From the NCBI GenBank assembly GCA_047946875.1, contig CP181398.1, forward strand, positions 271,154-335,153: a stretch of DNA of 64,000 nucleotides. Reading direction: 5' to 3'. Shown here piece by piece: positions 1 to 64,000 of this stretch. The position numbers and the translations under genes were made by a program. The notes under the pieces are model-generated. The model ran no database searches. It saw only the letters and a program-made list of their open reading frames with translations, and was not told the origin of the DNA. Positions within the stretch are counted from its first letter, which is position 1; the number at the start of each line of letters is the position of its first letter. Origin of the DNA: Candidatus Kerfeldbacteria bacterium (lineage in GTDB: Bacteria > Patescibacteriota > Patescibacteriia > UBA10025 > JAHIVO01).

Positions 1-2
1 AA

Positions 3-557
3 GAAAATAATCTTGATATTAAATTTGGTGGACAATTCACTATTGATTTAGCAATTAAACATTTTAAACCAATAGTGGCTTTAAACAAGTTTGATTTTGA
101 CTATATCTTCTTTGGTCTAGAAACTATTGATCCAGAGTCTGTTGGCGGTATAGATAAGGTTCGTTCTGCTAATGGAGTAAGCTGGCTACAAAGAGCTGAA
201 AAACTATTTTGTGATCTATATGATCATGGAATTAATTCGGGGGTGTCTTTACTATTTGGTTTAGGTGAATCTAGACAGGATCGTATCAACCTTTTTGAAC
301 AAATTGGTAAATGGCAACGTGATTTTAAATTTCCAAATACCGTAAGTTTGAATTGGGCAGTGCAACATCCTCTCAAGGGCAATGATCAAGGTATGAATTA
401 TAATTATCTTAATTGGGGAATCCCTGACGATGAGTATTTAGAAGCTATGCAAATCTTTGGTGAAGCTTCTTTGCTTTATCCTATTGCTGGTCAGTCAAGT
501 CCAATACTCGCAGAAGTAAAAGAAATCAGTGAACTTTATAAAAAATTGTTATATTAG
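3..557 (+). CDS. Radical-SAM-like protein, C-terminal part (5' end outside window; GTG at 75 is only an internal candidate start)
   Basis: The frame is open from position 3 with no upstream stop. Motifs FGLETIDPES and SLLFGLGESRQD resemble the C-terminal half of a radical SAM barrel. Confidence 0.4.
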   Translation, partial: ENNLDIKFGGQFTIDLAIKHFKPIVALNKFDFDYIFFGLETIDPESVGGIDKVRSANGVSWLQRAEKLFCDLYDHGINSGVSLLFGLGESRQDRINLFEQIGKWQRDFKFPNTVSLNWAVQHPLKGNDQGMNYNYLNWGIPDDEYLEAMQIFGEASLLYPIAGQSSPILAEVKEISELYKKLLY

Positions 558-600
558 TAAGTAATTTGCTATTATTAATGTAATAGAAAGGATAATTATT

Positions 601-1260
601 ATGGTAGATTTTTCTATCAGTTCTAAACTAAAGAAAGCTGCTCCTAATTTAGTTCTAGGGGTAGTTACTGCCTCGGTAGAAGTTACTAAGCATGACAATA
701 CACTGTGGAGTGAGATAAATGGAGTTATTAAAAAACTTAAAGATTCTATTTCCATAGAACAGTCTTTACATTTACCACCTGTAGAAGCTTTGCGTTCTGC
801 CTACAAAGCATTAGGTAAAGATCCTTCTCGTTATCGTAGTTCAGCAGAAGCTTTACTTCGTCGCATTATTCAAGGGAAAGGTTTGTATCAGATTAATACA
901 ATTGTTGATATAAATAATTTAGTTTCTTTGGAGACTATGCATTCAGTGGGCTCATATAGTTTGGACAAATTAAATAGCCCAATTGAATTCGGAGTTGGTA
1001 ATTCTGATGAACAATACAAAGGTATTGGTAAAGAGATGATTAATATTACCGAGCTGCCTGTCTTCCGAGATCAGGTTGGTCCGTTTGGATCGCCAACTAG
1101 TGATTCAGAACGAGCGATGATTTCTCTTGATGCTACTAGTATCATGATGGTAATTATTTCTTTTTCCGGTCAAAAAGGGTTGAATGATTCCATTCAACGT
1201 TTAGTTGGATTGCTTCAGGTATACTCCAAAGCTACTAATATCGAGACAGTAATAGTGTAA
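601..1260 (+). CDS. B3/4 (PheT-like tRNA-binding) domain protein
   Basis: LRSAYKALGKDPSRYRSSAEALLRR resembles stand-alone B3/4 domain proteins. SD-like AGGA lies upstream. Confidence 0.55.
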   Translation: MVDFSISSKLKKAAPNLVLGVVTASVEVTKHDNTLWSEINGVIKKLKDSISIEQSLHLPPVEALRSAYKALGKDPSRYRSSAEALLRRIIQGKGLYQINTIVDINNLVSLETMHSVGSYSLDKLNSPIEFGVGNSDEQYKGIGKEMINITELPVFRDQVGPFGSPTSDSERAMISLDATSIMMVIISFSGQKGLNDSIQRLVGLLQVYSKATNIETVIV

Positions 1261-1290
1261 TCGAAAGTTGATAGAGTAGGAGGTATTATT

Positions 1291-2004
1291 TTGACAGATA
1301 ATACAAATTTCTATGCTAATGGACTTGGTGATCAATTAATTGATGAGTCATGTTATCCGCAGTCAATTAAAGATTTTTTACGTGACGAGGAAGCATACCT
1401 AACTATTATTAGTTCTTCATTCGATATTTTAGTTGAAGTTGGATGTATGCATGGACGGTATCTTGATTGGACTGTTAAGAATGGTAAGAAATATATTGGC
1501 ATTGATCCGGTGAAAAGATATATTACAGTAGGTAAGAATTCTGTAAGTTCTTTAGAATTAGATCCCGAGGATTATAAATTTATTCTTGGCTCTGCCGAAG
1601 ATTTACCTTTATTGTTATCAGATGTTTTGTCTAATCAAAGTAAAGGAAGAGTATTACTTCTTTTCCCATTTAATTGTATTGGTAATATGTCTGATTTATC
1701 AGCAGTGCTTAAGTCTGTTCATGACACAGGTTTTTCCTATCTGATAAGTACCTATAATACGGATAGCTATGCTAATTATTGCCGAATGGAGTACTATCAA
1801 CAATGTGGTTTCAAAATGATTAAGATGGATTTGAAATCAGAGGGTATTTTATTTACCTCAGTTGATGATCTACATACCATAGCGTATCATATCAATTACT
1901 TTCAATCTCAATGTGACCATGTCAATCTTGGTTGCGTGCCTATTATATTATCAAATCTATTGGTAATGTATGGTAACTTTAATGTAAGTAGTTTTATCTT
2001 ATAA
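1291..2004 (+). CDS. Class I SAM-dependent methyltransferase (TTG start)
   Basis: Motif-I-like ILVEVGCMHGRYL. RBS GTAGGAGG sits 6 nt upstream. Confidence 0.5.
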   Translation: MTDNTNFYANGLGDQLIDESCYPQSIKDFLRDEEAYLTIISSSFDILVEVGCMHGRYLDWTVKNGKKYIGIDPVKRYITVGKNSVSSLELDPEDYKFILGSAEDLPLLLSDVLSNQSKGRVLLLFPFNCIGNMSDLSAVLKSVHDTGFSYLISTYNTDSYANYCRMEYYQQCGFKMIKMDLKSEGILFTSVDDLHTIAYHINYFQSQCDHVNLGCVPIILSNLLVMYGNFNVSSFIL

Positions 2005-2115
2005 TCTCCTATGTTTTTACATGGGAGGTTTTTATTTTACAAAATTGTATTTTTTAACTATAATATGAATATTGTAAAGGAGCGATTTAATTAAGATTGA
2101 CATAGGATTATAAAT

Positions 2116-2153
2116 AAGCTAACGTAAATTAAAATATGTAGTAAACGTTAGCT
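2116..2153 (+). promoter_or_regulatory. 10-bp perfect hairpin in the proS leader
   Basis: AAGCTAACGT...ACGTTAGCT lies 35 nt upstream of the proS ATG and is not followed by a T-run. Confidence 0.3.
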
Positions 2154-2187
2154 CTTTATAAAAATTAATTAATATATTATAGCTAGT

Positions 2188-3657
2188 ATGACAGAAAAAA
2201 TATCAAATAGGAGTAACGAAATGAGAAAAAAAGTTAAAAAAGCTGATAATCTGTCAGAGTGGTATTTAACTGTAGTACAAGAGGGTAAATTTGCTGATTA
2301 TGCCCCAGTTAAAGGAACGATGATTATTAGACCAAACGGTTATGCTCTATGGGAAGCAGTGGTGCGGATTTTTGATTTGCGTATTAAACAGATGGGCGTA
2401 GAAAATGGTTATTTTCCACTTTTTATACCGATGAGTTTTCTTGAACGTGAAAAAGATCATGTTGAAGGTTTCAGCCCTGAGCTTGCTGTCGTGACTCACG
2501 GTGGTGGCAAAAAGTTGGAAGAATCAATAGCTGTCCGGCCAACCTCTGAGACAATCATGTATGATGCATATGCAAGGTGGATAACATCATATCGTGATTT
2601 ACCTCTAAAGCTTAATCAATGGTGTAATGTTGTTCGTTGGGAAAAGAGAACTTTCCCTTTCTTGAGAACTACAGAGTTTCTCTGGCAAGAAGGTCATACT
2701 GCTCATGAAACACATGAAGAAGCTGCTAAACAAGTAGAAGCTGCTCTCAATCATTATGCAGAATTTTTGCGTGAAACTCTAGCCTTACCTATTGTAATTG
2801 GTAAGAAGTCAAAGAGTGAGACATTTGCCGGAGCTTTATATACATTTTCTTGTGAAGCTTTGATGCCTGATGGTAAAGCTTTGCAAGTGGCAACATCTCA
2901 TCATCTTGGACAGAATTTTTCCAAGGAATTAGCTTTTAACATTTCTTTTCAAAATCGTGATGATCAGCCTGACTTTGTCCATCAAACAAGTTGGGGAATG
3001 TCTACTAGAGTTATTGGTGGATTACTTATGACGCACGGTGATGACAAGGGAGCAATTATCCCACCGCGGATGGCTGCTCAGCAAATAACCGTTATTCCGA
3101 TTACGAGAAAAAATGAGGATGAAAAATTAGTATTTAATTTTACTGATCTTGTTATTTCTCAGTTGGCGAAAGATGATTACACGGCTAAAGCTGATGATAG
3201 GGAAAAAACTTCACCTGGCTCAAAATTTCATGATTGGGAAATAGTCGGAGTACCACTTAGGATTGATATTGGTCCAAACGAAGTAAAAGACAAAGCTGTT
3301 GTCGTAGTCAGACGTGACACTGGAGAAAAAGAAACAGTTGCTCTCGCTGATCTTAATAAGCGAGTTGGAGAATTACTTGAAGCAATTCAAGAAAATCTTT
3401 ATCAGAGAGCAGTTGATTTTTTGGAATCCAGAACTACTTCTGCCACGACGATGGATGATTTTCAAAAACAGATCAAAGAAACACCTGGATTTATTCGTGC
3501 TGATTGGTGTGGTGATCCTAAGTGTGAAGAAGTAATTAAAGACAAAACTTCTGCTACAGCCCGTGTTATACCGTTCGAAGAGCCAGCTGAAATTGGTAAG
3601 TGTATTGTTTGTGAAAAACAAGGTAAGTATCAACCTCTTTGGTCGAAGTCATATTAA
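2188..3657 (+). CDS. proS: Prolyl-tRNA synthetase (archaeal/eukaryotic-type class II)
   Basis: Full-length ProRS similarity (FPLFIPMSFLEREKDHVEGFSPELAVVTH, RVIPFEE). Zn-binding C-terminus ends in Y. Confidence 0.9.
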   Translation: MTEKISNRSNEMRKKVKKADNLSEWYLTVVQEGKFADYAPVKGTMIIRPNGYALWEAVVRIFDLRIKQMGVENGYFPLFIPMSFLEREKDHVEGFSPELAVVTHGGGKKLEESIAVRPTSETIMYDAYARWITSYRDLPLKLNQWCNVVRWEKRTFPFLRTTEFLWQEGHTAHETHEEAAKQVEAALNHYAEFLRETLALPIVIGKKSKSETFAGALYTFSCEALMPDGKALQVATSHHLGQNFSKELAFNISFQNRDDQPDFVHQTSWGMSTRVIGGLLMTHGDDKGAIIPPRMAAQQITVIPITRKNEDEKLVFNFTDLVISQLAKDDYTAKADDREKTSPGSKFHDWEIVGVPLRIDIGPNEVKDKAVVVVRRDTGEKETVALADLNKRVGELLEAIQENLYQRAVDFLESRTTSATTMDDFQKQIKETPGFIRADWCGDPKCEEVIKDKTSATARVIPFEEPAEIGKCIVCEKQGKYQPLWSKSY

Positions 3658-3670
3658 TTAATTTACTTTA

Positions 3671-3712
3671 TTTATAAAACCACTAACAGTTTCATAAGTT
3701 GGTGGTTTTTTA
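3671..3712 (+). terminator. Rho-independent terminator after proS
   Basis: AAACCAC...GTGGTTT stem followed by TTTTTATTTT. Confidence 0.5.
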
Positions 3713-3769
3713 TTTTGACTTAGAATCTAAAATATGGTATTTTTCAGCTAACTTTACTAATTAAGTATT

Positions 3770-4843
3770 ATGAAAAATAAAAGAATTGTTATCAAGGTTG
3801 GGACAAATGTTCTAATGTCCAATGGAGATAAATTAAAAAAAGATAATCTAATAAATATTGTCAATCAAGTTGCTTGGTTAAAAGAACAGGGTTGGCAGGC
3901 TATTTTGGTTACTTCGGGTGCTGTTGCGGCCGGACAAGATGGAATAGATCTGAAGGGTATCAAAGAGGTGGGTGTTAAACGCCAAGTTTATGCTGCGATT
4001 GGACAAGTATCGCTTATGGAATATTATCGGGAATTATTTGAAAAATTTAATATAACTATAGCTCAGGCGTTACTGATTAGAGATGATTTTGTTAATAGAA
4101 GTCGTTATTTAAATGTTCATCAAACTTTGGAACATTTACTAAACCAAAACGTTGTTACAATCATAAATGAAAATGATGTGATTACTACACATGAATCCAC
4201 CTTTGGTGATAATGATTCTCTGGCAGCAAATACTGCTATTAGTATTTCGGCAGATTATTTAATTCTCTTAACAAATATAGATGGTCTGTATGATAGTGAT
4301 CCTGCTGAAAATAAACAGGCACAATTAATTTCTGAAGTTAAAGAGTTTGATAGTAAACTAATGGATATGTGTTTTACACAAAAGGATTCATCTGGGATGG
4401 GTGGAATGATTTCAAAATTGCAGGCTGCAAAGTTAGCAACTAGTGCTGGTATTCAGACTATTGTGGCCAATGGTTTGGATAAAGATATTATAAAAAATAT
4501 TATTAATGGTAAGAAAATTGGTACAAAGTTTTTGGCTAAAAAGTTGGATATTAATAGTAAGGAGAGATGGTTTTTGAGTGGTAAGAATCTGGGTTCAGCT
4601 TTAGTAATCGATGATGGTGCAGTAAATGCACTGCTCAATAGAAAAAGTTTATTAATGGTTGGTGTAAAATCATTAAAAGGTAGTTTCAAAGTAGATGAAG
4701 TTATTGAAATATTGAATCAAAATAATAAAACAATTGGATATGGACGTATTAATTTTGATTCCATTGAATTGAAGAATGCTTTTAAAAATCCTAAATCATT
4801 GCCACGAGAAATAATTCACGCTGATAATTTATTGATAATTTAG
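3770..4843 (+). CDS. proB: Glutamate 5-kinase with C-terminal PUA domain
   Basis: IVIKVGTNVL N-terminus and amino-acid-kinase fold motifs, about 357 aa. Confidence 0.9.
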   Translation: MKNKRIVIKVGTNVLMSNGDKLKKDNLINIVNQVAWLKEQGWQAILVTSGAVAAGQDGIDLKGIKEVGVKRQVYAAIGQVSLMEYYRELFEKFNITIAQALLIRDDFVNRSRYLNVHQTLEHLLNQNVVTIINENDVITTHESTFGDNDSLAANTAISISADYLILLTNIDGLYDSDPAENKQAQLISEVKEFDSKLMDMCFTQKDSSGMGGMISKLQAAKLATSAGIQTIVANGLDKDIIKNIINGKKIGTKFLAKKLDINSKERWFLSGKNLGSALVIDDGAVNALLNRKSLLMVGVKSLKGSFKVDEVIEILNQNNKTIGYGRINFDSIELKNAFKNPKSLPREIIHADNLLII

Positions 4844-4845
4844 AT

Positions 4846-5673
4846 ATGAATTTAAAAAAAATAAAATTTGGTATTATTGGTGGAGGAGTAATGGGAGAAG
4901 TACTAATAAAATCATTAAGACAAGAATTAAAGATTTCTGGTCAGAATATTTTGGTTATGGATTTACATACAGTTCGGAGAAATAGTTTGACTAGGAAATA
5001 TCAAGTCAAAAATACCAAAGAGTATAATGATATAATTAATAATTCTAAGATTATATTTTTGGCTGTAAAACCTCAACAATTCAAGCAAGTTGCTTCGCAA
5101 TTAACAAAAAGATTATCTAAAGACCGAATCATTATCTCAATCATGGCTGGAATAACTTTGGCAGGTATCAAAAAACGTCTATCTCATCAGCAGGTTGTCC
5201 GAACAATGCCAAATATGGCTGCTCAGATTGGTTCAGGAATAACTCTATGGATGGCTGATAAAAGTGTGAAACAGTCAGATCGAAAAATAATTAAGGATGT
5301 GATTACTTCTTTTGGTATGGAGATAGAAGTTGATAGTGATAAAAAAATTGATGCTTTAACATTAGTTACTGGGTGTGGACCAGCTTATCTTTTACATTTG
5401 TCAGGAATTTTAGAAGATTTTACCAAACAACAAGGTATTAAATCAATTCAAGCAAAAAAAATAGTTACTGAGATGATGGCTGGAGCTTTGGTTTTATACT
5501 TACAGTCAAACAAAGATACAAAAGATTTGATTAATAATATGTCATCAAAAGGTGGCGTGACTGAAGCTGTGTTTGATATATTATCCAAGAAGAATAAATC
5601 AGAAAAAATATGGCAAAATGCTTTTAAAAATGCATTGAAACGAACATCAATAATAAGTAAAAAATATGAATAA
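4846..5673 (+). CDS. proC: Pyrroline-5-carboxylate reductase
   Basis: GIIGGGVMG Rossmann motif, RTMPNMAAQIGSG, SKGGVTEA. Confidence 0.85.
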   Translation: MNLKKIKFGIIGGGVMGEVLIKSLRQELKISGQNILVMDLHTVRRNSLTRKYQVKNTKEYNDIINNSKIIFLAVKPQQFKQVASQLTKRLSKDRIIISIMAGITLAGIKKRLSHQQVVRTMPNMAAQIGSGITLWMADKSVKQSDRKIIKDVITSFGMEIEVDSDKKIDALTLVTGCGPAYLLHLSGILEDFTKQQGIKSIQAKKIVTEMMAGALVLYLQSNKDTKDLINNMSSKGGVTEAVFDILSKKNKSEKIWQNAFKNALKRTSIISKKYE

Positions 5674-6925
5674 AAATTTTTATAATACCGTAAAAAAAAT
5701 TAAACTGATTTCACGTAATTTTTCTATTATTAGTACCGGTAAAAAGAATAAGATATTGGTTGATTTAGCAAAAGAGATTAACAAAAATAAAAAAATTATT
5801 CTAAAGGCGAATACAAAAGATCTAGCAAAATTTTCTGCCAAACATCCTTTATATGACCGTTTACTATTAACTGAAGAGAGAATAGAAGGAATAGTTGCAA
5901 GCATCAAATCAGTTGTGAAATTAACAGATCCTATTGGTCAAGTATTAGATAAAAGAGTATTAAAAAATAAAATTAAAGTATCACGAGTTCGGGTTCCTTT
6001 TGGAGTAATTGGTGTAATTTATGAATCTCGTCCTAACGTTACTATAGAAGTTGCTAGTCTTTGCATTAAGACTGGAAATACAGTAATACTTCGTGGTGGA
6101 AGTGATGCTGCAAATACAAACGAAGTGCTTGTTAAACTGATTCAAAAAACATTAGTAAAAAATAAATTATCAAAAGATATTGTTTATCTTGCATCATCAA
6201 AAGATAGGTCTGCCGTGAGTGATATGATGGCGATGGATGATTTGATTGATGTAATTATCCCGCGTGGAGGAAAAGGGTTGATAAATTTTGTTAGAGAGAA
6301 TTCTTTAGTACCTGTGATAGAGACAGGTGCCGGAGTTTGTCACACTTACGTAGAGTCCACAGCTGATATTAATAGAGCAGTGGAAATTATTTTTAATGCT
6401 AAGACGCAACGACCTTCTGTTTGCAATGCACTTGATACAGTTGTTGTAGATAAGAAAATACTTAATAAATTATTACCCAAATTAGCTAAACGATTACAAG
6501 ACAAAAAAGTAGTCATAAAAGCAGATGCTCAGAGTTTTGCTATCCTTCAAAAATATTACTCTAAAAATTTATTAAAAAGATCTACTAGCAAGGATTATGG
6601 TAAAGAGTTTATGAGTTTAACTATGGCCATTAAAACAGTTAAGGATTTTAATGAAGCGTTGAACTTTGTTCAAGCAAATACTTCTGGTCATTCTGAAGCA
6701 ATACTAAGTAAAAATAAGAAATATATAGAAACGTTTTTAGGTATAGTAGATGCAGCTGCTGTTTATGCTAATACTTCGACGCGTTATACAGATGGTTTCG
6801 AATTTGGTTTAGGTGCTGAGATAGGAATTAGTACACAGAAATTACACGCAAGAGGTCCTATGGGACTTGAAGCATTAACGTCATACAAATGGGTAATAGT
6901 TGGGCAAGGACAAGTTAGACCTTAG
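5666..6925 (+). CDS. proA: Gamma-glutamyl phosphate reductase
   Basis: ESRPNVTIEVASLCIKTGNTVILRGGS and the catalytic-Cys context RPSVCNALDTV. Confidence 0.9.
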   Translation: MNKNFYNTVKKIKLISRNFSIISTGKKNKILVDLAKEINKNKKIILKANTKDLAKFSAKHPLYDRLLLTEERIEGIVASIKSVVKLTDPIGQVLDKRVLKNKIKVSRVRVPFGVIGVIYESRPNVTIEVASLCIKTGNTVILRGGSDAANTNEVLVKLIQKTLVKNKLSKDIVYLASSKDRSAVSDMMAMDDLIDVIIPRGGKGLINFVRENSLVPVIETGAGVCHTYVESTADINRAVEIIFNAKTQRPSVCNALDTVVVDKKILNKLLPKLAKRLQDKKVVIKADAQSFAILQKYYSKNLLKRSTSKDYGKEFMSLTMAIKTVKDFNEALNFVQANTSGHSEAILSKNKKYIETFLGIVDAAAVYANTSTRYTDGFEFGLGAEIGISTQKLHARGPMGLEALTSYKWVIVGQGQVRP

Positions 6926-7088
6926 CTAGATTATGCAATTATATATAGTAAATATAGGCATCCTTGCCAATAGTTAGTTTTTTTGATAAGATATGTTATA
7001 AAAGAAATACAAGTTCTACTGAAATAAAGAGCCGGATTATAGTATAGCTCTTTAATAACCAAAAACCATTTATCGGAGGTATTATCAG

Positions 7089-8447
7089 ATGACGGAGAAA
7101 TTTAAAACTCCTGATCCAACCATGCCCACTTCCGCAGACGTAGTTGTTATCGGAGGCGGTACTATTGGTGCTCTGGTTACTTTACAATTGCAGGAAGCGG
7201 GCTTGAAGACAGTCTGTGTGGAAGCGCACAGTACTAATTTTGGCAGTTCTAGTCGTTCAGCTGCCGCAGCTCGTCAACAGTTTGGTATGGAAGCCAATAT
7301 TACGATGCAACTCTATTCTGTGGATTTTTTCGCAAATTGGAAAAAAACTTTAGGTGGCACAACGCCACCAATGCATCAAGTTGGCTATCATTTCATGTTC
7401 GACAACAATTTTACAGACAATGGCAGTACTCGGGTTGACTCTAAGGCTGTCGTAGCTGCGAAACTCAAACGAGTTGAAAAGCAACGAGCTCTCGGACTCA
7501 ATGATGTAGAATTATTGATGCCGGATGAAGTAGCCGAACGTTTTCCCTACGTTGATACTTCTGAGTTGGCCTGCTCAACTTTTTGCCAGACAGATGGATA
7601 TTGTTATCCTAATGTCATCACCAATGATGGTTTCGATCGAGCCAAATCTTTAGGAGCAACTTTGCTTCAAAATACTTTGGTTTCAGGATTTAAAACTGAC
7701 AGTAATGGTAACATTACGGCAGTTGTAACCAACAAAGGTGAGATACCTTGTCAGTATGTAGTTAATGCTGCTGGTGTCTGGGCATCACGAGTTGGTGATA
7801 TGGTAGGTACAGAATTACCAATCAGTCCAGTACGACGCTATCTGTATTTTATGGGTCCTAATCTTGGTCAACTTGATTATGATTCATTTGCTAAGAAGAA
7901 TAATCTGCCTATGCCTATGTCAGATATGCCCTTCACGGTCACTCCTAATGGTGCTTACTGTCGTGCTGATGGTAAACAATTCATGCTCGGTTGGGACCGT
8001 CGTCCATCGGAAGATGTAATATATGATTTACCTAGTTTGGTAGATCATGACGCTTCTATTCAAGCACAGGATATCATTCAAGATGGTTTTAGAACCAATG
8101 ATGATCCGAGCTATGCTGAAGAGATGTGTATGGAAGTATCTGAACGACTTCCGTTCGTATTGGATCATTGTGGCTTTGCTTCTGCCACTTCCGGTTTCTA
8201 TGGAATTACGGCTGATCATAGTCCAATTATCAGTTTTGATTCTAATGCTAAGAATTTGATTCATTGCACCGGTTTTTCTGGTCATGGAATCATGCAAGGT
8301 CCAGCGGCTGGTAAGTTAGTGATAGATCTTATCACTGGTAATACTAGTCCTATTGTTGATCCTTTTGTTTATAGCTTAGGTGGTCTTTTGAGTCATCTTA
8401 ATGGTGATACAAAAAATGCTCGTCCGGCTGAGCACATGGTTATCTAA
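7089..8447 (+). CDS. FAD-dependent oxidoreductase, DAO family (sarcosine-oxidase-beta / proline-dehydrogenase-beta-like)
   Basis: VVVIGGGTIG dinucleotide motif. About 47% GC against a roughly 30% background. SD GGAGG upstream. Confidence 0.75.
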   Translation: MTEKFKTPDPTMPTSADVVVIGGGTIGALVTLQLQEAGLKTVCVEAHSTNFGSSSRSAAAARQQFGMEANITMQLYSVDFFANWKKTLGGTTPPMHQVGYHFMFDNNFTDNGSTRVDSKAVVAAKLKRVEKQRALGLNDVELLMPDEVAERFPYVDTSELACSTFCQTDGYCYPNVITNDGFDRAKSLGATLLQNTLVSGFKTDSNGNITAVVTNKGEIPCQYVVNAAGVWASRVGDMVGTELPISPVRRYLYFMGPNLGQLDYDSFAKKNNLPMPMSDMPFTVTPNGAYCRADGKQFMLGWDRRPSEDVIYDLPSLVDHDASIQAQDIIQDGFRTNDDPSYAEEMCMEVSERLPFVLDHCGFASATSGFYGITADHSPIISFDSNAKNLIHCTGFSGHGIMQGPAAGKLVIDLITGNTSPIVDPFVYSLGGLLSHLNGDTKNARPAEHMVI

Positions 8448-8483
8448 TAAAAGGTTTGTAATATGGAACTGTTTGAAAGTTAA

Positions 8484-8520
8484 CCTCAGAATTATTAAAA
8501 TAATTCTGGGGTTTTTTATT
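8484..8520 (+). terminator. Hairpin terminator (13-bp stem)
   Basis: CCTCAGAATTATT-AAA-AATAATTCTGGGG followed by TTTTTT. Confidence 0.5.
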
Positions 8521-8543
8521 CTAATTTATGGAAATAATAAAAT

Positions 8544-9074
8544 TTATACTTGGTAGACACGTACTTTGCTTGATTTTGTATTGCCAGGATCAAGGTCAAT
8601 GATTTGTATTTCTTTTTCATTTTCTATTTTATCACCTAGTACTATAACTTTGGTGCCTGTCTTACATTCTTTTTTTATTTTTTCCCATATTTTGGCTACT
8701 ACGGACTCGATTAGAAAAAGGTAAATCATATCAGCATTTGAAATATTTGCGGAAAAAAAATCTTTACGAATAAATTTGATTTTTGAACCAATTAATTTGG
8801 CTTTGATTTTAGAAAACAAAACATGTAGAGAAGATAGTTCATATCCTACAAGTTCTTTTGGATTGAATTTTTCTGTTGCGAATAAGAAGTCTCCTTTACC
8901 ACTACCAAGATCATATATGATAGTTTGGTCTGATATTTTTACTTTATCAAAAATTTTGACTACATATTTTTTGTCTATAATTACAAACGGGACTTTTACT
9001 CTTGAATATAAAAATAGTAGGTAAATTAAATATAGTATTGGTAGAATAAAAATAATATAAGTAAATGTTTTCAT
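8544..9074 (-). CDS. Membrane-anchored class I SAM methyltransferase
   Basis: N-terminal TM helix followed by IIYDLGSGKGDFL motif I. Confidence 0.5.
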   Translation of the reverse strand: MKTFTYIIFILPILYLIYLLFLYSRVKVPFVIIDKKYVVKIFDKVKISDQTIIYDLGSGKGDFLFATEKFNPKELVGYELSSLHVLFSKIKAKLIGSKIKFIRKDFFSANISNADMIYLFLIESVVAKIWEKIKKECKTGTKVIVLGDKIENEKEIQIIDLDPGNTKSSKVRVYQV

Positions 9075-9188
9075 AGATTAATCTTAATTTGTTGTTTTTA
9101 TAATAGCATGGTATTAGATAAATAAATCTCTTATATTAAATTGAATTTTCTGTTAGAATAATATTATAAGATAATTAAATATATTAGT

Positions 9189-10472
9189 ATGATAATGAGT
9201 AAACATATTAAATTAGTCCTAGTAATAGGTGTTTTGTTGTTTCCCATTATTGCCTTAGCATTTGGGGCAGATGAATGTGAAAATGGTTATGTTTGGGAGC
9301 CAAAGAGTGGAGTAGGGTGTGTTCAGGAAGATTGTAATATTATCCCTAATGCTCATTATTCTTATGTTCAGGACTGTGTCTGTGGCTCTTCTGGTAGTAT
9401 GTATGAAGATCCTTTGGATTCTAATACCGAGTGCTACTATCCTTTTGATTATGAGAGTTGCCCTAGTTGCGTTTATGCTTGTGTGGGTGCTGATGAGGAG
9501 TGTCCAGCATTGGAAAGAGATAATTATGTGGAAGAATTGCCACCAGTTGTTAACACCAATACCAATCTAAATACCAATCAAAGTACAAATACAAATTTTA
9601 TTCAGAATGTTAATGTATCTTTATCTACCACTGGAGTAGCGACTACAAGTTGGTCGTGTCAGGATCATTGTAAAACATTTTTAAGGGGTCATAAGAATGC
9701 CGAGCTGGTTTCATTCGAAGGAGATTATCCAGATTGTAAATGTCAGATAGATGTTAAAGATAGTCTGAATCAGCTGACTAATACAATCTCAGTGGATGGT
9801 GATGAGCAGACAACTTATACTTATGGCAAAGATGGTAGCTTAATAAAAAAAGTAAAAATAAATCGTAAAGATGAGGTTGAAAAAGTTCGGATCAGAATAG
9901 GCTTTAAATATACCCAAGAAGAGATTGATAAAATATTGGATCCAGCCAAAATTGATGTATGGTTCCAGGATAAGATTAAAGACATTAAAACTGAAACCAA
10001 CGAGTGGAATGCTCAATTTTGGTGGCAACACATGGTGGCAATTTGGGATCATGGCCGTAATGGTAATAGTGCTACATTTGTAGATACTTATCAGTTTGGT
10101 CGTTGTGGAGACTCTATGCTTTGGTTGGAACGTGATTTGCTCAATAAATTGGAAATTGGCAAAGACCCAGATAACCCCGGTCATAAATATGAAGGAATCT
10201 TATCAATTACCGGTGAAAAATATGGCAATATGCTTAATCATACTTCTTTAATGATAAGACCCCAAGGAATATCAAATATTGAGTGGGAAAGCCTTGTAAA
10301 AGAATTAAAGAAATTGTCTGGTGGAGAAGAAAGTAATCCCGGTATTAAAGGAGGTGATTTGAAAAATGTGGATCCCAGGTTATTGGATGCGAAAGTTTTG
10401 GATCCATATAAAAAAGAAGTGACGACGGTCCGGGAGTTTATCAAGGGTTGGTCTTATATTAGAATCGGTTAA
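9189..10472 (+). CDS. Secreted Cys-rich protein with Asn/Thr-rich linker
   Basis: Signal-peptide-like N-terminus. About 20 Cys in the first 100 residues. Linker NTNTNLNTNQSTNTN. Confidence 0.5.
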   Translation: MIMSKHIKLVLVIGVLLFPIIALAFGADECENGYVWEPKSGVGCVQEDCNIIPNAHYSYVQDCVCGSSGSMYEDPLDSNTECYYPFDYESCPSCVYACVGADEECPALERDNYVEELPPVVNTNTNLNTNQSTNTNFIQNVNVSLSTTGVATTSWSCQDHCKTFLRGHKNAELVSFEGDYPDCKCQIDVKDSLNQLTNTISVDGDEQTTYTYGKDGSLIKKVKINRKDEVEKVRIRIGFKYTQEEIDKILDPAKIDVWFQDKIKDIKTETNEWNAQFWWQHMVAIWDHGRNGNSATFVDTYQFGRCGDSMLWLERDLLNKLEIGKDPDNPGHKYEGILSITGEKYGNMLNHTSLMIRPQGISNIEWESLVKELKKLSGGEESNPGIKGGDLKNVDPRLLDAKVLDPYKKEVTTVREFIKGWSYIRIG

Positions 10473-10482
10473 CCGAAAGAAT

Positions 10483-10977
10483 ATGAAAAAACTTTTTAAA
10501 ATTATTATAATCCTGCTAGTAATATTGATTGTAGCAATTATTATTTTAGGTTTATGGCTATCACATGTTCCATCAGAAACTTACCAAGTAGAAAATATTA
10601 ATTCTGATGAACATTGGGGAAATATTTCGGGCTCTTTGAGCTATCCATCCGATTACATTCCAGAGATGGGTGTATGTGCGGAGACTATCGACCAAGAAAA
10701 TTATTATTGTACTTATGAAATGTTAGCAAGCGACGATTATATATATGGTTATGGTTATTCTCTAGAAGTGCCACCTGGTTCGTATTATGTATATGCGCAT
10801 TTGGTAGATGAGGATGATGAAAATGTTGGTTTTACAGATGAGAAGAAAGCTTACTATTCTAAATTTGTAAGTTGTGGAGGAAGTATTGAATGTACTTCTC
10901 ATACCCCAATTAAGGTAGAGGTTGATAGATATGAGAGTGTGACTAGGATTGATCCAATTGATTGGTATGATAATTAG
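10483..10977 (+). CDS. Membrane-anchored hypothetical protein
   Basis: N-terminal TM helix. Acidic, Tyr-rich ectodomain. Confidence 0.45.
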   Translation: MKKLFKIIIILLVILIVAIIILGLWLSHVPSETYQVENINSDEHWGNISGSLSYPSDYIPEMGVCAETIDQENYYCTYEMLASDDYIYGYGYSLEVPPGSYYVYAHLVDEDDENVGFTDEKKAYYSKFVSCGGSIECTSHTPIKVEVDRYESVTRIDPIDWYDN

Positions 10978-11132
10978 GGAATAGAGCAAATTGGTAAATT
11001 TAATTTGACAAATATTGTAATTAGAGTATACTTACTTTGTATGAAGAAACAAATCACACAATTAAACAATAATAATAGAAATAACCGTTTGACCTCGGCG
11101 TAATTTTGTCTTGCAATATAAAGTAAGATGAT

Positions 11133-11156
11133 CCCGCCGAACAGGCGGTTTTTTTG
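11133..11156 (+). terminator. Rho-independent terminator
   Basis: CCCGCC-GAACA-GGCGG followed by TTTTTTT. Confidence 0.6.
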
Positions 11157-11233
11157 TTATCTTTCAAGTTCTGGGGAAGTTTCCGCCTTCACATTAAGTT
11201 TCGGTTGACAAGGAATTGGCCCCGCCACAATTT

Positions 11234-11305
11234 TCTGGGATAGTTTAATCGGTAAAACGCTACGCCGTTAACGTAGTTATCCAGGTTCAAGTCCTGGTCC
11301 CAGAG
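11234..11305 (+). tRNA. tRNA-Asn (anticodon GTT), no encoded CCA
   Basis: Hand-folded cloverleaf. Acceptor stem 7 bp perfect (TCTGGGA/TCCCAGA). D-stem GTTT/AAAC with GG in the loop. Anticodon stem CTACG/CGTAG with loop CCGTTAA. T-arm CCAGG-TTCAAGT-CCTGG. Discriminator G. Position 33 is C, which is unusual. Confidence 0.75.
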
Positions 11306-11566
11306 TATTGTGACGGGGTAAATAGCACTACCTGTTTAGTAATAGGCAGCAAAACTATCAGCCTAAAGCCTGCCTGCCGGTAGGCAGGGCTGTAGTCCGA
11401 AAAAAGGAATACATTCTTTAGGATGTTAATGTAGATAAATTATGAATAATATAAACAACAATTTAAGAAGAAGAAAATTTCAATTCACTTGAGGTTGTTT
11501 TTCTTATTAAAAAAATATTTACAAACAGCTTCAGGGCTGTTTTTTTAATTAACTTAAAATTATAAT

Positions 11567-12766
11567 ATGAAAAAAATAATACTTATGTATTCTGGGGGAT
11601 TAGATACCTCTGTAATACTAAAATGGTTACAACAAAATCATCAAGCAGAAATCATAACTTTGACTGCTGATCTTGGTCAAGCAAAAGACAACTATCCTGC
11701 TATAAAAAAGAAAGCTTTAAAACTAGGTGCCAAGAAAGCTTATGTTGTTGATGGAAAAAAAGAATTTGCAAATAACTATATTGTTAAGTCTATTAAGGCA
11801 AATGGTCTGTATCAAGGAGCGTACCCTCTAAGTACTGCTCTTGGTAGGCCATTGATTTCAAAATATGCTGTAGAGATAGCTCATAAAGAAAAGACTAATA
11901 TAATTGCTCACGGTTGTACTGGGAAAGGGAATGATCAAATCAGGTTAGAGGTTTCGGCTAGTGTTTTGGATCCTAAGATGAAATTTATTGCCCCAGTTAG
12001 GGAATGGAATATGGGTAGGGATCAAGAATTAGTTTTTGCCAAGAAAAATAAAATTCCAATTTCTGTCTCATCGAAGTCTCCGTATTCTATAGACGACAAT
12101 ATGTGGGGCAAAAGTACGGAGGGAGGAATTATAGAGGATCCTGAGCAGCAAATACCTATTAATAAAATAATTAATTGGGTTACACCAATAGAAAAAGCAA
12201 AAGATAAAGCTGAGCTTGTTAACTTGAAATTTGTTAATGGAATACCGGTTAGTTTGAATGGCGAAACTTTAGGACTTAGTGAGTTGATTGTTAAGCTTGA
12301 TAAAATAGGTTGTCAGCATGGCATAGGAATCATTGAGCATATAGAAGATAGGGTTATAGGTATTAAAATAAGGGATCTATATGAATGTCCAGCTGCAATG
12401 ATTATCCTAAAAGCACATCAAGATTTGGAATCTTATGTTTCAACTATTTATGAAAATCAGTTTAAAAAAATCATTGATCAACAATGGGCATATTTAGTTT
12501 ACGCAGGATTTTGGTATGAACCTTTGTTAGAAAATTTAAATAAGTTTATTGAAGAGCAGAATAAGAAAGTAGAAGGGGAAGTCAAATTGAAGTTATATAA
12601 AGGAAATATCACGGTGGTTTCTAGGAAATCTAAATATGGATTAATTGATCAGAAATTATCAACCTTTATGTATGAGAGTGAGTTCGACCAAAAAGATGCG
12701 GTTGGTTTCATTAAGAATTGGGGTACCCCAAGTATTTTAAGTAATAATCTATTTAAGAAAGGATAA
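11567..12766 (+). CDS. argG: Argininosuccinate synthase
   Basis: YSGGLDTS PP-loop and GCTGKGNDQIRLE. Confidence 0.9.
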   Translation: MKKIILMYSGGLDTSVILKWLQQNHQAEIITLTADLGQAKDNYPAIKKKALKLGAKKAYVVDGKKEFANNYIVKSIKANGLYQGAYPLSTALGRPLISKYAVEIAHKEKTNIIAHGCTGKGNDQIRLEVSASVLDPKMKFIAPVREWNMGRDQELVFAKKNKIPISVSSKSPYSIDDNMWGKSTEGGIIEDPEQQIPINKIINWVTPIEKAKDKAELVNLKFVNGIPVSLNGETLGLSELIVKLDKIGCQHGIGIIEHIEDRVIGIKIRDLYECPAAMIILKAHQDLESYVSTIYENQFKKIIDQQWAYLVYAGFWYEPLLENLNKFIEEQNKKVEGEVKLKLYKGNITVVSRKSKYGLIDQKLSTFMYESEFDQKDAVGFIKNWGTPSILSNNLFKKG

Positions 12767-12770
12767 TTAT

Positions 12771-14099
12771 ATGGGAAAAATATGGGAGAAACATTCAAAA
12801 GTAAGTATGAATAAAGAAGTTGAAAATTTTCTGTCAGCTGATGATATTATTTATGATGAACAACTTGCCGTGTTTGATATTTACGGATCTCTAGGGCATC
12901 TTGCAGGATTGTTTGATTTGGGGATTGTAAATAAAGTTGAGTATAAGAAAATAAAAATAGGATTGATAAAAATTTTGGATGAGGTAATGGAAGATGGGAT
13001 TAATATATCAGTTGCAGATGAAGATATTCATACAGCAATTGAAAATAAATTGAAAGATGATGTTGGCAGTCCAGCTGATAAATTGCATACTAGTAGGTCA
13101 AGGAACGACCAAGTCTCTGTTGATATAAAATTATTTTCAAAAAAAGAGTTGTTAGAAATAATGAGTAAGGTTTTAGATTTGGCGTCATCTTTTTTAAAGT
13201 ATGCAAATCAGCATAAGTCGGTAGCTATGCCAGGATATACTCATATGCAACCAGCTATGGTTTCTAGTGTTGGATTGTGGTCCAGCTCATTTACAGCTAG
13301 CTTGCTCGATGATTTTACTTTATTACAAAGTGCTTTTGAATTGAATAATCAGTCTCCACTTGGGTCCGCGGCTGGTTATGGAGCACTGCTACCGATTAGT
13401 AAAGAATTAGTGGCAAAGTTATTAGGATTCAGTAAGATCCAAGAAAATTATTTGTATTGTCAGAATAGTAGGGGGAAAGTTGAATTAGCCATTGTTCATG
13501 CCCTTCAACAAGTGATACTAACAATTAATAAGTTTAGTAATGATTTGTTAACGTTTACCATGAGTGAGTTTGGATATTTTTACTTACCAGATAATTTTTT
13601 GACTGGGAGTAGTATTATGGTGCAAAAGAAAAATTATGACGTGGTTGAATTGTTAAGGTCTAAATATGCAGCCGTGTCTAGTGATTATTTTCATCTTAAT
13701 AGTTTGATATCAAATTTACCGTCAGGTTACAATAGGGATTTTCAAGAAATAAAGAAACCTTTATTTTCTAGCTTTGATATTGCTACAAAAACTATCACTA
13801 TTACTAACAAAGTGATTTCCAATCTCATGGTTCACAAAGATAAGTTGAAATTATCAATCAAACCAGATTTGTTGGTGACAAATGAGGTATATAAGGAGGT
13901 AGAAAAAGGAGTTCCTTTCAAACAGGCTTATAAATTGATTGGTAATAAATATCAACAGGGAAAATTACCTACTAATCCTGAATATAACCTACCGTCATTT
14001 AGTTATGATTTTTTTAAAAACAAAATTGATGCAAATGAAAAAATTGTAAATGAAAAAAAGACTGGATTTAATAAATGTTTGAGTAAATTAACTGTTTAA
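12771..14099 (+). CDS. argH: Argininosuccinate lyase
   Basis: HTSRSRNDQV, MPGYTHMQPA and the fumarate-lyase signature GSSIMVQKKN. Confidence 0.9.
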   Translation: MGKIWEKHSKVSMNKEVENFLSADDIIYDEQLAVFDIYGSLGHLAGLFDLGIVNKVEYKKIKIGLIKILDEVMEDGINISVADEDIHTAIENKLKDDVGSPADKLHTSRSRNDQVSVDIKLFSKKELLEIMSKVLDLASSFLKYANQHKSVAMPGYTHMQPAMVSSVGLWSSSFTASLLDDFTLLQSAFELNNQSPLGSAAGYGALLPISKELVAKLLGFSKIQENYLYCQNSRGKVELAIVHALQQVILTINKFSNDLLTFTMSEFGYFYLPDNFLTGSSIMVQKKNYDVVELLRSKYAAVSSDYFHLNSLISNLPSGYNRDFQEIKKPLFSSFDIATKTITITNKVISNLMVHKDKLKLSIKPDLLVTNEVYKEVEKGVPFKQAYKLIGNKYQQGKLPTNPEYNLPSFSYDFFKNKIDANEKIVNEKKTGFNKCLSKLTV

Positions 14100-14133
14100 A
14101 TGACAATAAATATGTTATAATATATTTACTTTT

Positions 14134-15147
14134 ATGAATAAAGCGACTTTAAATAAATTTATTGATCACCTTCAAGAGACTTATATTATTCATGCTCCAG
14201 TTAAAGAGGATAAAGAGCTTTATGTTAGGGAAATTGATGATAAGTCAGAGATAGATTATTCTAATAAGATCCCAATTAATACATATAAGCCTGTTTTACT
14301 ACCAAAGAAGGAAGCTTTGTTTACATATAAGAAAGGTAAGTTGCAAAAGCCAAAATTTGAGTATGAACCAGAATGCGCGTTTTTGATGTCGGTATCAGAT
14401 CTTAAGGCCGTTGGTCTTTTTAATCTAACTTTTGAAAAAGATCCATATTATCAGAAGAAAAGACAAAAGACTTTGTTGATTGGTCAGGCTTTTTTTGAAG
14501 GGAGTGGTTTTTGTGGCCATGTGAAGGATTGTTATGAAGAAGATATATTAGAGCATATAGTTTTTGATATAATGTTGATCAAATCAAGTAAAACATCTTG
14601 GAAAGTATTTACAGGATCTGAAAAAGGACAAAAGATTTTAGAAAAATTTGGTTATGATAAATTTGAGCATATAGAATTCGTTGGATTGATCAAAGAAGAG
14701 GGAATTGACCCAATGTTAGAGAAACATCGTACCCAGCTTGTAGAAACTTCACAAAAAGTTTGGGATCAGTGGGGTGATAAATGCACAGCTTGTGGTAAAT
14801 GTGCGGTAGACTGTCCTACTTGTTATTGTTTTAATGTGGATGATGAGCAAGATCATAAAGAATCAGGTGCAGGTGAAAGAGTACGATCATGGACAACTTG
14901 TTTTTATAATAGTTTTTCAGAAGTTGGTGGTGGTCATAAGTTTCTCAAAGCTAATGCTGCCAGAATCAAGAATTGGTATACCCATAAGTGGGTACGTACA
15001 CCACATGAATTTCAAATTATGGGGTGTGTTAACTGTGGTCGCTGTGATAAAGTTTGTCCGGTTGGTATCAAACGTGCAGACGTTTTTAAATCATTAGAGG
15101 AGAATAAGCAACCAAGATATCAAAAAAAGAAAATAATAAAAAAATGA
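14134..15147 (+). CDS. [NiFe]-hydrogenase group-3b beta subunit (FeS, sulfhydrogenase HydB-like)
   Basis: Two CxxCxxCxxxC ferredoxin motifs (CTACGKCAVDCP, CVNCGRCDKVCP) and position beside the gamma subunit. Confidence 0.65.
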   Translation: MNKATLNKFIDHLQETYIIHAPVKEDKELYVREIDDKSEIDYSNKIPINTYKPVLLPKKEALFTYKKGKLQKPKFEYEPECAFLMSVSDLKAVGLFNLTFEKDPYYQKKRQKTLLIGQAFFEGSGFCGHVKDCYEEDILEHIVFDIMLIKSSKTSWKVFTGSEKGQKILEKFGYDKFEHIEFVGLIKEEGIDPMLEKHRTQLVETSQKVWDQWGDKCTACGKCAVDCPTCYCFNVDDEQDHKESGAGERVRSWTTCFYNSFSEVGGGHKFLKANAARIKNWYTHKWVRTPHEFQIMGCVNCGRCDKVCPVGIKRADVFKSLEENKQPRYQKKKIIKK

Positions 15148-15977
15148 TAAATCCTTACGAACCACAAGGAGCTAAGATAATTGGAATACGAGCACAAGCT
15201 CCTGGTATTAAGATTTTTAAATTTCGACTCAAAACAAGAAAAGCACTGGTTTATAATCCTGGACAGTTTTTCGTTTTTTCTTTACCTGGATTTGGTGAGT
15301 CAGTGTTTGTACCGACCGAGGTTACAGATGAACCATATACATATGATATAGCAGTGCAAAAAATAGGTAGAGTTACAGGAGAGTTTCATAAACTTGATGC
15401 CGGAGATACTTTTGGAATTCGTGGACCATATGGTAATGGATTTGATCTTAGAAAAATAAAAAAAGGAAATATCTTATTTGTTGCGGGTGGTTTAGGTATA
15501 GTACCTATTCGATCCTTGGTATCATATCTTACCAAAAGATATTGCCAGAGATATTCATCTAATATGCATCTAATGTACGGCGCTCGTTCATTTGAGTATT
15601 TATTATTCAAAAAAGAATTCCCATCCTGGAAAAAATGTTTGAAGCTAGATATTACATTAAACAAACCTCATCCAGATAGTGCGAAAGGATGGCGATCACA
15701 TGCAGGATTAATTACTACTGTGTTTAAGAAAGTAGATACATTTAAAGAGGGTACTGCAATATTGTGTGGACCTCCAATCATGTTTAAATACGTAGTGCCA
15801 GTTGTACAGAAACTTGGCTTCAAAGACGAGGATATTTATTTATCTATGGAAAGAAGGATGCAGTGTGCTGGACTTGGTACTTGTCAACATTGCGCAATTG
15901 GACCTTATTACGTCTGTAAAGACGGTCCAGTATTTAGTTTTGATCAATTGAAAGATAATACACAATATAACAATTAA
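15144..15977 (+). CDS. Hydrogenase gamma subunit (PyrK-like FAD/NAD(P)-binding 2Fe-2S protein)
   Basis: Ferredoxin-NADP-reductase fold with C-terminal CAGLGTCQHC...C cluster. Confidence 0.65.
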   Translation: MINPYEPQGAKIIGIRAQAPGIKIFKFRLKTRKALVYNPGQFFVFSLPGFGESVFVPTEVTDEPYTYDIAVQKIGRVTGEFHKLDAGDTFGIRGPYGNGFDLRKIKKGNILFVAGGLGIVPIRSLVSYLTKRYCQRYSSNMHLMYGARSFEYLLFKKEFPSWKKCLKLDITLNKPHPDSAKGWRSHAGLITTVFKKVDTFKEGTAILCGPPIMFKYVVPVVQKLGFKDEDIYLSMERRMQCAGLGTCQHCAIGPYYVCKDGPVFSFDQLKDNTQYNN

Positions 15978-15992
15978 TTAATTATATAAGCT

Positions 15993-16913
15993 ATGTCAGA
16001 AAGAAAAGGAATATTACTAATTTTAGCAACTGCCTTGATATCAGGAGTTTCTATTTATGTTAATTCGTTAGGAGTTAAATTTGGTAATCCTTATGTGTTT
16101 GCTGGGATGAAGAACTTATTTGTTGGTTTGATATTATTTTCAATAGTTCTTGGTTTCAAAGAAAGACATAAACTAAAGAAATTAGTTAAGAAGGATTGGT
16201 GGCAGCTCACTTTAATTGGCTTAGTTGGTGGAGCAGTTCCATTTTTATTATTTTTTAAAGGGTTAACCTTAACTATACCTGCCAAAGGTTCATTTATACA
16301 TAAGACATTATTCATTTATGTAACTTTTCTTGCAATTATTTATTTGAAAGAAAAAATTAGCAAGAGTATGCTTATCGGTTTGGGAGCTTTGTTGGTTGGT
16401 ATTGTATTATTTTTAGGAATCCAACCACAAGCACTGGTGCTGGGAGATTTGTTAATATTAATCGCAACTTTGATGTGGGCGGGTGAAATTATCATGTCAA
16501 AAAAATTATTAAAAAGAATATCTCCAAATATTGTGGTTTGGGGGAGAATGTTTTTTGGAGGATTATTTATATTATTATTCTTAATAAATACCAGACAGAT
16601 TGAAAGTATCTTTGCATATAATCCTCAACAATGGATGTGGATCGGGATTACTTCAGTATTTCTACTTGGTTATGTACTGACTTTTTACAATGGCTTGAAG
16701 TATGTTAGAGCTTCAGTTGCAACATCGATTTTAGCTTTAGGAGCTCCAATCACGGGGATTATAACTTTGGTTGTACAAGGTGGGATAGTTTGGGCGCCAG
16801 AAAAGTATTGGGGAATGGCTTTGATAGTGACAGGAATAATATTGGTTGCTGGTATAAAAATGATGAATGGTTTTGTAAATCGTGATCACCTATATGACAG
16901 AATCGATAGTTAA
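15993..16913 (+). CDS. EamA/DMT family transporter
   Basis: About 10 TM helices in a two-EamA-repeat arrangement. Confidence 0.55.
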   Translation: MSERKGILLILATALISGVSIYVNSLGVKFGNPYVFAGMKNLFVGLILFSIVLGFKERHKLKKLVKKDWWQLTLIGLVGGAVPFLLFFKGLTLTIPAKGSFIHKTLFIYVTFLAIIYLKEKISKSMLIGLGALLVGIVLFLGIQPQALVLGDLLILIATLMWAGEIIMSKKLLKRISPNIVVWGRMFFGGLFILLFLINTRQIESIFAYNPQQWMWIGITSVFLLGYVLTFYNGLKYVRASVATSILALGAPITGIITLVVQGGIVWAPEKYWGMALIVTGIILVAGIKMMNGFVNRDHLYDRIDS

Positions 16914-17712
16914 AAATCTAGAGAAATCACGTCGTTTAGCTTTTGATAATTTTGATAATATAATTCTCGAGCCAAAAGCAGTAGAGGTGTTAGTAAATCT
17001 ATTTATACATCCTGGTTGTAAGTCTGATATTAATTTAGCTAAATTTCTTACAGGATTGCCAGTTCCTTTGAAAGATATATCATCTCATATAATTACAGCA
17101 TTCCCATCGCAAGTAGCGACTTATGCAAAAGCTAGTAATAAAACTATTATTACAGGAGTAGATTTATTAGAATGTTTTGCATTAGATCATGCAGATGCGG
17201 TTGAGGAAAATTATAAAGCGCTAGGTTTTAATCCTTCATATGCTCTAGCACATATATTAACCATCGGCAGGACTAGCAATCTAAGAAGTGTAGAAGGCAG
17301 GAAGTTGGTAGATATGGAAGTAATGGTATGTGGCAACTCAATTAAATTCTCAAACATTTTAGCCCCTTTATATCTTAATGTATTGGATGATCAAGTAGCA
17401 TTTCATCATTTTGGTGTAGTTGTAGCGGTAACTGATTCAAAAGTGTCTAAAATATTTGCTAGGAAACTACAAACCTTGCAAGACAATAAGAATTTTTTAC
17501 AAAAGACAGTCAAACAAATATTAGGAAAAGAGTTCAAATCAATTGATTATTCTAAAGAATCTTTCTTCAAGGTTGATATGACAGGTAAAATATTGGATCA
17601 ATCAAAACAAGATATGGATTTTTTTAAATTATGGCAGGATGAAGACCTAAGGAATATTAAAATTCCAAAGGAATTAAAGAGAGATAATGACAAAGTAATG
17701 TTTCAATCGTAA
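16882..17712 (+). CDS. Hypothetical protein (start may be M at 16894)
   Basis: ORF with no recognised motif. Overlaps the upstream gene and is translationally adjacent to hypC. Confidence 0.35.
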   Translation: MITYMTESIVKNLEKSRRLAFDNFDNIILEPKAVEVLVNLFIHPGCKSDINLAKFLTGLPVPLKDISSHIITAFPSQVATYAKASNKTIITGVDLLECFALDHADAVEENYKALGFNPSYALAHILTIGRTSNLRSVEGRKLVDMEVMVCGNSIKFSNILAPLYLNVLDDQVAFHHFGVVVAVTDSKVSKIFARKLQTLQDNKNFLQKTVKQILGKEFKSIDYSKESFFKVDMTGKILDQSKQDMDFFKLWQDEDLRNIKIPKELKRDNDKVMFQS

Positions 17713-17921
17713 TGTGTATATCAATACCCGCACAAATTAAAAAAATAAAAGGCAAGATAGCCATAGTTAAACGTGGTACTAAGACAGGACCACTGAGCAT
17801 AGAGATAATACCAAATTTAAAAGTAGGTGACTGGGTATTATCAGAGAACGGATTTGCTGTCTATAAAATTTCACAAAAAGAAGCAAAAGAATCATTAAAA
17901 TTAATAAATCAAAATATATAA
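17712..17921 (+). CDS. hypC: Hydrogenase maturation factor HypC
   Basis: MCISIP N-terminus (conserved Cys2), 69 aa. Confidence 0.8.
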   Translation: MCISIPAQIKKIKGKIAIVKRGTKTGPLSIEIIPNLKVGDWVLSENGFAVYKISQKEAKESLKLINQNI

Positions 17922-17922
17922 T

Positions 17923-18774
17923 ATGCCAATCCAAATTCCTAGTTATATAAAGAACCAACCACCGGGATCAAATGTACCGAATCCTTCAGTACATGCTTCT
18001 CCACAAAATGTTAATCCTAACCCCAAGAGGAGTAAGATAAGGATGTTATTATTTCTTCTCGCTTTAGTATTGATTGGTGGAGCAGTTGGTTATTATTTCT
18101 TTTTTTATACAAATGACAGTATAGAGAATAATGTGAATATAGTTGTTGCAAATAGTAATGAAGCTACTTTAAATTCTAATGCTATTCAAAATATCAATTT
18201 GAATAATAGTGTAAATATAAATTCTTTGAGTAATACCAATGGTTCACAAAATCCGAATACGCCTGTTAATTTAAGACCAACATCAAATTTAAATATTTCT
18301 AATACAAATGTTGCTGTTAATTTAAATACTTCAGTACTAATAGATGAAACTGATTCTGATGGCGATGGATTAACAAATAATGATGAGTATCTTTATGGTA
18401 CAAATAGCGAGTTGGAAGATACAGACGGAGATGGTTATAATGATATTATTGAAGTAATGACCTGCTATAATCCCATTGGTCAGGGTAATATCACAAGTAA
18501 TTATATATTTGATTTTTGCGAAAGAATATTAACACAAGAAATGGATGAGTGGAGTTTAAAATCATCTAATGAAATAAGTACTGTTTGTAGTATTTACAAA
18601 CCGGCTGTTGAATTAAACATTCAAATGTATATTAATGATACCTATTCGGATGATCAATTTACATCAATATTAAGTGAAAAATGCGATGAACTAAGAAACG
18701 AAATTAATCAGGATGATGTTAGTGAAAATAATTTGTGTAAATATATGGGACTAATGTCAATGATTTGTATTTAA
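17923..18774 (+). CDS. Membrane-anchored Asn-rich protein with DxDxDG calcium-binding-like repeats
   Basis: TM helix, long N/S/T low-complexity region, then DSDGDGLTNNDE...DTDGDGYND. Confidence 0.45.
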   Translation: MPIQIPSYIKNQPPGSNVPNPSVHASPQNVNPNPKRSKIRMLLFLLALVLIGGAVGYYFFFYTNDSIENNVNIVVANSNEATLNSNAIQNINLNNSVNINSLSNTNGSQNPNTPVNLRPTSNLNISNTNVAVNLNTSVLIDETDSDGDGLTNNDEYLYGTNSELEDTDGDGYNDIIEVMTCYNPIGQGNITSNYIFDFCERILTQEMDEWSLKSSNEISTVCSIYKPAVELNIQMYINDTYSDDQFTSILSEKCDELRNEINQDDVSENNLCKYMGLMSMICI

Positions 18775-18784
18775 TAATAAATAA

Positions 18785-19582
18785 ATGCCCAAGAAAAAAG
18801 TAAAAAAAATAAATAAACCAAAACTCAGTAAAACCAAGAAATTACGAATTGGGATTGCTGGTCTTACTTCCTGCGAAGGATGTTCTTTTGCTATTTTAGA
18901 TATGGGCATGGATTTTATTGAAGCAATTGACCATTTTGATTTGGGTGATTTTCATTTGATTATGGATGAGACTAAAGGGGATAAATATGACATCATGTTT
19001 ATAGATGGCGCTCCATTAACTAAAGAAAATGTTAAAACACTCAAAGAATTAAGACGACGTTCTAAATATTTAGTAGCTTTAGGAGCTTGTGCTTGTAATG
19101 GTGTAATTCCAAATATTAAAAACTATATTGATAAAAAAAAGGCAGTAAAATATGTTTATCCAAAAGTCCATAAGTCAGTTTATAATCCAAATATTTTACC
19201 AGTTAAAAGATTTGTAAAAGTTGATTGTTCTATTCAAGGATGTCCTATAGAAGCGAAAGATTTTGTCACAGTAATAAATAGTTTGCGGGAGGGGATGGAT
19301 CCAAAATTGTTGGAAAATCCTGTTTGTTACGAATGTCAGATGAATGGAAACGAATGCTTGTTACAAAAAGGAGAACCGTGTTTAGGACCAGTAATACAAG
19401 GCGGTTGTAATGCTGTTTGTCTAAATTCTAAATTTGCTTGCAAAGGTTGTCGTGGAGTGATACCAGGTTATGATACAAAATCTTTAGAAAAAGAATTATT
19501 AAAAAAACATTCCAAAAAAGAGATCGAAAGTATTTTACAAATTTTTGGGATTCAAGAAGATTGGTATAAAGCACAAAAATAA
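18785..19582 (+). CDS. [NiFe]-hydrogenase small (delta) subunit
   Basis: GLTSCEGCSFAILD proximal-cluster motif and a C-terminal Cys-rich medial/distal cluster region. Confidence 0.8.
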   Translation: MPKKKVKKINKPKLSKTKKLRIGIAGLTSCEGCSFAILDMGMDFIEAIDHFDLGDFHLIMDETKGDKYDIMFIDGAPLTKENVKTLKELRRRSKYLVALGACACNGVIPNIKNYIDKKKAVKYVYPKVHKSVYNPNILPVKRFVKVDCSIQGCPIEAKDFVTVINSLREGMDPKLLENPVCYECQMNGNECLLQKGEPCLGPVIQGGCNAVCLNSKFACKGCRGVIPGYDTKSLEKELLKKHSKKEIESILQIFGIQEDWYKAQK

Positions 19583-19583
19583 T

Positions 19584-19874
19584 ATGGAGAGTATTGACGT
19601 TCTAGGTTATGTAGCAGGAATATTGGTGGTAATATCACTGTTGCCACAAACTATTAAAAGTTGGAAAACCAAGTCAACTCAAGATCTGTCATTGTGGAGA
19701 TATATAATATATGTTGTTGGTTTAATAATTTGGATTATCTATGCTATTAAAATAGATAATGGTCCGGTAGCTGTAATGAATGGACTAGGCTTAATACTAG
19801 CTATATCAATACTATATCTAAAATTAAAATACGGAATAAAAGATAAATATGAAGGTAAAAATCCAAATAATTAG
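19584..19874 (+). CDS. SemiSWEET/PQ-loop sugar transporter (start moved to internal ATG 19584)
   Basis: Three TM helices with LLPQTIKSW PQ motif, 96 aa. The track ORF start at 19545 lies inside the previous gene. Confidence 0.55.
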   Translation: MESIDVLGYVAGILVVISLLPQTIKSWKTKSTQDLSLWRYIIYVVGLIIWIIYAIKIDNGPVAVMNGLGLILAISILYLKLKYGIKDKYEGKNPNN

Positions 19875-20820
19875 GAAATTAATGGAGAGTAAGTTGGTAA
19901 AGATAGGTATTATCGCAAAAGAAGCGAAAATTATTGCTGATGAGTATTTACAGGGAGAGATAAAAGGGAAAGGCTCTCATGGTATTTTCCCGTTTATCAG
20001 TACATTCAAAAAATTACAAAGCAGAAAACGAGGTAAATTTAAGGTCACAAAAAATAGGCCAGCTTATGCTTATATTCAAGGCAATAAAGATGTTGGACAG
20101 ATTGTAGCAGATTATTCTATTAATGTGGCTATTAAAAAAGCAAAAAAGCAAGGTATTGCTATGGTGGGTGGTAGGAATATTCAGGCATTTTTGCGGCCTG
20201 CTACATACGCTGAGATAGCAGCAAAAAAAGGAATGATAGGGTTATGTTTTAATTTTGGTGGTGGACCATTGATGGCTCCAACAGGCGCTAGAGAAGCTAT
20301 ATTATCAACAAATCCTATAGGGATCGGAATTCCTTATAAGCCAAATCCATTTTTAATAGATATGGCTACTTCAAATAGAGCTTTTTATAATGTTAGGATG
20401 GCCAGGGAATTGGGAAAGAAAATTGATAAGAGTTGGGGGATTGATAAATTTGGCAAACCTACAACAGATCCAAATAAATTAGTTGCGGTACTACCGTTTG
20501 GAGGTTATAAAGGTTATATTTTAGCAGCTGCCTTGGAAATATTAACAGGACCATTAGTACGAAATAAGGTGGGTAAAAGTTCTAACAAATTACGTGGATT
20601 TTTATTTATAGTTATTAATCCTTTAGTCTTTACAACGAAGAAGGAATTTGAAAAGGATGTGAAAAAACTAATTAAAGATATAAAAACAGCAAAAAGAATT
20701 AAAGGAGTAAAAGAGGTTTTGATACCAGGTGAGCGATCCTTTAAAATAGAGAAGTTAAATTTAAAAAGAGGTTATTTAGAAATTGATAAACGAATTATTC
20801 AAACACTTGAAAATTTATGA
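19849..20820 (+). CDS. Ldh_2 family malate/L-sulfolactate dehydrogenase (ComC/Mdh-like)
   Basis: GKPTTDP, LPFGGYKGY and LIPGE motifs line up with the ComC family. Confidence 0.65.
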   Translation: MKVKIQIIRKLMESKLVKIGIIAKEAKIIADEYLQGEIKGKGSHGIFPFISTFKKLQSRKRGKFKVTKNRPAYAYIQGNKDVGQIVADYSINVAIKKAKKQGIAMVGGRNIQAFLRPATYAEIAAKKGMIGLCFNFGGGPLMAPTGAREAILSTNPIGIGIPYKPNPFLIDMATSNRAFYNVRMARELGKKIDKSWGIDKFGKPTTDPNKLVAVLPFGGYKGYILAAALEILTGPLVRNKVGKSSNKLRGFLFIVINPLVFTTKKEFEKDVKKLIKDIKTAKRIKGVKEVLIPGERSFKIEKLNLKRGYLEIDKRIIQTLENL

Positions 20821-22070
20821 AGGTAAAAATAAAACACATTACAAAAATTGAAGGACATGCTACTTTTTGGGGAGCACTTAAAAAAGGAGATATTGCTGAA
20901 GCTAAGTATCATACTTTGGAAGGAGCTAGGTTAATAGAAGGTGTGTTGATAGGACGTAATTATAATGATGCTCCGTTAATTACATCTAGGATTTGTGGTG
21001 TTTGTCCAGTAGTTCATAATTTAACATCGATCCAAGGTATTGAACGAGCAATGAAAGTAAAAGTTTCTGATAGTACTATCTTACTCAGAAAAATGATGAT
21101 GTATGGTCAGTTTATTCAAAGTCATTCTCTTCATGCATATTTCATGACTATTCCAGATTTCTATGGAAAAGATTCAGCCCTTGATTTATTAAAGGAAGCA
21201 CCAAAACAATCAGGTATGGCATTGAAAATTCGAGGATTTGGTAATTTATTGACTGAAGTCATTGGTGGACGAACTGTGCATCCAGTCAATTCACAAATTG
21301 GTGGATTTCTTAAACTTCCACCAAAAAGAAGAATGCAGGAACTAATGGATAGTTCTCAGGAGATTTTACAAGAAGCAGTTGAATTAGCCCATTTCATTTC
21401 ACATCTTAAGTTTATTGACTTTCATCGTAAGACCGAATATGTATCACTTTATAATAAAAAAGAATATGCGATTTATGATGGTGATGTAAGGTCAACTGAT
21501 GGTTTGGTTATTTCTCCTCAGAAATTTCATGATGAGGTAGATGAGATACAACAAAGTTGGGATTTAATTAAACGTACCAAATTTAAAGGTAGAATTTATT
21601 GGGCTGGGGCATTATCTAGGATTAATAATAACTGGCAACAATTAAATCCTATTGCTAAGCAGGCTTTTAAACATAATAAGTTTAAGATACCAATAGATAA
21701 TTCTTTTTATAATGTTCTAGCTCAAGCTATAGAAATAATTCACTGTATGGAAGAAACACAGAAGTTATTAAAGAAATATTTAGCTTTAAAAAATATTAAA
21801 CCAATTGTTAAATATAAAGTTAGAGCTGGTAAAGGGGTTGGCTGTATTGAAGCACCACGTGGGATTTTATTCCATTACTATGAAACTGATAAATATGGTT
21901 GTTTGAAGAATGTAAATATTATTACACCAACAGCTCAGTTTATGAATAATCTTGAAGCAGATTTAGCACAATATATCGGACAAAATAAAAAATTTGGTAA
22001 CAAAGAGTATCGTCAGTTAGCTATGATGATCAGAGCTTATGATCCTTGTATGACTTGCGCAACTCATTAA
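20817..22070 (+). CDS. [NiFe]-hydrogenase large (alpha) subunit
   Basis: N-terminal RICGVC and C-terminal DPCMTCATH Ni-binding motifs. Confidence 0.85.
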   Translation: MKVKIKHITKIEGHATFWGALKKGDIAEAKYHTLEGARLIEGVLIGRNYNDAPLITSRICGVCPVVHNLTSIQGIERAMKVKVSDSTILLRKMMMYGQFIQSHSLHAYFMTIPDFYGKDSALDLLKEAPKQSGMALKIRGFGNLLTEVIGGRTVHPVNSQIGGFLKLPPKRRMQELMDSSQEILQEAVELAHFISHLKFIDFHRKTEYVSLYNKKEYAIYDGDVRSTDGLVISPQKFHDEVDEIQQSWDLIKRTKFKGRIYWAGALSRINNNWQQLNPIAKQAFKHNKFKIPIDNSFYNVLAQAIEIIHCMEETQKLLKKYLALKNIKPIVKYKVRAGKGVGCIEAPRGILFHYYETDKYGCLKNVNIITPTAQFMNNLEADLAQYIGQNKKFGNKEYRQLAMMIRAYDPCMTCATH

Positions 22071-22079
22071 TATAGAATT

Positions 22080-22337
22080 ATGCATGATTTAGTCGCCGCT
22101 CAGGATACGGTTAAAGCCGCTTGTAAAATTGCGGAAAAAAATAAATTAAAGAAGATTACTAAGATAACAATAGAACTTGGTAAAATTATTGAACACAATG
22201 AAGAACTTCAGCCAGAAAACCTTCAATTCAATTTTGGGTTAGTTAAGAGAAATACTCTAGCTGATAAAGCTAAATTAGTAATCAAACAGGGGAAGGGTAG
22301 GGTATTGAATATATTGGAGGTTGAAGGGGATAAATAA
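22080..22337 (+). CDS. hypA: HypA-like nickel-insertion protein, minimal form lacking the Zn-finger
   Basis: MHDLVAAQ N-terminus (Ni-binding MHE-type), 85 aa, no CxxC pairs. Confidence 0.45.
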   Translation: MHDLVAAQDTVKAACKIAEKNKLKKITKITIELGKIIEHNEELQPENLQFNFGLVKRNTLADKAKLVIKQGKGRVLNILEVEGDK

Positions 22338-22430
22338 CAAACAAACAAGCATTTAATTTGTTAATAGTAGGTTTTAGTCTTGATTTTTTTATAAAAATGT
22401 GCTATAATTAAATCTCATAAAGAAATTATT

Positions 22431-23600
22431 ATGGATTTAAAAATAATTCAGGGAGTAGAGGTAGAAAATAAAAAAGTATTGATCAGATGTGGTTTTGATG
22501 TTCCATTTGATGACGATGGAGAGATAGTAAATGATGAAAGGATTAAAGAATGTATACCAAGTATTAAATACTTAGTCGAAAAAAAGGCTAAGGTTATTAT
22601 TTGCGCACATAATGGTAGGCCTAACGGTAAAATAATCCCAAAATTATCGATGGAAAAGGTGGGAATGAGACTAGAAAAATTATTAGGATTGCCGATAAAT
22701 AGAACAAGTGATTGTGTGGGGCTGGATGTACTAGAAGTAGTTAATGAATTAAAGTCAGGTGAAATATTATTACTAGAAAATCTAAGATTTCATATTGAAG
22801 AGAAAGATAATGATGAAGGTTTTGCTAAAGAACTTGCGGATTTAGCTGATATATATGTAAATGATGCATTTGCTAATTCACATAGAGAACATGCATCAAT
22901 GACTGGAGTGACTAAATTTTTACCTTCATATGCTGGATTTAGATTGCAAAAAGAAATCGAAGTATTGTCCGAAGTTTTAGATAATCCTGCACGTCCATTA
23001 GTAGCTGTTATTGGTGGAGTAAAAATTTCAGACAAAATCAAAGTAATCAAGAAATTTCTAAAAATAGCAGACCATGTATTGATTGGAGGAGCTCTTGCTA
23101 ATACAATATTGAAAGCAAAAGGTATCTCTATTGGTAAATCTATTGTTGAAGATGAGATGATAGATTATGCAAAAGAATTATTATTAACTGATACCAATTT
23201 TCATTTACCAGTAGATGTTGTCGTAGCAAGTATGATTGATAAGGATGCGGAAACAGAAATTAAAGCAGCAGGTAATGTAGATGAACACGAATATATTTTA
23301 GATATTGGACCAGATACAATAAAATTATATGAGGATATTTTGGAGAGTGCAAAGACTATTGTCTGGGGTGGCCCAATGGGATATTTTGAATTGAAGCCAT
23401 TTTCTGAAGGCACTATTAAAGTAGCTAAAGCTGTTAGTAATAGTAAAGCTATGAGTGTTGTAGGTGGTGGCGATACCATGGAAGCATTGGATATGGCTGG
23501 ATCAAGAACAAAAATAGATTTTATATCAACTGGTGGTGGAGCTATGCTGAAATTTTTAGAAAGCTCAACATTACCTGCTTTAAAAATATTATTAAAATAA
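22431..23600 (+). CDS. pgk: Phosphoglycerate kinase
   Basis: Full-length PGK similarity. Confidence 0.9.
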   Translation: MDLKIIQGVEVENKKVLIRCGFDVPFDDDGEIVNDERIKECIPSIKYLVEKKAKVIICAHNGRPNGKIIPKLSMEKVGMRLEKLLGLPINRTSDCVGLDVLEVVNELKSGEILLLENLRFHIEEKDNDEGFAKELADLADIYVNDAFANSHREHASMTGVTKFLPSYAGFRLQKEIEVLSEVLDNPARPLVAVIGGVKISDKIKVIKKFLKIADHVLIGGALANTILKAKGISIGKSIVEDEMIDYAKELLLTDTNFHLPVDVVVASMIDKDAETEIKAAGNVDEHEYILDIGPDTIKLYEDILESAKTIVWGGPMGYFELKPFSEGTIKVAKAVSNSKAMSVVGGGDTMEALDMAGSRTKIDFISTGGGAMLKFLESSTLPALKILLK

Positions 23601-23606
23601 CATAAT

Positions 23607-24875
23607 ATGTCAAACGCAATCAAAAGTATAAGAGCGAGAGAAATATTAGCTTCAAATGGCACACCCACTATAGAAGCTATAGTAGAATTAGATAATAAAG
23701 TTATTGGTAAAGCATCTGTACCATTTGGAATTTCAGCTGGTATCCATGAAGCTCAAACTTTATTAGATGAAGATGAGGAAAGATATAATGGAGGTGGTAT
23801 GTTAAAAGCAAGTAAAAATATTAATACAATTATCGCAGGTAAATTAGTAGGTATGGATGTCACAAAGCAACAGGAAATAGATAAGATGATGATTGAACTA
23901 GATGGAACAGATAATAAAGAAAGGTTAGGTGGTAATAGTATATTAGCTGTATCTTTGGCTTGTGCCAGAGCAGCAGCTAAGAATGAAAATTTAGAAGTGT
24001 TTGAATATATTAGAAAAGTATTTAATATAAAACATAAGAAATATGAATTACCAAAACCGATGATGGTAGTAATGGAAGGTGGTAAGCACGCTGATAACTC
24101 TACAGATTTTCAAGAATATTTATTTAGTGTATCTGGAGCTCCAAGTATTAGGGAAGCAGTACGATGGGGAGAGGAAGCATATCAAGCATTAAAAAAAGTT
24201 CTTAAAGAAAGAGGTTTTAATACAAATGTTGGGAATGAGGGAGCTTTTGCACCAGCAGGTATTGAGTCAAATGAAAAACCTCTTGAAATGATGGTAGAAG
24301 CAATAGAAAAGGCTGGTTATAAATCAGGTAAAGATATTATGATTTCTCTGGATCCTGCTACTTCTGAAGTTTATGATAATGATCAAAAGAAATATATTTT
24401 AAGTCAAGAAGGTACGGGTTTATCATCAGATCAAATGATAGGTTTATTTAATGATTGGATAAATAAATATCCTATTCTCTCTATAGAGGATGGATTAGCA
24501 GAAGATGACTGGGATGGGTGGCAAGCATTTTATAAAAATGCAGGTAACAAGATTAAAATAATTGGAGATGATTTAACGGTAACTAATAAAGAACGAGTTC
24601 AAAAAGCTATTGAATTAAAAGCAATTAATGCAGTACTAATAAAATTAAATCAAATCGGAACTTTGACAGAAACCGTAGAAACAATATTACTAGGTCAAGA
24701 ACATAATTTTTGGAACGTTGTCTCACATAGAGGTGGTGGAGAAACTAATGACACTTTCATGATTGATTTGGCTGTTGCTGTAAACGCAGAATATGTTAAA
24801 GTTGGACCTGCCCGTGGAGAACGAACTTCTAAGTATAATAGGTTAATGGAAATCGAAGAGCTAATCAATAAATAA
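23607..24875 (+). CDS. eno: Enolase
   Basis: Full-length enolase similarity (SHRGGETND-like SHRGGGETNDTF). Confidence 0.9.
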   Translation: MSNAIKSIRAREILASNGTPTIEAIVELDNKVIGKASVPFGISAGIHEAQTLLDEDEERYNGGGMLKASKNINTIIAGKLVGMDVTKQQEIDKMMIELDGTDNKERLGGNSILAVSLACARAAAKNENLEVFEYIRKVFNIKHKKYELPKPMMVVMEGGKHADNSTDFQEYLFSVSGAPSIREAVRWGEEAYQALKKVLKERGFNTNVGNEGAFAPAGIESNEKPLEMMVEAIEKAGYKSGKDIMISLDPATSEVYDNDQKKYILSQEGTGLSSDQMIGLFNDWINKYPILSIEDGLAEDDWDGWQAFYKNAGNKIKIIGDDLTVTNKERVQKAIELKAINAVLIKLNQIGTLTETVETILLGQEHNFWNVVSHRGGGETNDTFMIDLAVAVNAEYVKVGPARGERTSKYNRLMEIEELINK

Positions 24876-24878
24876 TTT

Positions 24879-26435
24879 ATGGTCAAGAATAAGAAGAGCC
24901 CTCTTGTTTTAGTCATCCTAGATGGTTGGGGTATAAATAAAGAAAAAAAGGGAAATGCTATAATTCTTGGGGCTACTCCGAACTTTGATAATTATTGGAA
25001 AAATTATCCTAAGTCACTATTGCAAGCCTCTGGAAAAAATGTAGGGCTACCTTCTACGCAAGTTGGTAACTCAGAAGCAGGTCATATGAATATTGGAGCA
25101 GGAAGAGTTATAGAACAGGATTCTGTAATTGTTTCTCAATCTATTAACGAAGGAACTTTTTTTCGTAATCCTGCATTTTTGTCAACGATTAATCACGCTA
25201 AGGCAAATAATTCTACCGTTCATTTAGTAGGTTTATTGACATCTGAACAGTCAGCACATGCAGATCCGGATCATATTATAGCTTTAATAACTTTATTAAG
25301 ATTAAAAAAAATAAAAAAGGTTACTTTACATTTATTTACAGATGGTAGAGATTCCTATCAGTATTTAGCTGTGAAGCTACTGGCAAGGATAAAAAAGATT
25401 TTTACTAATGGTGAGAAGATTGGCTCTATAATCGGTCGGTTTTATGCAATGGATAGAATCAAAGAATGGAGGAGAACAGAGAAAGCTTACGATACGTTGA
25501 CAATAAGCACAGGCCGAGAAGCAAGCAGTCCACAAGCCGCTGTCTTACAAGCATATAATAGAAAAGAAACTGACGAATATATTTCTCCAACCGTGATTAA
25601 AGAAAATGGCAAAAAGATAAAAAGAATCAGTAATAACGATGCGGTTATATTCTTTAATTTAAGATCAGATCGTGTTAGACAGTTAAGCAAAGCTTTTGTT
25701 CAAAAAGATTTTAAAGGTTTCGTAAGAAAAAAAATAGTTAAGAATCTTTCTTTCGTTACTTTGACTGATTTTGGGCCAGATTTACCGGGAGTTTTGTCTG
25801 CTTTTCCATCAAGGATACTGCCAAATACATTGCCTCATATTTTGAAAGATTTTAAGCAACTATATATTGCTGAAACAGAAAAATATGCACATATATCATA
25901 CTTTCTAAATGGTGGACATGACCATGCCGTGGCAGGAGAAGATCGCTTTATCATTAAATCTCCTCATGTAGTGTCGTATAAAGAAAAGCCTGAGATGAGT
26001 GCTGATAAAGTCACAAAACATATTCTTCAATCTATTAATAATGATAAATATGATTTTATATTAGTAAATTATGCAAATCCAGACATGGTTGGACATACAG
26101 GTGATTTGAAAGCCGGTATAAAAGCAGTTAAAAAAATCGATAAATGTATAGGTGATCTAAAGAAGGCAATAGATAAAAAAAATGGTACAATGATAATTAG
26201 TGCAGATCATGGCAATATTGAAGAGTTAATAGATGTTAGGACTGGACAAGTTGATACTTCTCATACTAATAATCCTGTCCCTTTTATTATTATTAATAAA
26301 GATATAAATAAAAAAACTAAAGTAAAAAATGGAGTACTAGCGGATATTGCACCAACTATATTACATATGATGAATATTAAAAAACCGAAAGAAATGAAAA
26401 ATAAAATTTTATGCGAATACCAAATAAACCAGTAA
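24879..26435 (+). CDS. gpmI: 2,3-bisphosphoglycerate-independent phosphoglycerate mutase, copy 1
   Basis: LVILDGWGI, GNSEAGH catalytic Ser context and ADHGN. Confidence 0.85.
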   Translation: MVKNKKSPLVLVILDGWGINKEKKGNAIILGATPNFDNYWKNYPKSLLQASGKNVGLPSTQVGNSEAGHMNIGAGRVIEQDSVIVSQSINEGTFFRNPAFLSTINHAKANNSTVHLVGLLTSEQSAHADPDHIIALITLLRLKKIKKVTLHLFTDGRDSYQYLAVKLLARIKKIFTNGEKIGSIIGRFYAMDRIKEWRRTEKAYDTLTISTGREASSPQAAVLQAYNRKETDEYISPTVIKENGKKIKRISNNDAVIFFNLRSDRVRQLSKAFVQKDFKGFVRKKIVKNLSFVTLTDFGPDLPGVLSAFPSRILPNTLPHILKDFKQLYIAETEKYAHISYFLNGGHDHAVAGEDRFIIKSPHVVSYKEKPEMSADKVTKHILQSINNDKYDFILVNYANPDMVGHTGDLKAGIKAVKKIDKCIGDLKKAIDKKNGTMIISADHGNIEELIDVRTGQVDTSHTNNPVPFIIINKDINKKTKVKNGVLADIAPTILHMMNIKKPKEMKNKILCEYQINQ

Positions 26436-28000
26436 TGTTAATAATATTGGATGGCTGGGGAATTGCTCCTAAAGCGCCAAGTAATCCTATTGGTACTGCT
26501 GAGACGCCAAATATTGATTCTCTTATAGATAATTATCCAACTTTAGCAGTACAAGCTTCTGGTGAAGCCGTAGGTTTGCCATGGGGTGAAATGGGAAACT
26601 CAGAGGTTGGGCATTTGAATTTGGGTGCTGGTCGTATTATGTATCAAAATTTACCAAGAATTTCAAAATCAATAGCTGAAAAGAGTTTTTATAAAAAAGA
26701 AGCATTTTTACATGCAGCAAAGCATGTGAAGAAAAATAAATCAGCAATACATCTTATGGGATTGGTGGGAGTTGGGAGTATTCATGCTTCAGTCGACCAT
26801 TTATATGGTTTAATGGAATTTTGTGCACAACAAAAAATTAGTAAAGTTTATTTACATTTATTTTTGGATGGAAGAGACTCTCCAAAAGATAGTGCTGCAG
26901 CAGTCGTTGGAAAAATTATTGATAAAATTGAAGAAATTAAAGTTGGTGAAATTGCTTCATTGACTGGGAGGTTTTTTGCTATGGATAGAGATAATAGATG
27001 GAAAAGAGAAGAGAAGACTTATAATTCTATAGTAAATGGAGATGCAGAATATTATGATGAGGATCCTATTTCTGCCATTAAGGCTTCATATAAACGCAAA
27101 GTATATGATGAAGAATTTGAGCCAACAATAATTGGCACAAAGGAAAAACCAGTTGGTTTAGTACAGGATAAAGACGCAGTAATATTTTTTAACTTTAGAC
27201 CAGATCGAGCTAGACAGCTTACTAGCGCTTTTACTTTGCCTGGGTTTGATAAGTTTGATCGGCCTGAATATATGAAAAATTTATTCTTTGCCACTATGAC
27301 ACAATATGACAAAGATTTGCCTGTAGAGATAGCTTTTCTTCCAGAAAATATTGAATATCCAATAGCTAGAGTTATTTCAGAATCAAAATTAAAACAATTA
27401 CATATTTCAGAAACTGAAAAGTATGCCCATGTAACATATTTTTTTAATGGTGGTCAAGAAAAACCTTTTACAGGACAAGAGAATGTTATAATTCCTTCTC
27501 CAGCAGTACCATCCTATGACAAACAGCCAGAGATGAGTGCCTCGAAATTAACTGATAGATTAATAAAAGAAATTAAATCAGAAAAATTTGATTTTATTGT
27601 CGCAAATTATGCAAATGCAGATATGGTTGGGCATACAGGTAATATCAAAGCAACTATTAAAGGTATAGAAGCTGTAGATGAATGTATCGGCAGAGTGACC
27701 AAAGAAGTGCTAGAAAAAGATGGACTCGTATTTATTACAGCTGATCATGGTAATGCAGAAGAGATGACAAACATGCAGACGGGAGCTATGGATAAAGAAC
27801 ATAGTGTTAATCCAGTACCAGTTATAGCTGTGGGAAATAAATGGAAGGGGAATACACCTTTTAAAGATATAATAGTAGATCATGATTTAAGTATGTTACA
27901 ACCAACGGGAATTTTGTCAGATATTCCAGTAACAATATTAATACATATGGGATTGAAACCGGCTGTTGGTATGACCGGTAATGATTTATTAGATTTTTAA
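26411..28000 (+). CDS. gpmI: 2,3-bisphosphoglycerate-independent phosphoglycerate mutase, diverged tandem paralog
   Basis: LIILDGWGI, GNSEVGH and ADHGN. About 35-40% identical to copy 1 by eye. Confidence 0.85.
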   Translation: MRIPNKPVMLIILDGWGIAPKAPSNPIGTAETPNIDSLIDNYPTLAVQASGEAVGLPWGEMGNSEVGHLNLGAGRIMYQNLPRISKSIAEKSFYKKEAFLHAAKHVKKNKSAIHLMGLVGVGSIHASVDHLYGLMEFCAQQKISKVYLHLFLDGRDSPKDSAAAVVGKIIDKIEEIKVGEIASLTGRFFAMDRDNRWKREEKTYNSIVNGDAEYYDEDPISAIKASYKRKVYDEEFEPTIIGTKEKPVGLVQDKDAVIFFNFRPDRARQLTSAFTLPGFDKFDRPEYMKNLFFATMTQYDKDLPVEIAFLPENIEYPIARVISESKLKQLHISETEKYAHVTYFFNGGQEKPFTGQENVIIPSPAVPSYDKQPEMSASKLTDRLIKEIKSEKFDFIVANYANADMVGHTGNIKATIKGIEAVDECIGRVTKEVLEKDGLVFITADHGNAEEMTNMQTGAMDKEHSVNPVPVIAVGNKWKGNTPFKDIIVDHDLSMLQPTGILSDIPVTILIHMGLKPAVGMTGNDLLDF

Positions 28001-28010
28001 ATATTTTAGT

Positions 28011-28583
28011 ATGAAAATACCTATAGAAATTTCGGCTAGACATCTACATTTATCAATGCATGATCTAGATATTTTATTTGGACCGAATTATTCATTGTCA
28101 AATTTTAAAGAAGTGTCACAGCCTGGTCAATTCGCAACTGAGGAAACAGTTAAACTTGTAGGACCAAAAGGACAAATTGAAAAAGTGAGGATTGTAGGAC
28201 CAATAAGAAAAGAAACACAAGTAGAGTTATCGATTACAGATTGTTTTAAATTAGGTACTGAACCAAAAATTGCTGTTTCTGGGGAGCTTGATAATTCTGC
28301 TGGAGGATTAAAAATTGTAGGTGTAGCTGGTGAAGTAAATTTAGAAAAGGGAGTTATAGTAGCTCAACGTCATTTACATATTTCACCAACGGAAGCTGCA
28401 AAAGCAGGATTAAAACATTTAGATACAATATCAGTAAAGATAAATGGTGTTAGAGATTTAATATTAAACAATATTGTTGTCAGATCTCGTGAAGGTATTG
28501 ATAAATTAGCTTTACATTTAGATACTGATGAGGCCAATGCTGCAGCTGCAAAGGATGGTCAACAAGGAGAATTAGTTAAGTAA
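28011..28583 (+). CDS. pduL: PduL/EutD-type phosphate acyltransferase
   Basis: Duplicated RHxH motifs (ARHLHLS, AQRHLHIS). Confidence 0.7.
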   Translation: MKIPIEISARHLHLSMHDLDILFGPNYSLSNFKEVSQPGQFATEETVKLVGPKGQIEKVRIVGPIRKETQVELSITDCFKLGTEPKIAVSGELDNSAGGLKIVGVAGEVNLEKGVIVAQRHLHISPTEAAKAGLKHLDTISVKINGVRDLILNNIVVRSREGIDKLALHLDTDEANAAAAKDGQQGELVK

Positions 28584-28586
28584 TAT

Positions 28587-28886
28587 ATGAAATTTATTTG
28601 GAAAGGTAATCTAACTCAAAATTTTAAAGTGTTCATCAATAGAGTAGGTTATTATCAACAAATGGATAGAAATAGTGGGCAAGTTAGTTATATAAGAAGA
28701 TTAGGGAGATTATTTTATCCTAGATTCCATTTATATATAGATCAAGAGGAAGGTAAAATTGTATTTAAATTACATTTGGATGAAAAAAAAGCATCTTATG
28801 AAGGTAGTAATAGGCATTCTGGACAATATGAAGGTGAGTTGGTAGAAAAAGAAATGTATAGAATCATATCAATAATAAATAGTTAA
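28587..28886 (+). CDS. Hypothetical 99-aa protein between pduL and ackA
   Basis: ORF only, tightly packed between two recognised genes. Confidence 0.35.
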   Translation: MKFIWKGNLTQNFKVFINRVGYYQQMDRNSGQVSYIRRLGRLFYPRFHLYIDQEEGKIVFKLHLDEKKASYEGSNRHSGQYEGELVEKEMYRIISIINS

Positions 28887-28887
28887 T

Positions 28888-30030
28888 ATGAATAAATATA
28901 TATTAGTATTTAATGCAGGTTCATCTACACTAAAGTTTGGTTTATTTCATATTGATAGTAAATTAGAATTAATTGGTAGTGGAAATTTTGAAAGGATTGG
29001 TTTATTAAATCCATTTTTAGAATTTAACGGTAAAAAAACAAAATATAGTAAAAGAATAAATTATTCTAAAGCATTGAAAATTATTGTAAATAAATTGGAC
29101 GTTGAAAAAAGCATGATAAAAGTTATTGGTCATAGAGTGGTCCATGGTGGTAATAAATTTTTTAAGCCTACATTGGTAACTAAAAAAGTATGGAAAGATA
29201 TTTCAAAATTTAATGATTTAGCTCCATTGCATAACCATGCAAATTTAGAAGTAATAAAGGCTTGTTATTATATATTCCCTAAAGTAAAAAATGTAGCTGT
29301 TTTTGATACTTCATTTTTTCAGAAACTGAAACCCGAGTATTATTTATATGCTATACCGTATGAATTGTTCAAAAATAATGGTATAAGGCGATATGGTTTT
29401 CATGGGATTTCACATCAATTAATCGCTAAGGAAGCAGCTAAGAAATTAAAAAAACCTTTAAATAAAATTAATTTGATAACAATTCATTTAGGTAGCGGAT
29501 GTTCTATAGTAGCAATTAAAAAAGGGGTAGCAATTAAAACATCATTAGGATTTACTCCTTTGGATGGGTTGGTAATGGGGACTAGGTCTGGAGATTTAGA
29601 TCCATCAATACCATTGTATTTACAAAAGAAATTAAATAAATCTGTAGCACAGGTTGAAGAAATTCTAAATAAAAAATCTGGTTTACTGGGTTTGTCTGGA
29701 TTTACTTCTGACATGAGGGAAATATTAAAAGCATCTGGTCATAAGGTAATAGACTACCATGGTAAAACTAAATTCACCCCAGAACAAAAAAGGAGGGCAA
29801 AAATAGCTCTCAATGTTTTTATCACCAGACTAAGAACATATATTACTCTCTATACGAGTTTTTTACATAAAGTTGAAGCAATCGTATTTACTGGAGGTAT
29901 AGGAGAACGAAGCCCTGTAATTAGAAAATTATCAACACAAAATATTAATTTTATAAGCAAACCAAAAATATTAACAATACCTTCTAATGAGGAGAAGGCT
30001 ATTGCTGAACAGGTCAAAAATATTGTATAA
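28888..30030 (+). CDS. ackA: Acetate kinase
   Basis: LVFNAGSSTLKF N-terminus and HLGSGCS. Confidence 0.9.
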   Translation: MNKYILVFNAGSSTLKFGLFHIDSKLELIGSGNFERIGLLNPFLEFNGKKTKYSKRINYSKALKIIVNKLDVEKSMIKVIGHRVVHGGNKFFKPTLVTKKVWKDISKFNDLAPLHNHANLEVIKACYYIFPKVKNVAVFDTSFFQKLKPEYYLYAIPYELFKNNGIRRYGFHGISHQLIAKEAAKKLKKPLNKINLITIHLGSGCSIVAIKKGVAIKTSLGFTPLDGLVMGTRSGDLDPSIPLYLQKKLNKSVAQVEEILNKKSGLLGLSGFTSDMREILKASGHKVIDYHGKTKFTPEQKRRAKIALNVFITRLRTYITLYTSFLHKVEAIVFTGGIGERSPVIRKLSTQNINFISKPKILTIPSNEEKAIAEQVKNIV

Positions 30031-30061
30031 TAACAAAGTATAAAAAATAAAATAAAGCATT

Positions 30062-31798
30062 ATGAATAATTTTAGTTGGAAATTAGGAGGAGAGGCTGGT
30101 TATGGAATATTATCTGCTGGCGCCATGTTTAGTCGAGCTATGTTGAGAGCAGGGTTATACGTTTTTGATTATCCTGAGTATCCATCATTAATTAGGGGAG
30201 GGCATAATACTTTTGAAGTAAGTGTTTCTGATAAAAAAATATTTGCTCCAAGGAGACCAATAAATATATTAGTTGCACTAAATGAAGAGGCAGTTCTTCA
30301 ACATAAAAATGAATTATCTGATGATGCTGCAATTATATATAATTCTAATAATACTACGGTCAAAAAAGAAGAATTTAAAGATACATTGCATATTATTGAA
30401 ATGCCTTTAGATGATATTGCAGTTAAAGCTGGTGCAGAAAAAATTGCTAGAAATGTTGTTTCTTTAGGGGCGACATTCTCATTATTAGGATTACCTTTTG
30501 AGCATATACAAAAAATTGTTGAATTTAATTTTAAATTAAAGAAAAAAGACGATAAAATAATTACTACCAATCTTGCAGCAGCAAAAGCCGGTTATGATTA
30601 TATTAAAGAAGATATTAAAAAAGATTTTCATTATAAAGCTACTACTCAAGATAACCCAGGTAGGATGATAATGACCGGTAATGATGCGATTTCTTGGGGA
30701 GCTATACAAGCAGGTTGTAAATTTTATTCAGCATATCCAATGACTCCTGCAAGCTCAATATTACATACATTTGCTGCTAATGCTAGAAAACATAAATTAG
30801 TTGTTAAACATGTGGAAGATGAAATATCGGCTATCAATACAGCTATAGGGGCATCTTATGCTGGAGTACGGTCAATGACAGGTACTTCTGGGGGTGGATT
30901 TGCATTAATGACAGAAGCTTGGGGGATGGCTGCTATTATGGAAATACCTTTAGTTGTAGTAGAAGCGATGCGCGGTGGTCCATCAACTGGTGTACCTACC
31001 TGGACTTCTCAAGCAGATTTAAAATTTTTGTTATCTGCTTCTCAAGGTGAATTTCCACGTTTTGTAATAGCGCCTGGTGATGTTGAACAATGTTATAATT
31101 TAATTCAGGATGCATTCAATATTGCTGAAAAATATCAAACGCCTGTAATGTTTATAACTGATAAAATGTTAGCTTCTAGTCATAAATGGTTAGAACAAAA
31201 AGATTTGCAAAAAGTAAAGATTGATAGAGGCAAAGTTCTAACAGAAAAAGAGTTAGAGGGTATAGATGAATACAAACGTTTTGCTTTCCGAGATGACGGT
31301 ATTTCTCCAAGATCTTTGCCGGGTATGAAGGGTGGAGAGTATGTATCAAATAGTGATGAGCATGATGAATTTGGCTATTCAGAAGAAGGTGCAGAAGAGA
31401 TCACTAATATGATGAATAAGAGATATCATAAAGAATATTTAGCCGAAAAAGAATTACCACAACCTGAATTAGAAGGCGATAAACATGCAGATGTTACTTT
31501 AATTTCATGGGGATCAACAAGAGGAGCAATTTTAGAAGCAATGGATATTTTAAAGAAAGAAGGTATAAAAGTAAACTTCTTACAAATCAAATATATTAGC
31601 CCTTTCCCATCAGAGACTGTTAAAGAAGTTTTTAAGAAAGCCAAAAAAATTGCTGTTGTGGAGTGTAATAAGACTGGACAATTAGCAGGATGGCTGCGAG
31701 AGCAAACGGGATTAACCCCAGATTATAAAATTTTGAAATATGATGGTCGACCATTTTTCACTCACGAATTAGTTGAAACAATTAAAGATCTTAAATAA
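30062..31798 (+). CDS. 2-oxoacid:ferredoxin oxidoreductase alpha subunit (fused gamma-alpha)
   Basis: N-terminal gamma-like domain (GGEAGYGILSAG) fused to the alpha core. Confidence 0.8.
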   Translation: MNNFSWKLGGEAGYGILSAGAMFSRAMLRAGLYVFDYPEYPSLIRGGHNTFEVSVSDKKIFAPRRPINILVALNEEAVLQHKNELSDDAAIIYNSNNTTVKKEEFKDTLHIIEMPLDDIAVKAGAEKIARNVVSLGATFSLLGLPFEHIQKIVEFNFKLKKKDDKIITTNLAAAKAGYDYIKEDIKKDFHYKATTQDNPGRMIMTGNDAISWGAIQAGCKFYSAYPMTPASSILHTFAANARKHKLVVKHVEDEISAINTAIGASYAGVRSMTGTSGGGFALMTEAWGMAAIMEIPLVVVEAMRGGPSTGVPTWTSQADLKFLLSASQGEFPRFVIAPGDVEQCYNLIQDAFNIAEKYQTPVMFITDKMLASSHKWLEQKDLQKVKIDRGKVLTEKELEGIDEYKRFAFRDDGISPRSLPGMKGGEYVSNSDEHDEFGYSEEGAEEITNMMNKRYHKEYLAEKELPQPELEGDKHADVTLISWGSTRGAILEAMDILKKEGIKVNFLQIKYISPFPSETVKEVFKKAKKIAVVECNKTGQLAGWLREQTGLTPDYKILKYDGRPFFTHELVETIKDLK

Positions 31799-32657
31799 TA
31801 TGCCTACACAAAAAGATTATACAAGTAATTATAAACCAACCTGGTGTCCTGGATGCGGTAATTTTAGTATTTCACCAGCCACTAAAAAAGCATTTTCAGA
31901 TTTGAATTTAGATACTCATAAAATCATGATGTCTTTTGGTATTGGTTGTTCATCTAATGGTGCAAATTTTTATAATTTATATTCTGTACATGGTATCCAT
32001 GGTAGAGCTTTGCCTGTTGCAGTTGGTGTAAAATTAGCAAATCAAGAAATGACAGTGTTGGCTGATTCTGGTGATGGTGATGCTTATGGTGAAGGATTGA
32101 GTCATTTCATAAGTACTGCCAGAAGTGATGTAAATATTACTTATCTTGTACATGATAATCACCTATATAGTTTAACTAAAGGACAAATGTCACCAACATC
32201 ACTCAGGGGAATGAAGACTAAGTCTACACCTTTTGGATCTTTAAATGAGCCATTTAATCCTTTAGCTACTGCTATAATTAATGGTGCTACATTTGTTGCT
32301 CAAGGTTTTTCTGGTGATATCGCTCATCTTACAGAGTTGATTAAACTCGGTATACAGCATAAAGGTTTTGCATTGATAAATATTTTACAAATATGTCCAA
32401 CCTTTAATAAGTTTAATACTTTTGATTGGTATAAAGAAAGAACATTTCATGTAGAGGATGTACAGCATGATAAGAATGACAAAGATAAGGCTATTGATTT
32501 AGTAACTAAGGATGATGAAAAATTACCACTTGGTGTAATATATCAAGCTGATAAGCCAACTTTTGGGGAACAATTACCTCAGATTGAAGATGAAACATTG
32601 GTTAAACAATCCATTGAAAATATTGACATTTCAGAGTCATTAGAAAATTATAAGTAA
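31773..32657 (+). CDS. 2-oxoacid:ferredoxin oxidoreductase beta subunit (TPP-binding)
   Basis: CPGCGNFSI and GDGDAYGEG TPP motif. Confidence 0.8.
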   Translation: MKQLKILNNMPTQKDYTSNYKPTWCPGCGNFSISPATKKAFSDLNLDTHKIMMSFGIGCSSNGANFYNLYSVHGIHGRALPVAVGVKLANQEMTVLADSGDGDAYGEGLSHFISTARSDVNITYLVHDNHLYSLTKGQMSPTSLRGMKTKSTPFGSLNEPFNPLATAIINGATFVAQGFSGDIAHLTELIKLGIQHKGFALINILQICPTFNKFNTFDWYKERTFHVEDVQHDKNDKDKAIDLVTKDDEKLPLGVIYQADKPTFGEQLPQIEDETLVKQSIENIDISESLENYK

Positions 32658-32665
32658 GTAAAAGT

Positions 32666-33601
32666 ATGAGAGTATTGGTTTCAGGGTCATTGGCTTATGA
32701 TAGGATCATGGATTTTCAAGGTAAATTTCAAGATCATATTTTGCCAGATAAGATTCATATTATTAACGTAAGTTTTTTTATTCCGCAATTACGTCAGAGT
32801 TACGGTGGAACGGCTGGTAATATTGCTTATACATTATCTCTCCTAAAAGAAGAGCCAGTTTTGTTATGTACTCATGGTAACGATTTTAGTGAATATGAAG
32901 CTTGGTGTAAAAAAAATAATATTATAACTCAGTTTTCAAAGCAGATGAAAGATTTACCAACGGCGTCTGTTTATATAATTACTGATAGAAGTGATAATCA
33001 GATTTCTGCCTTTTATCCAGGAGCAATGATTCATTCTAATGGACCTATCTCAAAAGGTTTGTTAAGAAGGGCTGGTTTTGCTATCGTCTCACCAGGTAAT
33101 GTTGAGGATATGAATAAATACGCAAAATTATATAAAAAAGAAAAAACTAAATATATTTACGACCCTGGTCAGCAGATAACTAATTTATCAAAAAAAGATT
33201 TAATATTTGGTATCAATGGTTCAGATGTATTTATTTCTAATGATTATGAGTTATCAATGGTTTTGAAGAAAACAAGATTGACTGAGAAAAAAATATTAAA
33301 TATGTCTAAAGTGTTAATTACCACTTTAGGTGATAAGGGTTCAATAATTAAAACTAAAACACGCAATTATAAAATACCAGTAGCAAAACCAAAGAAAGTA
33401 TTAGATCCTACTGGCGCTGGTGATGCTTATCGAGCTGGATTGATAAGAGCTTTAGTAAATAATTTTGATTTACCAAAAGCGGGGAGATTAGCAGCTTTAA
33501 CTAGTGTTTATGCAGTAGAGAATTATGGTACTCAATCTCATAGTTTCAAATTAGCCGATTTAAAGAAGCGTTTCAAACAAAATTTTAAGGAGAATTTGTA
33601 A
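32666..33601 (+). CDS. PfkB-family carbohydrate/nucleoside kinase
   Basis: DPTGAGDAYRAG motif and ribokinase-like fold. Confidence 0.7.
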   Translation: MRVLVSGSLAYDRIMDFQGKFQDHILPDKIHIINVSFFIPQLRQSYGGTAGNIAYTLSLLKEEPVLLCTHGNDFSEYEAWCKKNNIITQFSKQMKDLPTASVYIITDRSDNQISAFYPGAMIHSNGPISKGLLRRAGFAIVSPGNVEDMNKYAKLYKKEKTKYIYDPGQQITNLSKKDLIFGINGSDVFISNDYELSMVLKKTRLTEKKILNMSKVLITTLGDKGSIIKTKTRNYKIPVAKPKKVLDPTGAGDAYRAGLIRALVNNFDLPKAGRLAALTSVYAVENYGTQSHSFKLADLKKRFKQNFKENL

Positions 33602-33698
33602 ATATTAATTTTAAACATAGGATTGCATTAAATATTGACTGTTTTATTATATTCTGTTAAACTTTTTTGAAAAGAAAAAAAGAACTTTGATATAGGAG

Positions 33699-34265
33699 GT
33701 GGTAATGTTTCTTTGGTTAGAAAAGTTATTTGCCATTAAAGACGATAGATTGCCCATTAATGCGGATGTTGTAATAGGTATTGGTATTGATGTATCAAAA
33801 GATGGTAGATCAGCAAGTCCCTATTCAAAATCTGTAGCTGAAAAGTGCTTAAAGTTATATAAGCAGGACAAAATAGCTAATGTGTTATTGGTAGGAGGTT
33901 ACCCAGTTGGTTTAGCTCTCAATGAGGCACAGGCTATGAGAAATTGTATTAGTCGTTCAGTAGATGTTGATAGTCTATTTTTGGAGGAAAACAGTTTTCG
34001 TACATATTTGAATGCTGATTACTGTTTGCCAATAGTTCAGAAACATGGATGGACTAAGGTGATTATCGTTGCTCAGCAATGGCATGCTCGACGTGTCAAA
34101 GCTACTTTTAAGAAGCGTTGGGCTGGTACAGGTATTAAGATCTATGTAGTTAAAGCGTGGTCTGATTATGGTGGTGGATCACAAAGTCGCCTCGATCATT
34201 TTCTATCATTTGCAGCTTGGGACACCTTGTCTTTTATACTTTCGTATTTTAAAGGCTGGTGCTGA
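33699..34265 (+). CDS. DUF218/YdcF (SanA/ElyC-like) domain protein
   Basis: LLVGGYP and IIVAQQWHARR motifs. RBS GGAGGTGG. Confidence 0.45.
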   Translation: MVMFLWLEKLFAIKDDRLPINADVVIGIGIDVSKDGRSASPYSKSVAEKCLKLYKQDKIANVLLVGGYPVGLALNEAQAMRNCISRSVDVDSLFLEENSFRTYLNADYCLPIVQKHGWTKVIIVAQQWHARRVKATFKKRWAGTGIKIYVVKAWSDYGGGSQSRLDHFLSFAAWDTLSFILSYFKGWC

Positions 34266-34300
34266 CGAAGTTAAAATAGATGATTTGTAATAAAAGTCAT

Positions 34301-34732
34301 CTATTTTTTATTTGCTAAATATGATTCAAATGCAGGGTATAGGTTTTCTATTATATCATATTTTTTGTAATCCTTTGGATTAATCCACTCATATTTATAA
34401 TGTTCTGAGCTAAGAGTTACCGCATTAGTTTTTGCTTCGCAATTAAAGAATACTCTGACAATATGCCAAGTTTCTTTTTTTGTTTCTGTAAAAGCTTCAT
34501 TAGCAAAAAATGATTCTTTTATATCTATACCTAAACCTACTTCTTCTCTTACTTCTCTGGTTAATGATTGATGGAGTGTTTCTACAGGGTTCATTCTGCC
34601 GCCTGGTATATCATATTTATCTACTTGTGTGTTTGAAGTATGGTCACCTGATTCTTTAACAATAATAATCTTACCTTTATATGTAATAAAAGCTTTGGTA
34701 GCTACGAAAAGTTCTAATTTTTTATCAAGCAT
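34301..34732 (-). CDS. NUDIX hydrolase
   Basis: Nudix box GGRMNPVETLHQSLTREVREEVGL. Confidence 0.75.
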   Translation of the reverse strand: MLDKKLELFVATKAFITYKGKIIIVKESGDHTSNTQVDKYDIPGGRMNPVETLHQSLTREVREEVGLGIDIKESFFANEAFTETKKETWHIVRVFFNCEAKTNAVTLSSEHYKYEWINPKDYKKYDIIENLYPAFESYLANKK

Positions 34733-35057
34733 ATATTATTGCTCCTATTACTACTAAGGCATCCATAATGATTAAACCTGTATACATTAATATTAATGGT
34801 TTTTCTTTATGAACTATGCCATAAATTAGCCAGATAATTGCTAGCACTGTAAAACCTATCCAAGAAGGAATAGATACGCCCGCTGCTTCTTTATTGATCC
34901 AAACTTCTATTGCTTGAGGAATCACTAAGATTGGTCCTGCTATTCCAGCCGCGTATATTACCTTATCTAGAAATTTGGTAAATTTTCTCTCACTAGGAAA
35001 ATTTTCTAGACGTGGTAAGTGAAATCTTTTTCTTTGATGTAAATGAAATATTGACAT
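34725..35057 (-). CDS. SemiSWEET/PQ-loop-like small transporter
   Basis: Three TM helices with LVIPQAIEVW PQ motif and a basic N-terminal extension. Confidence 0.45.
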   Translation of the reverse strand: MSIFHLHQRKRFHLPRLENFPSERKFTKFLDKVIYAAGIAGPILVIPQAIEVWINKEAAGVSIPSWIGFTVLAIIWLIYGIVHKEKPLILMYTGLIIMDALVVIGAIIYA

Positions 35058-35058
35058 A

Positions 35059-35991
35059 TTAGTTACTATTACTTATTTCTTTAAGTATATCATGGATTTG
35101 TTTTAAGGAGGTAACGCTGACCAGTTTAGATCTATAATTGGTGGCATTAGGGATACCTTTTACGTAAGCGAGTAGATGTTTTCTAATTTCTAGCATGCCA
35201 ACTTTGTCACTTTTTGTTTCGAATAAAAACTGAGCATGCTTATTTATTAGTTGAATTTTCTCAGAGAAAGATTTTGGTTGTTGTTCAGTAAAAACCCATG
35301 GATTTCCGATAGCAGCTCGACCAATCATAAAACCGTCTAAATTTTTCAATTTTTTATTGCCATCTTCTAGGGAATAAATATCGCCATTGCCAATAACGGG
35401 GATAGCTAGCTGTTTTTTTAGTTCATAAATAGGGTTAAAATCTGCTGTATCTGAAAATCCCTGTTCATAAGTACGACCATGAATAGTTAAAAGTTGAGCG
35501 CCAGCATTTTCAATACCTTTACCAAATTTAATAAGATCGTTAGAGCTGTCCCAGCCTAATCTTGTTTTAACTGAAACCGGCAGGGAGGTTGTTTTAGCTA
35601 AAGTTTCTACTAACTTGAATGCAAGGTCGGGTTTTTTACGTAGGGCTACACCATGCTCAGATTTAACTACTTTTTTGGCAGGGCAGCCCATATTAATATC
35701 TATACCAGCGAAACCTTGTTCTTCACAGTATTTAGCAGCTGTGATGAAGGTCTTAGTATTTTTTCCAAAGATTTGGGCAATGATTGGATATTCTGATTGA
35801 TCAAATTCAAACTTTTGTTGTAATTTTTTTGCACCGTGATGTAGTCCATCTGCTGAAGCAAATTCTGTAAATACAATAATATCTTTGTTAACTTCTTTAC
35901 AAACTCGTCGAAAAGCGCTGTCAGTATATCCGTCCATCGGTGCCAGGGCTACTATTGGTTTTTTTATATTTTTCCAAAAATCTTTATTCAT
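35059..35991 (-). CDS. dus: tRNA-dihydrouridine synthase
   Basis: LAPMDGYTDSAFR N-terminus and TIM-barrel Dus motifs. Confidence 0.85.
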   Translation of the reverse strand: MNKDFWKNIKKPIVALAPMDGYTDSAFRRVCKEVNKDIIVFTEFASADGLHHGAKKLQQKFEFDQSEYPIIAQIFGKNTKTFITAAKYCEEQGFAGIDINMGCPAKKVVKSEHGVALRKKPDLAFKLVETLAKTTSLPVSVKTRLGWDSSNDLIKFGKGIENAGAQLLTIHGRTYEQGFSDTADFNPIYELKKQLAIPVIGNGDIYSLEDGNKKLKNLDGFMIGRAAIGNPWVFTEQQPKSFSEKIQLINKHAQFLFETKSDKVGMLEIRKHLLAYVKGIPNATNYRSKLVSVTSLKQIHDILKEISNSN

Positions 35992-36003
35992 TCAATTCCG
36001 ACA

Positions 36004-36951
36004 TTACCTTTTGATATTAAATAAATTTATTAATACTTGTTCAGCAATGTTATTTATTGGGTTTTCAGCAGATCTGCTTTGCATATATATTCCGGGATTA
36101 TCATTTACTTCAGTTATTGCGCCACCAGTTTTTTTATATGATTTGGTAATATCAGTAGTCATAAAATCAAATCCAGCAAAAACCATATCTAGCTCCTTCA
36201 TAGCTTTTAGACAAGCTTTAATGTAATCAGGGTGAACTGTTTTGATATCAAGATTATAGGTAGTGCCTCCTAGGTGTGCATTAGCTCTGTCTCGTAAGTA
36301 AATCTTTTCATCGTCTTTTGGTATTGAATTAATAGTGAGTTGTTGAGCTTTCAATTTATGAAGGACTTCTTGTCCAATAGTAATTGGGTGGGGTAATTTT
36401 CTATTTTTTAATTTAATTAATTCTTTGATTGTTTTTTTACCATCACCAGTTATTTTAGCTGGGAAGCGTTTAGTGACTGCTAGGACTTTATTTTTGCATA
36501 TTAATATCCTATGATCGTAACCAGAATAAAACTTCTCTATTAAAATAAATTTATAATATTTCTTTATCTTTTTAATAGCATTTTTAAGTTGAGATACATT
36601 TTGTATATCAGCAATAATACCCTCACCACCATAACCTTTTATTGGTTTAATGATAACTGGAAATCCTATTTTTTTTGCGAATTTGATGATATCTGAGTTT
36701 GGTTCGTTATAAAAACCTTTATGTGGGAAAACTGGAACATCTCTACTTTTTAAAAATAAATTAGTATGATTTTTTCGATCGGTCATTGCATGAGCTATAG
36801 AATCATTGACATCAGGAGTTGCTTGGTAAAATCTTATTGATTTACTTTTATAAAATATTTCATAGATATAAGAATTGGTAATAGTATACTTTAAGTCAAG
36901 TTTTTTGGCTGCTTTTGTATATATTTTTAGATAATCTCTTGTATAATCCAT
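36004..36951 (-). CDS. ATP-grasp ligase resembling the cyanophycin synthetase N-terminal (G) domain, paralog B
   Basis: RANAHLGGTT...VHP...GFD...TDIT...ITEVNDNPG matches the CphA ATP-grasp signature. No Mur-ligase domain. Confidence 0.55.
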   Translation of the reverse strand: MDYTRDYLKIYTKAAKKLDLKYTITNSYIYEIFYKSKSIRFYQATPDVNDSIAHAMTDRKNHTNLFLKSRDVPVFPHKGFYNEPNSDIIKFAKKIGFPVIIKPIKGYGGEGIIADIQNVSQLKNAIKKIKKYYKFILIEKFYSGYDHRILICKNKVLAVTKRFPAKITGDGKKTIKELIKLKNRKLPHPITIGQEVLHKLKAQQLTINSIPKDDEKIYLRDRANAHLGGTTYNLDIKTVHPDYIKACLKAMKELDMVFAGFDFMTTDITKSYKKTGGAITEVNDNPGIYMQSRSAENPINNIAEQVLINLFNIKR

Positions 36952-36953
36952 TA

Positions 36954-37892
36954 TTATATTTTTAAAAGATTAATAAGAACTTGTTCACCAATATCTTTAA
37001 TTGGATTGACTGTCGCTGTCATATGTATATCGGTAGCGGGATTATCGTTAATCTCGGTAACACCTGCACCTGTTTTTTTGTACGATTTTGTAATATCTGT
37101 GGTCATAAGATCTAATCCTGCTAATTTGAGATTAAGAAGTTTAACTGCTTTCATACTTATTTTAATATTATCTGGATGTACTGTTTTAATATTAACGTTT
37201 TCGGTTGTGCCACCAAGGGCTGCATTTGCTCTAAATCTTAAATATAAGGTTTTATTGAGTGGCAAAATAGATTTCAAAGTTAATTTTTTTGATTTCAGCA
37301 TATCTTTTACTTCTTGATCTATTTTTACCGGTTTTGGGAGATGTTTATTTTTTTTATTGATAAGTTTCAAGATTGAGTTGACACCATCACCTATGATGGA
37401 GGCTGGAAATCTTTTGGTGACTGCTAATAATTTATCGTTAACTATTAAAATACGATAATCCCAGCCAGGATAGTATTTCTCAATAATAATATTTTTATCA
37501 ATTTTTGTTGCAGTAATTATCGATTTTTTTAATTCCGATTGATTAATAATATTTACAGTTATGCCCATACCACAAAGACCAGCCACAGGCTTTACAACTA
37601 CTGGAAATTTTAGTGATTTTGTGTATTTTAATATTTCAGAAAATTTAGCGTTGTTAAATTTTTTTTGTTCAAAAACCGGGACGTTATTTTTTTTTAAGAA
37701 TTCATTTGTCATGTTTTTGTATTTTGTGATAATGTGTGCAACTGCGTTATTTTTGCTACACATTGCAAAATAAAATCTGACTTTATCTTTTTTATAAAAT
37801 ATATCAATCAAAAAAGCATTATGAAGTTTTATTTTTAATCCGAGTTTTCTAGCTGCCTGGGAATAGAATTTAGCGTAAAAGTAAGGTTTCAT
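36954..37892 (-). CDS. ATP-grasp ligase resembling the cyanophycin synthetase N-terminal (G) domain, paralog A
   Basis: RANAALGGTT...VHP...GLD...TDIT...VTEINDNPA. About 45% identical to paralog B by eye. Confidence 0.55.
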   Translation of the reverse strand: MKPYFYAKFYSQAARKLGLKIKLHNAFLIDIFYKKDKVRFYFAMCSKNNAVAHIITKYKNMTNEFLKKNNVPVFEQKKFNNAKFSEILKYTKSLKFPVVVKPVAGLCGMGITVNIINQSELKKSIITATKIDKNIIIEKYYPGWDYRILIVNDKLLAVTKRFPASIIGDGVNSILKLINKKNKHLPKPVKIDQEVKDMLKSKKLTLKSILPLNKTLYLRFRANAALGGTTENVNIKTVHPDNIKISMKAVKLLNLKLAGLDLMTTDITKSYKKTGAGVTEINDNPATDIHMTATVNPIKDIGEQVLINLLKI

Positions 37893-38737
37893 TATTTGTT
37901 TTGTTTATTGTATAGGTATTCAATCATTTGTGCCGCTATGTCAGTTCCTGTAATTTGTTGGGCTCGAGGAAAGAAGCAAGGATAATTTACTTCTGTGAGA
38001 TAATGTTTATTATTATGTATTAGGATATCTACTCCGCCAAATTCTAGATTTAATAATTGAACTGCTTTAATAGCGGTATCTTTAATATCTTTTGGAAATT
38101 TCTTAGTAATAACTTTGGGATTTCCTACATTTGATCTAAAGTCATCTTTTGGTGCTTGATATTCTATACTATCTATCACTTTATCTCCTAAGACCACAAG
38201 TCTGGCAGAAGAAGTAACAGGAATATATTCTCTGATCATTACTTTAGCCTCATCATTTCTAAGATAGTCTAGAACAGAGAATAGAGATTCTATTGAATCA
38301 ACTTTCATAACTCCGACTCCATGGCTTTTACCAGATACTTTAACTATATAAGGAGGACCATTAAGGTCTTGAATTTGGGATTCAATATTTTTTTTGTCCT
38401 TTGTAATGATAAATATAGTTTTTGGGGTAGGTACTCCATTCTCTATATAAATTTTTTCATCAGCTGCAGCATTCATACCACCATGGAGAGCTTTACGATA
38501 ATCCGTATAAAATGTAGCTACTTTTTCATTGAGTAATTCTATTTCTATTTGTCTGGCATAGGGGGTAGTATTAGCTCGATAAAGCGCATCTTTTGTGGTT
38601 GGTTTTTTAAAATTTTTTTCAGGGTAAGTTCTAATATCTACATAAATTAGATCCACCTCGTTATTTTTTTTACAGGCATTTACAAAAGTATCATTGATTT
38701 GTGAATTGGATTCACTGGATATTAAATAAAATTTCAT
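37892..38737 (-). CDS. RimK-family ATP-grasp (alpha-L-glutamate ligase-like)
   Basis: DFRSN, GVDIL and TGTDIAAQMI motifs as in RimK. Confidence 0.6.
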   Translation of the reverse strand: MKFYLISSESNSQINDTFVNACKKNNEVDLIYVDIRTYPEKNFKKPTTKDALYRANTTPYARQIEIELLNEKVATFYTDYRKALHGGMNAAADEKIYIENGVPTPKTIFIITKDKKNIESQIQDLNGPPYIVKVSGKSHGVGVMKVDSIESLFSVLDYLRNDEAKVMIREYIPVTSSARLVVLGDKVIDSIEYQAPKDDFRSNVGNPKVITKKFPKDIKDTAIKAVQLLNLEFGGVDILIHNNKHYLTEVNYPCFFPRAQQITGTDIAAQMIEYLYNKQNK

Positions 38738-39111
38738 AATTTGATATTTATGTTAGTAAAAGTCTAAATATTAGTTATATTATACTAAAAATCAGCCAAA
38801 AATCAAGTTTAGTAATATTTTGCTTAAATTTATTATAACGCCGTATATCAAGCGGAAAGCTTAAGTGTAGATGAATTATAGACTGAGTGTAGAGGGGATT
38901 ATGGGGTGAATATTATTTGATTTTAAACTTTGTAATTCTTTTCATGTACTTATTATTAATCTTTTTAACTAGAATAAATCTTATTTATATCTACATATTT
39001 ATACCGTTTTTAAAGCAAAATTATAGAAATAAGATAAATTATAAGTTTCCTATTGACAAGTTAAAAGATATAGTTTAAACTTATATCAGTTTATTATTAA
39101 TATAAATAATT

Positions 39112-39876
39112 ATGGAAGACACAAATTTAGACCAAAAAATAAGTGGAAAGAGGGAGCGTAGTACGGCTTATCCAGCTATTTCTCTAGAAGACGCTATAAC
39201 TTATAGCGAAAAGTTGATTTTAGCTTATCCTAGGCATGATTTTGATAGAGAATCAGCTGTTAAGGCAATGGGCTTTAATTCAATTAGTGGTGCTTCTGCT
39301 CCAAAAGTTGCTGCATTAGTTCATTATGGACTTTTAGAGAGAGGGAAAGGAAGTACTTATAAAAATACTGATCTCGCTGAACGTATTTGTAATTATGAAG
39401 AGGAGCAAGAGAAAAATGAAGCAATTCGTGAAGCTGTGATGCGACCAAAATTATTTAATTCATTAATAAATGATTATACTAATCGTGCTATTCCCGTTAC
39501 ATTAAATAACGTTCTTATTCGCCAATACAAGATTAGTAGTAAGGTATCCGATAATGCCGTCCAAACATTCAAAGATTCTGTTGAGTTTGCTGGTATATAT
39601 CAAAATGGAGTACTTAATGATTCAGCTGGAGAGTTAAAGGGTCAAAATATGTCAAATGTACAAGCAGAGCCTGAAAAGAAACCTTCTATTTCAGGCCTTT
39701 ATAGTGTACCTTTACCAAGTGGTGCAGTCGTATCTTACCCTTCAGACATTGCTTTCTATTTACAGACAAATGAAGATTACACAAAAGCTCTCGAGTCTTT
39801 AGAAAAAGTAGTGCGGGCTGCACTTATTAAAAAGAATGAGGAAATACAACCAAATGGAGATGTTGCCACAGAATAA
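39112..39876 (+). CDS. Hypothetical protein (possible winged-helix N-terminus)
   Basis: ORF only. Preceded by a TTGACA-17-TAAACT promoter-like pair at 39053-39081. Confidence 0.4.
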   Translation: MEDTNLDQKISGKRERSTAYPAISLEDAITYSEKLILAYPRHDFDRESAVKAMGFNSISGASAPKVAALVHYGLLERGKGSTYKNTDLAERICNYEEEQEKNEAIREAVMRPKLFNSLINDYTNRAIPVTLNNVLIRQYKISSKVSDNAVQTFKDSVEFAGIYQNGVLNDSAGELKGQNMSNVQAEPEKKPSISGLYSVPLPSGAVVSYPSDIAFYLQTNEDYTKALESLEKVVRAALIKKNEEIQPNGDVATE

Positions 39877-40786
39877 CTGGAAAAAAATATTAGTATATAT
39901 AAAAACAGCTGGTGAGGATGGTTGTATTGATCATAGTCAAGTTAAAGACGATAATTATCAGTTTTGGGAAGATATTGGAGTGTTTAATCACTCTGCTTCT
40001 GGTGAATTGACGGAGGCAGGTAGAGCCGTATTTGAAGCGTTGTATATTAGATGTGATGGTGAAGAAGTAAATATTTTACGCCAACTTTTATTATCTTATC
40101 CTCCCACAATTGCTGTTCAGCAATATTTGTGGGGTGTCACTAATGTTACTGTTGAACAAGTGCTTACCGTACTTAAAACAACAAATTTTTGGTTTTATGA
40201 TTCTAGAGAGCCTCTTACGCATTTTTTGGACTTACTTAATTATGTGAGCATTGTTAATTATAAGAAAAAAATACGAAAGGTTAAAATATTGATTTCTCCT
40301 GACACTCTTTATGTACCAAAGAATGTTTTCATTGATCCAACAAGGCCATTTTCAAATATTGTTTGGGTGAAACGAATTCTTGGTGAATGTGAACAGAGTA
40401 TATGTTGGTTAGATAAGCATTTTCAAAAAGAAGCGCTTGAGTGGTTGTGGGCGATTTCTGATGCTAATAAAATTAATGAAATTCGTATTCTTTCTCTAGA
40501 TTTGGGAGATGCAAATTTAAGTAGTGGAGCAAAGAAGGAGTATAGGAGGTTTAAAAAGGAGATGAGTAATAAGGGTATTAATGTTAAGTGGGCGACAATT
40601 GAAAGCCATGACATAAAAGATGCTCACGACCGCTGGATAATTGGTGCAAATGAATATTTACGAAATGTCCCTAATGTAAATGCTATTTCTTCAGGACAAC
40701 GATCTGAAATGAATTATTCTGAAAATTATGACAAAGCGTCATCTGCATTTACTGGTTATTGGAGGAAGGCAACGGAGATTAACTAA
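39836..40786 (+). CDS. Hypothetical protein, overlapping the upstream gene
   Basis: ORF only. 41-nt overlap suggests translational coupling. No recognised motif. Confidence 0.4.
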   Translation: MRKYNQMEMLPQNNWKKILVYIKTAGEDGCIDHSQVKDDNYQFWEDIGVFNHSASGELTEAGRAVFEALYIRCDGEEVNILRQLLLSYPPTIAVQQYLWGVTNVTVEQVLTVLKTTNFWFYDSREPLTHFLDLLNYVSIVNYKKKIRKVKILISPDTLYVPKNVFIDPTRPFSNIVWVKRILGECEQSICWLDKHFQKEALEWLWAISDANKINEIRILSLDLGDANLSSGAKKEYRRFKKEMSNKGINVKWATIESHDIKDAHDRWIIGANEYLRNVPNVNAISSGQRSEMNYSENYDKASSAFTGYWRKATEIN

Positions 40787-40992
40787 TTCAAAATATTCGT
40801 AGTCAAGCGAAGAAAACTTAATATTTCCCACTTTACAAACAAACGGGGATTTTTTTGTTAGTTTGGAGATAGCTTAAAATATTACGTTATTTTAGCTAAG
40901 AAACTATCAAACCTTAATAATATTGTAGCAAATAATAGGTAAATAATAAAGTTTATATTTAATCAAAGTAATGGTATAATAAGAGACAAAAT

Positions 40993-42687
40993 ATGATAAA
41001 AAAGTGGCAAATAGCAAAAAAAATATCAAAAGAGTTTCAAAATGAGTTTCCTGAAGTAAACCCAATTATTTTACAACTTTTGTACAATAGAGGTCTACAA
41101 ACACAAGAAGAAATTGATGAATTTTTGAACCCTGATTATGGTCAAGATATCCATGATCCTTTTTTATTTAGAGATATGAAAAAGGCGGTTAAAAGGATTA
41201 TGCTAGCTATAGAAAAGAAACAAAAGATAACAGTGCATGGTGATTATGATGCAGATGGTGTGAGCGCTACCGTTGTAATAGTAACAACATTGAAGGCTTT
41301 GGGAGCTAAGGTAGATGTTTATATTCCGCATCGTGTATCAGAAGGGTATGGTCTAAATATTAATACTGTTAATACCCTAAATGAAAAAGAGACTAATTTG
41401 ATAATTACGGTAGATTGTGGCATCTCAAATCATGAAGAGGTTGAGCTGGTTAACAAATTAGGAATGGATATTATAATTACTGATCACCATAAGGAGCCAC
41501 CCGTACTTCCTAAGTCTTTAGCGTTGATAAATCCTCATGTAAAAGGAGAAAAATACCCATTTGAAGAACTGGCAGGAGTAGGAGTTGCTTTTAAATTGGT
41601 TCAAGCATTAGTAAAAGAAGATGATGGTAAGAAAATAAAAAGTGGTTTTGAGAAATGGTTATTAGATATTGTAGCGATCGGGACAATAGGTGATTGTGTG
41701 CCATTAGTTGGTGAAAACAGAACACTAGTTAAATATGGTCTGGTGGTTATAAGAAAATCAAAACGTCTTGGACTTAGAGAGATGGTAGAGTCAACAAGGT
41801 TTAATCTAGAAACTTTAGATACTATGAATGTAAGTTTTGGTATTGTTCCAAAAATTAATGCAGCTGGAAGGTTGGGTCATGCAAATACAGCTTATGAATT
41901 ATTGATGACAAAAAAAGATGCAGAGGCAAAAAAAATTGCTGATGATTTGGAAAATACTAATAAGGAAAGACAAAAAATAACCGAAAAAATATTAAGTGCG
42001 TCTAATGAACAGATTGGGGGAGTAGACAAGCAAAAAATACTTTTTGCAAGTGGTGAGGGATGGCAAGTTGGTGTTGTTGGATTGGTTGCTGGTAGGTTGT
42101 CAGATAAATACGCTCGTCCAGTAATTATTATGGGAGAAAGTAAGGATGAGATAGTTGGTTCGGGACGTTCTATACCTGGATTTGATATAACCAAAGCCTT
42201 GGTAGAATCAAGTGAATATTTGGAAAGATATGGTGGTCATGCAGCGGCTTGTGGCTTTACTTTGAAAAAAGGAATGAAAAATGAATTTATTAGTAGTATG
42301 GAGAAAATCGCAAATAGAGAAATTTCAGATGGAGGAGTAGTCAAAAGTTTTAAGATTGATAGGGAAGTAAAATTAAATGAAATAGATTGGGGTTTAGTCA
42401 ATAAGTTAGAGAATTTCGAACCATTCGGCCAGGGAAATAAACAACCAATGTTTGTTGCATATAATTTGACTGTAAAAGATTTCCAAAAAATTGGATCTAC
42501 TGGGAGACATTTGCGAATGATGGTAGAGCAGGAAGGAGTTGAAAGAAAAATTATAGCATTTGGTTTTGGTGAAACATTAGGAAATGAGTTAAGTATTGGA
42601 GAAAAAAAAGATATGCTTTTCGAGATTTCTATTAACGAATGGAATGGCAATAGGGAATTACAATTAAAGTTGGTTGATACAAATTAA
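40993..42687 (+). CDS. recJ: Single-stranded-DNA-specific exonuclease RecJ
   Basis: DHH motif HGDYDADG and DHHA1 GGHAAACGF. Confidence 0.85.
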   Translation: MIKKWQIAKKISKEFQNEFPEVNPIILQLLYNRGLQTQEEIDEFLNPDYGQDIHDPFLFRDMKKAVKRIMLAIEKKQKITVHGDYDADGVSATVVIVTTLKALGAKVDVYIPHRVSEGYGLNINTVNTLNEKETNLIITVDCGISNHEEVELVNKLGMDIIITDHHKEPPVLPKSLALINPHVKGEKYPFEELAGVGVAFKLVQALVKEDDGKKIKSGFEKWLLDIVAIGTIGDCVPLVGENRTLVKYGLVVIRKSKRLGLREMVESTRFNLETLDTMNVSFGIVPKINAAGRLGHANTAYELLMTKKDAEAKKIADDLENTNKERQKITEKILSASNEQIGGVDKQKILFASGEGWQVGVVGLVAGRLSDKYARPVIIMGESKDEIVGSGRSIPGFDITKALVESSEYLERYGGHAAACGFTLKKGMKNEFISSMEKIANREISDGGVVKSFKIDREVKLNEIDWGLVNKLENFEPFGQGNKQPMFVAYNLTVKDFQKIGSTGRHLRMMVEQEGVERKIIAFGFGETLGNELSIGEKKDMLFEISINEWNGNRELQLKLVDTN

Positions 42688-42699
42688 AAAAATGTAATT

Positions 42700-43365
42700 G
42701 TGAAAAATAAAAAAGAAATTGTAAATAAGTTAAAAAAAGAGTTAAATCATAATGGATACTTTACAAATTTTTTTAAGAAATATGGGTTATCTGACTTGTA
42801 TATTGGAAAAGGTACTCTTGGTCCAGAAATGAGTTGGGTTGCATATAATCTAACAAAATATATATTTCGAAATAAAACTTCTTTTAAAGACAAAAAAGTG
42901 TTGGATATGGGAGTTGGATCTGGAATGCAGACGGTTGCATCTGTATTAGCTGGTGCAAAAAAGGTATATTCTTTGGACATATCACCTGAGGCTATAAAAA
43001 GTATTAAACTTAATAAAAAGAAGTTTAAAATGAGTAATGTAAGAATAATGAAGAGTAATTTATTTCATAAGCTGACTAATGAGTTATTTGATATAATTAT
43101 TTTTAACCATCCATTTTTAGAAGGAACACCAAAAAATAGTTCTGACTTTGTTTATCTAACTGCCAAAAAAACATTAAACAATTTTTTTATTAATGCAAAA
43201 AAATTCTTAAGTAAAAATGGTATAATAATTATGCCATTTTCTTATTTAGGAGATCATGATCCCAGTTTTTATGCAAGGAAATATAATTACAGTATCAATA
43301 AAAAAATATTGTTTAAAAATAAATATGGAAAGCATGCCATTTTTTTTATTAAAAATAAGAAATGA
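42700..43365 (+). CDS. SAM-dependent methyltransferase (small-domain, NPPY-like NHPF)
   Basis: VLDMGVGSGMQ motif I and IIFNHPF motif IV. Confidence 0.5.
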   Translation: MKNKKEIVNKLKKELNHNGYFTNFFKKYGLSDLYIGKGTLGPEMSWVAYNLTKYIFRNKTSFKDKKVLDMGVGSGMQTVASVLAGAKKVYSLDISPEAIKSIKLNKKKFKMSNVRIMKSNLFHKLTNELFDIIIFNHPFLEGTPKNSSDFVYLTAKKTLNNFFINAKKFLSKNGIIIMPFSYLGDHDPSFYARKYNYSINKKILFKNKYGKHAIFFIKNKK

Positions 43366-44057
43366 AGAATTTTCTAGGAAATAAAATATTAATATTAACC
43401 GCACATCCTGATGATGAAAGTTATGTAGCAGCTGGGACAATATTTAAAAATTACCAGGGGGGCGGATCAACTATATTAGTTTGTGCTAGTTATGGAGAGA
43501 AAGGTACTTCTCATTTGAAAAAGAAGCTATCTGTAAATAAATTTAAAAAAGTTAGAAATCAGGAATTATTAAAAGCAGCTAAAGTATTACATATTGATCC
43601 GGTGCATATCATTGGAGTTCCTGATGGTCAGGTAGAAAGTAATAAAAAAAAGGTTTTTAATTATTTTCTTAAATATGCTGAAAAATGTAATCCACAAATA
43701 ATTATTAGTTTTAATAAAGATGGTATATCTGGTCATCATGACCATATTGCAGTGGGTGAGGTAGCAAAAAAAGTTGCTAACAAAATTAAAATACCGTTCG
43801 CTTCATTTTCATTACCACCCAAGGTTCAGAAAGAGGCGATTAAATATCTCAAAACTAGGAGAACAGCCGGTCATTATGCAAATAAAGTAAATTATATTAA
43901 ACCAAATTTTAGAATTAAGATAAATCGAAGCATTAAGAAAAAAGCCATTCAATGTCATCAGTCGCAGTTAGATGGTAATAAGGCTTTTACGGGATTCCCT
44001 GATTTTGCTGTAAAGGAATTATTGAAAGCTGAATATTTTATTATTAATAGTAAATAA
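43362..44057 (+). CDS. PIG-L/LmbE family N-acetylglucosaminyl deacetylase
   Basis: ILTAHPDDES motif. Confidence 0.7.
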   Translation: MKNFLGNKILILTAHPDDESYVAAGTIFKNYQGGGSTILVCASYGEKGTSHLKKKLSVNKFKKVRNQELLKAAKVLHIDPVHIIGVPDGQVESNKKKVFNYFLKYAEKCNPQIIISFNKDGISGHHDHIAVGEVAKKVANKIKIPFASFSLPPKVQKEAIKYLKTRRTAGHYANKVNYIKPNFRIKINRSIKKKAIQCHQSQLDGNKAFTGFPDFAVKELLKAEYFIINSK

Positions 44058-44059
44058 AT

Positions 44060-44467
44060 ATGTCTGGAACAATACTTGATATATATACTGATGGTGGATC
44101 AAGAGGTAATCCTGGACCTTCAGGTATTGGAGTAGTGATCAAAGAAAATAAGGAGAATATTGGTACATTTGCTAAATATATTGGTGAAGGAACTAATAAT
44201 CAAGCTGAATATGAAGCTGTTATATTAGGCTTAGAAGAAGCAAAAAAATTGAAAGCAGATGAATTGAATTTTTTTATTGATAGTGAATTAGTAGTAAATC
44301 AATTAAATAGAAAATATAAAGTTAAAGATCAGAAGCTAGGTTCATTGTTTGTAAAAGCATGGAATTTGATGACAAATTTTAAGTTGGTTACATATACTCA
44401 CATTCCTAGAGAAAAAAATACAGAAGCAGATGCTTTAGTTAATCAAGCGTTAGACGCACAAAAATGA
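44060..44467 (+). CDS. rnhA: Ribonuclease HI
   Basis: DGGSRGNPGPSG and catalytic DEDD context. Confidence 0.85.
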   Translation: MSGTILDIYTDGGSRGNPGPSGIGVVIKENKENIGTFAKYIGEGTNNQAEYEAVILGLEEAKKLKADELNFFIDSELVVNQLNRKYKVKDQKLGSLFVKAWNLMTNFKLVTYTHIPREKNTEADALVNQALDAQK

Positions 44468-45342
44468 TATACGATATTTTATTAACAGTTGGGTTGTTAG
44501 GGATATTGTTTTTTGGTTTGGCTTGGTATATGTCAAATCGAGTTATTACTTATCCTAGGGAGATAAAAAAAGAAGATTGGAATAATTATAATTTAAAACC
44601 AGAACGTCTAGAATTTGAGGCCAAGGATGGCATTAAGATTGCAGGAGTGTTTTTGGCTGGTACTAATGGTGTTACCATAATATTATTACATGGTTATGGA
44701 CGATCAAAAGAGCAGATGTTGCCTCAGGCTGCCTTCCTTAATGAGGCAGGCTATAATATTTTGATGTTTGATTTTAGAGGGTCGGGTGAAAGTGGAGGAA
44801 ATTTTTTAACTTTTGGACATATGGAGCAATATGATTTGGAAGGGGCAATAAAATATTTACAAAAACGTGGAGATGTCGATATTAATAATTTAGGTCTTTT
44901 AGGTTTTTCTATGGGAGGAGCTGTCGCTATAATGAAATCAGGAGATTTACCGGAGATTAAAGCAATTGTAATAAGTTCAACTTATGCAAGATTTAAAACA
45001 GTAATTTGGAAAAATTTTAAAGAGTATTTACGGGGAATACCATTTTTCCCAATTGGATATATTACTTTATGGATAATCAAATTTCGAACAGGTATTTGGA
45101 TAGATAAAATTAATCCAATAAAGTATGTTCATAAGTTAAAAGGACGCCCATTATTTTTGATACATGGAGCGCATGATAAAAAAATTCCAATCGAAGGAGC
45201 AATGGATCTGTATAAAGAAGCTCCATGGTTAGAAGAGTTTTGGTTTGTTAAGGGTGCGGATCATGATGATTTATACAATGTAACCAAAAAAGAGTACCAA
45301 GAAAAAGTACTAAATTTTTATAGTAAGCATTTATTAAGTTAA
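44464..45342 (+). CDS. Alpha/beta hydrolase (membrane-anchored)
   Basis: GFSMGG nucleophile elbow after an N-terminal TM helix. Confidence 0.6.
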   Translation: MIYDILLTVGLLGILFFGLAWYMSNRVITYPREIKKEDWNNYNLKPERLEFEAKDGIKIAGVFLAGTNGVTIILLHGYGRSKEQMLPQAAFLNEAGYNILMFDFRGSGESGGNFLTFGHMEQYDLEGAIKYLQKRGDVDINNLGLLGFSMGGAVAIMKSGDLPEIKAIVISSTYARFKTVIWKNFKEYLRGIPFFPIGYITLWIIKFRTGIWIDKINPIKYVHKLKGRPLFLIHGAHDKKIPIEGAMDLYKEAPWLEEFWFVKGADHDDLYNVTKKEYQEKVLNFYSKHLLS

Positions 45343-45375
45343 CAAGTGTTAATAGGTCTATTTTTTTAATTATCT

Positions 45376-45404
45376 ATTGACAAAAATAGCCTTTTTAGCT
45401 ATGA
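45376..45404 (+). promoter_or_regulatory. Sigma70-like promoter for rnpB
   Basis: TTGACA-17 nt-TATGAT, 6 nt before the RNase P RNA 5' end. Confidence 0.45.
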
Positions 45405-45410
45405 TAGTAT

Positions 45411-45896
45411 ATACCTAAGTGAACTGGATGATTACCCTTTTGCATTATTTTGTACAGGGGAGGAAAGTCCGAACACCTCTTCGTGTAATAGCGAAGGATA
45501 AAGATAGTCGTTAACGGCGACCGAGTAGGATAATTTTTAAGAGAGCAATTGCCTTTTAAAGGTTATAATGCCTAGGGAAAGTGTCACAGAGACAATACCG
45601 CCTACCTTCGTTCACCTGTGGTGAACTACGGCAGGCAGGCCTAAAAGTAGGCTTGCCCAACGAAGCTCGCTAAAGGCGAGCGTAGGTGGGTAAGGGTGAA
45701 AAGAGTGGTGTAAGAGACCACAAGTAGGTTAGGTGACTAACCAGCGTGAAAAACCCTATCTGGTGCAAGATCAAGTAGGTCTATCGTAAGATAGGCGGGT
45801 TGATTGCTGGAGCTTAATAGTAATATTAAGCCAAGATAGATGATCATCGTCCCGCTTGCGGGATACAGAATTCGGCTTATAGGTTTGCTTAGGTAT
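45411..45896 (+). ncRNA. rnpB: RNase P RNA (bacterial type A, long)
   Basis: GGAGGAAAGTCCGAAC (P4), AGGGAAAGTGTCACAG and ACAGAATTCGGCTTATAG conserved blocks. P1 pairing ATACCTAAG/CTTAGGTAT. About 486 nt. Confidence 0.8.
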
Positions 45897-45924
45897 AAAA
45901 AAATATAAATATTAATCATAAAAA

Positions 45925-47316
45925 ATGAAAAAATCCGAATTGCTTTTTAGTGCAATTATGGTGCCAGTAGATTATGTAATGGTTTTTTTAGCTGGTATAA
46001 TTGCCTATAATTTGAGATTTGTTCCTTTCTTCACAGACATTAGACCAATAGTCAGTGAAATAAATTTTAATCAACTTATTACCGTATTATTTTTTGTTCC
46101 GGTGATTTTTTTGTTAGTTTTTGCTATTGCTGGTTTATATCAGATAAAAGTAACTCGTAGGGTATTTGATGAAATGACTAAAGTTTTTGTAGCAGCAAGT
46201 GCTGGTATATCAATTGTTATTATTGTAATTTTTTTCCAACGTGAATTAATTTCTTCACGTTTCTTAGTCTTAATCGGTTGGATTTTTGCTGTAGTTTTAG
46301 TTATGATCGGTAGATTATTAATTAGAGCTATTCAAAGATATTTTTTGAGAAGAGGAATTGGGATTCATAATGTTATTGTAATTGGAAATGATAGCACCAC
46401 CGAAGATATAATTAAACAAATATATAAATTTCCTTACTTAGGTTATAAGGTTGTATCTAGATATAATAAATTTGACGATGAATCTAAGGCGGATATTATC
46501 GAAAAAATAAATACAACTTCAGTAGATGAAATAATACAAGCTGATACTAATACTTCAAAAGATGAAGCGCTAAGTATTAAATATTTTAGTAACGAACATC
46601 ATTTAGTATTTAAATATGCAACTGATTTATTTGATGTTCAGCCTAATCATATAGAGATTAATACAATCGCTGGAATCCCAATAATAGAAGTAAAGAGAAC
46701 TAAGCTTGATGGGTGGGGAAGGATTTTTAAAAGAGTTTTTGATATTATATTTTCGTTTATAATTTTAGTAATATTATCACCATTATTGATAGTGGTTGGA
46801 TTTTTGATTGTAGTTGATTCGCAGGGAGGTATGTTGGTGAAGTTGGATAGAGTGGGAGAAAAAGGAAAAAGATTTAAATTACTGAAGTTTCGTTCGATGG
46901 TAAAAAATGCTCATACTCTAAAAAAAGAATTACTTGAACAAAACGAAAGAGCGGATGGACCATTATTTAAAATAAAAAATGACCCTAGAATTACTAGAAT
47001 GGGTAGATTTATTAGAAAAACTAGCATTGATGAATTACCTCAATTATTCAATGTATTAAGGGGGGAGATAAGTTTGGTAGGGCCTAGACCTCATGAACCA
47101 GAAGAAGTAGATAAATACGAAAAAAGGTATTTGAAATTATTATTGATTAAACCCGGCGTTACAGGCATGGCGCAAATATCTGGTCGTTCTGATTTGAAAT
47201 TTGACGATGAAGCAAAACTAGATATATATTATATAGAAAATTGGTCACCAGAATTAGATTTACAAATATTAATAAAAACTCCTTGGGTTGTATTAACCGG
47301 GAGATCAGCCTCATAA
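45925..47316 (+). CDS. Polyprenyl-phosphate sugar phosphotransferase (WbaP/CpsE-like)
   Basis: N-terminal TM helices plus C-terminal bacterial sugar-transferase domain (LPQLFNVLRGEISLVGPRP). Confidence 0.8.
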   Translation: MKKSELLFSAIMVPVDYVMVFLAGIIAYNLRFVPFFTDIRPIVSEINFNQLITVLFFVPVIFLLVFAIAGLYQIKVTRRVFDEMTKVFVAASAGISIVIIVIFFQRELISSRFLVLIGWIFAVVLVMIGRLLIRAIQRYFLRRGIGIHNVIVIGNDSTTEDIIKQIYKFPYLGYKVVSRYNKFDDESKADIIEKINTTSVDEIIQADTNTSKDEALSIKYFSNEHHLVFKYATDLFDVQPNHIEINTIAGIPIIEVKRTKLDGWGRIFKRVFDIIFSFIILVILSPLLIVVGFLIVVDSQGGMLVKLDRVGEKGKRFKLLKFRSMVKNAHTLKKELLEQNERADGPLFKIKNDPRITRMGRFIRKTSIDELPQLFNVLRGEISLVGPRPHEPEEVDKYEKRYLKLLLIKPGVTGMAQISGRSDLKFDDEAKLDIYYIENWSPELDLQILIKTPWVVLTGRSAS

Positions 47317-47320
47317 AAAT

Positions 47321-48421
47321 ATGAAAATTGGATTAGTTCATGATCATCTGAATCAATTAGGGGGAGCAGAAAGAGTTTTAAAAACTTTTTGTGAAATGTA
47401 TCCTAAGTCACCGGTACATACATTAATTTATGATCAAAAAAATACTCAGGACGTTTTTAAGGATTACAAAGTAATAGAATCATTTATTTCTAAGATGCCT
47501 TTTGCAAGGAAGAAATTTCGTTGGTATTTACCGTTGATGGTACCTGCTACTGAAGGTTATAATTTATCAGGTTATGATGTATTATTGTCAGATAGTTCTG
47601 GTATGGCTAAAGGTATAATTACTGATCCAAGATCATTGCATATTTGTTATTGTCACACACCTACACGGTATTTGTGGAGTGACCACAATGTTATAATTGA
47701 TAAACTTGAACGTAACAGAATAATCGGTAGATTATCACAATTATATAGAAGTTATTTACGAATCTGGGATAGGCAAGCAGCTGATAGAGTGGATAAATTT
47801 ATTGCAAATTCAAAGTATGTAGCCCAAAGGATTAAAAAATATTATAAGAGAGATAGTGTAGTTATTCATCCTCCTGTAGATATATCTAGGTTTAAAATAT
47901 CCAATGAGGTCAAAGACTATTTCTTAATAATTTCTAGGTTAAGACCTTACAAAAAAGTTGATTTAGCTATTCAAGCTTTTAATAAATTAGGCTTACCTTT
48001 GTATATTATTGGTACTGGAGAAGAAGAGAATAGATTAAAAGAGATGGCTGGTCCTCATATTAAATTTTTAGGAAATGTTTCGGATGAAAAAGCTGTTGAG
48101 TATTTGTCACAATGTCAGGCTTTTATACATCCACAGGAGGAGGATTTTGGCATAACACCAGTAGAAGCTATGGCTTGTGGACGACCCGTAATAGCGTATG
48201 GCATTGGTGGGGCTCTCGAGACAGTGATAAATGGGAAAACTGGTGTGCATTTTGATGAACAATCATGGGAGGCTTTGGCTGATACAGTTATTCATTTCAA
48301 ATCAAGTGATTATAATCCTGAGGAAATAAGAAGACATGCAGAGAGTTTTGATGTTGAGCATTTTAAGAGTAAAATCAATGCTTTTATCGAATCTTCTTGG
48401 CAAGAGTTCAATTCTCAGTAA
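47321..48421 (+). CDS. Glycosyltransferase family 4
   Basis: EDFGITPVEAMACGRPVIA GT-B motif. Confidence 0.75.
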   Translation: MKIGLVHDHLNQLGGAERVLKTFCEMYPKSPVHTLIYDQKNTQDVFKDYKVIESFISKMPFARKKFRWYLPLMVPATEGYNLSGYDVLLSDSSGMAKGIITDPRSLHICYCHTPTRYLWSDHNVIIDKLERNRIIGRLSQLYRSYLRIWDRQAADRVDKFIANSKYVAQRIKKYYKRDSVVIHPPVDISRFKISNEVKDYFLIISRLRPYKKVDLAIQAFNKLGLPLYIIGTGEEENRLKEMAGPHIKFLGNVSDEKAVEYLSQCQAFIHPQEEDFGITPVEAMACGRPVIAYGIGGALETVINGKTGVHFDEQSWEALADTVIHFKSSDYNPEEIRRHAESFDVEHFKSKINAFIESSWQEFNSQ

Positions 48422-48455
48422 TAATAAAGAAGTATAATAAATAAATTAATAATAT

Positions 48456-49070
48456 ATGAATATCTTTAAAAAATATCGATGGTTAATAATTATTATTACA
48501 GTAGTTGCTGTTGCTGGAGGCACTATTTTTACAATAATGAAACCGGTTTATTATGATACTTCAATATCATTTTCTATTAATAGGTTAAATCATCAAACTA
48601 CCGGAGAATATCAATATGATGGTTATTATGCTATTCAAGCTTCTGATTTATTTTCTCAGACTGTTATGAGTTGGATGTTAACCCCATCTGTATTATTAGA
48701 AATATATAGTCAAGCAGAAATTGATCCACAAATAACATCATTAGAAGAAATATCTTCTCGCTTTAAAGCAAAAAAATATTCACCTCAAAATATTGTTATC
48801 AGTTATAAAGAAAGAGATTATGATACTGCGGAAAAAATATCATCAGCTATTATCACAATCGTAGAGGCTAAAGCAAAAACATCTAATACAACCACTGATG
48901 ATGAAGCATTATTTGATGTAAAAGGTACAATACCTGTTATTGTAGAAAGAGCTCCAATTTTGTGGCTAAATATTTTGATATCATTAATAAGTGGACTAGT
49001 AATTAGTTCTCTAGCCGCATATATTATTGAATATTTGAGAAAAGATAATATTCAACAGGAAAACCAATAA
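48456..49070 (+). CDS. Membrane protein with Wzz-like topology (possible chain-length determinant)
   Basis: TM helices at both ends and a periplasmic middle. Context only. Confidence 0.35.
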   Translation: MNIFKKYRWLIIIITVVAVAGGTIFTIMKPVYYDTSISFSINRLNHQTTGEYQYDGYYAIQASDLFSQTVMSWMLTPSVLLEIYSQAEIDPQITSLEEISSRFKAKKYSPQNIVISYKERDYDTAEKISSAIITIVEAKAKTSNTTTDDEALFDVKGTIPVIVERAPILWLNILISLISGLVISSLAAYIIEYLRKDNIQQENQ

Positions 49071-50177
49071 ATGCGAATAGGTGTTGACATAAGATCACTT
49101 ATTGAACCTTTTCCATCCGGTGTTAGTGAATATACATTTAATGTACTAAAATATATTTTATCTCATGATAAGGAGAATAAATATATTTTGTTTTACAATG
49201 CAAAAACAGAAATTGATGAAAAATATTCCAAAATTTTTTCCGGGAATAATGTTGAATTAAAGATATGGAGATGGCCAAATAAATTTTTTAATTTAGCACT
49301 ATTTATTGGTGCATTTTTTAAGATTGATAAAATGATTGGGGGAGTAGATATCTTTTATATGCCTAACGTTAATTTTTTTAGTATTTCAAGAAAAGTAAAA
49401 ATGATTTTAACAGTACATGACTTATCATTTTTATATCCTAAATATTACAATTTCAAATCTGGTTTATGGCATAAGTTTATTAGACCAAAACAATCAATAG
49501 AGCGAGCAAATAAAATTATCGCTGTATCTGAAAGTACTAAGAATGATTTGGTAGAAAATTATAATATTTCTAGAGATAAGGTACAAGTGATATATTCAGG
49601 TGTAGATATTAAAAAGTATGAAAATCTAGATAATGATAAATTTGAAAGAATAAAAAATCGTTATAAATTAGATGGTAATTTTTTTCTATATTTAGGGAAT
49701 GTTGAAAATAGAAAGAATATTGAAGGGATTATAAATGCCTGGGAAAAATTAAATATAGTGCATACTTATCAGCTTGTTATTGCAGGGAGAATTAATGACA
49801 GTAAAATTGTAAAAGATTACCCGGATGTTAATTTTATTAATTATGTTCATGAAAATGATAAAGCATATTTGTATAAATTAGCGAAGGCATTTGTTTACCC
49901 ATCATTTTATGAAGGTTTTGGTTTACCTGTTTTAGAAGCGATGGCAGCTGGGTGCCCAGTGATTACCAGTAATTCAACTTCTTTGCCAGAAGTTGCACAA
50001 AAAGCAGCACTATTAGTAGATCCACATAATATCGAAGAGATTTATAAGGCAATGAATGATATAATAATTAACATTGAATTAAGGAGAACATTAGTTAATA
50101 ATGCTTTTAGCCATATTGAAAAGTTTAATTGGAATAATACGGCTAATCAAATGATAAAATTATTTAAGGAAGTTTAA
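49071..50177 (+). CDS. Glycosyltransferase family 4
   Basis: EGFGLPVLEAMAAGCPVI. Confidence 0.75.
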   Translation: MRIGVDIRSLIEPFPSGVSEYTFNVLKYILSHDKENKYILFYNAKTEIDEKYSKIFSGNNVELKIWRWPNKFFNLALFIGAFFKIDKMIGGVDIFYMPNVNFFSISRKVKMILTVHDLSFLYPKYYNFKSGLWHKFIRPKQSIERANKIIAVSESTKNDLVENYNISRDKVQVIYSGVDIKKYENLDNDKFERIKNRYKLDGNFFLYLGNVENRKNIEGIINAWEKLNIVHTYQLVIAGRINDSKIVKDYPDVNFINYVHENDKAYLYKLAKAFVYPSFYEGFGLPVLEAMAAGCPVITSNSTSLPEVAQKAALLVDPHNIEEIYKAMNDIIINIELRRTLVNNAFSHIEKFNWNNTANQMIKLFKEV

Positions 50178-50186
50178 TATATAATT

Positions 50187-51311
50187 ATGAGAATTGGAAT
50201 TGATGCTAGATTTTATGGATCGTGGGGGAAAGGTTTGGGTCGTTACACTCAAAAATTAATTGCTTATTTAGAAAAAATTGATCAAAGCAATGATTATTTT
50301 ATTTTGCTAAGAAAGGATAATTGGGGTGAATATGAACCCAAGAATCGTCGCTTTAAGAAAGTTTTAGCTGATTATAGTTGGTATTCAATTAATGAACAAT
50401 TATATTTTCCTAGAGCATTAAATAAGTTAAATTTAGATTTAATGCATTTTACTCATTTTAATGTACCATTTTTGTATCGAAAACCATTTGTTGTAACCAT
50501 TCATGATTTAATTCTAACTAAATATCCTACTGAAAGGGCTACAACATTAGGACCACTAAAATATAAATTAAAACATTTTGGATATAAATTAATTATTGGT
50601 TCTGCTATTCGTAGAGCTAAATCAATTATTGCTGTTTCAAAATTTACCAAACAAGATATTTCGGACCATTTTGAAGTTGCCTCAAAAAAAATATCAGTCA
50701 CTCATGAAGGTGTTGATCCATTAATTGTAGACTCGCAAGATACAAAAAATGTTTTATCAAATTATAATATTCACAGTCCTTATATATTGTATGTAGGTAA
50801 TGTCTATCCTCATAAAAATATTGATGGGCTTGTTAAAGCTTGGAAAAAAGTTATTACAATAAAGAAAGATTTAAAGCTAGTTTTGGTTGGTAAGGAAGAT
50901 TATTTCTTTCTAAAGATTCAGGAATTAGTAAAACAAAATAATTTAGATGATTCTATAATATTTACTGGATTTGTACCTGATAAAGATCTACCACATATAT
51001 ATAAGGCAGCATCAATGTATATTTTTCCTTCATTTTGTGAAGGTTTTGGTTTGCCTGCATTAGAAGCTTGTTATAGTGGGGTACCTGTTGCTGCTAGTGA
51101 TAATTCAAGCTTGCCAGAAGTATTGGGTAGAGCAGCTGTGTATTTTGATCCTCATAATGTAGACCAAATAGCAAAAAAGATTATATATGTATTAGATCAC
51201 CCCGAAGTTGCAGCAGAGCTAGTAAATAGAGGTCATGAGCAAGTAAGTAGGTTTAGTTGGGAAAAAATGGCTAAAGCTACTCTTGACTTATATGAGGATA
51301 TTATAGCATAG
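50187..51311 (+). CDS. Glycosyltransferase family 4
   Basis: EGFGLPALEACYSGVPVAAS. Confidence 0.75.
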   Translation: MRIGIDARFYGSWGKGLGRYTQKLIAYLEKIDQSNDYFILLRKDNWGEYEPKNRRFKKVLADYSWYSINEQLYFPRALNKLNLDLMHFTHFNVPFLYRKPFVVTIHDLILTKYPTERATTLGPLKYKLKHFGYKLIIGSAIRRAKSIIAVSKFTKQDISDHFEVASKKISVTHEGVDPLIVDSQDTKNVLSNYNIHSPYILYVGNVYPHKNIDGLVKAWKKVITIKKDLKLVLVGKEDYFFLKIQELVKQNNLDDSIIFTGFVPDKDLPHIYKAASMYIFPSFCEGFGLPALEACYSGVPVAASDNSSLPEVLGRAAVYFDPHNVDQIAKKIIYVLDHPEVAAELVNRGHEQVSRFSWEKMAKATLDLYEDIIA

Positions 51312-51382
51312 CAATTTTTTGTTAAAAGTATTATAATAGTTAAATAAGAAGCATAAATATTTTTTGTAGGAGTGTATATATA

Positions 51383-53752
51383 TTGAAAAAAAATATGGAT
51401 TTTGCTGATAAAAAAGCGCACTTAAAATTTAATAAAAGATCAAAAAATGGACATAGACAAAGCGGTCCTAATTTTGGTATACCACATGCTAATATAATTG
51501 ATTTGAAGAAGATTCATAATGAAAAGAAAGAAAAGGAAAAACAGATAATTAAAGATAATGAAAATATTATAACTAAAATTAGTAATATTAAATGGCCCAA
51601 GTTAAGTATCCCAAAAAAGATTCATCACAAAACAGCCTTGGAAAAAATACTGGTATCAAAAATTAATCAAGATGCACCAACTGAGATAAGTATAAATAAA
51701 AAAAAGGAGAATCAGAAAACAGCAAAACAAATTCCAACTAAACCAGATATTAATCAAATTAAATTAGACGTTAAACAGTTCTCACTATCCTCTGGTTGGT
51801 ATAAGCGTTTAGCTGTGTTTTCTTTAGTTTCACTAGCAATAATTGCACCAATATACTTAATGAATTTTTACGAAAATGCTAAGCAGACGCAAGGTCAAGT
51901 CTTGGGAATATCTTCAGAAGCATATGATTTTTTGAAAGAAGCGGGGTCTTTTGCTACATCTTCAGAATTCAGTGAGGCAGGAGAATCATTTGGTAAAGCT
52001 GCTGAAAGTTTTATAGAGGCGCAAGATCAATTAGAATCAGCTGGAGGAGTGGTATTGTCAATCGCAAATATAGTACCTAATAAGGCTAAAAGTGCAGAAT
52101 ATCTTTTATCAGCTGGGGCGCATATGAGTAAGGCAGGAGTTCTTGTTTCTGAGATTATACCTGAATTAGAAAATTTTGATGTTAATCCATTAGATAATAA
52201 GCAAGTTACGACACTAACTGATTTTTTATTTTTTATTAAAACAGAGTTACAACCAGTACAGACTGAGTTAGAATTAGCTATTAGTGATATTGATAATGTA
52301 AGAACTAAAGATTTGCCTGATGAGTATCAAGAAAGTATGGCACTAGTAAAAAATTCTTTACCAGCTTTGGAAAATGGTTTTGATAGGATATTTTCAGTTG
52401 CAGATGTATTACTAGTTATATTGGGGCATGAAGCTCCACAAAGATATTTACTTACTTTCCAAAATAATAGAGAATTACGACCGACTGGTGGGTTTATAGG
52501 ATCTATTGCTCTGATGGATATTTATAAAGGCAATATAGAAAATTTGGAAGTTCCTGGTGGCGGTGTTTATGATATTGCTGGACAATTAAATGAAAAAATT
52601 ATATCACCTAAACCTCTTTGGCTAGTAAATCCACATTGGAATATTCAAGATAGTAACTGGTTTGCTGATTTTCCAACTTCAGCAGAAAAAATAATTTGGT
52701 TTTATGAAAGAGCTGGCCGTACAACTGTAGATGGTGTGATGAGTATGACCCCTGAGGTGATATTAGATCTATTGAAGATTACAGGGCCTATCGTAATGGA
52801 TGATTATGGATTAACTATCGATCATAGTAATTTTATTAGAGAAACACAGTACCAAGCAGAGATTGCTTATGATAAAGAAGAAAATCAACCAAAAAAGATA
52901 ATTGGCGATATGTTACCAAAATTGTTTGATAAAATATTTTTAGTAGAATCTACTGACTTTTTGAAGATAGTTGATGTGTTCAATAAATCATTAGGAAACA
53001 AAGATATTTTATTTTATTTTACAGATGAAAACTTGGAGAATAAAATTAATGAACTTTCATGGGGAGGTAAGATTATAGATACAAATAAAGATTATTTGAT
53101 GGTAGTTAGTTCTAATATTGCTGGAGGTAAAACTGATCACGTTGTTGATCAACTAGTTTCTCACGAAGTAAATATCCAATCAGATGGATCAATGATTAAT
53201 ACAGTAAAAATTTCAAGGACACATCAAGGTAACAGTTTAGATATATGGGAAGGGGAAGACAATGTATCATACTTACGAATTTATGTACCTAAGGGAAGTG
53301 AGTTAGTGTCTATAGAGGGTTATGATAATATACCAAGTTTTAGATATTTATTACCAGATCAAGATGCAACAACAGATGATTTCTTATCCAACATTGAACG
53401 AAATTCAATTATTGACGAATCGACAGGCACAAGAATAACTACAGAATTTAATAAGACGGTTTTTGGTAATTGGATAAGTATTTCTCCTGGAGAAACACAG
53501 GAGTTAATAATCTCATACAAATTACCATTTAATCTGGATTTTGGTGGATTATTTGATAAAACAGATTCCTATAGATTGTATGTACAAAAACAACCAGGTT
53601 TAATAAATAATTTCTTTACTACCAAGGTTAATTGGTCTGATGATATTAGCTTGATTTGGAATCAGGCTGGGTTTACGATTGATGAACATTCAGCTGAATA
53701 TGTAACAGATCTTGATAGTGATAAAATATTAGGGGTGATAATTAAGAAGTAA
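51383..53752 (+). CDS. Large membrane-anchored protein (possibly DUF4012-like)
   Basis: 789-aa ORF with a basic N-terminus and one TM helix near residue 140. The domain guess is from memory only. Confidence 0.35.
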   Translation: MKKNMDFADKKAHLKFNKRSKNGHRQSGPNFGIPHANIIDLKKIHNEKKEKEKQIIKDNENIITKISNIKWPKLSIPKKIHHKTALEKILVSKINQDAPTEISINKKKENQKTAKQIPTKPDINQIKLDVKQFSLSSGWYKRLAVFSLVSLAIIAPIYLMNFYENAKQTQGQVLGISSEAYDFLKEAGSFATSSEFSEAGESFGKAAESFIEAQDQLESAGGVVLSIANIVPNKAKSAEYLLSAGAHMSKAGVLVSEIIPELENFDVNPLDNKQVTTLTDFLFFIKTELQPVQTELELAISDIDNVRTKDLPDEYQESMALVKNSLPALENGFDRIFSVADVLLVILGHEAPQRYLLTFQNNRELRPTGGFIGSIALMDIYKGNIENLEVPGGGVYDIAGQLNEKIISPKPLWLVNPHWNIQDSNWFADFPTSAEKIIWFYERAGRTTVDGVMSMTPEVILDLLKITGPIVMDDYGLTIDHSNFIRETQYQAEIAYDKEENQPKKIIGDMLPKLFDKIFLVESTDFLKIVDVFNKSLGNKDILFYFTDENLENKINELSWGGKIIDTNKDYLMVVSSNIAGGKTDHVVDQLVSHEVNIQSDGSMINTVKISRTHQGNSLDIWEGEDNVSYLRIYVPKGSELVSIEGYDNIPSFRYLLPDQDATTDDFLSNIERNSIIDESTGTRITTEFNKTVFGNWISISPGETQELIISYKLPFNLDFGGLFDKTDSYRLYVQKQPGLINNFFTTKVNWSDDISLIWNQAGFTIDEHSAEYVTDLDSDKILGVIIKK

Positions 53753-53843
53753 AATGTAGTATATTTATTGGGGTTAATTTAATATGAGTAATAATTTTTT
53801 AGCTAATTTTAGCTAATTTTTTTATTATTGTGGATATTACCCC

Positions 53844-53872
53844 TTGACAGGGAATAGTAGTAGGTATATGAT
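53844..53872 (+). promoter_or_regulatory. Near-consensus sigma70 promoter
   Basis: TTGACA-17 nt-TATGAT. Confidence 0.45.
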
Positions 53873-54028
53873 TATAAGTTATATTGTTTTTTACAACTAA
53901 ATATGTAAATAACTCTTTGAGGAGAGAGTTATCAATTAAGCATTATAATAGTGCTTATGATATAAACTATTTGAATTGAATTCTATTTATTAACAATAGA
54001 ACCAATAACTAAATTAATGTAATCAAAT

Positions 54029-54067
54029 GGCGAACTCTCCTAAAAGAAAGTTCGCTTCTTGTTTTTT
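54029..54067 (+). terminator. Rho-independent terminator
   Basis: GGCGAACT...AGTTCGC followed by TTCTTGTTTTTT. Confidence 0.55.
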
Positions 54068-54218
54068 AGGGAATGAAAAGGGGGGCTAGAAAAATGATAT
54101 CAATATGGATTAGTTTTTCTCTCGGTGTAAACTGAGAATTCACTAATCTTGGTATCTGGTGTATGCGTCAAACTTACGTGCGACTAAGCTATACCACTAG
54201 CAACCTTCTCATTCTTTG
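54068..54218 (+). repeat. Repeat family A, copy 1 (variant closing helix)
   Basis: Near-identical to copies 2-4 across about 140 nt. Ends TAGGGAATGA / TCATTCTTTG. Confidence 0.8.
54094..54135 (+). CDS. Leader uORF MISIWISFSLGVN (copy 1)
   Basis: AAAAGGGGGG SD 8 nt upstream of ATG. Conserved across 4 repeat copies. Confidence 0.35.
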   Translation: MISIWISFSLGVN

Positions 54219-54229
54219 AAAAAAAATTT

Positions 54230-54327
54230 CGAGTGGGTATAAGGTCACCTATTAGCATTCTCACGGATGAGGTGTTACCGTCTTAAATAATATAGGCGTT
54301 GGGGTGTGCAGATCCCCCTTCCACTCG
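54230..54327 (+). other. Structured 98-nt element (7-bp closing helix CGAGTGG/CCACTCG with internal hairpins)
   Basis: Long-range perfect complementarity plus GGGGtgtgcagatCCCC and CACCT...AGGTG hairpins. Lies between repeat A1 and cargo gene 1. Confidence 0.3.
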
Positions 54328-54372
54328 ACAAAATTATTCGTTAAAAAACGAGTATTGCTATTAGCAATTTGT

Positions 54373-54407
54373 GGGCGAGGTTACGGAAGCTTCGCCACCT
54401 TTTTCCA
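54373..54407 (+). terminator. Hairpin followed by T-run
   Basis: GGGCGAGG...CTTCGCC then CCTTTTTCC. Confidence 0.4.
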
Positions 54408-54479
54408 GCGGGCATCTGCTATTGTGGATGTTTGCTGAAAAAAGGGATAAAAAAGTACAAAAGGCAAAAGGAGAGCAGT

Positions 54480-54725
54480 ATGTCTGGCATATTTCTTAAA
54501 AACGTATTTGATCGCATAACAGCTTTAATGAGTAAGGCGATCGTATACAACTTCTCAGCAGATCAAAATCAACGTGATATAAGCGATCGTATAGGTACTC
54601 TAAACGATCAAATCATCAAATATGATAGTGATCTCAGCTGGGGGAATATTGAGAAGTCTGAATCTACTGAAGCAGATTTTCTTAAAGAGTTCGAAGAAAT
54701 TGAAGCAATTATTGTTACTTTCTAA
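54480..54725 (+). CDS. Cargo gene 1: small acidic protein (81 aa; start moved to ATG 54480)
   Basis: AAGGAGAG SD 6 nt upstream. The track ORF starts further upstream at 54369 with no RBS. Confidence 0.45.
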   Translation: MSGIFLKNVFDRITALMSKAIVYNFSADQNQRDISDRIGTLNDQIIKYDSDLSWGNIEKSESTEADFLKEFEEIEAIIVTF

Positions 54726-54808
54726 ATTCTTTTCCTGGGGAATGGATTTAATTCATTCCCCACACATTTCTAGAGAATCAAGTAATTGGTTAACTGGAAA
54801 TATGCTAA

Positions 54809-54999
54809 AGTTCTTTACATCAATATTTCACAGTTAGAAAAGGGGGGCTAGAAAAATGATATCAATATGGATTAGTTTTTCTCTCGGTGCAAACTGAGAA
54901 TTCACTAATCTTGGTATCTGGTGTATGCGTCAAACTTACGTGCGACTAAGCTATACCACCCGCCCAAGGCGGATAAACTAGCAATCTTCTCTAACTGTG
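54809..54999 (+). repeat. Repeat family A, copy 2 (19-nt hairpin insertion)
   Basis: CACAGTTAGA...TCTAACTGTG closing inverted repeat. Insertion CCGCCCAAGGCGG at 54959-54977. Confidence 0.8.
54856..54897 (+). CDS. Leader uORF MISIWISFSLGAN (copy 2)
   Basis: Same SD and spacing as copy 1. Confidence 0.35.
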   Translation: MISIWISFSLGAN

Positions 55000-55030
55000 A
55001 AAATATTGCTATAAGTTTTAAAAATGGAGG

Positions 55031-55273
55031 ATGAAGATGAATTCCATATGGGAAGTAGTAAAAGGCTTCATTAGTTCAATAATAGTACCTTACATTGGTA
55101 TTTGGACAATTGAAGGGACTCTGGAAGGTACAATATGTATTTATAAGTTACCGATTTATATGGTAACTGGAACTGGAGTTTGTATACTAATTCTCTTCAT
55201 TTGTTTCATAATTCATGTTGTTATTGAAGAGATTTGTGAGAAAATTAACAATAAACTTCATCAGTCCATATAG
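55031..55273 (+). CDS. Cargo gene 2: small two-TM membrane protein (start possibly 55037)
   Basis: GGAGG SD. ATG at 55037 has better spacing. Confidence 0.45.
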   Translation: MKMNSIWEVVKGFISSIIVPYIGIWTIEGTLEGTICIYKLPIYMVTGTGVCILILFICFIIHVVIEEICEKINNKLHQSI

Positions 55274-55294
55274 CAGATGTTAAATGTTCTTTAC

Positions 55295-55328
55295 GGAGAA
55301 AGCCTAAAAAACTTTCTCCACTTTTTCC
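55295..55328 (+). terminator. Rho-independent terminator
   Basis: GGAGAAAG-cctaaaaaa-CTTTCTCC followed by ACTTTTTCC. Confidence 0.5.
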
Positions 55329-55375
55329 AAGAAATAATGCAAATTGTTTGCTGAAAAAAGGGAATGTTCTTTATA

Positions 55376-55536
55376 TCAATATTTCATGGTTAGAAAAGGG
55401 GGGCTAGAAAAATGATATCAATATGGATTAGTTTTTCTCTCGGTGCAAACTGAGAATTCACTAATCTTGGTATCTGGTGTATGCGTCAAACTTACGTGCG
55501 ACTAAGCTATACCACTAGCAACCTTCTCTAACTGTG
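55376..55536 (+). repeat. Repeat family A, copy 3
   Basis: CATGGTTAGA...TCTAACTGTG. One extra C at 55441 frameshifts the uORF tail. Confidence 0.8.
55411..55464 (+). CDS. Leader uORF MISIWISFSLRCKLRIH (copy 3, frameshifted C-terminus)
   Basis: Same SD and start. A 1-nt insertion changes the last residues. Confidence 0.3.
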
Positions 55537-55574
55537 AAAAAACAATAAACATCATATAAACCTGGAGTAATGAA

Positions 55575-55955
55575 ATGATTACTGATCACGTAGAGTGGGC
55601 TCGTAAGCTGACGGAAGAGATGACTCGTGAACTCGAGGAATTACTTGCCCGTCACGGCTATCGGTTTATCGAAAGGGAAGATCTTGTTCCAGGCAGAAGG
55701 TTTCAAATGGTTGAAATATGGCCATTTGTACCGATAGAAAACCCTCGGTTCGTAGGCACTCAGGTAATGATCGATGATCCTGGTATTCGTACTTGTGATC
55801 ACCCTGATCTTCCGGATGAGTATGTATATTATCATTCGGTGGGATGGAAGAGACAGTGCTTCGTTCCGTTGGAAATGTTTCTTAATCGGCAAGCCGGACC
55901 GCATGACAATAGACAATACGCCTACGTTGTCCCAAATTTCGGAGGTTGTATGTGA
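55575..55955 (+). CDS. Cargo gene 3: hypothetical protein, about 47% GC (foreign composition)
   Basis: Compositional outlier. Its last 14 nt are part of repeat B. Confidence 0.5.
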   Translation: MITDHVEWARKLTEEMTRELEELLARHGYRFIEREDLVPGRRFQMVEIWPFVPIENPRFVGTQVMIDDPGIRTCDHPDLPDEYVYYHSVGWKRQCFVPLEMFLNRQAGPHDNRQYAYVVPNFGGCM

Positions 55956-56092
55956 CATTTATTCCAAAGTCCCAGAACCAAAACTGGTAGGATAGTTACC
56001 TGAAACAGAATAACTCGGGAAGAGATCTTTTCTTCCCGTACTTTTCCAGAATATCATGAGAGTGGTGTTTTGAAAAAGTGATTGAACATTAC
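55942..56092 (+). repeat. Repeat family B, copy 1
   Basis: About 150 nt, roughly 90% identical to copy 2. Contains perfect hairpin CGGGAAGA-gatctt-TCTTCCCG (56016-56038). Confidence 0.75.
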
Positions 56093-56112
56093 ATATAAAG
56101 AAGGGAATAATA

Positions 56113-56259
56113 ATGAATATTACTATAATATCATTAGCGCTTCTGGCAATAGTCTGTGGATGTAGATTGTATTTTTCTAAAAACGGAAAAATTCAGTTTT
56201 TAGCAGCAATCGAAGGGATAGCAATAATTATCGTAATAGTTACCACACAGATTAATTAG
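56113..56259 (+). CDS. Cargo gene 4: 48-aa small membrane protein
   Basis: AAGGGAAT SD-like sequence upstream. Two hydrophobic segments. Not in the ORF track because it is under 60 aa. Confidence 0.4.
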   Translation: MNITIISLALLAIVCGCRLYFSKNGKIQFLAAIEGIAIIIVIVTTQIN

Positions 56260-56334
56260 TCAGAGTATTATTGTTCCATAGGAAGGAAGTACAAAAATGG
56301 ATAAGATTCAAATTGAATTGGAAATTATCTAAAT

Positions 56335-56368
56335 GGGCGAGGTATTGAGAATTTCGCCCCTTTTTTTC
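56335..56368 (+). terminator. Rho-independent terminator
   Basis: GGGCGAGG...TTTCGCCCC followed by TTTTTTT. Confidence 0.55.
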
Positions 56369-56410
56369 AGCGGGCATTTGCTATTGTGAATGTTTGCTGA
56401 AAAAAAGGAA

Positions 56411-56582
56411 AGTTCTTTACATCAATATTTCACAGTTAGAAAAGGGGGGCTAGAAAAATGATATCAATATGGATTAGTTTTTCTCTCGGTGCAAACTGAG
56501 AATTCACTAATCTTGGTATCTGGTGTATGCGTCAAACTTACGTGCGACTAAGCTATACCACTAGCAACCTTCTCTAACTGTG
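56411..56582 (+). repeat. Repeat family A, copy 4
   Basis: CACAGTTAGA...TCTAACTGTG. Confidence 0.8.
56458..56499 (+). CDS. Leader uORF MISIWISFSLGAN (copy 4)
   Basis: Same SD and spacing. Confidence 0.35.
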   Translation: MISIWISFSLGAN

Positions 56583-56608
56583 AAATAAAATATAGAATAA
56601 GGAGAATT

Positions 56609-57127
56609 GTGATGAAACTTACACATTTCATTAACTGCAAATTCGATTGGTATTACCGCCTGACATTATGTCTCTTGGTATATTTCTTTACCAATTCATA
56701 TTACGTAAGTGGTCAAATCACTTATTGGAACAGTATTGGTGCGTTTATAACTGGATCGTTACTTATCAATATCATTTATGTGTTGATAACAATGATTGCA
56801 GTATATCCTTTGCACTTATTGTATTTGTTCGTTGCATCTAAGATTGCAGTCAAGAAAAAAAGACCAAAAAAAGATGAATATTGTGTCAGTTGTAGGTATT
56901 TATCGGTAACAACATTCATCGTTGTATTAACTTATGCAACTTATAAGTTTACGATTGGTGAAGCTGTTTTATGGGAAGCTGTTGTTGGGGGATTGTTGGG
57001 TGCTATCGTTGTGAATTTGATGATCCGGTTTATAGGTTGTCTAACTTTTTGGCCACTACATTCATTTTTCAATTTTGTATGGTACAAATTGTTCAAAAGA
57101 AATGTCGTACAAGCATCCACATGTTAG
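56609..57127 (+). CDS. Cargo gene 5: four-TM membrane protein
   Basis: AAGGAGAA SD. GTG/ATG start. Confidence 0.5.
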   Translation: MMKLTHFINCKFDWYYRLTLCLLVYFFTNSYYVSGQITYWNSIGAFITGSLLINIIYVLITMIAVYPLHLLYLFVASKIAVKKKRPKKDEYCVSCRYLSVTTFIVVLTYATYKFTIGEAVLWEAVVGGLLGAIVVNLMIRFIGCLTFWPLHSFFNFVWYKLFKRNVVQASTC

Positions 57128-57189
57128 TATTTTTTCACAAGTGAGATTAGACCTAGTGTCTTGATCTTGAAAAGTTCCTCTTTATTCTA

Positions 57190-57340
57190 GAGGTTATATG
57201 TGACATTTGTCCCAAGGTTCCAGAACCTATAACTGGTAGGGTAGTTACCTGAAACAGAATAACTCGGGAAGAGATCTTTTCTTCCCGTACTTTTCCAGAA
57301 TATCATGAGAGTGGTATTTTGAAAAAGTGATTGAACATTA
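57190..57340 (+). repeat. Repeat family B, copy 2
   Basis: Near-identical to copy 1, including the CGGGAAGA...TCTTCCCG hairpin. Confidence 0.75.
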
Positions 57341-57365
57341 TAACTAAATATAGATCGGAGAAAAT

Positions 57366-57521
57366 ATGTACGAATATGTAGGTATTGCAATTGGTATCAT
57401 GTTACTTGCTTATGTTGCCTATAAATATTTGGTTGCATCTGTAGTATCATGGTTTGTCTGTATGGCAATCGATAAACTGTTTGAAACCCATAATATAAGT
57501 ATGGGAAGAATAGGAAGGTAA
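57366..57521 (+). CDS. Cargo gene 6: 51-aa small membrane protein
   Basis: GGAG SD upstream. Hydrophobic core. Stop overlaps the next gene's start region. Confidence 0.4.
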   Translation: MYEYVGIAIGIMLLAYVAYKYLVASVVSWFVCMAIDKLFETHNISMGRIGR

Positions 57522-57522
57522 A

Positions 57523-57762
57523 ATGTACTATCGTCATGATGAAAGAATGATGAAAATGAATATGGCTTTAGTCTTAGTCCTAGTGCCAATTCTATTCGTA
57601 GTCACTTTCGGAATTTCTGCATTAGGATGGGGTAGCCTCGACTCTTTTATGAGAGGTTTTATGGGTTATACCACTCTTATATTTGGAGGTGTATGGTTGG
57701 CTGTCCTTGAAGGAGAAACAAAAGATTTCCGATCCAGGGTCAAGGCAATGATATGGTCATAA
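57523..57762 (+). CDS. Cargo gene 7: 79-aa two-TM membrane protein
   Basis: GGAAGG SD. Translationally coupled to gene 6. Confidence 0.45.
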   Translation: MYYRHDERMMKMNMALVLVLVPILFVVTFGISALGWGSLDSFMRGFMGYTTLIFGGVWLAVLEGETKDFRSRVKAMIWS

Positions 57763-58303
57763 ATTGACCAAGACTATAATTATATTGGGGCAGCTCTGTA
57801 TTAATACAATACATCTGCCCATTCTTTTCCAGAACATCTAGTTCCTTCTCCCATCCAGGCTCAGGATATTGTCCAAAGGACTCAGGTGTTATGAAAAAGG
57901 GGGGTGAATATTTAAACTAAAATATATATAATTAGTTTATCCTCACAATTTTTAAAATGCATGTTTGACAATTTATTATATTAAGCGTATTTTTTAACTG
58001 CTAATCAATTATTAGTTGATTGGCACAAGAAAGCTGTCGGTTATGAAATGCTGGAGATCTAACTTATTAAGTAGAAAAATCTCTCTCCTCATGTTCTAAT
58101 TTAATTATTAGAATATTTCTACTCAAAAGTTGGTATAATCCTTCAACTCATGTCGACAGCTTTTTTGATACATAGGATTTGATTCTTAGCTACATTCAGG
58201 ACACTATTATTAGTATTAGTATTTTGCGACACCTTATTGTATTTTTATCATTTTAATCATCGGTGTTGATTTATATGCTATTTTTTGTTATAATTTTTTT
58301 ATT

Positions 58304-59932
58304 ATGATGTTTAGAATTTGGCGCAAACTTACCACCACCTTAGCCGGTGGTGCGATTATTATAGCCACAGCTTCTGTTACCAGTCGTCTACTTGGTTTGA
58401 TCAGAGATAGGTTATTAGCAAATAAATTTGGTGCTGGTGATACCTTAGATATTTATTATGCTGCATTTAGAATACCTGATTTAGTATTTAACGTTTTAGT
58501 TTTGGGTGCATTATCGGCGGCTTTTATTCCAATATTTGTTGAATATTTACAAAAAGCTAAAGAAGATCCAAGTAAAAAGAACGAAGTTTGGCATCTAGCT
58601 AATTCACTATTAAATATATTATTAGCTGGTTTATTGGTTTTTGGTTTTCTTCTATTTATCTTTGCACCGCAGATTGTTCCATTGATTGCGCCTGGTTTTG
58701 ATCTGGATAAACAAGCTATTGTAGTGAACATGACCAGGATTATGTTAATATCAATTATATTTTTTGGTATTAGTAATGTTATTACAGGCATGTTGAATTC
58801 TATGAAAAAATATGCCAACTTTGCTTTAGCGCCAGTAATGTATAATATTGGAATTATAATTGGAATTATTTATTTAACGCCGATTTATGGTATTTACGGT
58901 TTAGCTTATGGTGTAGTACTTGGTTCATTTTTACATTTAGTTATTCAAATACCTGGAGCGCTAAAAATTGGATATAGGTATCAACCGATTTTTGATTATA
59001 CGCACAAAGGAGTTAGAGCTATTGGTAAATTAATGTTACCAAGGACTTTTGGACTTGCTGTTACGCAAATAGATCAATTGGTTAGTGTGATAATTGGTTC
59101 AACTTTAGCTACTGGTTCGGTGGCTGTTTTTACTTTAGCCAATAATCTTCAGAATTTTCCAATTGGCGTTTTTGGAGTATCGATGGCTGTAGCATCATTC
59201 CCATTTTTTAGTGAAGCGTTTGCTCAAAAAAATGTAGAATTATTTGTTTTACATTTTTCAAAAAGTTTTCGTAGGATACTATTTCTAGTCATTCCTATTT
59301 CAGTTTTAATATTTTTACTTAGAGCTCAGTTGGTGCGTGTTATTCTTGGTTCAGGAAATTTTGATTGGCAAGATACATATTATACAGCCCAAACTCTTGG
59401 GTTTTTTGCATTGTCATTATTTGCTCAGAGTACTATCCCGCTTTTAGCTAGATCATTCTACGCTTGGCAGGATACTAAAACCCCGGTAAAAATTGCCATT
59501 GTTACTGTGATTGTAAATATTTTCGGAGCATTAGTTTTAAGTAATTATTTAGGAGTAATTGGGTTGGCAATTGCATTCTCAATTTCTAGCGTTGTTCAAA
59601 TGATATTATTATATATATTTTTAAGAAAAAAAATGGGTAATCTTGATGATAAAACTTTGGTTATTTCGTTGAGTAAAATAGTATTAATAACTGCAATGAT
59701 GGGGGCCGTTGTTCATGCTTCAAAATATGTTCTAGCACTTGGAGTAAATATGGACACTTTTTTAGGAATATTTATTCAAGGTGTAGGAGCAGGTATTATT
59801 GGTATCGTTTTTTATCTAATACTAGCCTTTATGTTTAGATGTGACGAAATAACAATTATTACTAAACTGTTCATTAAAGCAAAAAATCAACTATTTAATG
59901 GTAAGAATAAAGAAAATATAAATGCAGAATAA
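58304..59932 (+). CDS. murJ: Lipid II flippase MurJ
   Basis: Full-length MurJ/MviN similarity, about 14 TM helices. Confidence 0.85.
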   Translation: MMFRIWRKLTTTLAGGAIIIATASVTSRLLGLIRDRLLANKFGAGDTLDIYYAAFRIPDLVFNVLVLGALSAAFIPIFVEYLQKAKEDPSKKNEVWHLANSLLNILLAGLLVFGFLLFIFAPQIVPLIAPGFDLDKQAIVVNMTRIMLISIIFFGISNVITGMLNSMKKYANFALAPVMYNIGIIIGIIYLTPIYGIYGLAYGVVLGSFLHLVIQIPGALKIGYRYQPIFDYTHKGVRAIGKLMLPRTFGLAVTQIDQLVSVIIGSTLATGSVAVFTLANNLQNFPIGVFGVSMAVASFPFFSEAFAQKNVELFVLHFSKSFRRILFLVIPISVLIFLLRAQLVRVILGSGNFDWQDTYYTAQTLGFFALSLFAQSTIPLLARSFYAWQDTKTPVKIAIVTVIVNIFGALVLSNYLGVIGLAIAFSISSVVQMILLYIFLRKKMGNLDDKTLVISLSKIVLITAMMGAVVHASKYVLALGVNMDTFLGIFIQGVGAGIIGIVFYLILAFMFRCDEITIITKLFIKAKNQLFNGKNKENINAE

Positions 59933-61742
59933 AATAAGAAATTTTTGTATAATCGCTCATATAGATCACGGGAAATCTACTCTTGCTGATAGACTGTTAG
60001 AAATTACAGGCACGGTCAATAAGAGAGATATGAAAGATCAAATATTGGATCAAATGGATATTGAACGTGAAAGAGGTATAACTATCAAATTGCAACCTGT
60101 TCGAATGGAATATGAGGGTTATGAATTAAATTTGATTGATACTCCTGGACACGTAGATTTTACTTATGAGGTATCTCGTTCTTTAGCGGCTGTTGAAGGA
60201 GCAGTTTTATTAGTGGATGCAACTCAAGGAATAGAGGCTCAAACTTTAGCAAATTTATATTTAGCAGTAGAACAAAATTTAGAAATTATTCCTGTTATTA
60301 ATAAAATAGATTTACCTAATGCTGACGTAGAGAGAGTATCTACTGATTTAGTAAAACTAATTGGTTGTACTAAAAATGAAATATTATCTGTCTCAGGAAA
60401 AACAGGTCAAGGTGTAAATGAATTATTAAAAAAAATAGTAGAAAAAGTACCACCACCAAAAATTGAGATTGATACGACTACTAAGATGATGATTTTTGAT
60501 TCATTTTTTGATGAGTATAAAGGTGTGATAGCATATGTCAGAGTTGTGTCAGGAATGGTGAAAAAAGGTGAAGAGATTATGATGATGGCCAGTCAAAAGA
60601 AAGTTGAATCTCTTGATGTTGGTGTTTTTAAACCAAAATTAGTTTCTACAGGGTCTTTGTCTGCTGGTGAGATAGGATATGTCGTTACGGGCCTTAAAGA
60701 TGTTCAATATTGCAGAGTTGGTGATACTATTACAACAATAAATAATAAAGCTGATAAACCACTTGAAGGATATGACGAACTTAAGTCAATGGTATTTGCT
60801 GGTATATATTGTCAGGAAGGTAATGATTATTCTAGTCTACGGGAAGCTTTAGAAAAGATTTCATTAAGTGATTCTTCATTGGAATATGAAGCTGATCATT
60901 CGGAAGCATTGGGTTTTGGTTTTCGTTGTGGTTTTTTAGGTTTATTACATTTAGAAATATTTCAAGAAAGATTAAAGAGAGAATATAATTTAAATCTAGT
61001 AATTACAGCTCCCTCTGTTGGATATCATGTATCTTTAAATGAAAGTGGGCAAAATGCCTACATAAAAAAGATTAAAAATTTTAAAAAGGATGAAGTAATG
61101 ATTATTACCAGTCCTTTAAAGATGCCAGATACTCAGTATGTCGAAGCTATAGAAGAACCATGGATGTCTGTTGATATTGTCTCACCAACAGATTATATGG
61201 GTAATGTTATGAGTTTGGTCCAACAAAAAAGAGGTAATTTTAAGAATACGGAGTTTTTGGATGAAGAAAGGGTAGTATTGCATTATGAACTACCTTTAGC
61301 TAGTATTTTGACCGATTTTTATGATAAACTAAAGAGTGTAACATCCGGTTATGCTTCATTAAACTATAATTTTTTAGAGTATCGTCGAGGTAATGTTGTT
61401 AGAGTGGATATACTTGTAGCCGAGGAGATGGAAGAGGCTCTTGCCTCAATGGTATATAAAGACGAGGCTTATGATGTAGGAAGAAAAATAGTAGATAATT
61501 TGAAAGAAATCTTACCGCAACAGATGTTTGAAATAAAAATTCAAGCAGCAATAGGAGGAAAAATAATTGCATCTTCTAGAATTTCTGCAAGACGAAAAGA
61601 TGTTACGGCTGGTTTATATGGAGGTGACGTAACAAGGAAAAGGAAATTATTAGATAAGCAGAAAAAAGGTAAAAAGAAAATGAAACAAGGAGGAAAAGTA
61701 AATATTCCTCAAGAAGCATTTCTGGCAATATTAAAACGTTAA
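59922..61742 (+). CDS. lepA: Elongation factor 4 (LepA)
   Basis: AHIDHGKST G-domain and LepA C-terminal domain. Confidence 0.9.
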   Translation: MQNKIRNFCIIAHIDHGKSTLADRLLEITGTVNKRDMKDQILDQMDIERERGITIKLQPVRMEYEGYELNLIDTPGHVDFTYEVSRSLAAVEGAVLLVDATQGIEAQTLANLYLAVEQNLEIIPVINKIDLPNADVERVSTDLVKLIGCTKNEILSVSGKTGQGVNELLKKIVEKVPPPKIEIDTTTKMMIFDSFFDEYKGVIAYVRVVSGMVKKGEEIMMMASQKKVESLDVGVFKPKLVSTGSLSAGEIGYVVTGLKDVQYCRVGDTITTINNKADKPLEGYDELKSMVFAGIYCQEGNDYSSLREALEKISLSDSSLEYEADHSEALGFGFRCGFLGLLHLEIFQERLKREYNLNLVITAPSVGYHVSLNESGQNAYIKKIKNFKKDEVMIITSPLKMPDTQYVEAIEEPWMSVDIVSPTDYMGNVMSLVQQKRGNFKNTEFLDEERVVLHYELPLASILTDFYDKLKSVTSGYASLNYNFLEYRRGNVVRVDILVAEEMEEALASMVYKDEAYDVGRKIVDNLKEILPQQMFEIKIQAAIGGKIIASSRISARRKDVTAGLYGGDVTRKRKLLDKQKKGKKKMKQGGKVNIPQEAFLAILKR

Positions 61743-61745
61743 TAA

Positions 61746-61859
61746 TTAGTAACCAGTTTGACTGCTAAATGCTGGTAATAATGAGAAAAAAACCATTCCG
61801 ATAACTCCGAAAATTACGATGATAATCCAAATGACTCTTATAACTTTCTTTTTTGGCAT
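61746..61859 (-). CDS. 37-aa small hydrophobic protein (MPKKKVIRVIWIIIVIFGVIGMVFFSLLPAFSSQTGY)
   Basis: Hand-translated. Single TM helix. Not in the ORF track because it is under 60 aa. Confidence 0.25.
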   Translation of the reverse strand: MPKKKVIRVIWIIIVIFGVIGMVFFSLLPAFSSQTGY

Positions 61860-61867
61860 AATATTAT

Positions 61868-62458
61868 ATGTTTGAAGATAGATTAAAAAAAATTATTAAA
61901 GATGATGAGCAAATTGTTTTATTAGTAAGAAAATATTTCTTTGTTTTTACTGGACAACTAATTTTTAGCATCATTATTATTATAGCATCTTTTTTCCTTT
62001 TATACCCACTATTTAATTGGGGGCCATGGGGAGTGGGTATTTTTTTCTTATTATTAGTCATAGGTTTATTTGTTGCTTTGAAGGTTTTGATAATATATTC
62101 ATTTAACGCATTTATTATTACGGAGCAAAGAATAATAGATATTGATCAACGTGGGTTATTTGATCGTATAGTTTCTGAAACAACATATAACAAAATACAA
62201 GACGTTAGTTTTCGTAGAAAAGGGATTATGCAAACAATGTTGCATTATGGAAGTGTAATTATTCAAACTGCGGGATCACAAGCAAATATTGAATTACATG
62301 GTATCAAAGATCCAGAAAAAATTCATCAAGTTATTATTGAATTACAAAGAGAATTTAGTCAAGAAGGAAGAAAAATTTCTGAAGAGCAGATGTCTGAAAT
62401 TATTGATCAAATTAAGAATAAAACAAATAGAGAACAAAACAATAAGGAGGATAAATAA
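61868..62458 (+). CDS. Membrane-flanked bacterial PH domain protein (YdbS/bPH_2-like)
   Basis: Two N-terminal TM helices followed by a PH-like beta domain. Confidence 0.55.
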   Translation: MFEDRLKKIIKDDEQIVLLVRKYFFVFTGQLIFSIIIIIASFFLLYPLFNWGPWGVGIFFLLLVIGLFVALKVLIIYSFNAFIITEQRIIDIDQRGLFDRIVSETTYNKIQDVSFRRKGIMQTMLHYGSVIIQTAGSQANIELHGIKDPEKIHQVIIELQREFSQEGRKISEEQMSEIIDQIKNKTNREQNNKEDK

Positions 62459-62461
62459 ATT

Positions 62462-63226
62462 ATGATATTGTTTAATAGATTTTGGTTGTATTTTAGTTCA
62501 CTATCGATTGTGATCAGTTTCTTTTTGTGGGTAAATAATCCAGATCTTACTTATTATATTGCTGGTTATTTTTTTGTAATACACACTTTAACAATATGGT
62601 TATTAGCTAAATTTGGTCAGGAAAGAAAAACTTTTTTTACATTTTATTTTACTCCATTTTTTTTATTGGCAGGGGCTTTTACCTTTTTCTTAATTATTGA
62701 CCATGTAGTAGTTCAACATTTGTTTGCTCTTGTTATAGGGATAATCTATATGTTAATTACAAGAAATATTTTTTCATTCGTATATAAGACAAAAGATTAC
62801 CAACCTTTAGCTTTAGAAAATATTTTTAGTTATATCAATCTAATTTCATTATTTTTATTTTATTCTAGTTTTTATGGATTTTTATTATTGTTAGGTTGGC
62901 CAGTTTGGTTGTTTGTTATAATTTGTTTTGTAATTACTGCTTTTTTGTTTACTCGTACACTTTTGACATATAAGATTCAATGGACTGAAGGTAAATTATT
63001 TGTTTTAATAATGTCTATTATTATTACTGAATGTTTTTATGTAATTAATCTTTTACCATCAAGCTATATAATTAATGGGTTAGTTTTGGTTGTAGTATAT
63101 TATTTATTTATGAATTTAATAAAAGATTATTTAAAAGAACGTCTTAATATGAAAGATATAAGATTATATTTATCGGTAGTTGGTATAATTTTAGTGATAT
63201 CTTTATTAACTACAAGATGGTATTAA
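62462..63226 (+). CDS. Polytopic membrane protein, hypothetical
   Basis: About 7 TM helices. Translationally coupled to the upstream gene. Confidence 0.4.
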   Translation: MILFNRFWLYFSSLSIVISFFLWVNNPDLTYYIAGYFFVIHTLTIWLLAKFGQERKTFFTFYFTPFFLLAGAFTFFLIIDHVVVQHLFALVIGIIYMLITRNIFSFVYKTKDYQPLALENIFSYINLISLFLFYSSFYGFLLLLGWPVWLFVIICFVITAFLFTRTLLTYKIQWTEGKLFVLIMSIIITECFYVINLLPSSYIINGLVLVVVYYLFMNLIKDYLKERLNMKDIRLYLSVVGIILVISLLTTRWY

Positions 63227-63256
63227 CAAATATAATAAAAAATAAATTAAAAAATT

Positions 63257-64000
63257 ATGAAAGCAAGAGTAAGTCCCACTTCCCCAAAAAGTAAAAAAAA
63301 TTCTAATACTAATAACGAAAAGCAGTTGGATGATTATTACAAAAATACTTTAAAATCAATTGATAAACCAGATAAGTTAAGATCAAAATCTTCAATAGGA
63401 TTTTTGGTGGTTGTAATAATTATTGGTTTTATGGCGGGAATACTTGGGCAAATCACTTTATTGTCTTATGGGTCTGATATACCATATTTAGAAAAGTTAG
63501 ATATTTTTTCTTGGACTAATCCACAATCCCTGTTTGTCAGTAATCGTAGTAACAACGAATTAACCTCAGATAAATTACAAAAAGTAGTTACTGAAGTAAA
63601 CTCATCAATGGTTCAAATTTTTGAGTACAAAGAACAAAATAATACTTTAGAATCATTGTATGTTCCTGAGGAAATTTTGGGTTTTGGTTTTGTATTAACC
63701 AACGATGGTTATATCATAACAACTAGTGATATAACTACAGACTATGAAAAATTGGTTATAATTACTAATCAAAAAGAAGTATATTTGGTAAATAACACTA
63801 TTATTGATTCTGCTACAGATTTTATTTTTTTGAAAACTGACGCTATTGGATTACAAACATTAGACATAGTTGATAATGATTCTTTGACATTAATGTCTGA
63901 TATTTTATTAACAAAGACATATGGATTTGATCATTCAATTCAATCTCAACAAGCAATGATTATAGATAAGAATTTCAGTTCGATTTCTAATGTAAATGAT
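63257..64000 (+). CDS. Membrane-anchored trypsin-fold (HtrA-like) protein, 3' end outside window
   Basis: TM helix then GFGFVLTNDGYIITTSD and DFIFLKTD, which resemble the HtrA N-lobe. The catalytic His position reads TSD, so it may be non-catalytic. Confidence 0.3.
   Translation, partial: MKARVSPTSPKSKKNSNTNNEKQLDDYYKNTLKSIDKPDKLRSKSSIGFLVVVIIIGFMAGILGQITLLSYGSDIPYLEKLDIFSWTNPQSLFVSNRSNNELTSDKLQKVVTEVNSSMVQIFEYKEQNNTLESLYVPEEILGFGFVLTNDGYIITTSDITTDYEKLVIITNQKEVYLVNNTIIDSATDFIFLKTDAIGLQTLDIVDNDSLTLMSDILLTKTYGFDHSIQSQQAMIIDKNFSSISNVND

Follow-up and report, generated by a model that had tools for sequence, protein, structure and literature searches.

The DNA analysed here, a window of 64 kb, comes from Candidatus Kerfeldbacteria, a member of a candidate phylum with a small genome of 1.3 Mb. 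On its minus strand lies a gene for a RimK-family ATP-grasp ligase, followed by the genes of two paralogous ATP-grasp ligases, GA and GB (Table 1). As the preliminary description had reported, the three ORFs are tightly packed. Read from the sequence, the junction between the RimK-like gene and GA is TAATG, a 1-nt overlap, and GA and GB are separated by 2 nt. A spacer of 12 nt leads from GB to the gene of a tRNA dihydrouridine synthase (Dus), which is followed after 1 nt by the gene of a SemiSWEET-like membrane protein; the latter overlaps a NUDIX hydrolase gene by 8 nt.

Table 1. Genes and a promoter-like site at the ligase locus (positions in the window)
Feature	Position	Strand	Remarks
RimK-family ATP-grasp ligase, first gene of the unit	37892-38737	minus	281 aa, Pfam RimK
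GA, stand-alone CphA G-domain-type ATP-grasp ligase	36954-37892	minus	312 aa, TIGR02068
GB, paralogue of GA with diverged substrate pocket	36004-36951	minus	315 aa, TIGR02068
tRNA dihydrouridine synthase (Dus)	35059-35991	minus	Pfam and NCBIfam matches
SemiSWEET-like membrane protein	34725-35057	minus	Pfam and NCBIfam matches
NUDIX hydrolase	34301-34732	minus	Pfam and NCBIfam matches
Promoter-like site, TTGATT-16 nt-TATAAT	38779-38806	minus	consensus scan, 10/12 matches

The Dus, SemiSWEET and NUDIX genes belong to the same minus-strand block and are packed as tightly as the ligase genes. They are probably co-transcribed with the ligases, and we claim no part for them in the ligase chemistry; close spacing by itself says little about shared function in genomes as compact as those of the CPR. 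The promoter-like site lies ~40 nt ahead of the start codon of the RimK-like gene and is no more than a match to the consensus; in this AT-rich DNA, 47 such sites were found versus 37 expected. The coding strand of the upstream spacer (38738-39111) contains no ORF of at least 20 aa, in agreement with the earlier statement that no precursor-peptide ORF is obvious there. Neither a precursor ORF nor a carrier protein nor a peptidase was found in the ligase cluster using the ORF list, Pfam and the spacer scan. Two inserted neighbour genes have no match in PADLOC, PHROGs, Pfam or NCBIfam.

The RimK-like protein matches Pfam family PF08443 (RimK) with an E-value of 3.5e-22 (79 bits, cut-off 21), indicating a RimK-type ATP-grasp domain, and the motifs DFRSN, GVDIL and TGTDIAAQMI noted previously are all present. 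It scores 86 bits against the NCBIfam model rimK_fam, under the cut-off of 143, and 79 bits against the RimK equivalog, far under the cut-off of 331. Its best solved relatives are the RimK chains 7qys, 5zct and 4iwx (~1e-19), with which it shares the K, RSN, D and E-x-N motifs on alignment. Orthologues with 40-50% identity occur widely among Patescibacteria, in most cases as a gene on its own, and the lone CPR gene is often found near translation or RNA genes. Since the gene stands alone and is widespread in other CPR lineages, the protein probably has its own function. Characterised members of the RimK family add glutamate (one or several residues), and the best-known RimK relative modifies the protein S6.

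GA and GB are 52% identical (BLASTP, 7e-108) and arose by a recent, lineage-specific duplication. Both match the cyanophycin synthetase model TIGR02068 (GA, 4e-62; GB, 6e-60) with 210 and 203 bits, far under the 850-bit equivalog cut-off, and cover only positions ~170-470 of 862 (176-470 for GA), which correspond to the G domain alone. Solved CphA1 and CphA2 chains match the two proteins at 1e-36 to 5e-39; the CphA1 structures 7lgm and 7lgn give 5e-39 with GA and 1e-36 with GB, respectively. The AF2 model of GA (pLDDT 93) superimposes on the G domain of TeCphA1 (7wae) with a TMq of 0.88-0.89 and an rmsd of ~2.4 Å, and GA residue ~1 aligns with CphA1 residue ~161. In the Foldseek search, the top match is CphA2 (7ta5), GshF is the second-best family by structure and Ddl ranks far lower. 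No Mur_ligase Pfam match was obtained for GA or GB.

The assignment of the cluster to one RimK-like enzyme and two CphA-G-type ATP-grasp proteins without a Mur-ligase domain is therefore correct according to Pfam, NCBIfam, PDB and structural comparison, with some refinement. The motifs that had been placed in the C-terminal halves of the paralogues (RANA(A/H)LGGTT, VHP, TDIT and E(I/V)NDNP) are present in both, but the G domain spans the whole protein, and in addition to the M domain, the N domain of CphA is absent. These motifs are common to the whole clade of CphA-, GshF- and Ngg-type enzymes.

The catalytic residues of GA (Lys59, Lys101, Arg147, Asp261, Glu280 and Asn282) are invariant among the 21 family members compared, and equivalents of CphA1 residues Lys220, Lys261, Arg309, Asp431, Glu450 and Asn452 are kept in both GA and GB. 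Judged by this conservation, both should be active enzymes. In CphA1, Glu215 binds the Arg of the primer, His267 is the P-loop histidine and Arg458 binds the α-carboxylate of the incoming Asp (PMC9427784). All three are replaced in GA, by Ile54, Cys107 and Asp288. At positions Glu215, His267, Ser396 and Arg458, GA has Ile, Cys, Ala and Asp, whereas GB has Ala, Gly, His and Tyr, and single-copy G-like relatives have Ser or Ile, Gln and Asp at positions 215, 267 and 458. The differences between GA and GB fit two different substrates, and the loss of all three CphA1 residues means that Asp-backbone or cyanophycin-like chemistry is not indicated. The GA and GB family conserves the equivalents of Arg323 and Asn394; we rejected these as evidence of an Asp substrate since they are kept across the whole superfamily sample and are silent on specificity. 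A true cyanophycin synthetase was likewise rejected for either protein, given the missing N and M domains, scores of 203-210 bits versus 850 and the replaced specificity residues.

Synteny of the ligase cluster extends to at least five related contigs. Since the gene order recurs on independent contigs of different sample origin, with protein identities of 45-89%, the arrangement is not due to chance. The unit of three ligases is not fixed, however: we find RimK-GA-GB, RimK-GA-GB-GNAT, RimK-GNAT-G' and RimK-RimK2-G', with genes that overlap or nearly abut. Across Kerfeldbacterial sub-lineages, the adjacency of RimK-like and G-like genes is kept at ~45-50% protein identity, while the intervening gene varies. 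In every related locus, Dus and NUDIX genes come after the ligases, and at times an FTR1 permease gene separates them. The distance from the RimK-like gene to the divergent recJ is 44-123 nt in these relatives, and no small ORF is conserved there.

Where present, the GNAT is a separate, translationally coupled gene. Its only match in the PDB is RimI, the N-acetyltransferase of bS18, and this match is weak (E 0.004). We found no GNAT of this cluster in the window; a database search that also missed known orthologues of 32-37% identity listed no match on the 1.31-Mb contig. No osmolyte-type exporter, amidotransferase or regulator is linked to the cluster among the window ORFs scanned. Elsewhere in the window, argG/argH and proBAC-like genes indicate some Asp, Arg and Glu metabolism.

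Relatives of GA are numerous: 393 cluster representatives from a library of 1.84 billion proteins match at E ≤ 1e-30, many of them lone proteins of ~310-340 aa or fused tandem modules. Among the 188 best relatives, 45 are fusions of two or three tandem G-like modules, which provides Rosetta-stone support for two G modules working together. A scan of genome contigs with very narrow peptide patterns returned three loci, two of them useful. In other CPR lineages, one locus (L007) shows an independent adjacency of RimK-like and G-like genes, two (L008 and L020) have a stand-alone G-like gene beside a CofE-like F420_ligase and a Vut_1 transporter, and a distant G-like gene in L010 lies near an ATPgrasp_ST gene and a MATCAP-type carboxypeptidase. 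A literature search for cyanophycin or ATP-grasp enzymes in Patescibacteria, or for stand-alone G domains, returned nothing relevant.

The best class of explanation is still the one proposed in the preliminary description: peptides made without a template, or residues attached to the C-terminus of a protein. Within this class we tentatively favour, at somewhat less than an even chance, a sequential ribosome-independent ligation that yields a short hetero-oligopeptide with Glu among its residues, which in clusters with the GNAT would be N-acetylated. The three ATP-dependent carboxylate-amine ligases would act one after the other, with no ribosome or template, each activating the terminal carboxylate of the growing chain as an acyl-phosphate, to which an amino acid is then joined through its amino group. 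Glutamate (one or several residues) would most likely be added by the RimK-like enzyme, and GA and GB would each contribute one more kind of residue, different between the two. The product, probably acidic, may be free, or it may be built on a small acceptor that has a carboxylate, for example a cofactor tail or an N-acetyl amino acid, and N-acetylation would cap it in relatives with a linked GNAT. We infer the order of action, the use of glutamate as a building block and a small-molecule rather than a protein acceptor; that the peptide serves like a compatible solute or in the retention of a cofactor is a guess. The product is not cyanophycin.

Several observations argue for such a short peptide. 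All characterised members of the clade (the G domains of CphA1 and CphA2, the C-terminal module of GshF, and Ngg) make a non-ribosomal α-peptide bond on a small substrate (PMC9427784; PMC8070244), and since CphA, GshF and Ngg are the top profile and structure matches, small-peptide ligation is supported. Glu215, His267 and Arg458 are also replaced in GshF, which is a single-addition ligase. The modular make-up of the cluster behaves like a pathway to which steps are added or which is capped, and the GNAT and CphA-type ATP-grasp proteins of the relatives are the components of Ngg, which supports an N-acetyl peptide. G-like genes beside glutamate-ligase types in L007, L008 and L020 point to a Glu-containing product, and the lack of a precursor ORF, of a carrier protein and of a peptidase in the cluster is in line with template-independent synthesis. 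Against this reading count the lack of a GNAT and of linked osmolyte-type partners in the window, and also the modification of S6 by the best-known RimK relative together with the lone occurrence of the RimK-like gene, from which the acceptor could be a protein.

A protein acceptor would mean that the RimK-like enzyme glutamylates the C-terminus of S6 or of another protein and that the G-like ligases extend or cap this tail, the GNAT of the relatives being a Rim-type ribosomal N-acetyltransferase. We regard this, the main rival, as rather doubtful. Among NCBIfam models and solved structures (including the family of the RimK-RpsF complex), the RimK-like protein is nearest to true RimK, and both the CPR-wide conservation of its lone gene, often near translation and RNA genes, and the RimI match of the GNAT, although weak, are in keeping with a ribosomal target. 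In L010, the neighbourhood of the G-like gene recalls the pairing of ligase and peptidase that is typical of reversible protein tails. Nevertheless, the score of the RimK-like protein is far from the RimK equivalog cut-off (79 versus 331 bits), a RimB-like protease is absent from the Kerfeldbacterial cluster, and to our knowledge no characterised enzyme of the CphA/GshF/Ngg clade acts on a protein. An elaborate and unlikely form of this model is a hetero-peptide "tail code" on a protein C-terminus, most plausibly that of S6, written by all three ligases: the CPR-wide RimK-like enzyme would lay down glutamates, the Kerfeldbacterial G ligases would add different capping residues, and the tail would vary between lineages according to whether a second RimK, a GNAT or a duplicated G module is present. 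If true, the cyanophycin synthetase/GshF clade would have its first protein-modifying member, and the tubulin tail code a counterpart in bacteria. A phmmer search of the window and the fetched loci, with the E. coli S6 sequence as query, gave no match to S6 (rpsF).

That the ligases are functionally independent and merely share a compact transcription unit, with a housekeeping RimK-like enzyme beside unrelated small-molecule ligases, is improbable. The RimK-like gene does stand alone elsewhere, and Dus, SemiSWEET and NUDIX are just as tightly packed, but the RimK-like/G-like adjacency survives at ~45-50% identity while the gene between them changes, and it occurs separately in L007. Even less probable is a storage or structural poly-amino-acid (cyanophycin-like, poly-Asp, poly-Glu or an alternating copolymer), made by GA and GB either alternating like the G and M domains of CphA1 or iterating like CphA2 and RimK. 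In CphA2, the top Foldseek match, polymerisation can be carried out by the G domain alone, RimK can make poly-α-Glu (cited in PMC11957051), and the window encodes the Asp, Arg and Glu metabolism mentioned above. However, the N domain that is proposed to anchor cyanophycin polymers (PMC9427784) is missing, the three residues needed for recognition of the cyanophycin primer and Asp are all replaced, and relatives manage with a single G-like gene and a capping GNAT. Moreover, no cyanophycinase, isoaspartyl dipeptidase or other polymer-degrading enzyme was matched by Pfam (E ≤ 1e-6) among the window ORFs scanned, which comprised all but a handful of short ones. Maturation of a RiPP (graspetide) or a Ddl-type housekeeping role in peptidoglycan synthesis has a negligible chance. 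The maturase and Ddl models give superfamily-level matches only (about 20-46 bits versus cut-offs of 230-495): 19-28 bits versus 230-475 for graspetide maturases, for which no adjacent precursor ORF was found, and 35-46 bits versus 243-262 for Ddl. The short spacer to recJ in relatives and the lack of a conserved small ORF make the precursor-peptide model unlikely, and the operon has no mur or ddl partners but Dus, SemiSWEET and NUDIX. A Ddl identity of the paralogues, named earlier as the finding that would overturn the proposal, thus fails, and both roles are effectively refuted by the scores, the empty spacer and the structure search. A defence system was also considered and rejected.

The family of stand-alone G-domain ligases is sizeable; we know of no characterised member, and its proteins are often labelled cyanophycin synthetases in error. 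Candidates for the product are a compatible solute, a retained cofactor tail and a protein tail. Its identification would give the clade its first function and correct this annotation. It would also open a simple, genetically modular ATP-grasp route to defined short peptides, of interest to biotechnology. Since a CPR genome of 1.3 Mb keeps two or three ligases in a conserved operon, the product should matter to a cell that is minimal and probably depends on a host.

With the RimK family (RimK, LysX, MptN and CofF), the RimK-like protein shares the RimK domain and motifs; it differs in forming a CPR-wide divergent branch with scores below the cut-offs, and the RimA and RimB partners of RimK systems are absent from this cluster. 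Rlo/Rim-type clusters combine a 7TM inactive transglutaminase, an ATP-grasp ligase and a retropepsin-like protease (PMC11957051). The nearest non-Kerfeldbacterial G-like proteins with known context (P0020 and P0034) lie in such clusters, in L007 and L010, which links G-like ligases to poly-acidic peptide metabolism, although the Kerfeldbacterial cluster contains no 7TM protein, protease or ATPgrasp_ST-type ligase. Ngg, a GNAT joined to a CphA-type ATP-grasp, makes N-acetylglutaminylglutamine (PMC8070244) in the osmolyte pathway named NAGGN. Its ATP-grasp half (TIGR03103) matches GA and GB at ~1e-33 (114 bits versus a cut-off of 569). In Ngg, the GNAT is fused to the ATP-grasp, whereas in Kerfeldbacterial relatives it is a separate gene, absent from this window, and the cluster has an extra RimK-like ligase. 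The NAGGN partners AsnO amidotransferase and M42 peptidase had no match among the window ORFs scanned.

The C-terminal ATP-grasp module of GshF (3ln6, 3ln7) is the second-best profile family (131 and 119 bits for GA and GB versus a cut-off of 425, matching only model positions ~474-752 of 756). Like GA and GB, it does not have the CphA1-type Glu215, His267 and Arg458, with Leu, Tyr/Phe and Met/Tyr in their place (PMC9427784). GshF adds once to a short peptide; it is fused to a GshA domain, and no glutamate-cysteine ligase is linked to this cluster. CphA1 (TeCphA1, 7wac/7wae; SuCphA1, 7lg5) consists of N, G and MurE-like M domains (~870 aa), whereas GA and GB match the G domain over its full length (Gcore, Glid and G-omega) and contain nothing else; one G domain there corresponds to two diverged paralogues here. 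The same acyl-phosphate mechanism on a C-terminal α-carboxylate is presumed for GA and GB. CphA2 (7ta5, 8fxh/8fxi; ~600-640 aa), in which the N domain is kept and the M domain truncated, polymerises β-Asp-Arg dipeptides, whereas GA and GB are bare G domains without the cyanophycin-binding residues. CphA2 uses only its G-domain active site, however, indicating that a lone G module can be a complete ligase or polymerase.

The preliminary description of three consecutive minus-strand ligase genes holds in its open reading frames, coordinates and junctions (see the table). Read directly from the sequence, the gene for the RimK-like ligase overlaps that of GA, the first of two paralogues of the cyanophycin synthetase G-domain type, by 1 nt (TAATG); 2 nt separate GA from the second paralogue, GB, and 12 nt separate GB from a gene for tRNA dihydrouridine synthase (Dus). 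Tight packing continues through Dus to a SemiSWEET-like protein and a NUDIX hydrolase, and this ligase-to-NUDIX block is the sole sizeable minus-strand block of the mostly plus-strand window. About 40 nt upstream of the RimK-like gene is a −35/−10-like site (TTGATT, 16 nt, TATAAT), which is a consensus match only. Identical proteins from a Candidatus Kerfeldbacteria MAG are in NCBI under the locus tags ACNFW9_01545 and ACNFW9_01540 (1.31-Mb contig), annotated as hypothetical or "ATP-grasp domain-containing".

Features of the window and of loci on other CPR (Patescibacteria candidate phyla) contigs
Sequence	Feature	Coordinates	Strand
Window	RimK-like ligase, 281 aa	37892-38737	minus
Window	GA, 312 aa	36954-37892	minus
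Window	GB, 315 aa	36004-36951	minus
Window	Spacer ORF, 53 aa	38917-39078	plus
Window	Insert ORFs, 254 aa and 316 aa, overlapping	39112-39876, 39836-40786	plus
Window	RecJ to RNase H	40993-44467	
Window	MurJ-LepA	58304-61742	
Window	proB-, proC-, proA-like genes, argG/argH	3770-6925, 11567-14099	
Window	NiFe-hydrogenase-type subunit genes	14134-15977, 18785-22070	
Window	PGK, enolase, two iPGM paralogues	24879-28000	
L007	Rlo-like cluster	3857-7878	
L010	Rlo-like cluster	2119-7062	
L008	Vut_1, CofE-like, G-like	4589-7020	
L020	Vut_1, CofE-like, G-like	3661-6032	

The spacer on the recJ side of the RimK-like gene contains no minus-strand ORF of at least 20 aa. The opposite-strand ORF in it starts with TTG, is very hydrophobic and of low complexity, and is probably spurious; relatives, which do not have that spacer, do not conserve it. 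The two insert ORFs have no significant match in Pfam, NCBIfam, PADLOC or PHROGs. They lie in the RimK-like/recJ interval, which measures just 44–123 nt in five related loci, and look like a lineage-specific insertion. Elsewhere, the window encodes a glutamate 5-kinase with a PUA domain, a P5C reductase and an aldehyde dehydrogenase (the pro genes) as well as argG/argH, a capacity that seems unusual for a 1.3-Mb CPR genome. The hydrogenase set (Fer4_22, NAD_binding_1/DHODB Fe-S, Oxidored_q6 small subunit and NiFeSe large subunit) is interrupted by an Ldh_2 gene, with PGK, enolase and the tandem iPGM pair downstream.

GA and GB share 52% identity. NCBIfam cyanophycin synthetase models match them at 4e-62 and 6e-60, respectively, but the match covers the G domain alone, positions ~170–470 of the 862 in the model. 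Weaker matches are to Ngg, the N-acetylglutaminylglutamine synthetase, and to the ATP-grasp module at the C-terminus of GshF. The top PDB sequence matches (1e-29 to 5e-39) are CphA1 (7lgm, 7lgn, 7wac, 7lg5) and CphA2 (7ta5, 8fxh). An AlphaFold2 model of GA, built from 21 family sequences (mean pLDDT 93), superimposes in a structure search on substrate-bound TeCphA1 with a query-normalised TM-score of 0.88–0.89 and an rmsd of ~2.4 Å; CphA2 and GshF rank next, with RimK and Ddl far behind. Since the matches to cyanophycin synthetase are limited to the G domain and the model superimposes on it, GA and GB are each a whole bare G domain that lacks both the N domain and the MurE-like M domain of CphA1. 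Given the structural ranking and Ddl models that match at superfamily level only, a Ddl reading of the paralogues is effectively refuted. So is a graspetide reading, as maturase models match at superfamily level only and the spacer has no coding-strand ORF.

We projected the residues important in the TeCphA1 study (PMC9427784) onto GA, GB and family alignments. K220, K261, R309, D431, E450 and N452 (CphA1 numbering) are kept in 21 of 21 family members. R323 and N394 are also kept; since they are conserved throughout the superfamily sample, they are uninformative on substrate. In TeCphA1, E215 contacts the primer Arg side chain, H267 is the P-loop histidine, R458 contacts the α-carboxylate of the incoming Asp and S396 lines the Asp pocket; E215, H267 and R458 set CphA1 apart from GshF (PMC9427784). 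All three are substituted in GA (I, C, D) and in GB (A, G, Y); G', the single-copy G-like protein of related Kerfeld loci, has S/I, Q and D. At the S396 position, GA carries Ala and GB carries His. Because the catalytic residues are kept and these equivalents are altered, both proteins should be active ligases of non-cyanophycin specificity, and GA should use another substrate than GB. The preliminary description was right on the class of enzyme and in its general idea, but the cyanophycin-like specificity is not supported. As the CphA1 dimer forms through Gcore, with E215 supplied across the interface (PMC9427784), a GA–GB heterodimer could reasonably be expected by analogy.

Pfam identifies a RimK-type ATP-grasp domain in the 281-aa protein (3.5e-22). 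Among solved structures it is closest to RimK chains (E ~1e-19), and its K, RSN, D and E-x-N motifs align with theirs. It scores 86 bits against the NCBIfam RimK-family model, not reaching the cut-off of 143, and 79 bits against the S6-ligase equivalog, far short of 331. The RimK family adds glutamate to protein tails, cofactors or free Glu; its cofactor (MptN, CofF) and carrier-protein (LysX) activities are taken from the NCBIfam family names. S6-tail and poly-α-Glu activities of RimK are cited in PMC11957051. There are 184 relatives at E ≤ 1e-5, and the best 120 of these, most of them 40–50% identical, span Woesebacteria, Andersenbacteria, Doudnabacteria, Saccharibacteria, Gracilibacteria and Parcubacteria. 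No ligase gene adjoins the RimK-like relative in four sampled contexts; in one sampled locus (L018), a further ATP-grasp gene lies ~5 kb downstream, not adjacent.

Only 39 relatives at E ≤ 1e-5, ~20 of them close family, came from a word-indexed search across 5.8 billion proteins. Gene order in the relatives is conserved: divergent recJ, the RimK-like gene, a variable part, at times an FTR1 permease gene, Dus and NUDIX. The variable part comprises GA and GB in the window, joined by an N-acetyltransferase (GNAT) gene in L005 and L006 (Type I); GNAT and G' in L001 and L012 (Type II); or G' and a second RimK-like paralogue, 38% identical to that of the window, in L003 and L013 (Type III). The fixed three-ligase unit proposed earlier is not borne out by this variation. 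Cluster genes overlap or abut in all three types, no conserved precursor or carrier gene occurs in the clusters of the window and its relatives, and the ligase cluster also has no peptidase gene. Neighbour joining of 250-odd G-like domains groups all 20 Kerfeld sequences in one clade, nested in a bigger clade of stand-alone ~310–340-aa proteins. By its topology, (G',(GA,GB)), the two paralogues are products of a lineage-specific duplication, after which GA has retained the ancestral pocket residues and GB has diverged.

Searched exhaustively with phmmer, 1.84 billion cluster representatives yielded 8147 matches at E ≤ 1e-3, of which 393 reached E ≤ 1e-30. Among the best 188 relatives, 84 stand alone (≤400 aa) and 45 hold two or three tandem G-like modules, so G modules operating in pairs are a recurring theme. 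Some tandem-module proteins add an acylphosphatase, LPG_synthase_C (aminoacyl-transferase-like), two AMP-binding domains, or PGA_cap and Mur-ligase. Five big proteins with two or three tandem modules and fused domains (P0040, P0043, P0045, P0053 and P0061) look like uncharacterised ATP-grasp "megasynthases".

More distant stand-alone G-like genes occur on other CPR contigs. That of L007 lies next to a 7TM protein, a RloC/RimB-like fusion (ATPgrasp_ST ligase plus RimB-like retropepsin domain) and another RimK-like ligase, directly downstream of the NusG-L11-L1-L10-L12 genes; that of L010 lies near 7TM_transglut, ATPgrasp_ST and a MATCAP-type (MATCAP/DUF1704) carboxypeptidase. Both Rlo-like clusters include the G-like ligase. 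In L008 and L020, a ~340-aa stand-alone G-like ATP-grasp gene comes right after genes for a Vut_1 transporter (vitamin/queuosine-precursor family) and a CofE-like F420_ligase-family protein, and the trio may work as a module for cofactor retention, by uptake and tailing. It adjoins dCMP deaminase, DHFR and thymidylate synthase in L020; the order in L008 is MurJ, Vut_1, CofE-like, G-like, LepA, RecJ and RNase H, with old synteny to the window in MurJ-LepA and RecJ to RNase H. The theme shared by these distant contexts is a G-like ligase with some type of glutamate ligase.

All characterised CphA-G, GshF and Ngg members form an α-peptide bond on a small non-ribosomal substrate via an acyl-phosphate (PMC9427784; PMC8070244). 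Based on this clade chemistry, Glu addition by RimK, the Ngg architecture and the modular clusters, we tentatively favour, at a little under even chances, the synthesis of a short Glu-containing hetero-oligopeptide. The ligases would act sequentially and without a template, Glu would be one building block, and the product would be free or assembled on a small acceptor and N-acetylated in GNAT-bearing relatives; we infer the nature of the acceptor, the order of ligase action and the physiological role. The folds, the intact catalytic sites, the differing non-cyanophycin pockets of GA and GB, the conserved modular synteny and the lack of precursor, carrier and peptidase genes are the observed part of this reading, and the Kerfeld clusters look like a short assembly line with added steps or N-terminal capping.

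C-terminal tailing of a protein, such as S6, would suit the RimK affinity of the first ligase, its lone occurrence across CPR, the weak RimI-like match of GNAT and the MATCAP association in L010; however, no G-clade member is known to act on proteins, and we consider this rather unlikely. Independent functions that share a compact operon are improbable, as RimK-like/G-like adjacency recurs in diverged lineages and in L007. A storage polymer is quite improbable: the N domain is missing, the specificity residues are replaced and no window ORF scanned has a Pfam match to a degradative enzyme.

The superfamily and mechanism of these enzymes are well known. Uncharacterised are the stand-alone G-domain clade, its association in CPR bacteria with glutamate ligases of the RimK-like or CofE-like kind, and the product; our literature search found no paper on any of them. 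One parallel is Ngg, which combines a GNAT with a CphA-type ATP-grasp and yields an N-acetyl dipeptide (PMC8070244). Kerfeld loci with a linked GNAT match this architecture, whereas the cluster in the window has GA and GB and no GNAT.

Follow-up and report, generated by a model that had tools for sequence, protein, structure and literature searches.

The genome of this Candidatus Kerfeldbacteria bacterium (1.31 Mb) contains, between a DUF4012 gene and murJ, a 4.5-kb array of small orphan genes, located at positions 53753-58303 of the 64-kb stretch of DNA analysed here (the window). The island holds four copies of a repeat called family A, two copies of a second repeat called family B and seven small ORFs, all of which were recovered where the sequence-only reading had placed them, and neither repeat occurs in the rest of the window. 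As that reading had also claimed, no integrase, transposase, RT or cas gene was found in the island or among its neighbour genes. A terminator scan of the island gave 10 terminator-like hairpins against 2.4 expected, and every ORF is followed by a variable hairpin, termed T, abutting a hairpin of ~50 nt, termed X. The features are given below with the evidence for each, where R1 and R2 are RNA models of family A and of X, respectively.

53844..53872, + strand: sigma-70-like promoter P1 (TTGACA-17-TATGAT) at the left end of the island; promoter scan, 11/12 matches
53880..54067, + strand: 'sRNA-1', conserved non-coding leader or small RNA; alignment and consensus fold over 4 species, motif search
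54058..54230, + strand: A1, predicted three-way-junction copy; model R1, 180 bits
54231..54371, + strand: extra segment after A1, with closing stem UCGAGUGG...CCACUCGA; read from sequence
54372..54447, + strand: T-X module (T 54374-54396, X 54396-54447); terminator scan; model R2, 66.8 bits
54480..54725, + strand: cargo ORF, 81 aa, soluble, no family match
54736..54805, + strand: degenerate T-X after the 81-aa ORF; two adjacent hairpins in fold, z = -4.8
54820..55011, + strand: A2, with an extra 19-nt hairpin at 54958-54976; model R1, 164 bits
55037..55273, + strand: cargo ORF, 78 aa, ~2 transmembrane segments
55295..55363, + strand: T-X module; model R2, 27.7 bits at 55318-55363; fold
55376..55548, + strand: A3; model R1, 178 bits; alignment
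55575..55955, + strand: cargo ORF, 126 aa, orphan
55942..56099, + strand: B1, trailer/leader module; repeats, terminator scan, model R2; kept in L148 at 1336-1563
56113..56259, + strand: cargo ORF, 48 aa, 2 transmembrane segments
56297..56332, + strand: mini-ORF, 11 codons (MDKIQIELEII), with Shine-Dalgarno; read from sequences, aligned
56334..56409, + strand: T-X module, 83% identical to 54372-54447; terminator scan; model R2, 64.6 bits
56422..56594, + strand: A4, 18 nt upstream of the 171-aa ORF; model R1, 180 bits; fold z = -6.7
56612..57127, + strand: cargo ORF, 171 aa, 3-4 transmembrane segments
57190..57348, + strand: B2, second B copy (T 57265-57287, X about 57286-57331); repeats, terminator scan
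57366..57762, + strand: two hydrophobic cargo ORFs, 51 aa (57366-57521) and 79 aa (57523-57762)
57786..57905, + strand: T hairpin and long, partly degenerate X variant; folds; homology to L008 and L148
57965..58166, + strand: promoter P2 (57965-57993) and conserved small RNA 'sRNA-2'; alignment and fold, 10 covarying pairs

The cargo ORFs (81, 78, 126, 48, 171, 51 and 79 aa) are all preceded by a Shine-Dalgarno sequence, and hydrophobic segments are present in five of them, in agreement with the five membrane proteins predicted earlier among the seven products. None has a match in Pfam, PHROGs or PADLOC. One cargo gene had been called compositionally foreign, and this is borne out by the gene for the 126-aa protein, which has a GC content of 0.42-0.44 against ~0.31 in its surroundings. 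This protein matched only itself among 5.8 billion protein clusters and its AlphaFold2 model, with a pLDDT of 40, is uninformative. The 48-aa protein is 50% identical to a 47-aa ORF behind a B-like element of L148, the closest relative, in which the mini-ORF also has a counterpart (MDKFLIGLGII).

Family A is a predicted three-way-junction RNA of ~170 nt that is interpreted as a structured 5'-UTR domain. A core of 45 nt is repeated exactly at 54151, 54913, 55469 and 56515, with none expected by chance, and is found nowhere else in the window. As repeats, the copies extend over 54027-54224, 54789-54986, 55345-55542 and 56391-56588; their extents as matches to model R1 are those listed above. The inner helix pairs a Shine-Dalgarno-like AAGGAGG with CCUUCUC, and the P3 loop swaps between GNRA and UNCG tetraloops. 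In the consensus 89.6% of cells are paired, compared with ~44% when the partner columns are slid, and 33 of the 44 pairs change on both sides while some G-U pairs are invariant. The closing stem of A1 is formed by a compensatory GAAUGA/UCAUUC of its own, and in A3 a CA-to-UG change retains pairing only via G-U wobbles on the + strand. A comparison with Rfam 15 gave no family match.

Model R1 recovers 20 copies from 11 loci, in which MurJ is 63-82% identical to that of the window. All are on the + strand and within DUF4012-murJ islands, and the ~380 kb searched contained no further match at E <= 0.01. The weaker entries comprise reverse-strand shadows of true copies and one with an E of 0.35 outside an island (L008 12905-13010). 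Of the 20 copies, 12 have a start codon with a Shine-Dalgarno sequence 10-59 nt past their end; A2, whose extra hairpin is also present in L148, ends 26 nt upstream of the start codon of the 78-aa ORF. The other eight have no ORF directly after them, which counts against the model proposed below, as do the small number of conserved unpaired nucleotides in A and the lack of an obvious expression platform. A1 is a 'non-coding cassette' with no ORF after it, and segments that are analogous to the one at 54231..54371 but not homologous follow A1 in L008 and L009. A uORF had also been mentioned earlier. Its 13 codons are confined to the copies of this genome, and it is regarded as incidental and hence as having no leader-peptide role.

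Within the window the A copies are 87-96% identical to each other over 173 aligned positions, with A2 and A4 being 100% identical across 153 nt, and the two B copies are 94-96% identical. Such high identity, given earlier as more than 95%, is a peculiarity of the present genome. The pattern observed is a mosaic, since the interior of A1 is identical to those of A2 and A4 whereas its closing stem is different, and the A copy of L148 shares its closing stem with the window but has a divergent interior. Gene conversion, rather than a mobile or recombinational unit that had inserted recently, best explains the near-identity, since paired A copies in other genomes reach only 37–53% identity.

The second recurring element is the double hairpin T-X. 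The base of X is conserved (CCAGCG…UGCUGAA) and 96.4% of cells are paired. Both partners vary in 12 of the 20 pairs, and columns 18-42 form an invariant G-U. G-U accounts for ~16% of cells, so that on the opposite strand pairing would fall to ~82% of cells. Model R2 gives 29 matches to X, all on the + strand and inside islands, typically one per ORF and placed after it. Rho-independent terminators had been thought to separate the units. The hairpins concerned are the first half of this conserved two-hairpin RNA module, and in GC-richer relatives the U-tract is degenerate, with T being followed by CCCUCCUUC or ACUUUCUCC, which would make a poor terminator. The module as a whole had been passed over, only its T half having been taken, as terminators. 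In this AT-rich genome the T hairpins resemble competent intrinsic terminators, which counts against transcription through the array, as read-through or internal promoters would be needed; no internal promoters were found. Family B contains the same module, in that B1, which overlaps the final four codons of the 126-aa ORF, consists of a structured part of ~70 nt, T (56016-56038), X (56037-56082) and AUUGAACAUU. The element at 57786-57905, previously described as an A-like remnant, gives no match to R1 and is instead a T hairpin with a long X variant, homologous to L008 8867-8951 and L148 1806-1878 (78% identical to L008 8870-8947).

Both ends of the array are also conserved. P1 is retained in L008, L009, L010, L024 and L025, and is followed by sRNA-1, which contains a hairpin at 53912-53929 (ACUCUUUGAGGAGAGAGU), the motif AACCAAUAACU and a terminator-like hairpin at 54030-54055 with a U-run after it; inspection revealed no conserved ORF in this region. 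At the right-hand end, the ends of sRNA-2 are closed by the stem AAAGCUGUCGG/CGACAGCUUUUUU and the RNA leaves exposed AUCUCUCUCCUCA (58079-58091), a stretch with complementarity to GAGGAGAGAG in the left-hand leader. The sRNA-2 motif was found in 10 loci, the distant L013 among them, each time upstream of murJ. Where an ORF lacks an A leader, it begins 30-50 nt past X, and no promoter-like sequence was seen in this interval. Promoter-like matches number 20 in the scan against 23.9 expected, and so show no excess over chance.

The RNA modules are kept in at least 12 related CPR loci, every time in the DUF4012–murJ slot, whereas the cargo between them, made up almost entirely of orphan proteins, varies by species. 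Island proteins are not shared among the window, L008, L009 and L010, and only two cross-species cargo pairs were found overall, both weak; soluble proteins, lipoproteins of 144-369 aa and a protein with an FHA domain likewise occur among the cargo. L148 shares with the window the A closing stem, the extra hairpin, the B trailer, the 47/48-aa gene and the mini-ORF, but has an unrelated 326-aa ORF (GC 0.45-0.52) between A and B. The earlier descriptions of a cassette-like island and of reusable modules are therefore upheld, by a syntenic slot in which cargo turns over and by the shared A leader and B trailer that enclose an unrelated ORF in L148. Rather than syntenic cargo in relatives that lack the repeats, the opposite was found, with the relatives keeping the repeat families and losing the cargo. 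Behind the second A copy of L008, L022, L023, L024, L025 and L147 there is in every case a member of a single membrane-protein family (motif YYxRDxGxR), of which the window has no clear member.

Compared with L148, the window has an extra ~1.46 kb (56381-57838), both breakpoints of which lie directly after the conserved ...UUYCAG of two X hairpins. The variant L001 is without exactly the cassettes between the X of B1 and the X of B2, with the crossover inside a 70-nt identical stretch that contains CCAG. Both of the indels seen fall in T-X modules, one being placed at the base of X. Moreover, a two-gene lipoprotein cassette is found on different sides of a unit of A plus a membrane gene in L010 and L022.

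As read from the sequences, the layout common to the species is a promoter, a non-coding leader, the A motif, units of ORF and T-X, a small RNA gene and murJ, where only some of the units have an A or B leader before the ORF. We consider the island to be an array of accessory genes that is hypervariable and specific to its lineage, a Kerfeldbacteria-like CPR clade, with RNA-level punctuation of expression and processing, a view to which we assign a probability of about 55%. The repeats had been described as regulatory or recombinational modules, and the evidence favours the former, in the sense of a role at the RNA level, over the latter. The array would be transcribed from the left-hand promoter, with read-through of weak T hairpins. 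The X helix of ~20 bp may be a processing site of the RNase III kind, after which T would protect the new 3' end, whilst the A motif, 4-18 nt past X, would protect or control both the new 5' end and how the next ORF is translated. T-X after each ORF would act as intercistronic punctuation, and the modules together would provide newly acquired, promoter-less ORFs with a ready-made expression context. The conserved modules would be the sites at which recombination exchanges the cargo. In this genome the A interior and B would have undergone duplication and gene conversion, leading to the near-identical copies, and these repeats may in turn supply homology for cassette gain or loss. The DUF4012–murJ slot has the appearance of a built-in platform to express and swap accessory genes in a tiny-celled uncultured bacterium.

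Indels within T-X and at the base of X are also what a DNA-level role for X would predict. The island could be an integron-like array, in which X is an attC-like folded site, the cassette is an ORF with its T-X and a recombinase located elsewhere, or of unknown type, carries out X-by-X site-specific recombination behind a fixed upstream promoter. The architecture fits integrons and CALIN, the latter being clusters of attC sites without an integrase (PMC4889954), in that the ORFs are small, mostly orphan, alike in orientation and lacking in evident promoters, a single promoter lies at one end, an imperfect palindrome, conserved at its base and variable inside, comes after each ORF, the cargo differs among related genomes and no integrase is nearby, as in CALIN (PMC4889954). 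All three rearrangements described above are in keeping with such recombination, and attC sites too show strand asymmetry of folding. However, X has no attC R''/R' boxes (RYYYAAC / GTTRRRY), no IntI was found here and no tyrosine recombinase is present within 8-10 kb in nine loci or among 20 mid-sized ORFs of the window. The many G-U pairs of X, one of them invariant, pair best as + strand RNA, X invariably adjoins a second hairpin, to which it is fused, and in many cases also the 170-nt A motif, which is clearly an RNA, and the array is inherited vertically in a single fixed slot with a core gene on either side. Breakpoints at the sole conserved sequences would equally result from homologous or microhomology recombination, and L001 is a 1.6-kb metagenome contig that may reflect assembly collapse. 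An attC-like recombination role for X, and an integron-like island with it, appears doubtful.

Within an RNA-level interpretation, A might not be punctuation but a sensing riboswitch, a protein-binding leader or a trans-acting small RNA, with the YYxRDxGxR membrane protein as its true partner and the extra copies here a neutral by-product of duplication. The association of the second A copy with that family in six loci would suit such a role, as would the strong structural conservation and the first A copy, which stands alone like a small RNA unit ending in T-X. Like the structured cis-regulatory 5'-UTR RNAs catalogued in Rfam, such as riboswitch-like or leader motifs, A is a conserved multi-stem junction with covariation and is mostly found shortly upstream of start codons. 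It differs from them in being multi-copy within a single locus, in having one copy in each genome that stands alone, and in preceding unrelated genes, both in the window and in L148. No terminator or Shine-Dalgarno-sequestering platform was seen, conserved unpaired nucleotides are few and the window lacks the supposed partner, making this explanation improbable.

A further proposal is that the units are type I toxin-antitoxin-like modules, comparable to the tandem ldr/rdl or ibs/sib loci of E. coli, where hydrophobic peptides behind structured, repeated 5' UTRs would be repressed by antisense or trans small RNAs such as sRNA-2. Five of the seven ORFs are indeed short and hydrophobic, the leaders are repeated, structured and in tandem, and a CU-rich conserved small RNA adjoins the array. 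There is also one antisense promoter-like site, at 56149-56122 within the 48-aa ORF, but such matches occur at chance level. Known tandem loci repeat the toxin ORF, whereas here the ORFs differ and the UTRs alone repeat, and the cargo takes in soluble proteins, lipoproteins and an FHA-domain protein as well. We regard it as highly improbable. Finally, the idea that A and B are selfish, recently inserted MITE-like repeats with terminal inverted repeats draws on a perfect 15-bp inverted repeat at the A2-A4 ends, the high identity of the copies and good folding on both strands, but is close to refuted by the copies being orthologous and identically placed in 11 loci, by their G-U pairs and covariation of the RNA type, by the mosaic pattern indicative of gene conversion and by the finding of no target-site duplication, no copies elsewhere in the window or in relatives' flanks and no match in viral, genome and metagenome collections.

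For the punctuation model, the closest parallels are the RNase III sites between the early genes of phage T7 and the REP-type stabilising hairpins of operons. As in these systems, a long (~20 bp) conserved hairpin lies between the cistrons of an apparently co-transcribed unit, beside a stable hairpin that could block 3' exonucleases. The island elements differ in being limited to one island and one clade, as opposed to genome-wide, and in being coupled to cargo turnover; cleavage at X is proposed here from sequence. The vsp, vsa, vlp and vpma loci of Mycoplasma encode variable surface lipoproteins and are rearranged by DNA inversions through a dedicated site-specific recombinase. They resemble the island as clusters of variable surface or membrane genes in reduced-genome hosts, with a near-identical 5' region before each gene and reshuffling by recombination between repeats. 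Unlike the Mycoplasma loci, in which genes on both strands share coding N-termini, the island has all its genes on one strand, shares only UTRs and has no recombinase nearby. Capsule and O-antigen loci are replacement hotspots that are swapped via flanking homology, with core genes on either side. The island likewise occupies a fixed chromosomal slot beside envelope-polysaccharide genes, where content, some of it of foreign GC, is replaced among relatives, but its cargo consists of small orphan proteins in place of biosynthetic operons and the slot has an internal conserved RNA grammar.

The repeated elements of the island are real: in the 64 kb of the window there are exactly four occurrences of a 45-nt family A core, between 54151 and 56559, against none expected by chance. 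The counts of the sequence-only reading, four family A and two family B copies, are returned by a repeat finder, with the limits of the copies set by alignments, and its account of the cargo also stands. There are seven small ORFs, of 81, 78, 126, 48, 171, 51 and 79 amino acids, all seven with a Shine-Dalgarno sequence; five of the seven are hydrophobic, in line with the five membrane proteins predicted, and the gene that had been called compositionally foreign, that for the 126-residue protein, has a GC content of 0.42–0.44 against about 0.31. On one side the island is flanked by a DUF4012 protein gene and on the other by the genes for MurJ and then LepA, and the identical island is found in a Candidatus Kerfeldbacteria MAG that has two assemblies at NCBI, in both of them.

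On the best-supported reading, given a probability of roughly 0.55, the repeats are RNA-level expression modules of a hypervariable array whose cargo turns over by recombination at the conserved modules. Conservation, strand, placement and turnover are observed; transcription and processing are inferred. Transcription of the array would start from a conserved left-hand promoter, and X, a hairpin of about 50 nt found downstream of the ORFs, would act as a double-stranded RNA processing site. The new 3′ end would be protected by T, the variable hairpin that X abuts, whilst A, the family A leader of about 170 nt, would shape both the new 5′ end and how the following gene is translated.

The slot is conserved, whereas the cargo is not. 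Twelve related loci were obtained through MurJ homologues, with MurJ 63–82% identical to that of the window, and wherever the contig is long enough the gene order is GT4, DUF4012, island, MurJ and LepA. The islands range from 2.0 to 6.3 kb and hold ORFs without Pfam matches. No cargo protein is common to the islands of the window and of three of these loci (L008, L009 and L010), and only two homologous cargo pairs, both weak, are found across nine islands. Pfam, PHROGs and PADLOC return no match for any of the seven cargo ORFs of the window. The 126-residue protein matches only itself among 5.8 billion protein clusters, and its AlphaFold2 model has a pLDDT of 40. Much of the relatives' cargo resembles lipoproteins, proteins with a signal peptide or small membrane proteins. 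In L009, a 97-residue protein that consists of an FHA domain alone (7575–7868; E = 9e-18) provides the only significant Pfam match among the island ORFs scanned, and an ORF of L149 has a weak Pentapeptide_3 annotation.

Six islands carry, at their right end, a gene of one membrane-protein family (134–163 residues, with the motifs WW, LP and YYxRDxGxR), and this gene is always directly preceded by a second, divergent copy of A. Homologue searches place both this family and the 126-residue protein as clade-restricted, and the window has no clear member of the family.

Genes of the YYxRDxGxR membrane family (related locus, coordinates)
L008, 9158–9610
L022, 7136–7609
L023, 7040–7498
L024, 7141–7545
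L025, 7069–7560
L147, 358–825

A single scheme is common to all ten mapped islands. It opens with a promoter, a non-coding leader and the first copy of A, followed by a series of units that each consist of an ORF and a T-X double hairpin; further right there is usually the second A copy with its conserved membrane protein gene, then a last hairpin module, and finally a gene for a small RNA that has a promoter of its own, followed by murJ. The first A copy is often followed by a T-X module without an ORF, which is effectively a non-coding cassette. In the window a segment of about 140 nt lies 3′ of the first A copy (54231–54371) and is closed by UCGAGUGG/CCACUCGA, and L008 and L009 have non-homologous segments of similar size, with closing stems of their own, after their first A copy. 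From X to the following A the spacing is 4–18 nt, and 12 of 20 A copies end 10–59 nt upstream of a start codon. The island of L010 contains a near-perfect sigma-70 promoter (TTGACT-17-TATAAT, at about 7425–7460) upstream of a two-gene lipoprotein cassette, so that at least some cassettes bring their own promoter. Internal promoters in or just after X (-35 candidates TTGCTG, TTTACA and TTGAAC) were considered and rejected, as none has a -10 element at a suitable distance and the start codons lie too near.

Behind every ORF of the window lies a T hairpin, variable and GC-rich, that abuts X; the window has six to seven T-X modules, all on the same strand. X has a conserved base (YYUYUCCAGCG ... 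UGCUGAARARR) and a variable interior. In 14 copies from seven loci 96.4% of cells are paired and 12 of the 20 pairs have changed at both positions, with one G-U pair invariant. A covariance model of X (R2) finds 29 plus-strand matches in 12 loci, all inside islands and typically one per ORF on its downstream side; in distant relatives it finds none. A loose X pattern occurs in at least 120 stretches of viral contigs and, among the matches listed, the 80 loci fetched gave no R2 match and were therefore chance hits.

The units had been described as separated by Rho-independent terminators. In the AT-rich window there are 10 terminator-like hairpins against 2.4 expected, and T plus the 5′ strand of X resembles an intrinsic terminator, in which a U-run comes straight after a GC-rich hairpin; in the GC-richer relatives the tract differs. 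In L024 and L023 the tract after T reads CCCUCCUUC or ACUUUCUCC, and it is always the 5′ strand of X. Given this altered ‘U-tract’, T-X is better regarded as a single RNA module than as a simple terminator. The same module is embedded in family B, which consists of a structured piece of about 70 nt, T-X and AUUGAACAUU, and which is kept in L148, the closest relative. The supposed A-like remnant at 57786–57905 is actually a T hairpin with a long X variant, homologous to L008 8867–8951 and L148 1806–1878.

Comparison with L148, whose MurJ is 82% identical, reveals how the modules are reused. Here the A leader is followed by an ORF of 326 codons with no family match, a GC content of 0.45–0.52 and no relationship to the 126-residue ORF of the window. 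This is followed by a B-like trailer, a 47-residue protein that is 50% identical to the homologous 48-residue protein of the window, an 11-codon mini-ORF, T and a long X. With the A/B frame shared by the two, different and compositionally foreign genes thus occupy one frame in two sister lineages. The mini-ORF, which lies downstream of the small membrane ORF behind a strong Shine-Dalgarno sequence, is kept in both species, as MDKIQIELEII in the window (56297–56332) and MDKFLIGLGII in L148 (1744–1779).

Relative to L148 the window has about 1.46 kb extra (56381–57838), and both breakpoints fall directly after the conserved ...YCAG of an X. A second indel is seen in L001, a contig of 1589 bp (JGI 3300083231) that is 98–99.7% identical to window 54871–57708 and joins the first B module to the second, without the two cassettes between them (the 48-residue ORF, the fourth A copy and the 171-residue ORF). 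L001 either reflects a collapsed assembly or is a natural deletion variant of the population, formed when one B repeat recombined with the other. Of the two indels, both in T-X modules, one is resolved to the base of X and the other only to an identical stretch of 70 nt.

These breakpoints would also be expected if the array were an analogue of an integron with X as its attC-like recombination site, and the architecture of the array matches that of CALIN arrays (PMC4889954), in which at least two palindromic sites on the same strand close promoter-less cassettes, as they do here. Homologous or microhomology recombination at the sole conserved sequences would yield identical breakpoints. Against an attC-like role, the palindromes of integrons and CALINs have basal R″ (RYYYAAC) and R′ (GTTRRRY) boxes, whereas the base of X, CCAGCG...UGCUGAA flanked by a pyrimidine and a purine tract, has neither an AAC/GTT pair nor attC boxes. 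A complete integron has IntI beside its array, but no integrase was found within 8–10 kb in nine loci, where the neighbours are GT4, DUF4012, MurJ, LepA, bPH_2, PDZ protease and peptidase S8 genes, or among 20 mid-sized ORFs of the window, all of which are housekeeping. An integron attC site acts as folded single-stranded DNA of the bottom strand with extrahelical bases, whereas in X it is the top strand that pairs best: about 16% of its cells are G-U, and the opposite strand would therefore fold clearly worse (about 82% paired). The pairing pattern is RNA-like and makes a fold of RNA more likely than one of top-strand DNA. An attC-like role for X, the main rival reading, is considered unlikely.

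A broader version of the idea, also improbable, is that the island is a new gene-capture system of the CPR, independent of an integrase or served by one in trans, with X as both recombination and RNA processing site and A and B as portable leaders. The processing signal in X could then allow each captured promoter-less ORF to be expressed, and such a system could be an analogue of the integron, of independent origin in ultra-small symbionts, that diversifies envelope and surface proteins. If X were indeed a DNA recombination site as well, an integron-like system would have arisen independently.

For the preferred reading, as expression modules, evidence of an RNA comes from family A. A folds into a three-way junction with a closing stem of 15 bp (z = -6.7). 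Diverged copies in relatives were detected by BLASTN, and a MAFFT alignment of 10 copies has compensatory changes in 28 of 44 pairs. A covariance model (R1) recovers 20 copies in 11 loci, all on the plus strand and all within the island. It has no other significant match, whether elsewhere in the window, in flanking DNA or in L011–L018, which are more distant relatives. In 18 of the R1 matches, an alignment fitted to the model that leans towards structure and with which the independent MAFFT alignment agrees, 89.6% of cells are paired against about 44% with the partners slid, 33 of the 44 pairs have changed at both positions, and none of 500 shuffles reaches the observed score. The R1 score is 180 bits on the plus strand against 17 on the minus strand, and the invariant G-U pairs, together with a GNRA/UNCG tetraloop exchange in one arm, show that A acts as RNA of the coding strand. 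Its most conserved portion is a helix in which GAAAAGGAGGG pairs with CCUUCUC.

With Rfam 15 at the gathering threshold only RNase P RNA and one tRNA pass in the whole window, and between 53600 and 58400 nothing overlaps A at E values up to 10. Two miRNA models fall under an X copy (56345–56419) at 21 bits, below gathering scores of 63 and 80, and are taken as chance; ARAGORN places no tRNA-like gene in the island. The RNase P RNA (45416–45895) is of class A and scores 208 bits; its 480 nt against the 367 positions of the model imply sizeable insertions. The exact family A pattern gave no match in two viral scans or in the GTDB species genomes, and four in a metagenome scan, all chance 20-mers without flanking similarity. 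As this last scan missed the known contig L001, the source sample is absent from the collection scanned.

That A is a riboswitch or a small RNA tied to a membrane protein is much less likely. Its structure is conserved with covariation on the mRNA strand and its second copy is tied to one membrane family in six loci, but in the window and L148 the leader sits before unrelated ORFs and no expression platform is evident, neither a terminator nor sequestration of the Shine-Dalgarno sequence, which lies outside the fold. The uORF that had been linked to the leader, 13 codons (MISIWISFSLGAN), occurs only in the window's copies, and relatives have no start codon or unrelated frames of two to six codons. 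A leader peptide with attenuation was rejected on this lack of conservation and the uORF is regarded as incidental.

Type I toxin-antitoxin-like units, another much less likely explanation, would account for small hydrophobic ORFs behind repeated leaders, yet these ORFs are mutually unrelated, with no repeated toxin ORF, and antisense promoter-like sites are no commoner than chance. Nor does near-identity of the copies point to recent mobility. A copies are 87–96% identical in the window, and the two copies per genome of the relatives are 37–53% identical. The first A copy of the window has its own closing stem and an interior identical to those of the second and fourth; the A of L148 has the closing stem, upstream TTACAT and extra hairpin exactly as in the window's second copy, and a divergent interior. 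On sequence comparison this mosaic is consistent with gene conversion of the A interior in the window's lineage, combined with duplication of the leader before several ORFs, and is at odds with a mobile unit having inserted recently. The extra hairpin, of 19 nt (54958–54976; CCGCC-CAA-GGCGG), lies between P4 and the closing helices and is present in L148 at about 232–252, and is therefore an old variant rather than a recent insertion. MITE-like repeats, suggested by the 15-bp inverted repeat, are much less likely still to be the explanation and were rejected, as no target-site duplication of flanking bases is seen, no dispersed copy was found in the window or in the flanks of the relatives, and all copies are island-restricted and positionally orthologous. 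Mycoplasma-type phase-variable surface loci use a site-specific recombinase and invertible segments and have genes on both strands, whereas here all ORFs and modules lie on one strand and no recombinase is in the neighbourhood.

None of the components is new in kind, as structured 5′ UTRs, intercistronic hairpins and replacement hotspots beside envelope genes are all known. What appears to be new is their combination in a CPR clade: an array of cassettes at a fixed chromosomal site that has a conserved RNA grammar of its own, with leaders reused before unrelated foreign genes; no description of the locus was found in the literature on integrons and attC sites in Patescibacteria, structured RNAs in the CPR, or Kerfeldbacteria. 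The island adds at least two RNA families that Rfam lacks, one being the three-way junction of A and the other the double hairpin T-X, along with two conserved flanking small RNAs, all from the Candidate Phyla Radiation, where RNA biology is little known. With one leader and trailer around unrelated foreign-GC orphans in sister species, the locus is a clean natural case of reused expression modules, and bears on gene acquisition and expression in reduced genomes and on the origin of cassette arrays. Since small membrane proteins and lipoproteins make up most of the cargo, and envelope genes lie beside it, the locus may vary the surface of the episymbiont against hosts or phages, and such surface variation is likely.

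The two end elements contain complementary sequences. The leader at the left end displays UGAGGAGAGAG in a hairpin loop (53912–53929), and the small RNA gene before murJ, sRNA-2, exposes its exact complement, CUCUCUCCUCA (58079–58091). The pair is invariant in most of the relatives compared (L008, L009, L010, L023, L024 and L025); in L025 both sides are changed (CUGGAGAGAGA and UCUCUCUCCCUU) and nine complementary bases are retained. sRNA-2 (UCUCUCUCCUC) and the leader hairpin (GAGGAGAGAG) may form a trans-pairing regulatory pair, or the complementarity may be a coincidence of the Shine-Dalgarno/anti-Shine-Dalgarno kind. In sRNA-2 (57965–58166), which has no Rfam match, the 5′ and 3′ ends are paired, one single-stranded stretch is CU-rich and one hairpin is conserved. 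Its core motif, AUCUCUCUCCUCA, also lies upstream of murJ in L013 (about 7495), a distant relative with a 49% identical MurJ in which neither A nor X was detected, so that the association of the motif with murJ may extend beyond that with the island. Elsewhere in the window, the only block on the minus strand (36004–38737) contains three successive ATP-grasp genes of the RimK-like or D-Ala-D-Ala-ligase-like type.

Follow-up and report, generated by a model that had tools for sequence, protein, structure and literature searches.

Repeat A, an uncatalogued structured RNA recurring among small membrane-protein cassettes in an envelope locus of Kerfeldbacteria-like Patescibacteria

Several described systems offer points of comparison for a short repeated element that may work as RNA. 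EAR and ops/JUMPStart occur in cell-envelope glycan clusters, while in the add adenine riboswitch one strand of P1 doubles as an anti-Shine-Dalgarno (anti-SD) sequence. Among elements bounded by inverted repeats, attC sites follow the consensus RYYYAAC...GTTRRRY, and in retrons the a1/a2 inverted repeats flank a non-coding RNA with a reverse transcriptase gene adjacent to it. The ultra-small CPR/Patescibacteria do not grow on their own, and how they attach to hosts is believed to depend on the biology of their cell surface; to our knowledge, very few non-coding RNAs specific to these organisms have been described.

The element considered here, Repeat A, is present in four direct copies, all on the + strand, within a window of 64,000 nt (the whole stretch of DNA that was analysed). 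It is a conserved structured RNA whose shape is kept while its sequence diverges, and it is previously uncatalogued, with no match in Rfam 15. A run of the 4227 models of that release over the whole window recovered, at gathering thresholds, nothing but RNase P and a single tRNA, and a search of positions 53700-58400 together with the islands of loci L022 and L023, with E values up to 5-10, gave only chance matches of the microRNA/snoRNA type, none of them on the elements. A search of the literature on Patescibacteria/Kerfeldbacteria and structured RNA yielded nothing relevant.

The repeats lie in a cell-envelope locus in which two GT4 genes and a DUF4012 gene are followed by an island and then by murJ and lepA. 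The island is hypervariable and consists of cassettes of ORFan small membrane proteins, with one to four copies of Repeat A, every one of them oriented like the genes and most of them placed just upstream of one. In the window, copy 1 occupies 54064..54221 (167 bits with the covariance model). Copy 2 (54826..55002, 154 bits) stops 34 nt short of the ATG with which a 78-aa membrane ORF begins (55037-55273), copy 3 (55382..55539, 168 bits) ends 35 nt before that of a 126-aa ORF (55575-55955), and copy 4 (56428..56585, 169 bits) ends 26 nt before that of a 171-aa membrane ORF (56612-57127). A strain variant, L001, is without copy 4 and its cassette. Among the four copies the cores are 99-100% identical, and the core of copy 1 departs from those of copies 2-4 by a single loop substitution (GCAA to GUAA), while the outer arms of the closing helix differ and retain their pairing. 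Copy 2 alone carries an extra hairpin, CCGCC-CAA-GGCGG (CCGCCcaaGGCGG, 54960..54972), which the sequence-only reading had already noticed; it is inserted where P4 gives way to the 3' strand of P2. The additional hairpin of copy L024b is not the same one: its loop is GCAA and it sits at another junction.

The shape of Repeat A comprises a 19-bp P1, a 5-bp P2, a three-way junction, a long P3 of three segments and a bulged P4, in about 150 nt. In copy 4, which serves here as the reference, the 5' strand of P2 (GCUAG, 56449..56453) pairs with CUAGC at 56561-56565. In P3 (56460..56520) the base stem GAUAUCA/UGGUAUC is followed by a bulge on the 5' side and then by the middle stem (GGAUUAGU/ACUAAUCU); the apical stem (UCUCGGU-GCAA-ACUGAGA, 56484-56501) contains a G·U pair and an adjacent G-C pair that are invariant in all 15 copies known. 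In P4 (56521..56560) the base stem pairs GGUGUA(U)GC with GCUAUACC and the apical stem varies, whereas an A-rich bulge on the 3' side, UAA in copy 4 and AAA in most relatives, is conserved. Apical loops are of the GNRA or UNCG type in 8 of 11 distinct loops, and single-sequence folding of the window copies gives z of about -6. The hairpin GATTAGT/ACTAATC that had been proposed from the letters alone is real: it forms the middle segment of P3, and relatives show covariation in it. Two other pairings proposed in the same way, GGTAT...ATACC and CTTA...TAAG, are not those that the family supports; in the family GATATCA pairs with UGGUAUC, at the base of P3, GGUGUA(U)GC pairs at the base of P4 as given above, and the UAA of ‘CTAAG’ aligns with the conserved, unpaired A-rich bulge.

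The closing helix was the starting point of the sequence-only reading, which described it as 15 bp with one mismatch. Helix and A·C mismatch are both real, and the pairing extends further outward, to 18-19 bp (UUUC...GAAA). In copy 4 the 5' strand of P1 (UUUCACAGUUAGAAAAGG) lies at 56428..56445 and the 3' strand (CCUUCUCUAACUGUGAAA) at 56568..56585; the former contains, towards the interior, GAAAAGG followed by GGG, a conserved SD-like purine tract, and the latter the conserved anti-SD-like tract CCUUCUC. The arms quoted for copy 1, TAGGGAATGAAAAGG at 54067-54081 and CCTTCTCATTCTTTG at 54204-54218, are in place, as is the copy 4 arm CCTTCTCTAACTGTG, which ends at 56582. Copies 2-4 had been taken to share the same arms; copy 3 begins with CATGGTTAG rather than CACAGTTAG, its 5' arm reading CAUGG in place of CACAG, and this adds two G·U pairs. 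Copy 2, in turn, has UCUU instead of CCUU in its inner 3' arm, which makes one more. Compared with copies 2 and 4, the arms of copy 1 have changed and still pair, as had been noticed, with G·U or U·G at three pairs. At three further outer pairs both bases have been exchanged in a fully compensatory way (U-A, U-A, A-U becoming A-U, A-U, U-A), and the A·C mismatch is retained; a random 3' arm would pair at all nine outer positions of copy 1 with a probability of about 5e-4.

Relatives were located by synteny, starting from loci related by MurJ and continuing to MurJ homologs and their contigs. In this way 11 further copies were found at syntenic loci in six other Patescibacteria (Kerfeldbacteria-like) genomes, with core identities of 35-66%, and single-sequence minimum free energy folds give the same architecture for all 15 copies. 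In an alignment made by MAFFT only, RNAalifold reports compensatory change in 17 of 28 pairs. In the 15-sequence alignment, which was made by hand to fit the structure so that its pair counts are biased toward it, 95.4% of cells are paired and double-sided change occurs in 52 of 69 pairs, and none of 500 shuffles reaches the observed pairing, while slid alignments pair 38-43%. Five copies withheld from the derivation of the structure are found by the covariance model (E = 5e-21 to 1.5e-7) and fold into the same shape. The claim that compensatory and G·U changes maintain the closing helix as RNA structure is therefore upheld by the additional copies, and it extends from P1 to all inner helices. 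The mismatch itself becomes G-C in L024a and A-U in L022b, L037b, L039b and L041b. In the inner part of P1 the sequence is conserved as well as the pairing, an SD-like tract of the GGAGG type pairing with an anti-SD-like CCUCC/CCUUCUC.

Conservation ends at the base of P1. It is also lacking in the nucleotides of the junction, which would be atypical if a ligand pocket lay there. The closest relative, L043, retains P1 alone, with a small internal hairpin; run on L044 and on the more distant loci L025-L034, the covariance model found no copy. Scans with exact 18-22-mers of the core gave no match in viral contigs or in genome contigs and, in metagenome contigs, only 19 chance matches of 18-26 nt, since divergence among the relatives is too great for a search by words to succeed; BLASTN of phage records returned no match either. 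The family is so far known only from one clade of Kerfeldbacteria-like Patescibacteria.

A 150-nt unit with inverted ends could also function as DNA, either as a miniature transposon bounded by terminal inverted repeats or as a recombination site of the attC type, folded as single-stranded DNA. Units of about 150 bp with inverted termini of 15-20 bp between gene cassettes, the strain-to-strain variation in cassette content and the near-identical cores would all fit such an element. Against this, G·U occupies 106 cells of the 15-sequence alignment and A·C 24; the + strand folds more stably than the reverse in all 15 copies, by 4-30 kcal/mol, and scores 169 bits with the covariance model, compared with 26 bits for the reverse strand. 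The G·U excess and the better folding of the + strand argue for RNA, as do the co-orientation with genes, the presumed 5'-UTR position and the RNA-type tetraloops. The earlier argument that G·U pairing works for RNA but not for DNA led to the same reading and went too far, as hairpins of single-stranded DNA tolerate G·T. Other observations also count against a DNA element: the copies are syntenic in seven genomes at 35-66% identity with compensatory change in every helix, the shared repeat runs about 40 nt past the left arm, the breakpoint of the strain deletion falls within the D2 repeat and not in Repeat A, and the arms read GTTAG...CTAAC, opposite to the attC order. Function at the level of DNA is thus extremely improbable.

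Specific DNA-based candidates were rejected on similar grounds. A MITE or transposon disagrees with the extension of the repeat past the left arm, with the absence of flank duplication, with the synteny and with arm changes that favour G·U on one strand. An integron attC disagrees with the order of the arms and with the lack of an integrase in the Pfam annotations of flanking genes in related loci; moreover, the core of Repeat A is conserved and its arms vary, the reverse of attC. A retron msr/msd was rejected since neither the ORFs of the island nor any gene table from the related loci includes a reverse transcriptase, and the same two sources contain no integrase or transposase.

The near identity of the window cores is attributed to recent gene conversion. 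Within other genomes the a and b copies are 46-52% identical, as opposed to 99-100% among the window cores, and the outer P1 arms of copy 1, which look like those of the first-position (‘a-type’) copies of relatives, are 77% identical to those of L022a and of L023b and 62-65% identical to those of copies 2-4. Conversion would have homogenised the cores while the older outer arms stayed different but compensated, which makes Repeat A a clean case of concerted evolution, with homogenised cores and preserved, older, compensated helix arms.

The four window copies also contain a 13-codon upstream ORF (uORF) preceded by a good SD-like tract; that of copy 4 (MISIWISFSLGAN, 56458..56499, + strand) is the same in copies 2 and 3 and ends ...LGVN in copy 1. 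Translation of such an ORF could remodel the fold and control the downstream gene, as in a leader-peptide attenuator, and the AUG lies 8-9 nt after the strong SD-like tract, with the stop codon within the apical stem of P3; L039a and L041a have an AUG at the same spot too. The framing as a uORF with its Shine-Dalgarno is not supported by the homologs: L022a, L023a, L023b and L024a lack the start codon or have it elsewhere (in L022a, L023a and L024a the position reads AAC, AAG or ACA), and where one is present the frames have 6-13 codons and encode unrelated peptides. The shared ending ‘LGAN*’ results from the conservation of the hairpin sequence. Since neither start nor frame is kept, no conserved short ORF exists among the homologs, and the leader-peptide reading fails; with no runs of regulatory codons and no terminator downstream, attenuation of this type is very improbable.

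Eight of the nine full gene-proximal copies, each preceded by a terminator/promoter-like module, end 23-38 nt ahead of a start codon with an SD, co-oriented with the gene, which encodes an ORFan membrane protein; this is a placement like that of an aptamer in a presumed UTR, and no intrinsic terminator was found after the gene-proximal copies. Upstream of copies 3 and 4 there is a common module, which for copy 4 (56335..56427) consists of an intrinsic terminator (56335-56359), a hairpin CCUUUUUUUCAGC...GCUGAAAAAAAGG (56359-56408) and promoter-like hexamers, TTGCTG (56394-56399) and TTACAT (56417-56422), separated by 17 nt. Similar hexamers (TTGCTG/TTGCTA, N17-19, TTACAT/TATAAT) lie just 5' of the copies, although they are weak in most of them, and would place the start of transcription near the 5' end of P1. 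Because most copies follow the terminator/hairpin module of the previous cassette and end shortly before the next start, a 5' leader is the most likely role: Repeat A is probably an independently folding RNA of about 150 nt at the 5' terminus of the cassette mRNA, copies 2-4 of the window being among those so placed, where it would act in cis on translation or stability. The SD-like/anti-SD-like pairing in the inner part of P1 may reflect an interplay with ribosome binding or with an alternative partner.

Another way of looking at these data is to consider a stand-alone small RNA, released from a longer transcript or transcribed from a promoter of its own, that acts in trans or binds or sequesters a protein, with P1 bringing the two termini together in the manner of 6S, Y or SRP RNAs. 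P1 does unite both limits of the conserved region, with no conservation beyond its base; the island contains other apparent small-RNA units. Between a first-position copy, copy 1 of the window included, and the next ORF lies either a further structured element or a terminator-like hairpin. Such a hairpin follows the first-position copies of L024, L039 and L041, which lie between two of them. Copies of the a type could be stand-alone RNAs. For the family as a whole this is unlikely, given that the gene-proximal copies have no terminator after them, that an ORF begins 23-38 nt further on and that no recognisable strong promoter precedes them despite the clear clade consensus at other island sites (TTGACA, N17, TATATGAT).

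The density of terminators raises a different proposal. The island has 10 terminator-like sites co-oriented with the genes, where 2.5 are expected, and just one canonical strong promoter, at its head, and the first copy of Repeat A comes right after the leader of that promoter, with more copies recurring along the island. Such an arrangement, in the same kind of cell-envelope glycan setting as EAR and ops/JUMPStart, recalls a processive antitermination element like Bacillus EAR or the put RNA of phage HK022, whose nascent RNA would modify the polymerase to read through the island terminators. The first terminator, however, precedes the first copy, L037 has no first-position copy and its sole copy precedes the last island gene, later copies are preceded by promoter-like sequences, and there is no similarity to EAR (epsC) or to other Rfam models, all of which leaves antitermination with a slim chance.

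It has also been considered that P1 alone matters, as an RNase III-type site or a protective 5' structure that insulates cassette mRNAs with no sensing involved. Its length of 18-19 bp with one internal mismatch, its location at cassette boundaries, the mini-variant of L043 and the absence of a consistent switch in folding are all consistent with a processing or stability module. The conservation of P3 and P4 across 35-66% sequence identity, together with the invariant G·U/G-C motif and the A-rich bulge, exceeds the needs of a cleavage site or a 5' cap hairpin and makes a role limited to P1 improbable.

The genes that the leader would serve are themselves ORFans. The downstream genes have no Pfam domain, and nothing in Pfam, PHROG or the PDB matches the 126-aa family; a word-index homology search with the 126-aa and 171-aa cassette proteins returned only themselves, and look-up of the 81-aa and 48-aa ORFs gave no record. 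AlphaFold models the 126-aa protein with a pLDDT of 40 from the single sequence and of 88 with 19 remote homologs, and Foldseek found nothing below E = 0.5 for this model in the PDB. Weak homology (blastp 3e-5 and 4e-4) links the downstream membrane proteins of about 150 aa in L022, L037, L039 and L041, in keeping with a leader that acts in cis. Since the presumed target genes encode ORFan membrane proteins, no ligand is proposed. It is a tentative possibility that Repeat A is the aptamer of a new CPR/Patescibacteria-specific class of regulatory RNA that senses a metabolite, an ion, a protein or the ribosome, or reprograms RNA polymerase, and, in concert with the pair of complementary small-RNA-like units on either side of the island, switches on the hypervariable cassettes for small envelope membrane proteins in a surface-glycan locus. 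Were it a sensor or an antiterminator, Repeat A would show how reduced genomes regulate variable surface genes. In any case, a new and well-supported RNA fold is tied to hypervariable small membrane-protein genes in an envelope-biosynthesis locus, and the alignment and covariance model can be used to search metagenomes and metatranscriptomes.

Taken together, these features can be set against the known systems. With leader-peptide attenuators of the trp and ermC type, Repeat A shares, in the window, a short ORF that has an SD and lies inside helices that look mutually exclusive; it differs from them in that this ORF is not conserved and no terminator or SD-sequestering hairpin follows. The intercistronic RNase III sites of T7 and the stem-loops that stabilise 5' ends provide a precedent for a long helix repeated at the cistron boundaries of a multi-cassette region, although in Repeat A the helix encloses a conserved three-way junction with invariant internal motifs. 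EAR of Bacillales and put of HK022 are likewise structured RNAs in a surface-polysaccharide or envelope cluster rich in intrinsic terminators and act on their own transcript, as Repeat A may; no similarity of sequence or structure to them was detected, and the first copy of Repeat A comes after the first terminator. Translational riboswitches and thermosensors such as the add adenine riboswitch resemble Repeat A in the SD-like/anti-SD-like pair of inner P1 and in having the real SD tens of nucleotides downstream. A simple switch of this kind, in which the 3' strand of an opened P1 masks the real SD, is not supported by folding, as the expected alternative pairing appears in only one of the nine copies folded with their downstream ribosome-binding site, copy 4. 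Finally, the orphan riboswitch candidates and cis-regulatory leaders that comparative genomics has revealed, classed as ‘Cis-reg’ in Rfam, differ from Repeat A in that it has no Rfam match and no conserved junction nucleotides, shows no apparent recurrent expression platform and is so far limited to one CPR clade. Like them, it is compact, built of several helices and rich in covariation; P1 closes the domain, the element lies on the coding strand just upstream of the genes, and several copies in a genome precede different genes.

The four direct copies of Repeat A occupy the region 54027-56588 of the window (+ strand; copies 1 to 4 at 54064-54221, 54826-55002, 55382-55539 and 56428-56585), within an island of 4.5 kb that lies between a DUF4012 gene (51383-53752) and murJ (58304-59932). 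The order DUF4012, island, murJ, lepA recurs in other Patescibacteria MAGs, and relatives were found by synteny, as loci related through MurJ. BLASTN similarity between the related islands is faint, and the diverged counterparts were recognised by reading the islands; when viral, genome and metagenome collections were scanned for exact words of the core, chance matches alone came up, and in the more distantly related L026 and L027 a gap of only 0.5-0.7 kb takes the place of the island. A covariance model built from ten copies recovered the same ten, and its search of loci L021-L034 gave nothing beyond these training copies. Five more copies were identified (E = 5e-21 to 1.5e-7) in three loci fetched after the model had been built (L037, which has no first-position copy, L039 and L041). 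The identity of the core, the part inside the outer arms of the closing helix P1, is 35-66% between genomes, 46-52% between two copies of one genome, and 99-100% among the window copies. One assembly, L021, breaks inside copy 4.

When each copy is folded singly, all fifteen adopt the same architecture. P1 comprises approximately 19 bp with one internal mismatch and is separated by a short purine internal loop from P2 (5 bp), which is followed by a three-way junction that leads to P3 and P4. P3 consists of a base stem, a 5' bulge of 3-5 nt, a middle stem, an internal loop and an apical stem, while P4 has a base stem, a variable apical stem and an A-rich bulge on its 3' side. Copy 2 (through a 19-nt insertion at 54959-54977) and the gene-proximal copy of L024 each carry one additional self-contained hairpin, at different junctions. 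The junction nucleotides show no conservation; the invariant features are located in inner P1, in the P4 bulge and in the GGU...ACU motif of the apical P3 stem (GGU-loop-ACU), where a G·U beside a G-C is invariant in 15/15 copies. Such features would be as compatible with the packing of helices, or with a partner that is a protein or the ribosome, as with a ligand.

RNAalifold, applied to an alignment made with MAFFT only, found compensatory change in 17/28 pairs. A structure-guided alignment was also made by hand-fitting the sequences to the fold, with N as gap filler. With ten sequences, 96.0% of its cells are paired and 42/69 pairs show double-sided change (slid controls, 40-43%); with fifteen, the values are 95.4% and 52/69 (slid controls, 38-43%), and in neither case did any of 500 shuffles reach the observed level. 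The counts lean towards structure because the alignment was fitted to it, and this bias is guarded against by the single-sequence folds, which are independent of the alignment, and by the five copies held out. Covarying pairs are present in all seven helices. The observation of the sequence-only reading, that the closing helix covaries, is confirmed, and its proposal that this reflects RNA structure is supported.

That reading also held that pairing through G-U means RNA and not DNA. RNA is supported, although the wobble argument alone is indecisive, given that G·T is tolerated in single-stranded DNA hairpins. Of the non-Watson-Crick cells, 106 are G·U and 24 are A·C, and 10 of the latter belong to a single conserved P1 position, which is G-C in the first-position copy of L024 and A-U in four copies. 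The + strand folds 4-30 kcal/mol better than its reverse complement in every one of the fifteen copies, the covariance model scores it at 169 bits (reverse strand, 26 bits), and of the 11 distinct apical P3 loops 8 belong to the GNRA or UNCG type. The wobble bias, the co-orientation with genes and the position make a strong case that the element is an RNA; a DNA element is contradicted by the data.

Within the window, approximately 125 nt are identical among the four copies, except for the copy 2 insertion and one C/U difference in copy 1, which turns GCAA into GUAA, a GNRA loop either way. The predicted folding energy of each copy is -54 to -63 kcal/mol, about six SD below shuffled sequence. 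The arms quoted originally lie at the coordinates given for them; copies 2-4, however, do not share one 5' arm start, since copy 3 reads CAUGG instead of CACAG, which creates two extra G·U pairs. One further G·U pair comes from copy 2, whose inner 3' arm reads UCUU in place of CCUU. On either side, copy 1 departs from copies 2-4 over the outer 9-13 nt with complementarity kept, and the probability that a random 3' arm would pair with all nine outer copy 1 positions is about 5e-4. The outer P1 arms of copy 1 share 77% identity with their counterparts in L022a and in L023b (a, first-position copy; b, gene-proximal copy) and 62-65% with those of copies 2-4, whereas its core, bar the one SNP, is the same as theirs. 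Six compensated changes per arm beside one change in 125 nt exclude neutral divergence, and the pattern is explained by gene conversion of the core, with the conserved tracts of inner P1 as its limits; the same process accounts for the covariation that the sequence-only reading saw inside one genome. L001, a metagenome contig from another sample (1-1589 against window 56100-57348), has the same island, from which copy 4 and the ORFs of 48 aa and 171 aa are missing. Its breakpoints fall in a 118-nt direct repeat (55982-56099 and 57231-57348) and not in Repeat A; this is strain variation at the level of cassettes, through recombination in that other repeat.

A leader peptide had been suggested by a short frame in the window copies, in which AAGGGGGG is followed after 8-9 nt by AUG and 13 codons. 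The frame is not kept in relatives: the start triplet is AAC, AAG or ACA in L022a, L023a and L024a, AUG is located elsewhere in L022b and L023b, and L039a and L041a have AUG at the window position with a frame of just 6 codons. These observations contradict a leader peptide and do not support the original uORF/Shine-Dalgarno framing; the ending '...LGAN*' common to two frames reflects conserved hairpin sequence. The purine tract (G..A.GG.GG) is conserved, as is its pyrimidine partner tract, and what is conserved, judged from the sequences, is an SD-like/anti-SD-like helix. A simple switch, in which an open P1 would leave its anti-SD-like 3' strand free to cover the true SD, is not reproduced by folding of nine copies, with a shift in copy 4 only (1/9).

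The island (53750-58300; G+C 0.34-0.38, flanks 0.29-0.31) belongs to a cell-envelope cluster of two GT4 glycosyltransferases and DUF4012, followed by MurJ and LepA, and its gene content is different in every related genome. Its genes are ORFans; most encode small multi-pass membrane proteins, in which no Pfam domain is present. Copy 3 is followed by a 126-aa ORF (55575-55955), a real gene of a small uncharacterised family, with 19 remote homologs in a full HMMER scan (motif REDLVPG...VYYHC..W.GQCFVP), a predicted N-terminal helix and small beta-barrel (AlphaFold, pLDDT 88), and no Pfam, PHROG or significant PDB match; the homolog in locus L044 sits among WecG, GT4 and MreB genes, another cell-envelope setting. 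Upstream of the island, the match to bacterial class A RNase P RNA (45416-45895) covers 480 nt, whereas the model has 367 positions, which makes insertions in the gene probable.

Two complementary small-RNA-like units, the GAGGAGAGAG unit and the CUCUCUCCUC unit, flank the island. A strong canonical promoter (TTGACA, N17, TATGAT) with a unit of approximately 190 nt lies at 53843-54066, with a conserved hairpin ACUCUUUGAGGAGAGAGU (~53913-53930) and an intrinsic terminator (54030-54066); it heads the island in L022, L023, L024, L039 and L041, occurs three times in L037, and may be either a small RNA or a leader with an attenuating role. Another promoter, with TTGACA at 57965, lies in front of an RNA (~57965-58170) that is predicted to be closed by AAAGCUGUCGG.../...CGACAGCUUUUUU and to expose AAAAUCUCUCUCCUCA (~58076-58091), a sequence complementary to the GAGGAGAGAG box that lies 4.2 kb upstream. 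This RNA is conserved in front of murJ in every relative, L043 and the distant L027 (MurJ 49%) among them. Neither has a match in Rfam. Directly after copy 1 lies a second structured element, E2 (54229-54333), closed by UUCGAGUGG/CCACUCGA, whose counterparts after the first-position copies of L022 (~7621-7733) and L023 (~6445-6590) differ in sequence and have a similar closing helix; L024, L039 and L041 lack it.

Each island gene has its own intrinsic terminator (terminator-like sites, 10 against 2.5 expected), and in almost all cases the U-tract of the terminator forms a second hairpin with an A-tract further downstream (CUUUUUCCAGCG, ~N20, UGCUGAAAAAGG), whose 3' arm looks like a -35 box. 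This module, with a G+C-rich terminator hairpin, follows most cassettes (54372-54447, 55295-55362, 56016-56099, 56334-56409, 57265-57348 and 57790-57850) and occurs in every related island. TTACAT or TACATT stands 16-17 nt beyond the -35-like arm in copies 3 and 4, L022b and L024b, and TATAAT stands 18-19 nt beyond it (TTGCTA) in L043; we infer from these boxes that a transcript start would fall near the 5' end of P1. L043, the nearest relative (MurJ 78%), has a reduced element (1838-1944) that retains P1 (ACAGAAAUGGAGG / CCCCCAGAUCUGU), replaces P3 and P4 with one small hairpin, and stands 50 nt before an ORF of 96 aa, itself preceded by TTGCTA, N18-19, TATAAT.

In eight of the nine full gene-proximal copies the 3' end lies 23-38 nt upstream of a start codon that has an SD of its own, and no intrinsic terminator intervenes; the genes downstream in L022, L037, L039 and L041 encode membrane proteins of about 150 aa that are weakly homologous. 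Repeat A is most likely a cis-acting 5' leader of the cassette mRNA, and would affect the translation or stability of that mRNA in cis. A processing or stability module is improbable. First-position copies follow the conserved promoter-plus-terminator unit; in the window, L022 and L023 a further structured element separates them from the next ORF, and in L024, L039 and L041 a terminator-like hairpin does so. A stand-alone RNA is unlikely, if somewhat less so than the processing module, when the gene-proximal copies are set beside these.

As regards known systems, a processive antiterminator of the EAR or put type is also improbable. Rfam 15 gave no match to the element and no relevant paper on such an element was found in the literature. 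Repeat A represents a new family of structured RNAs, one of narrow distribution.
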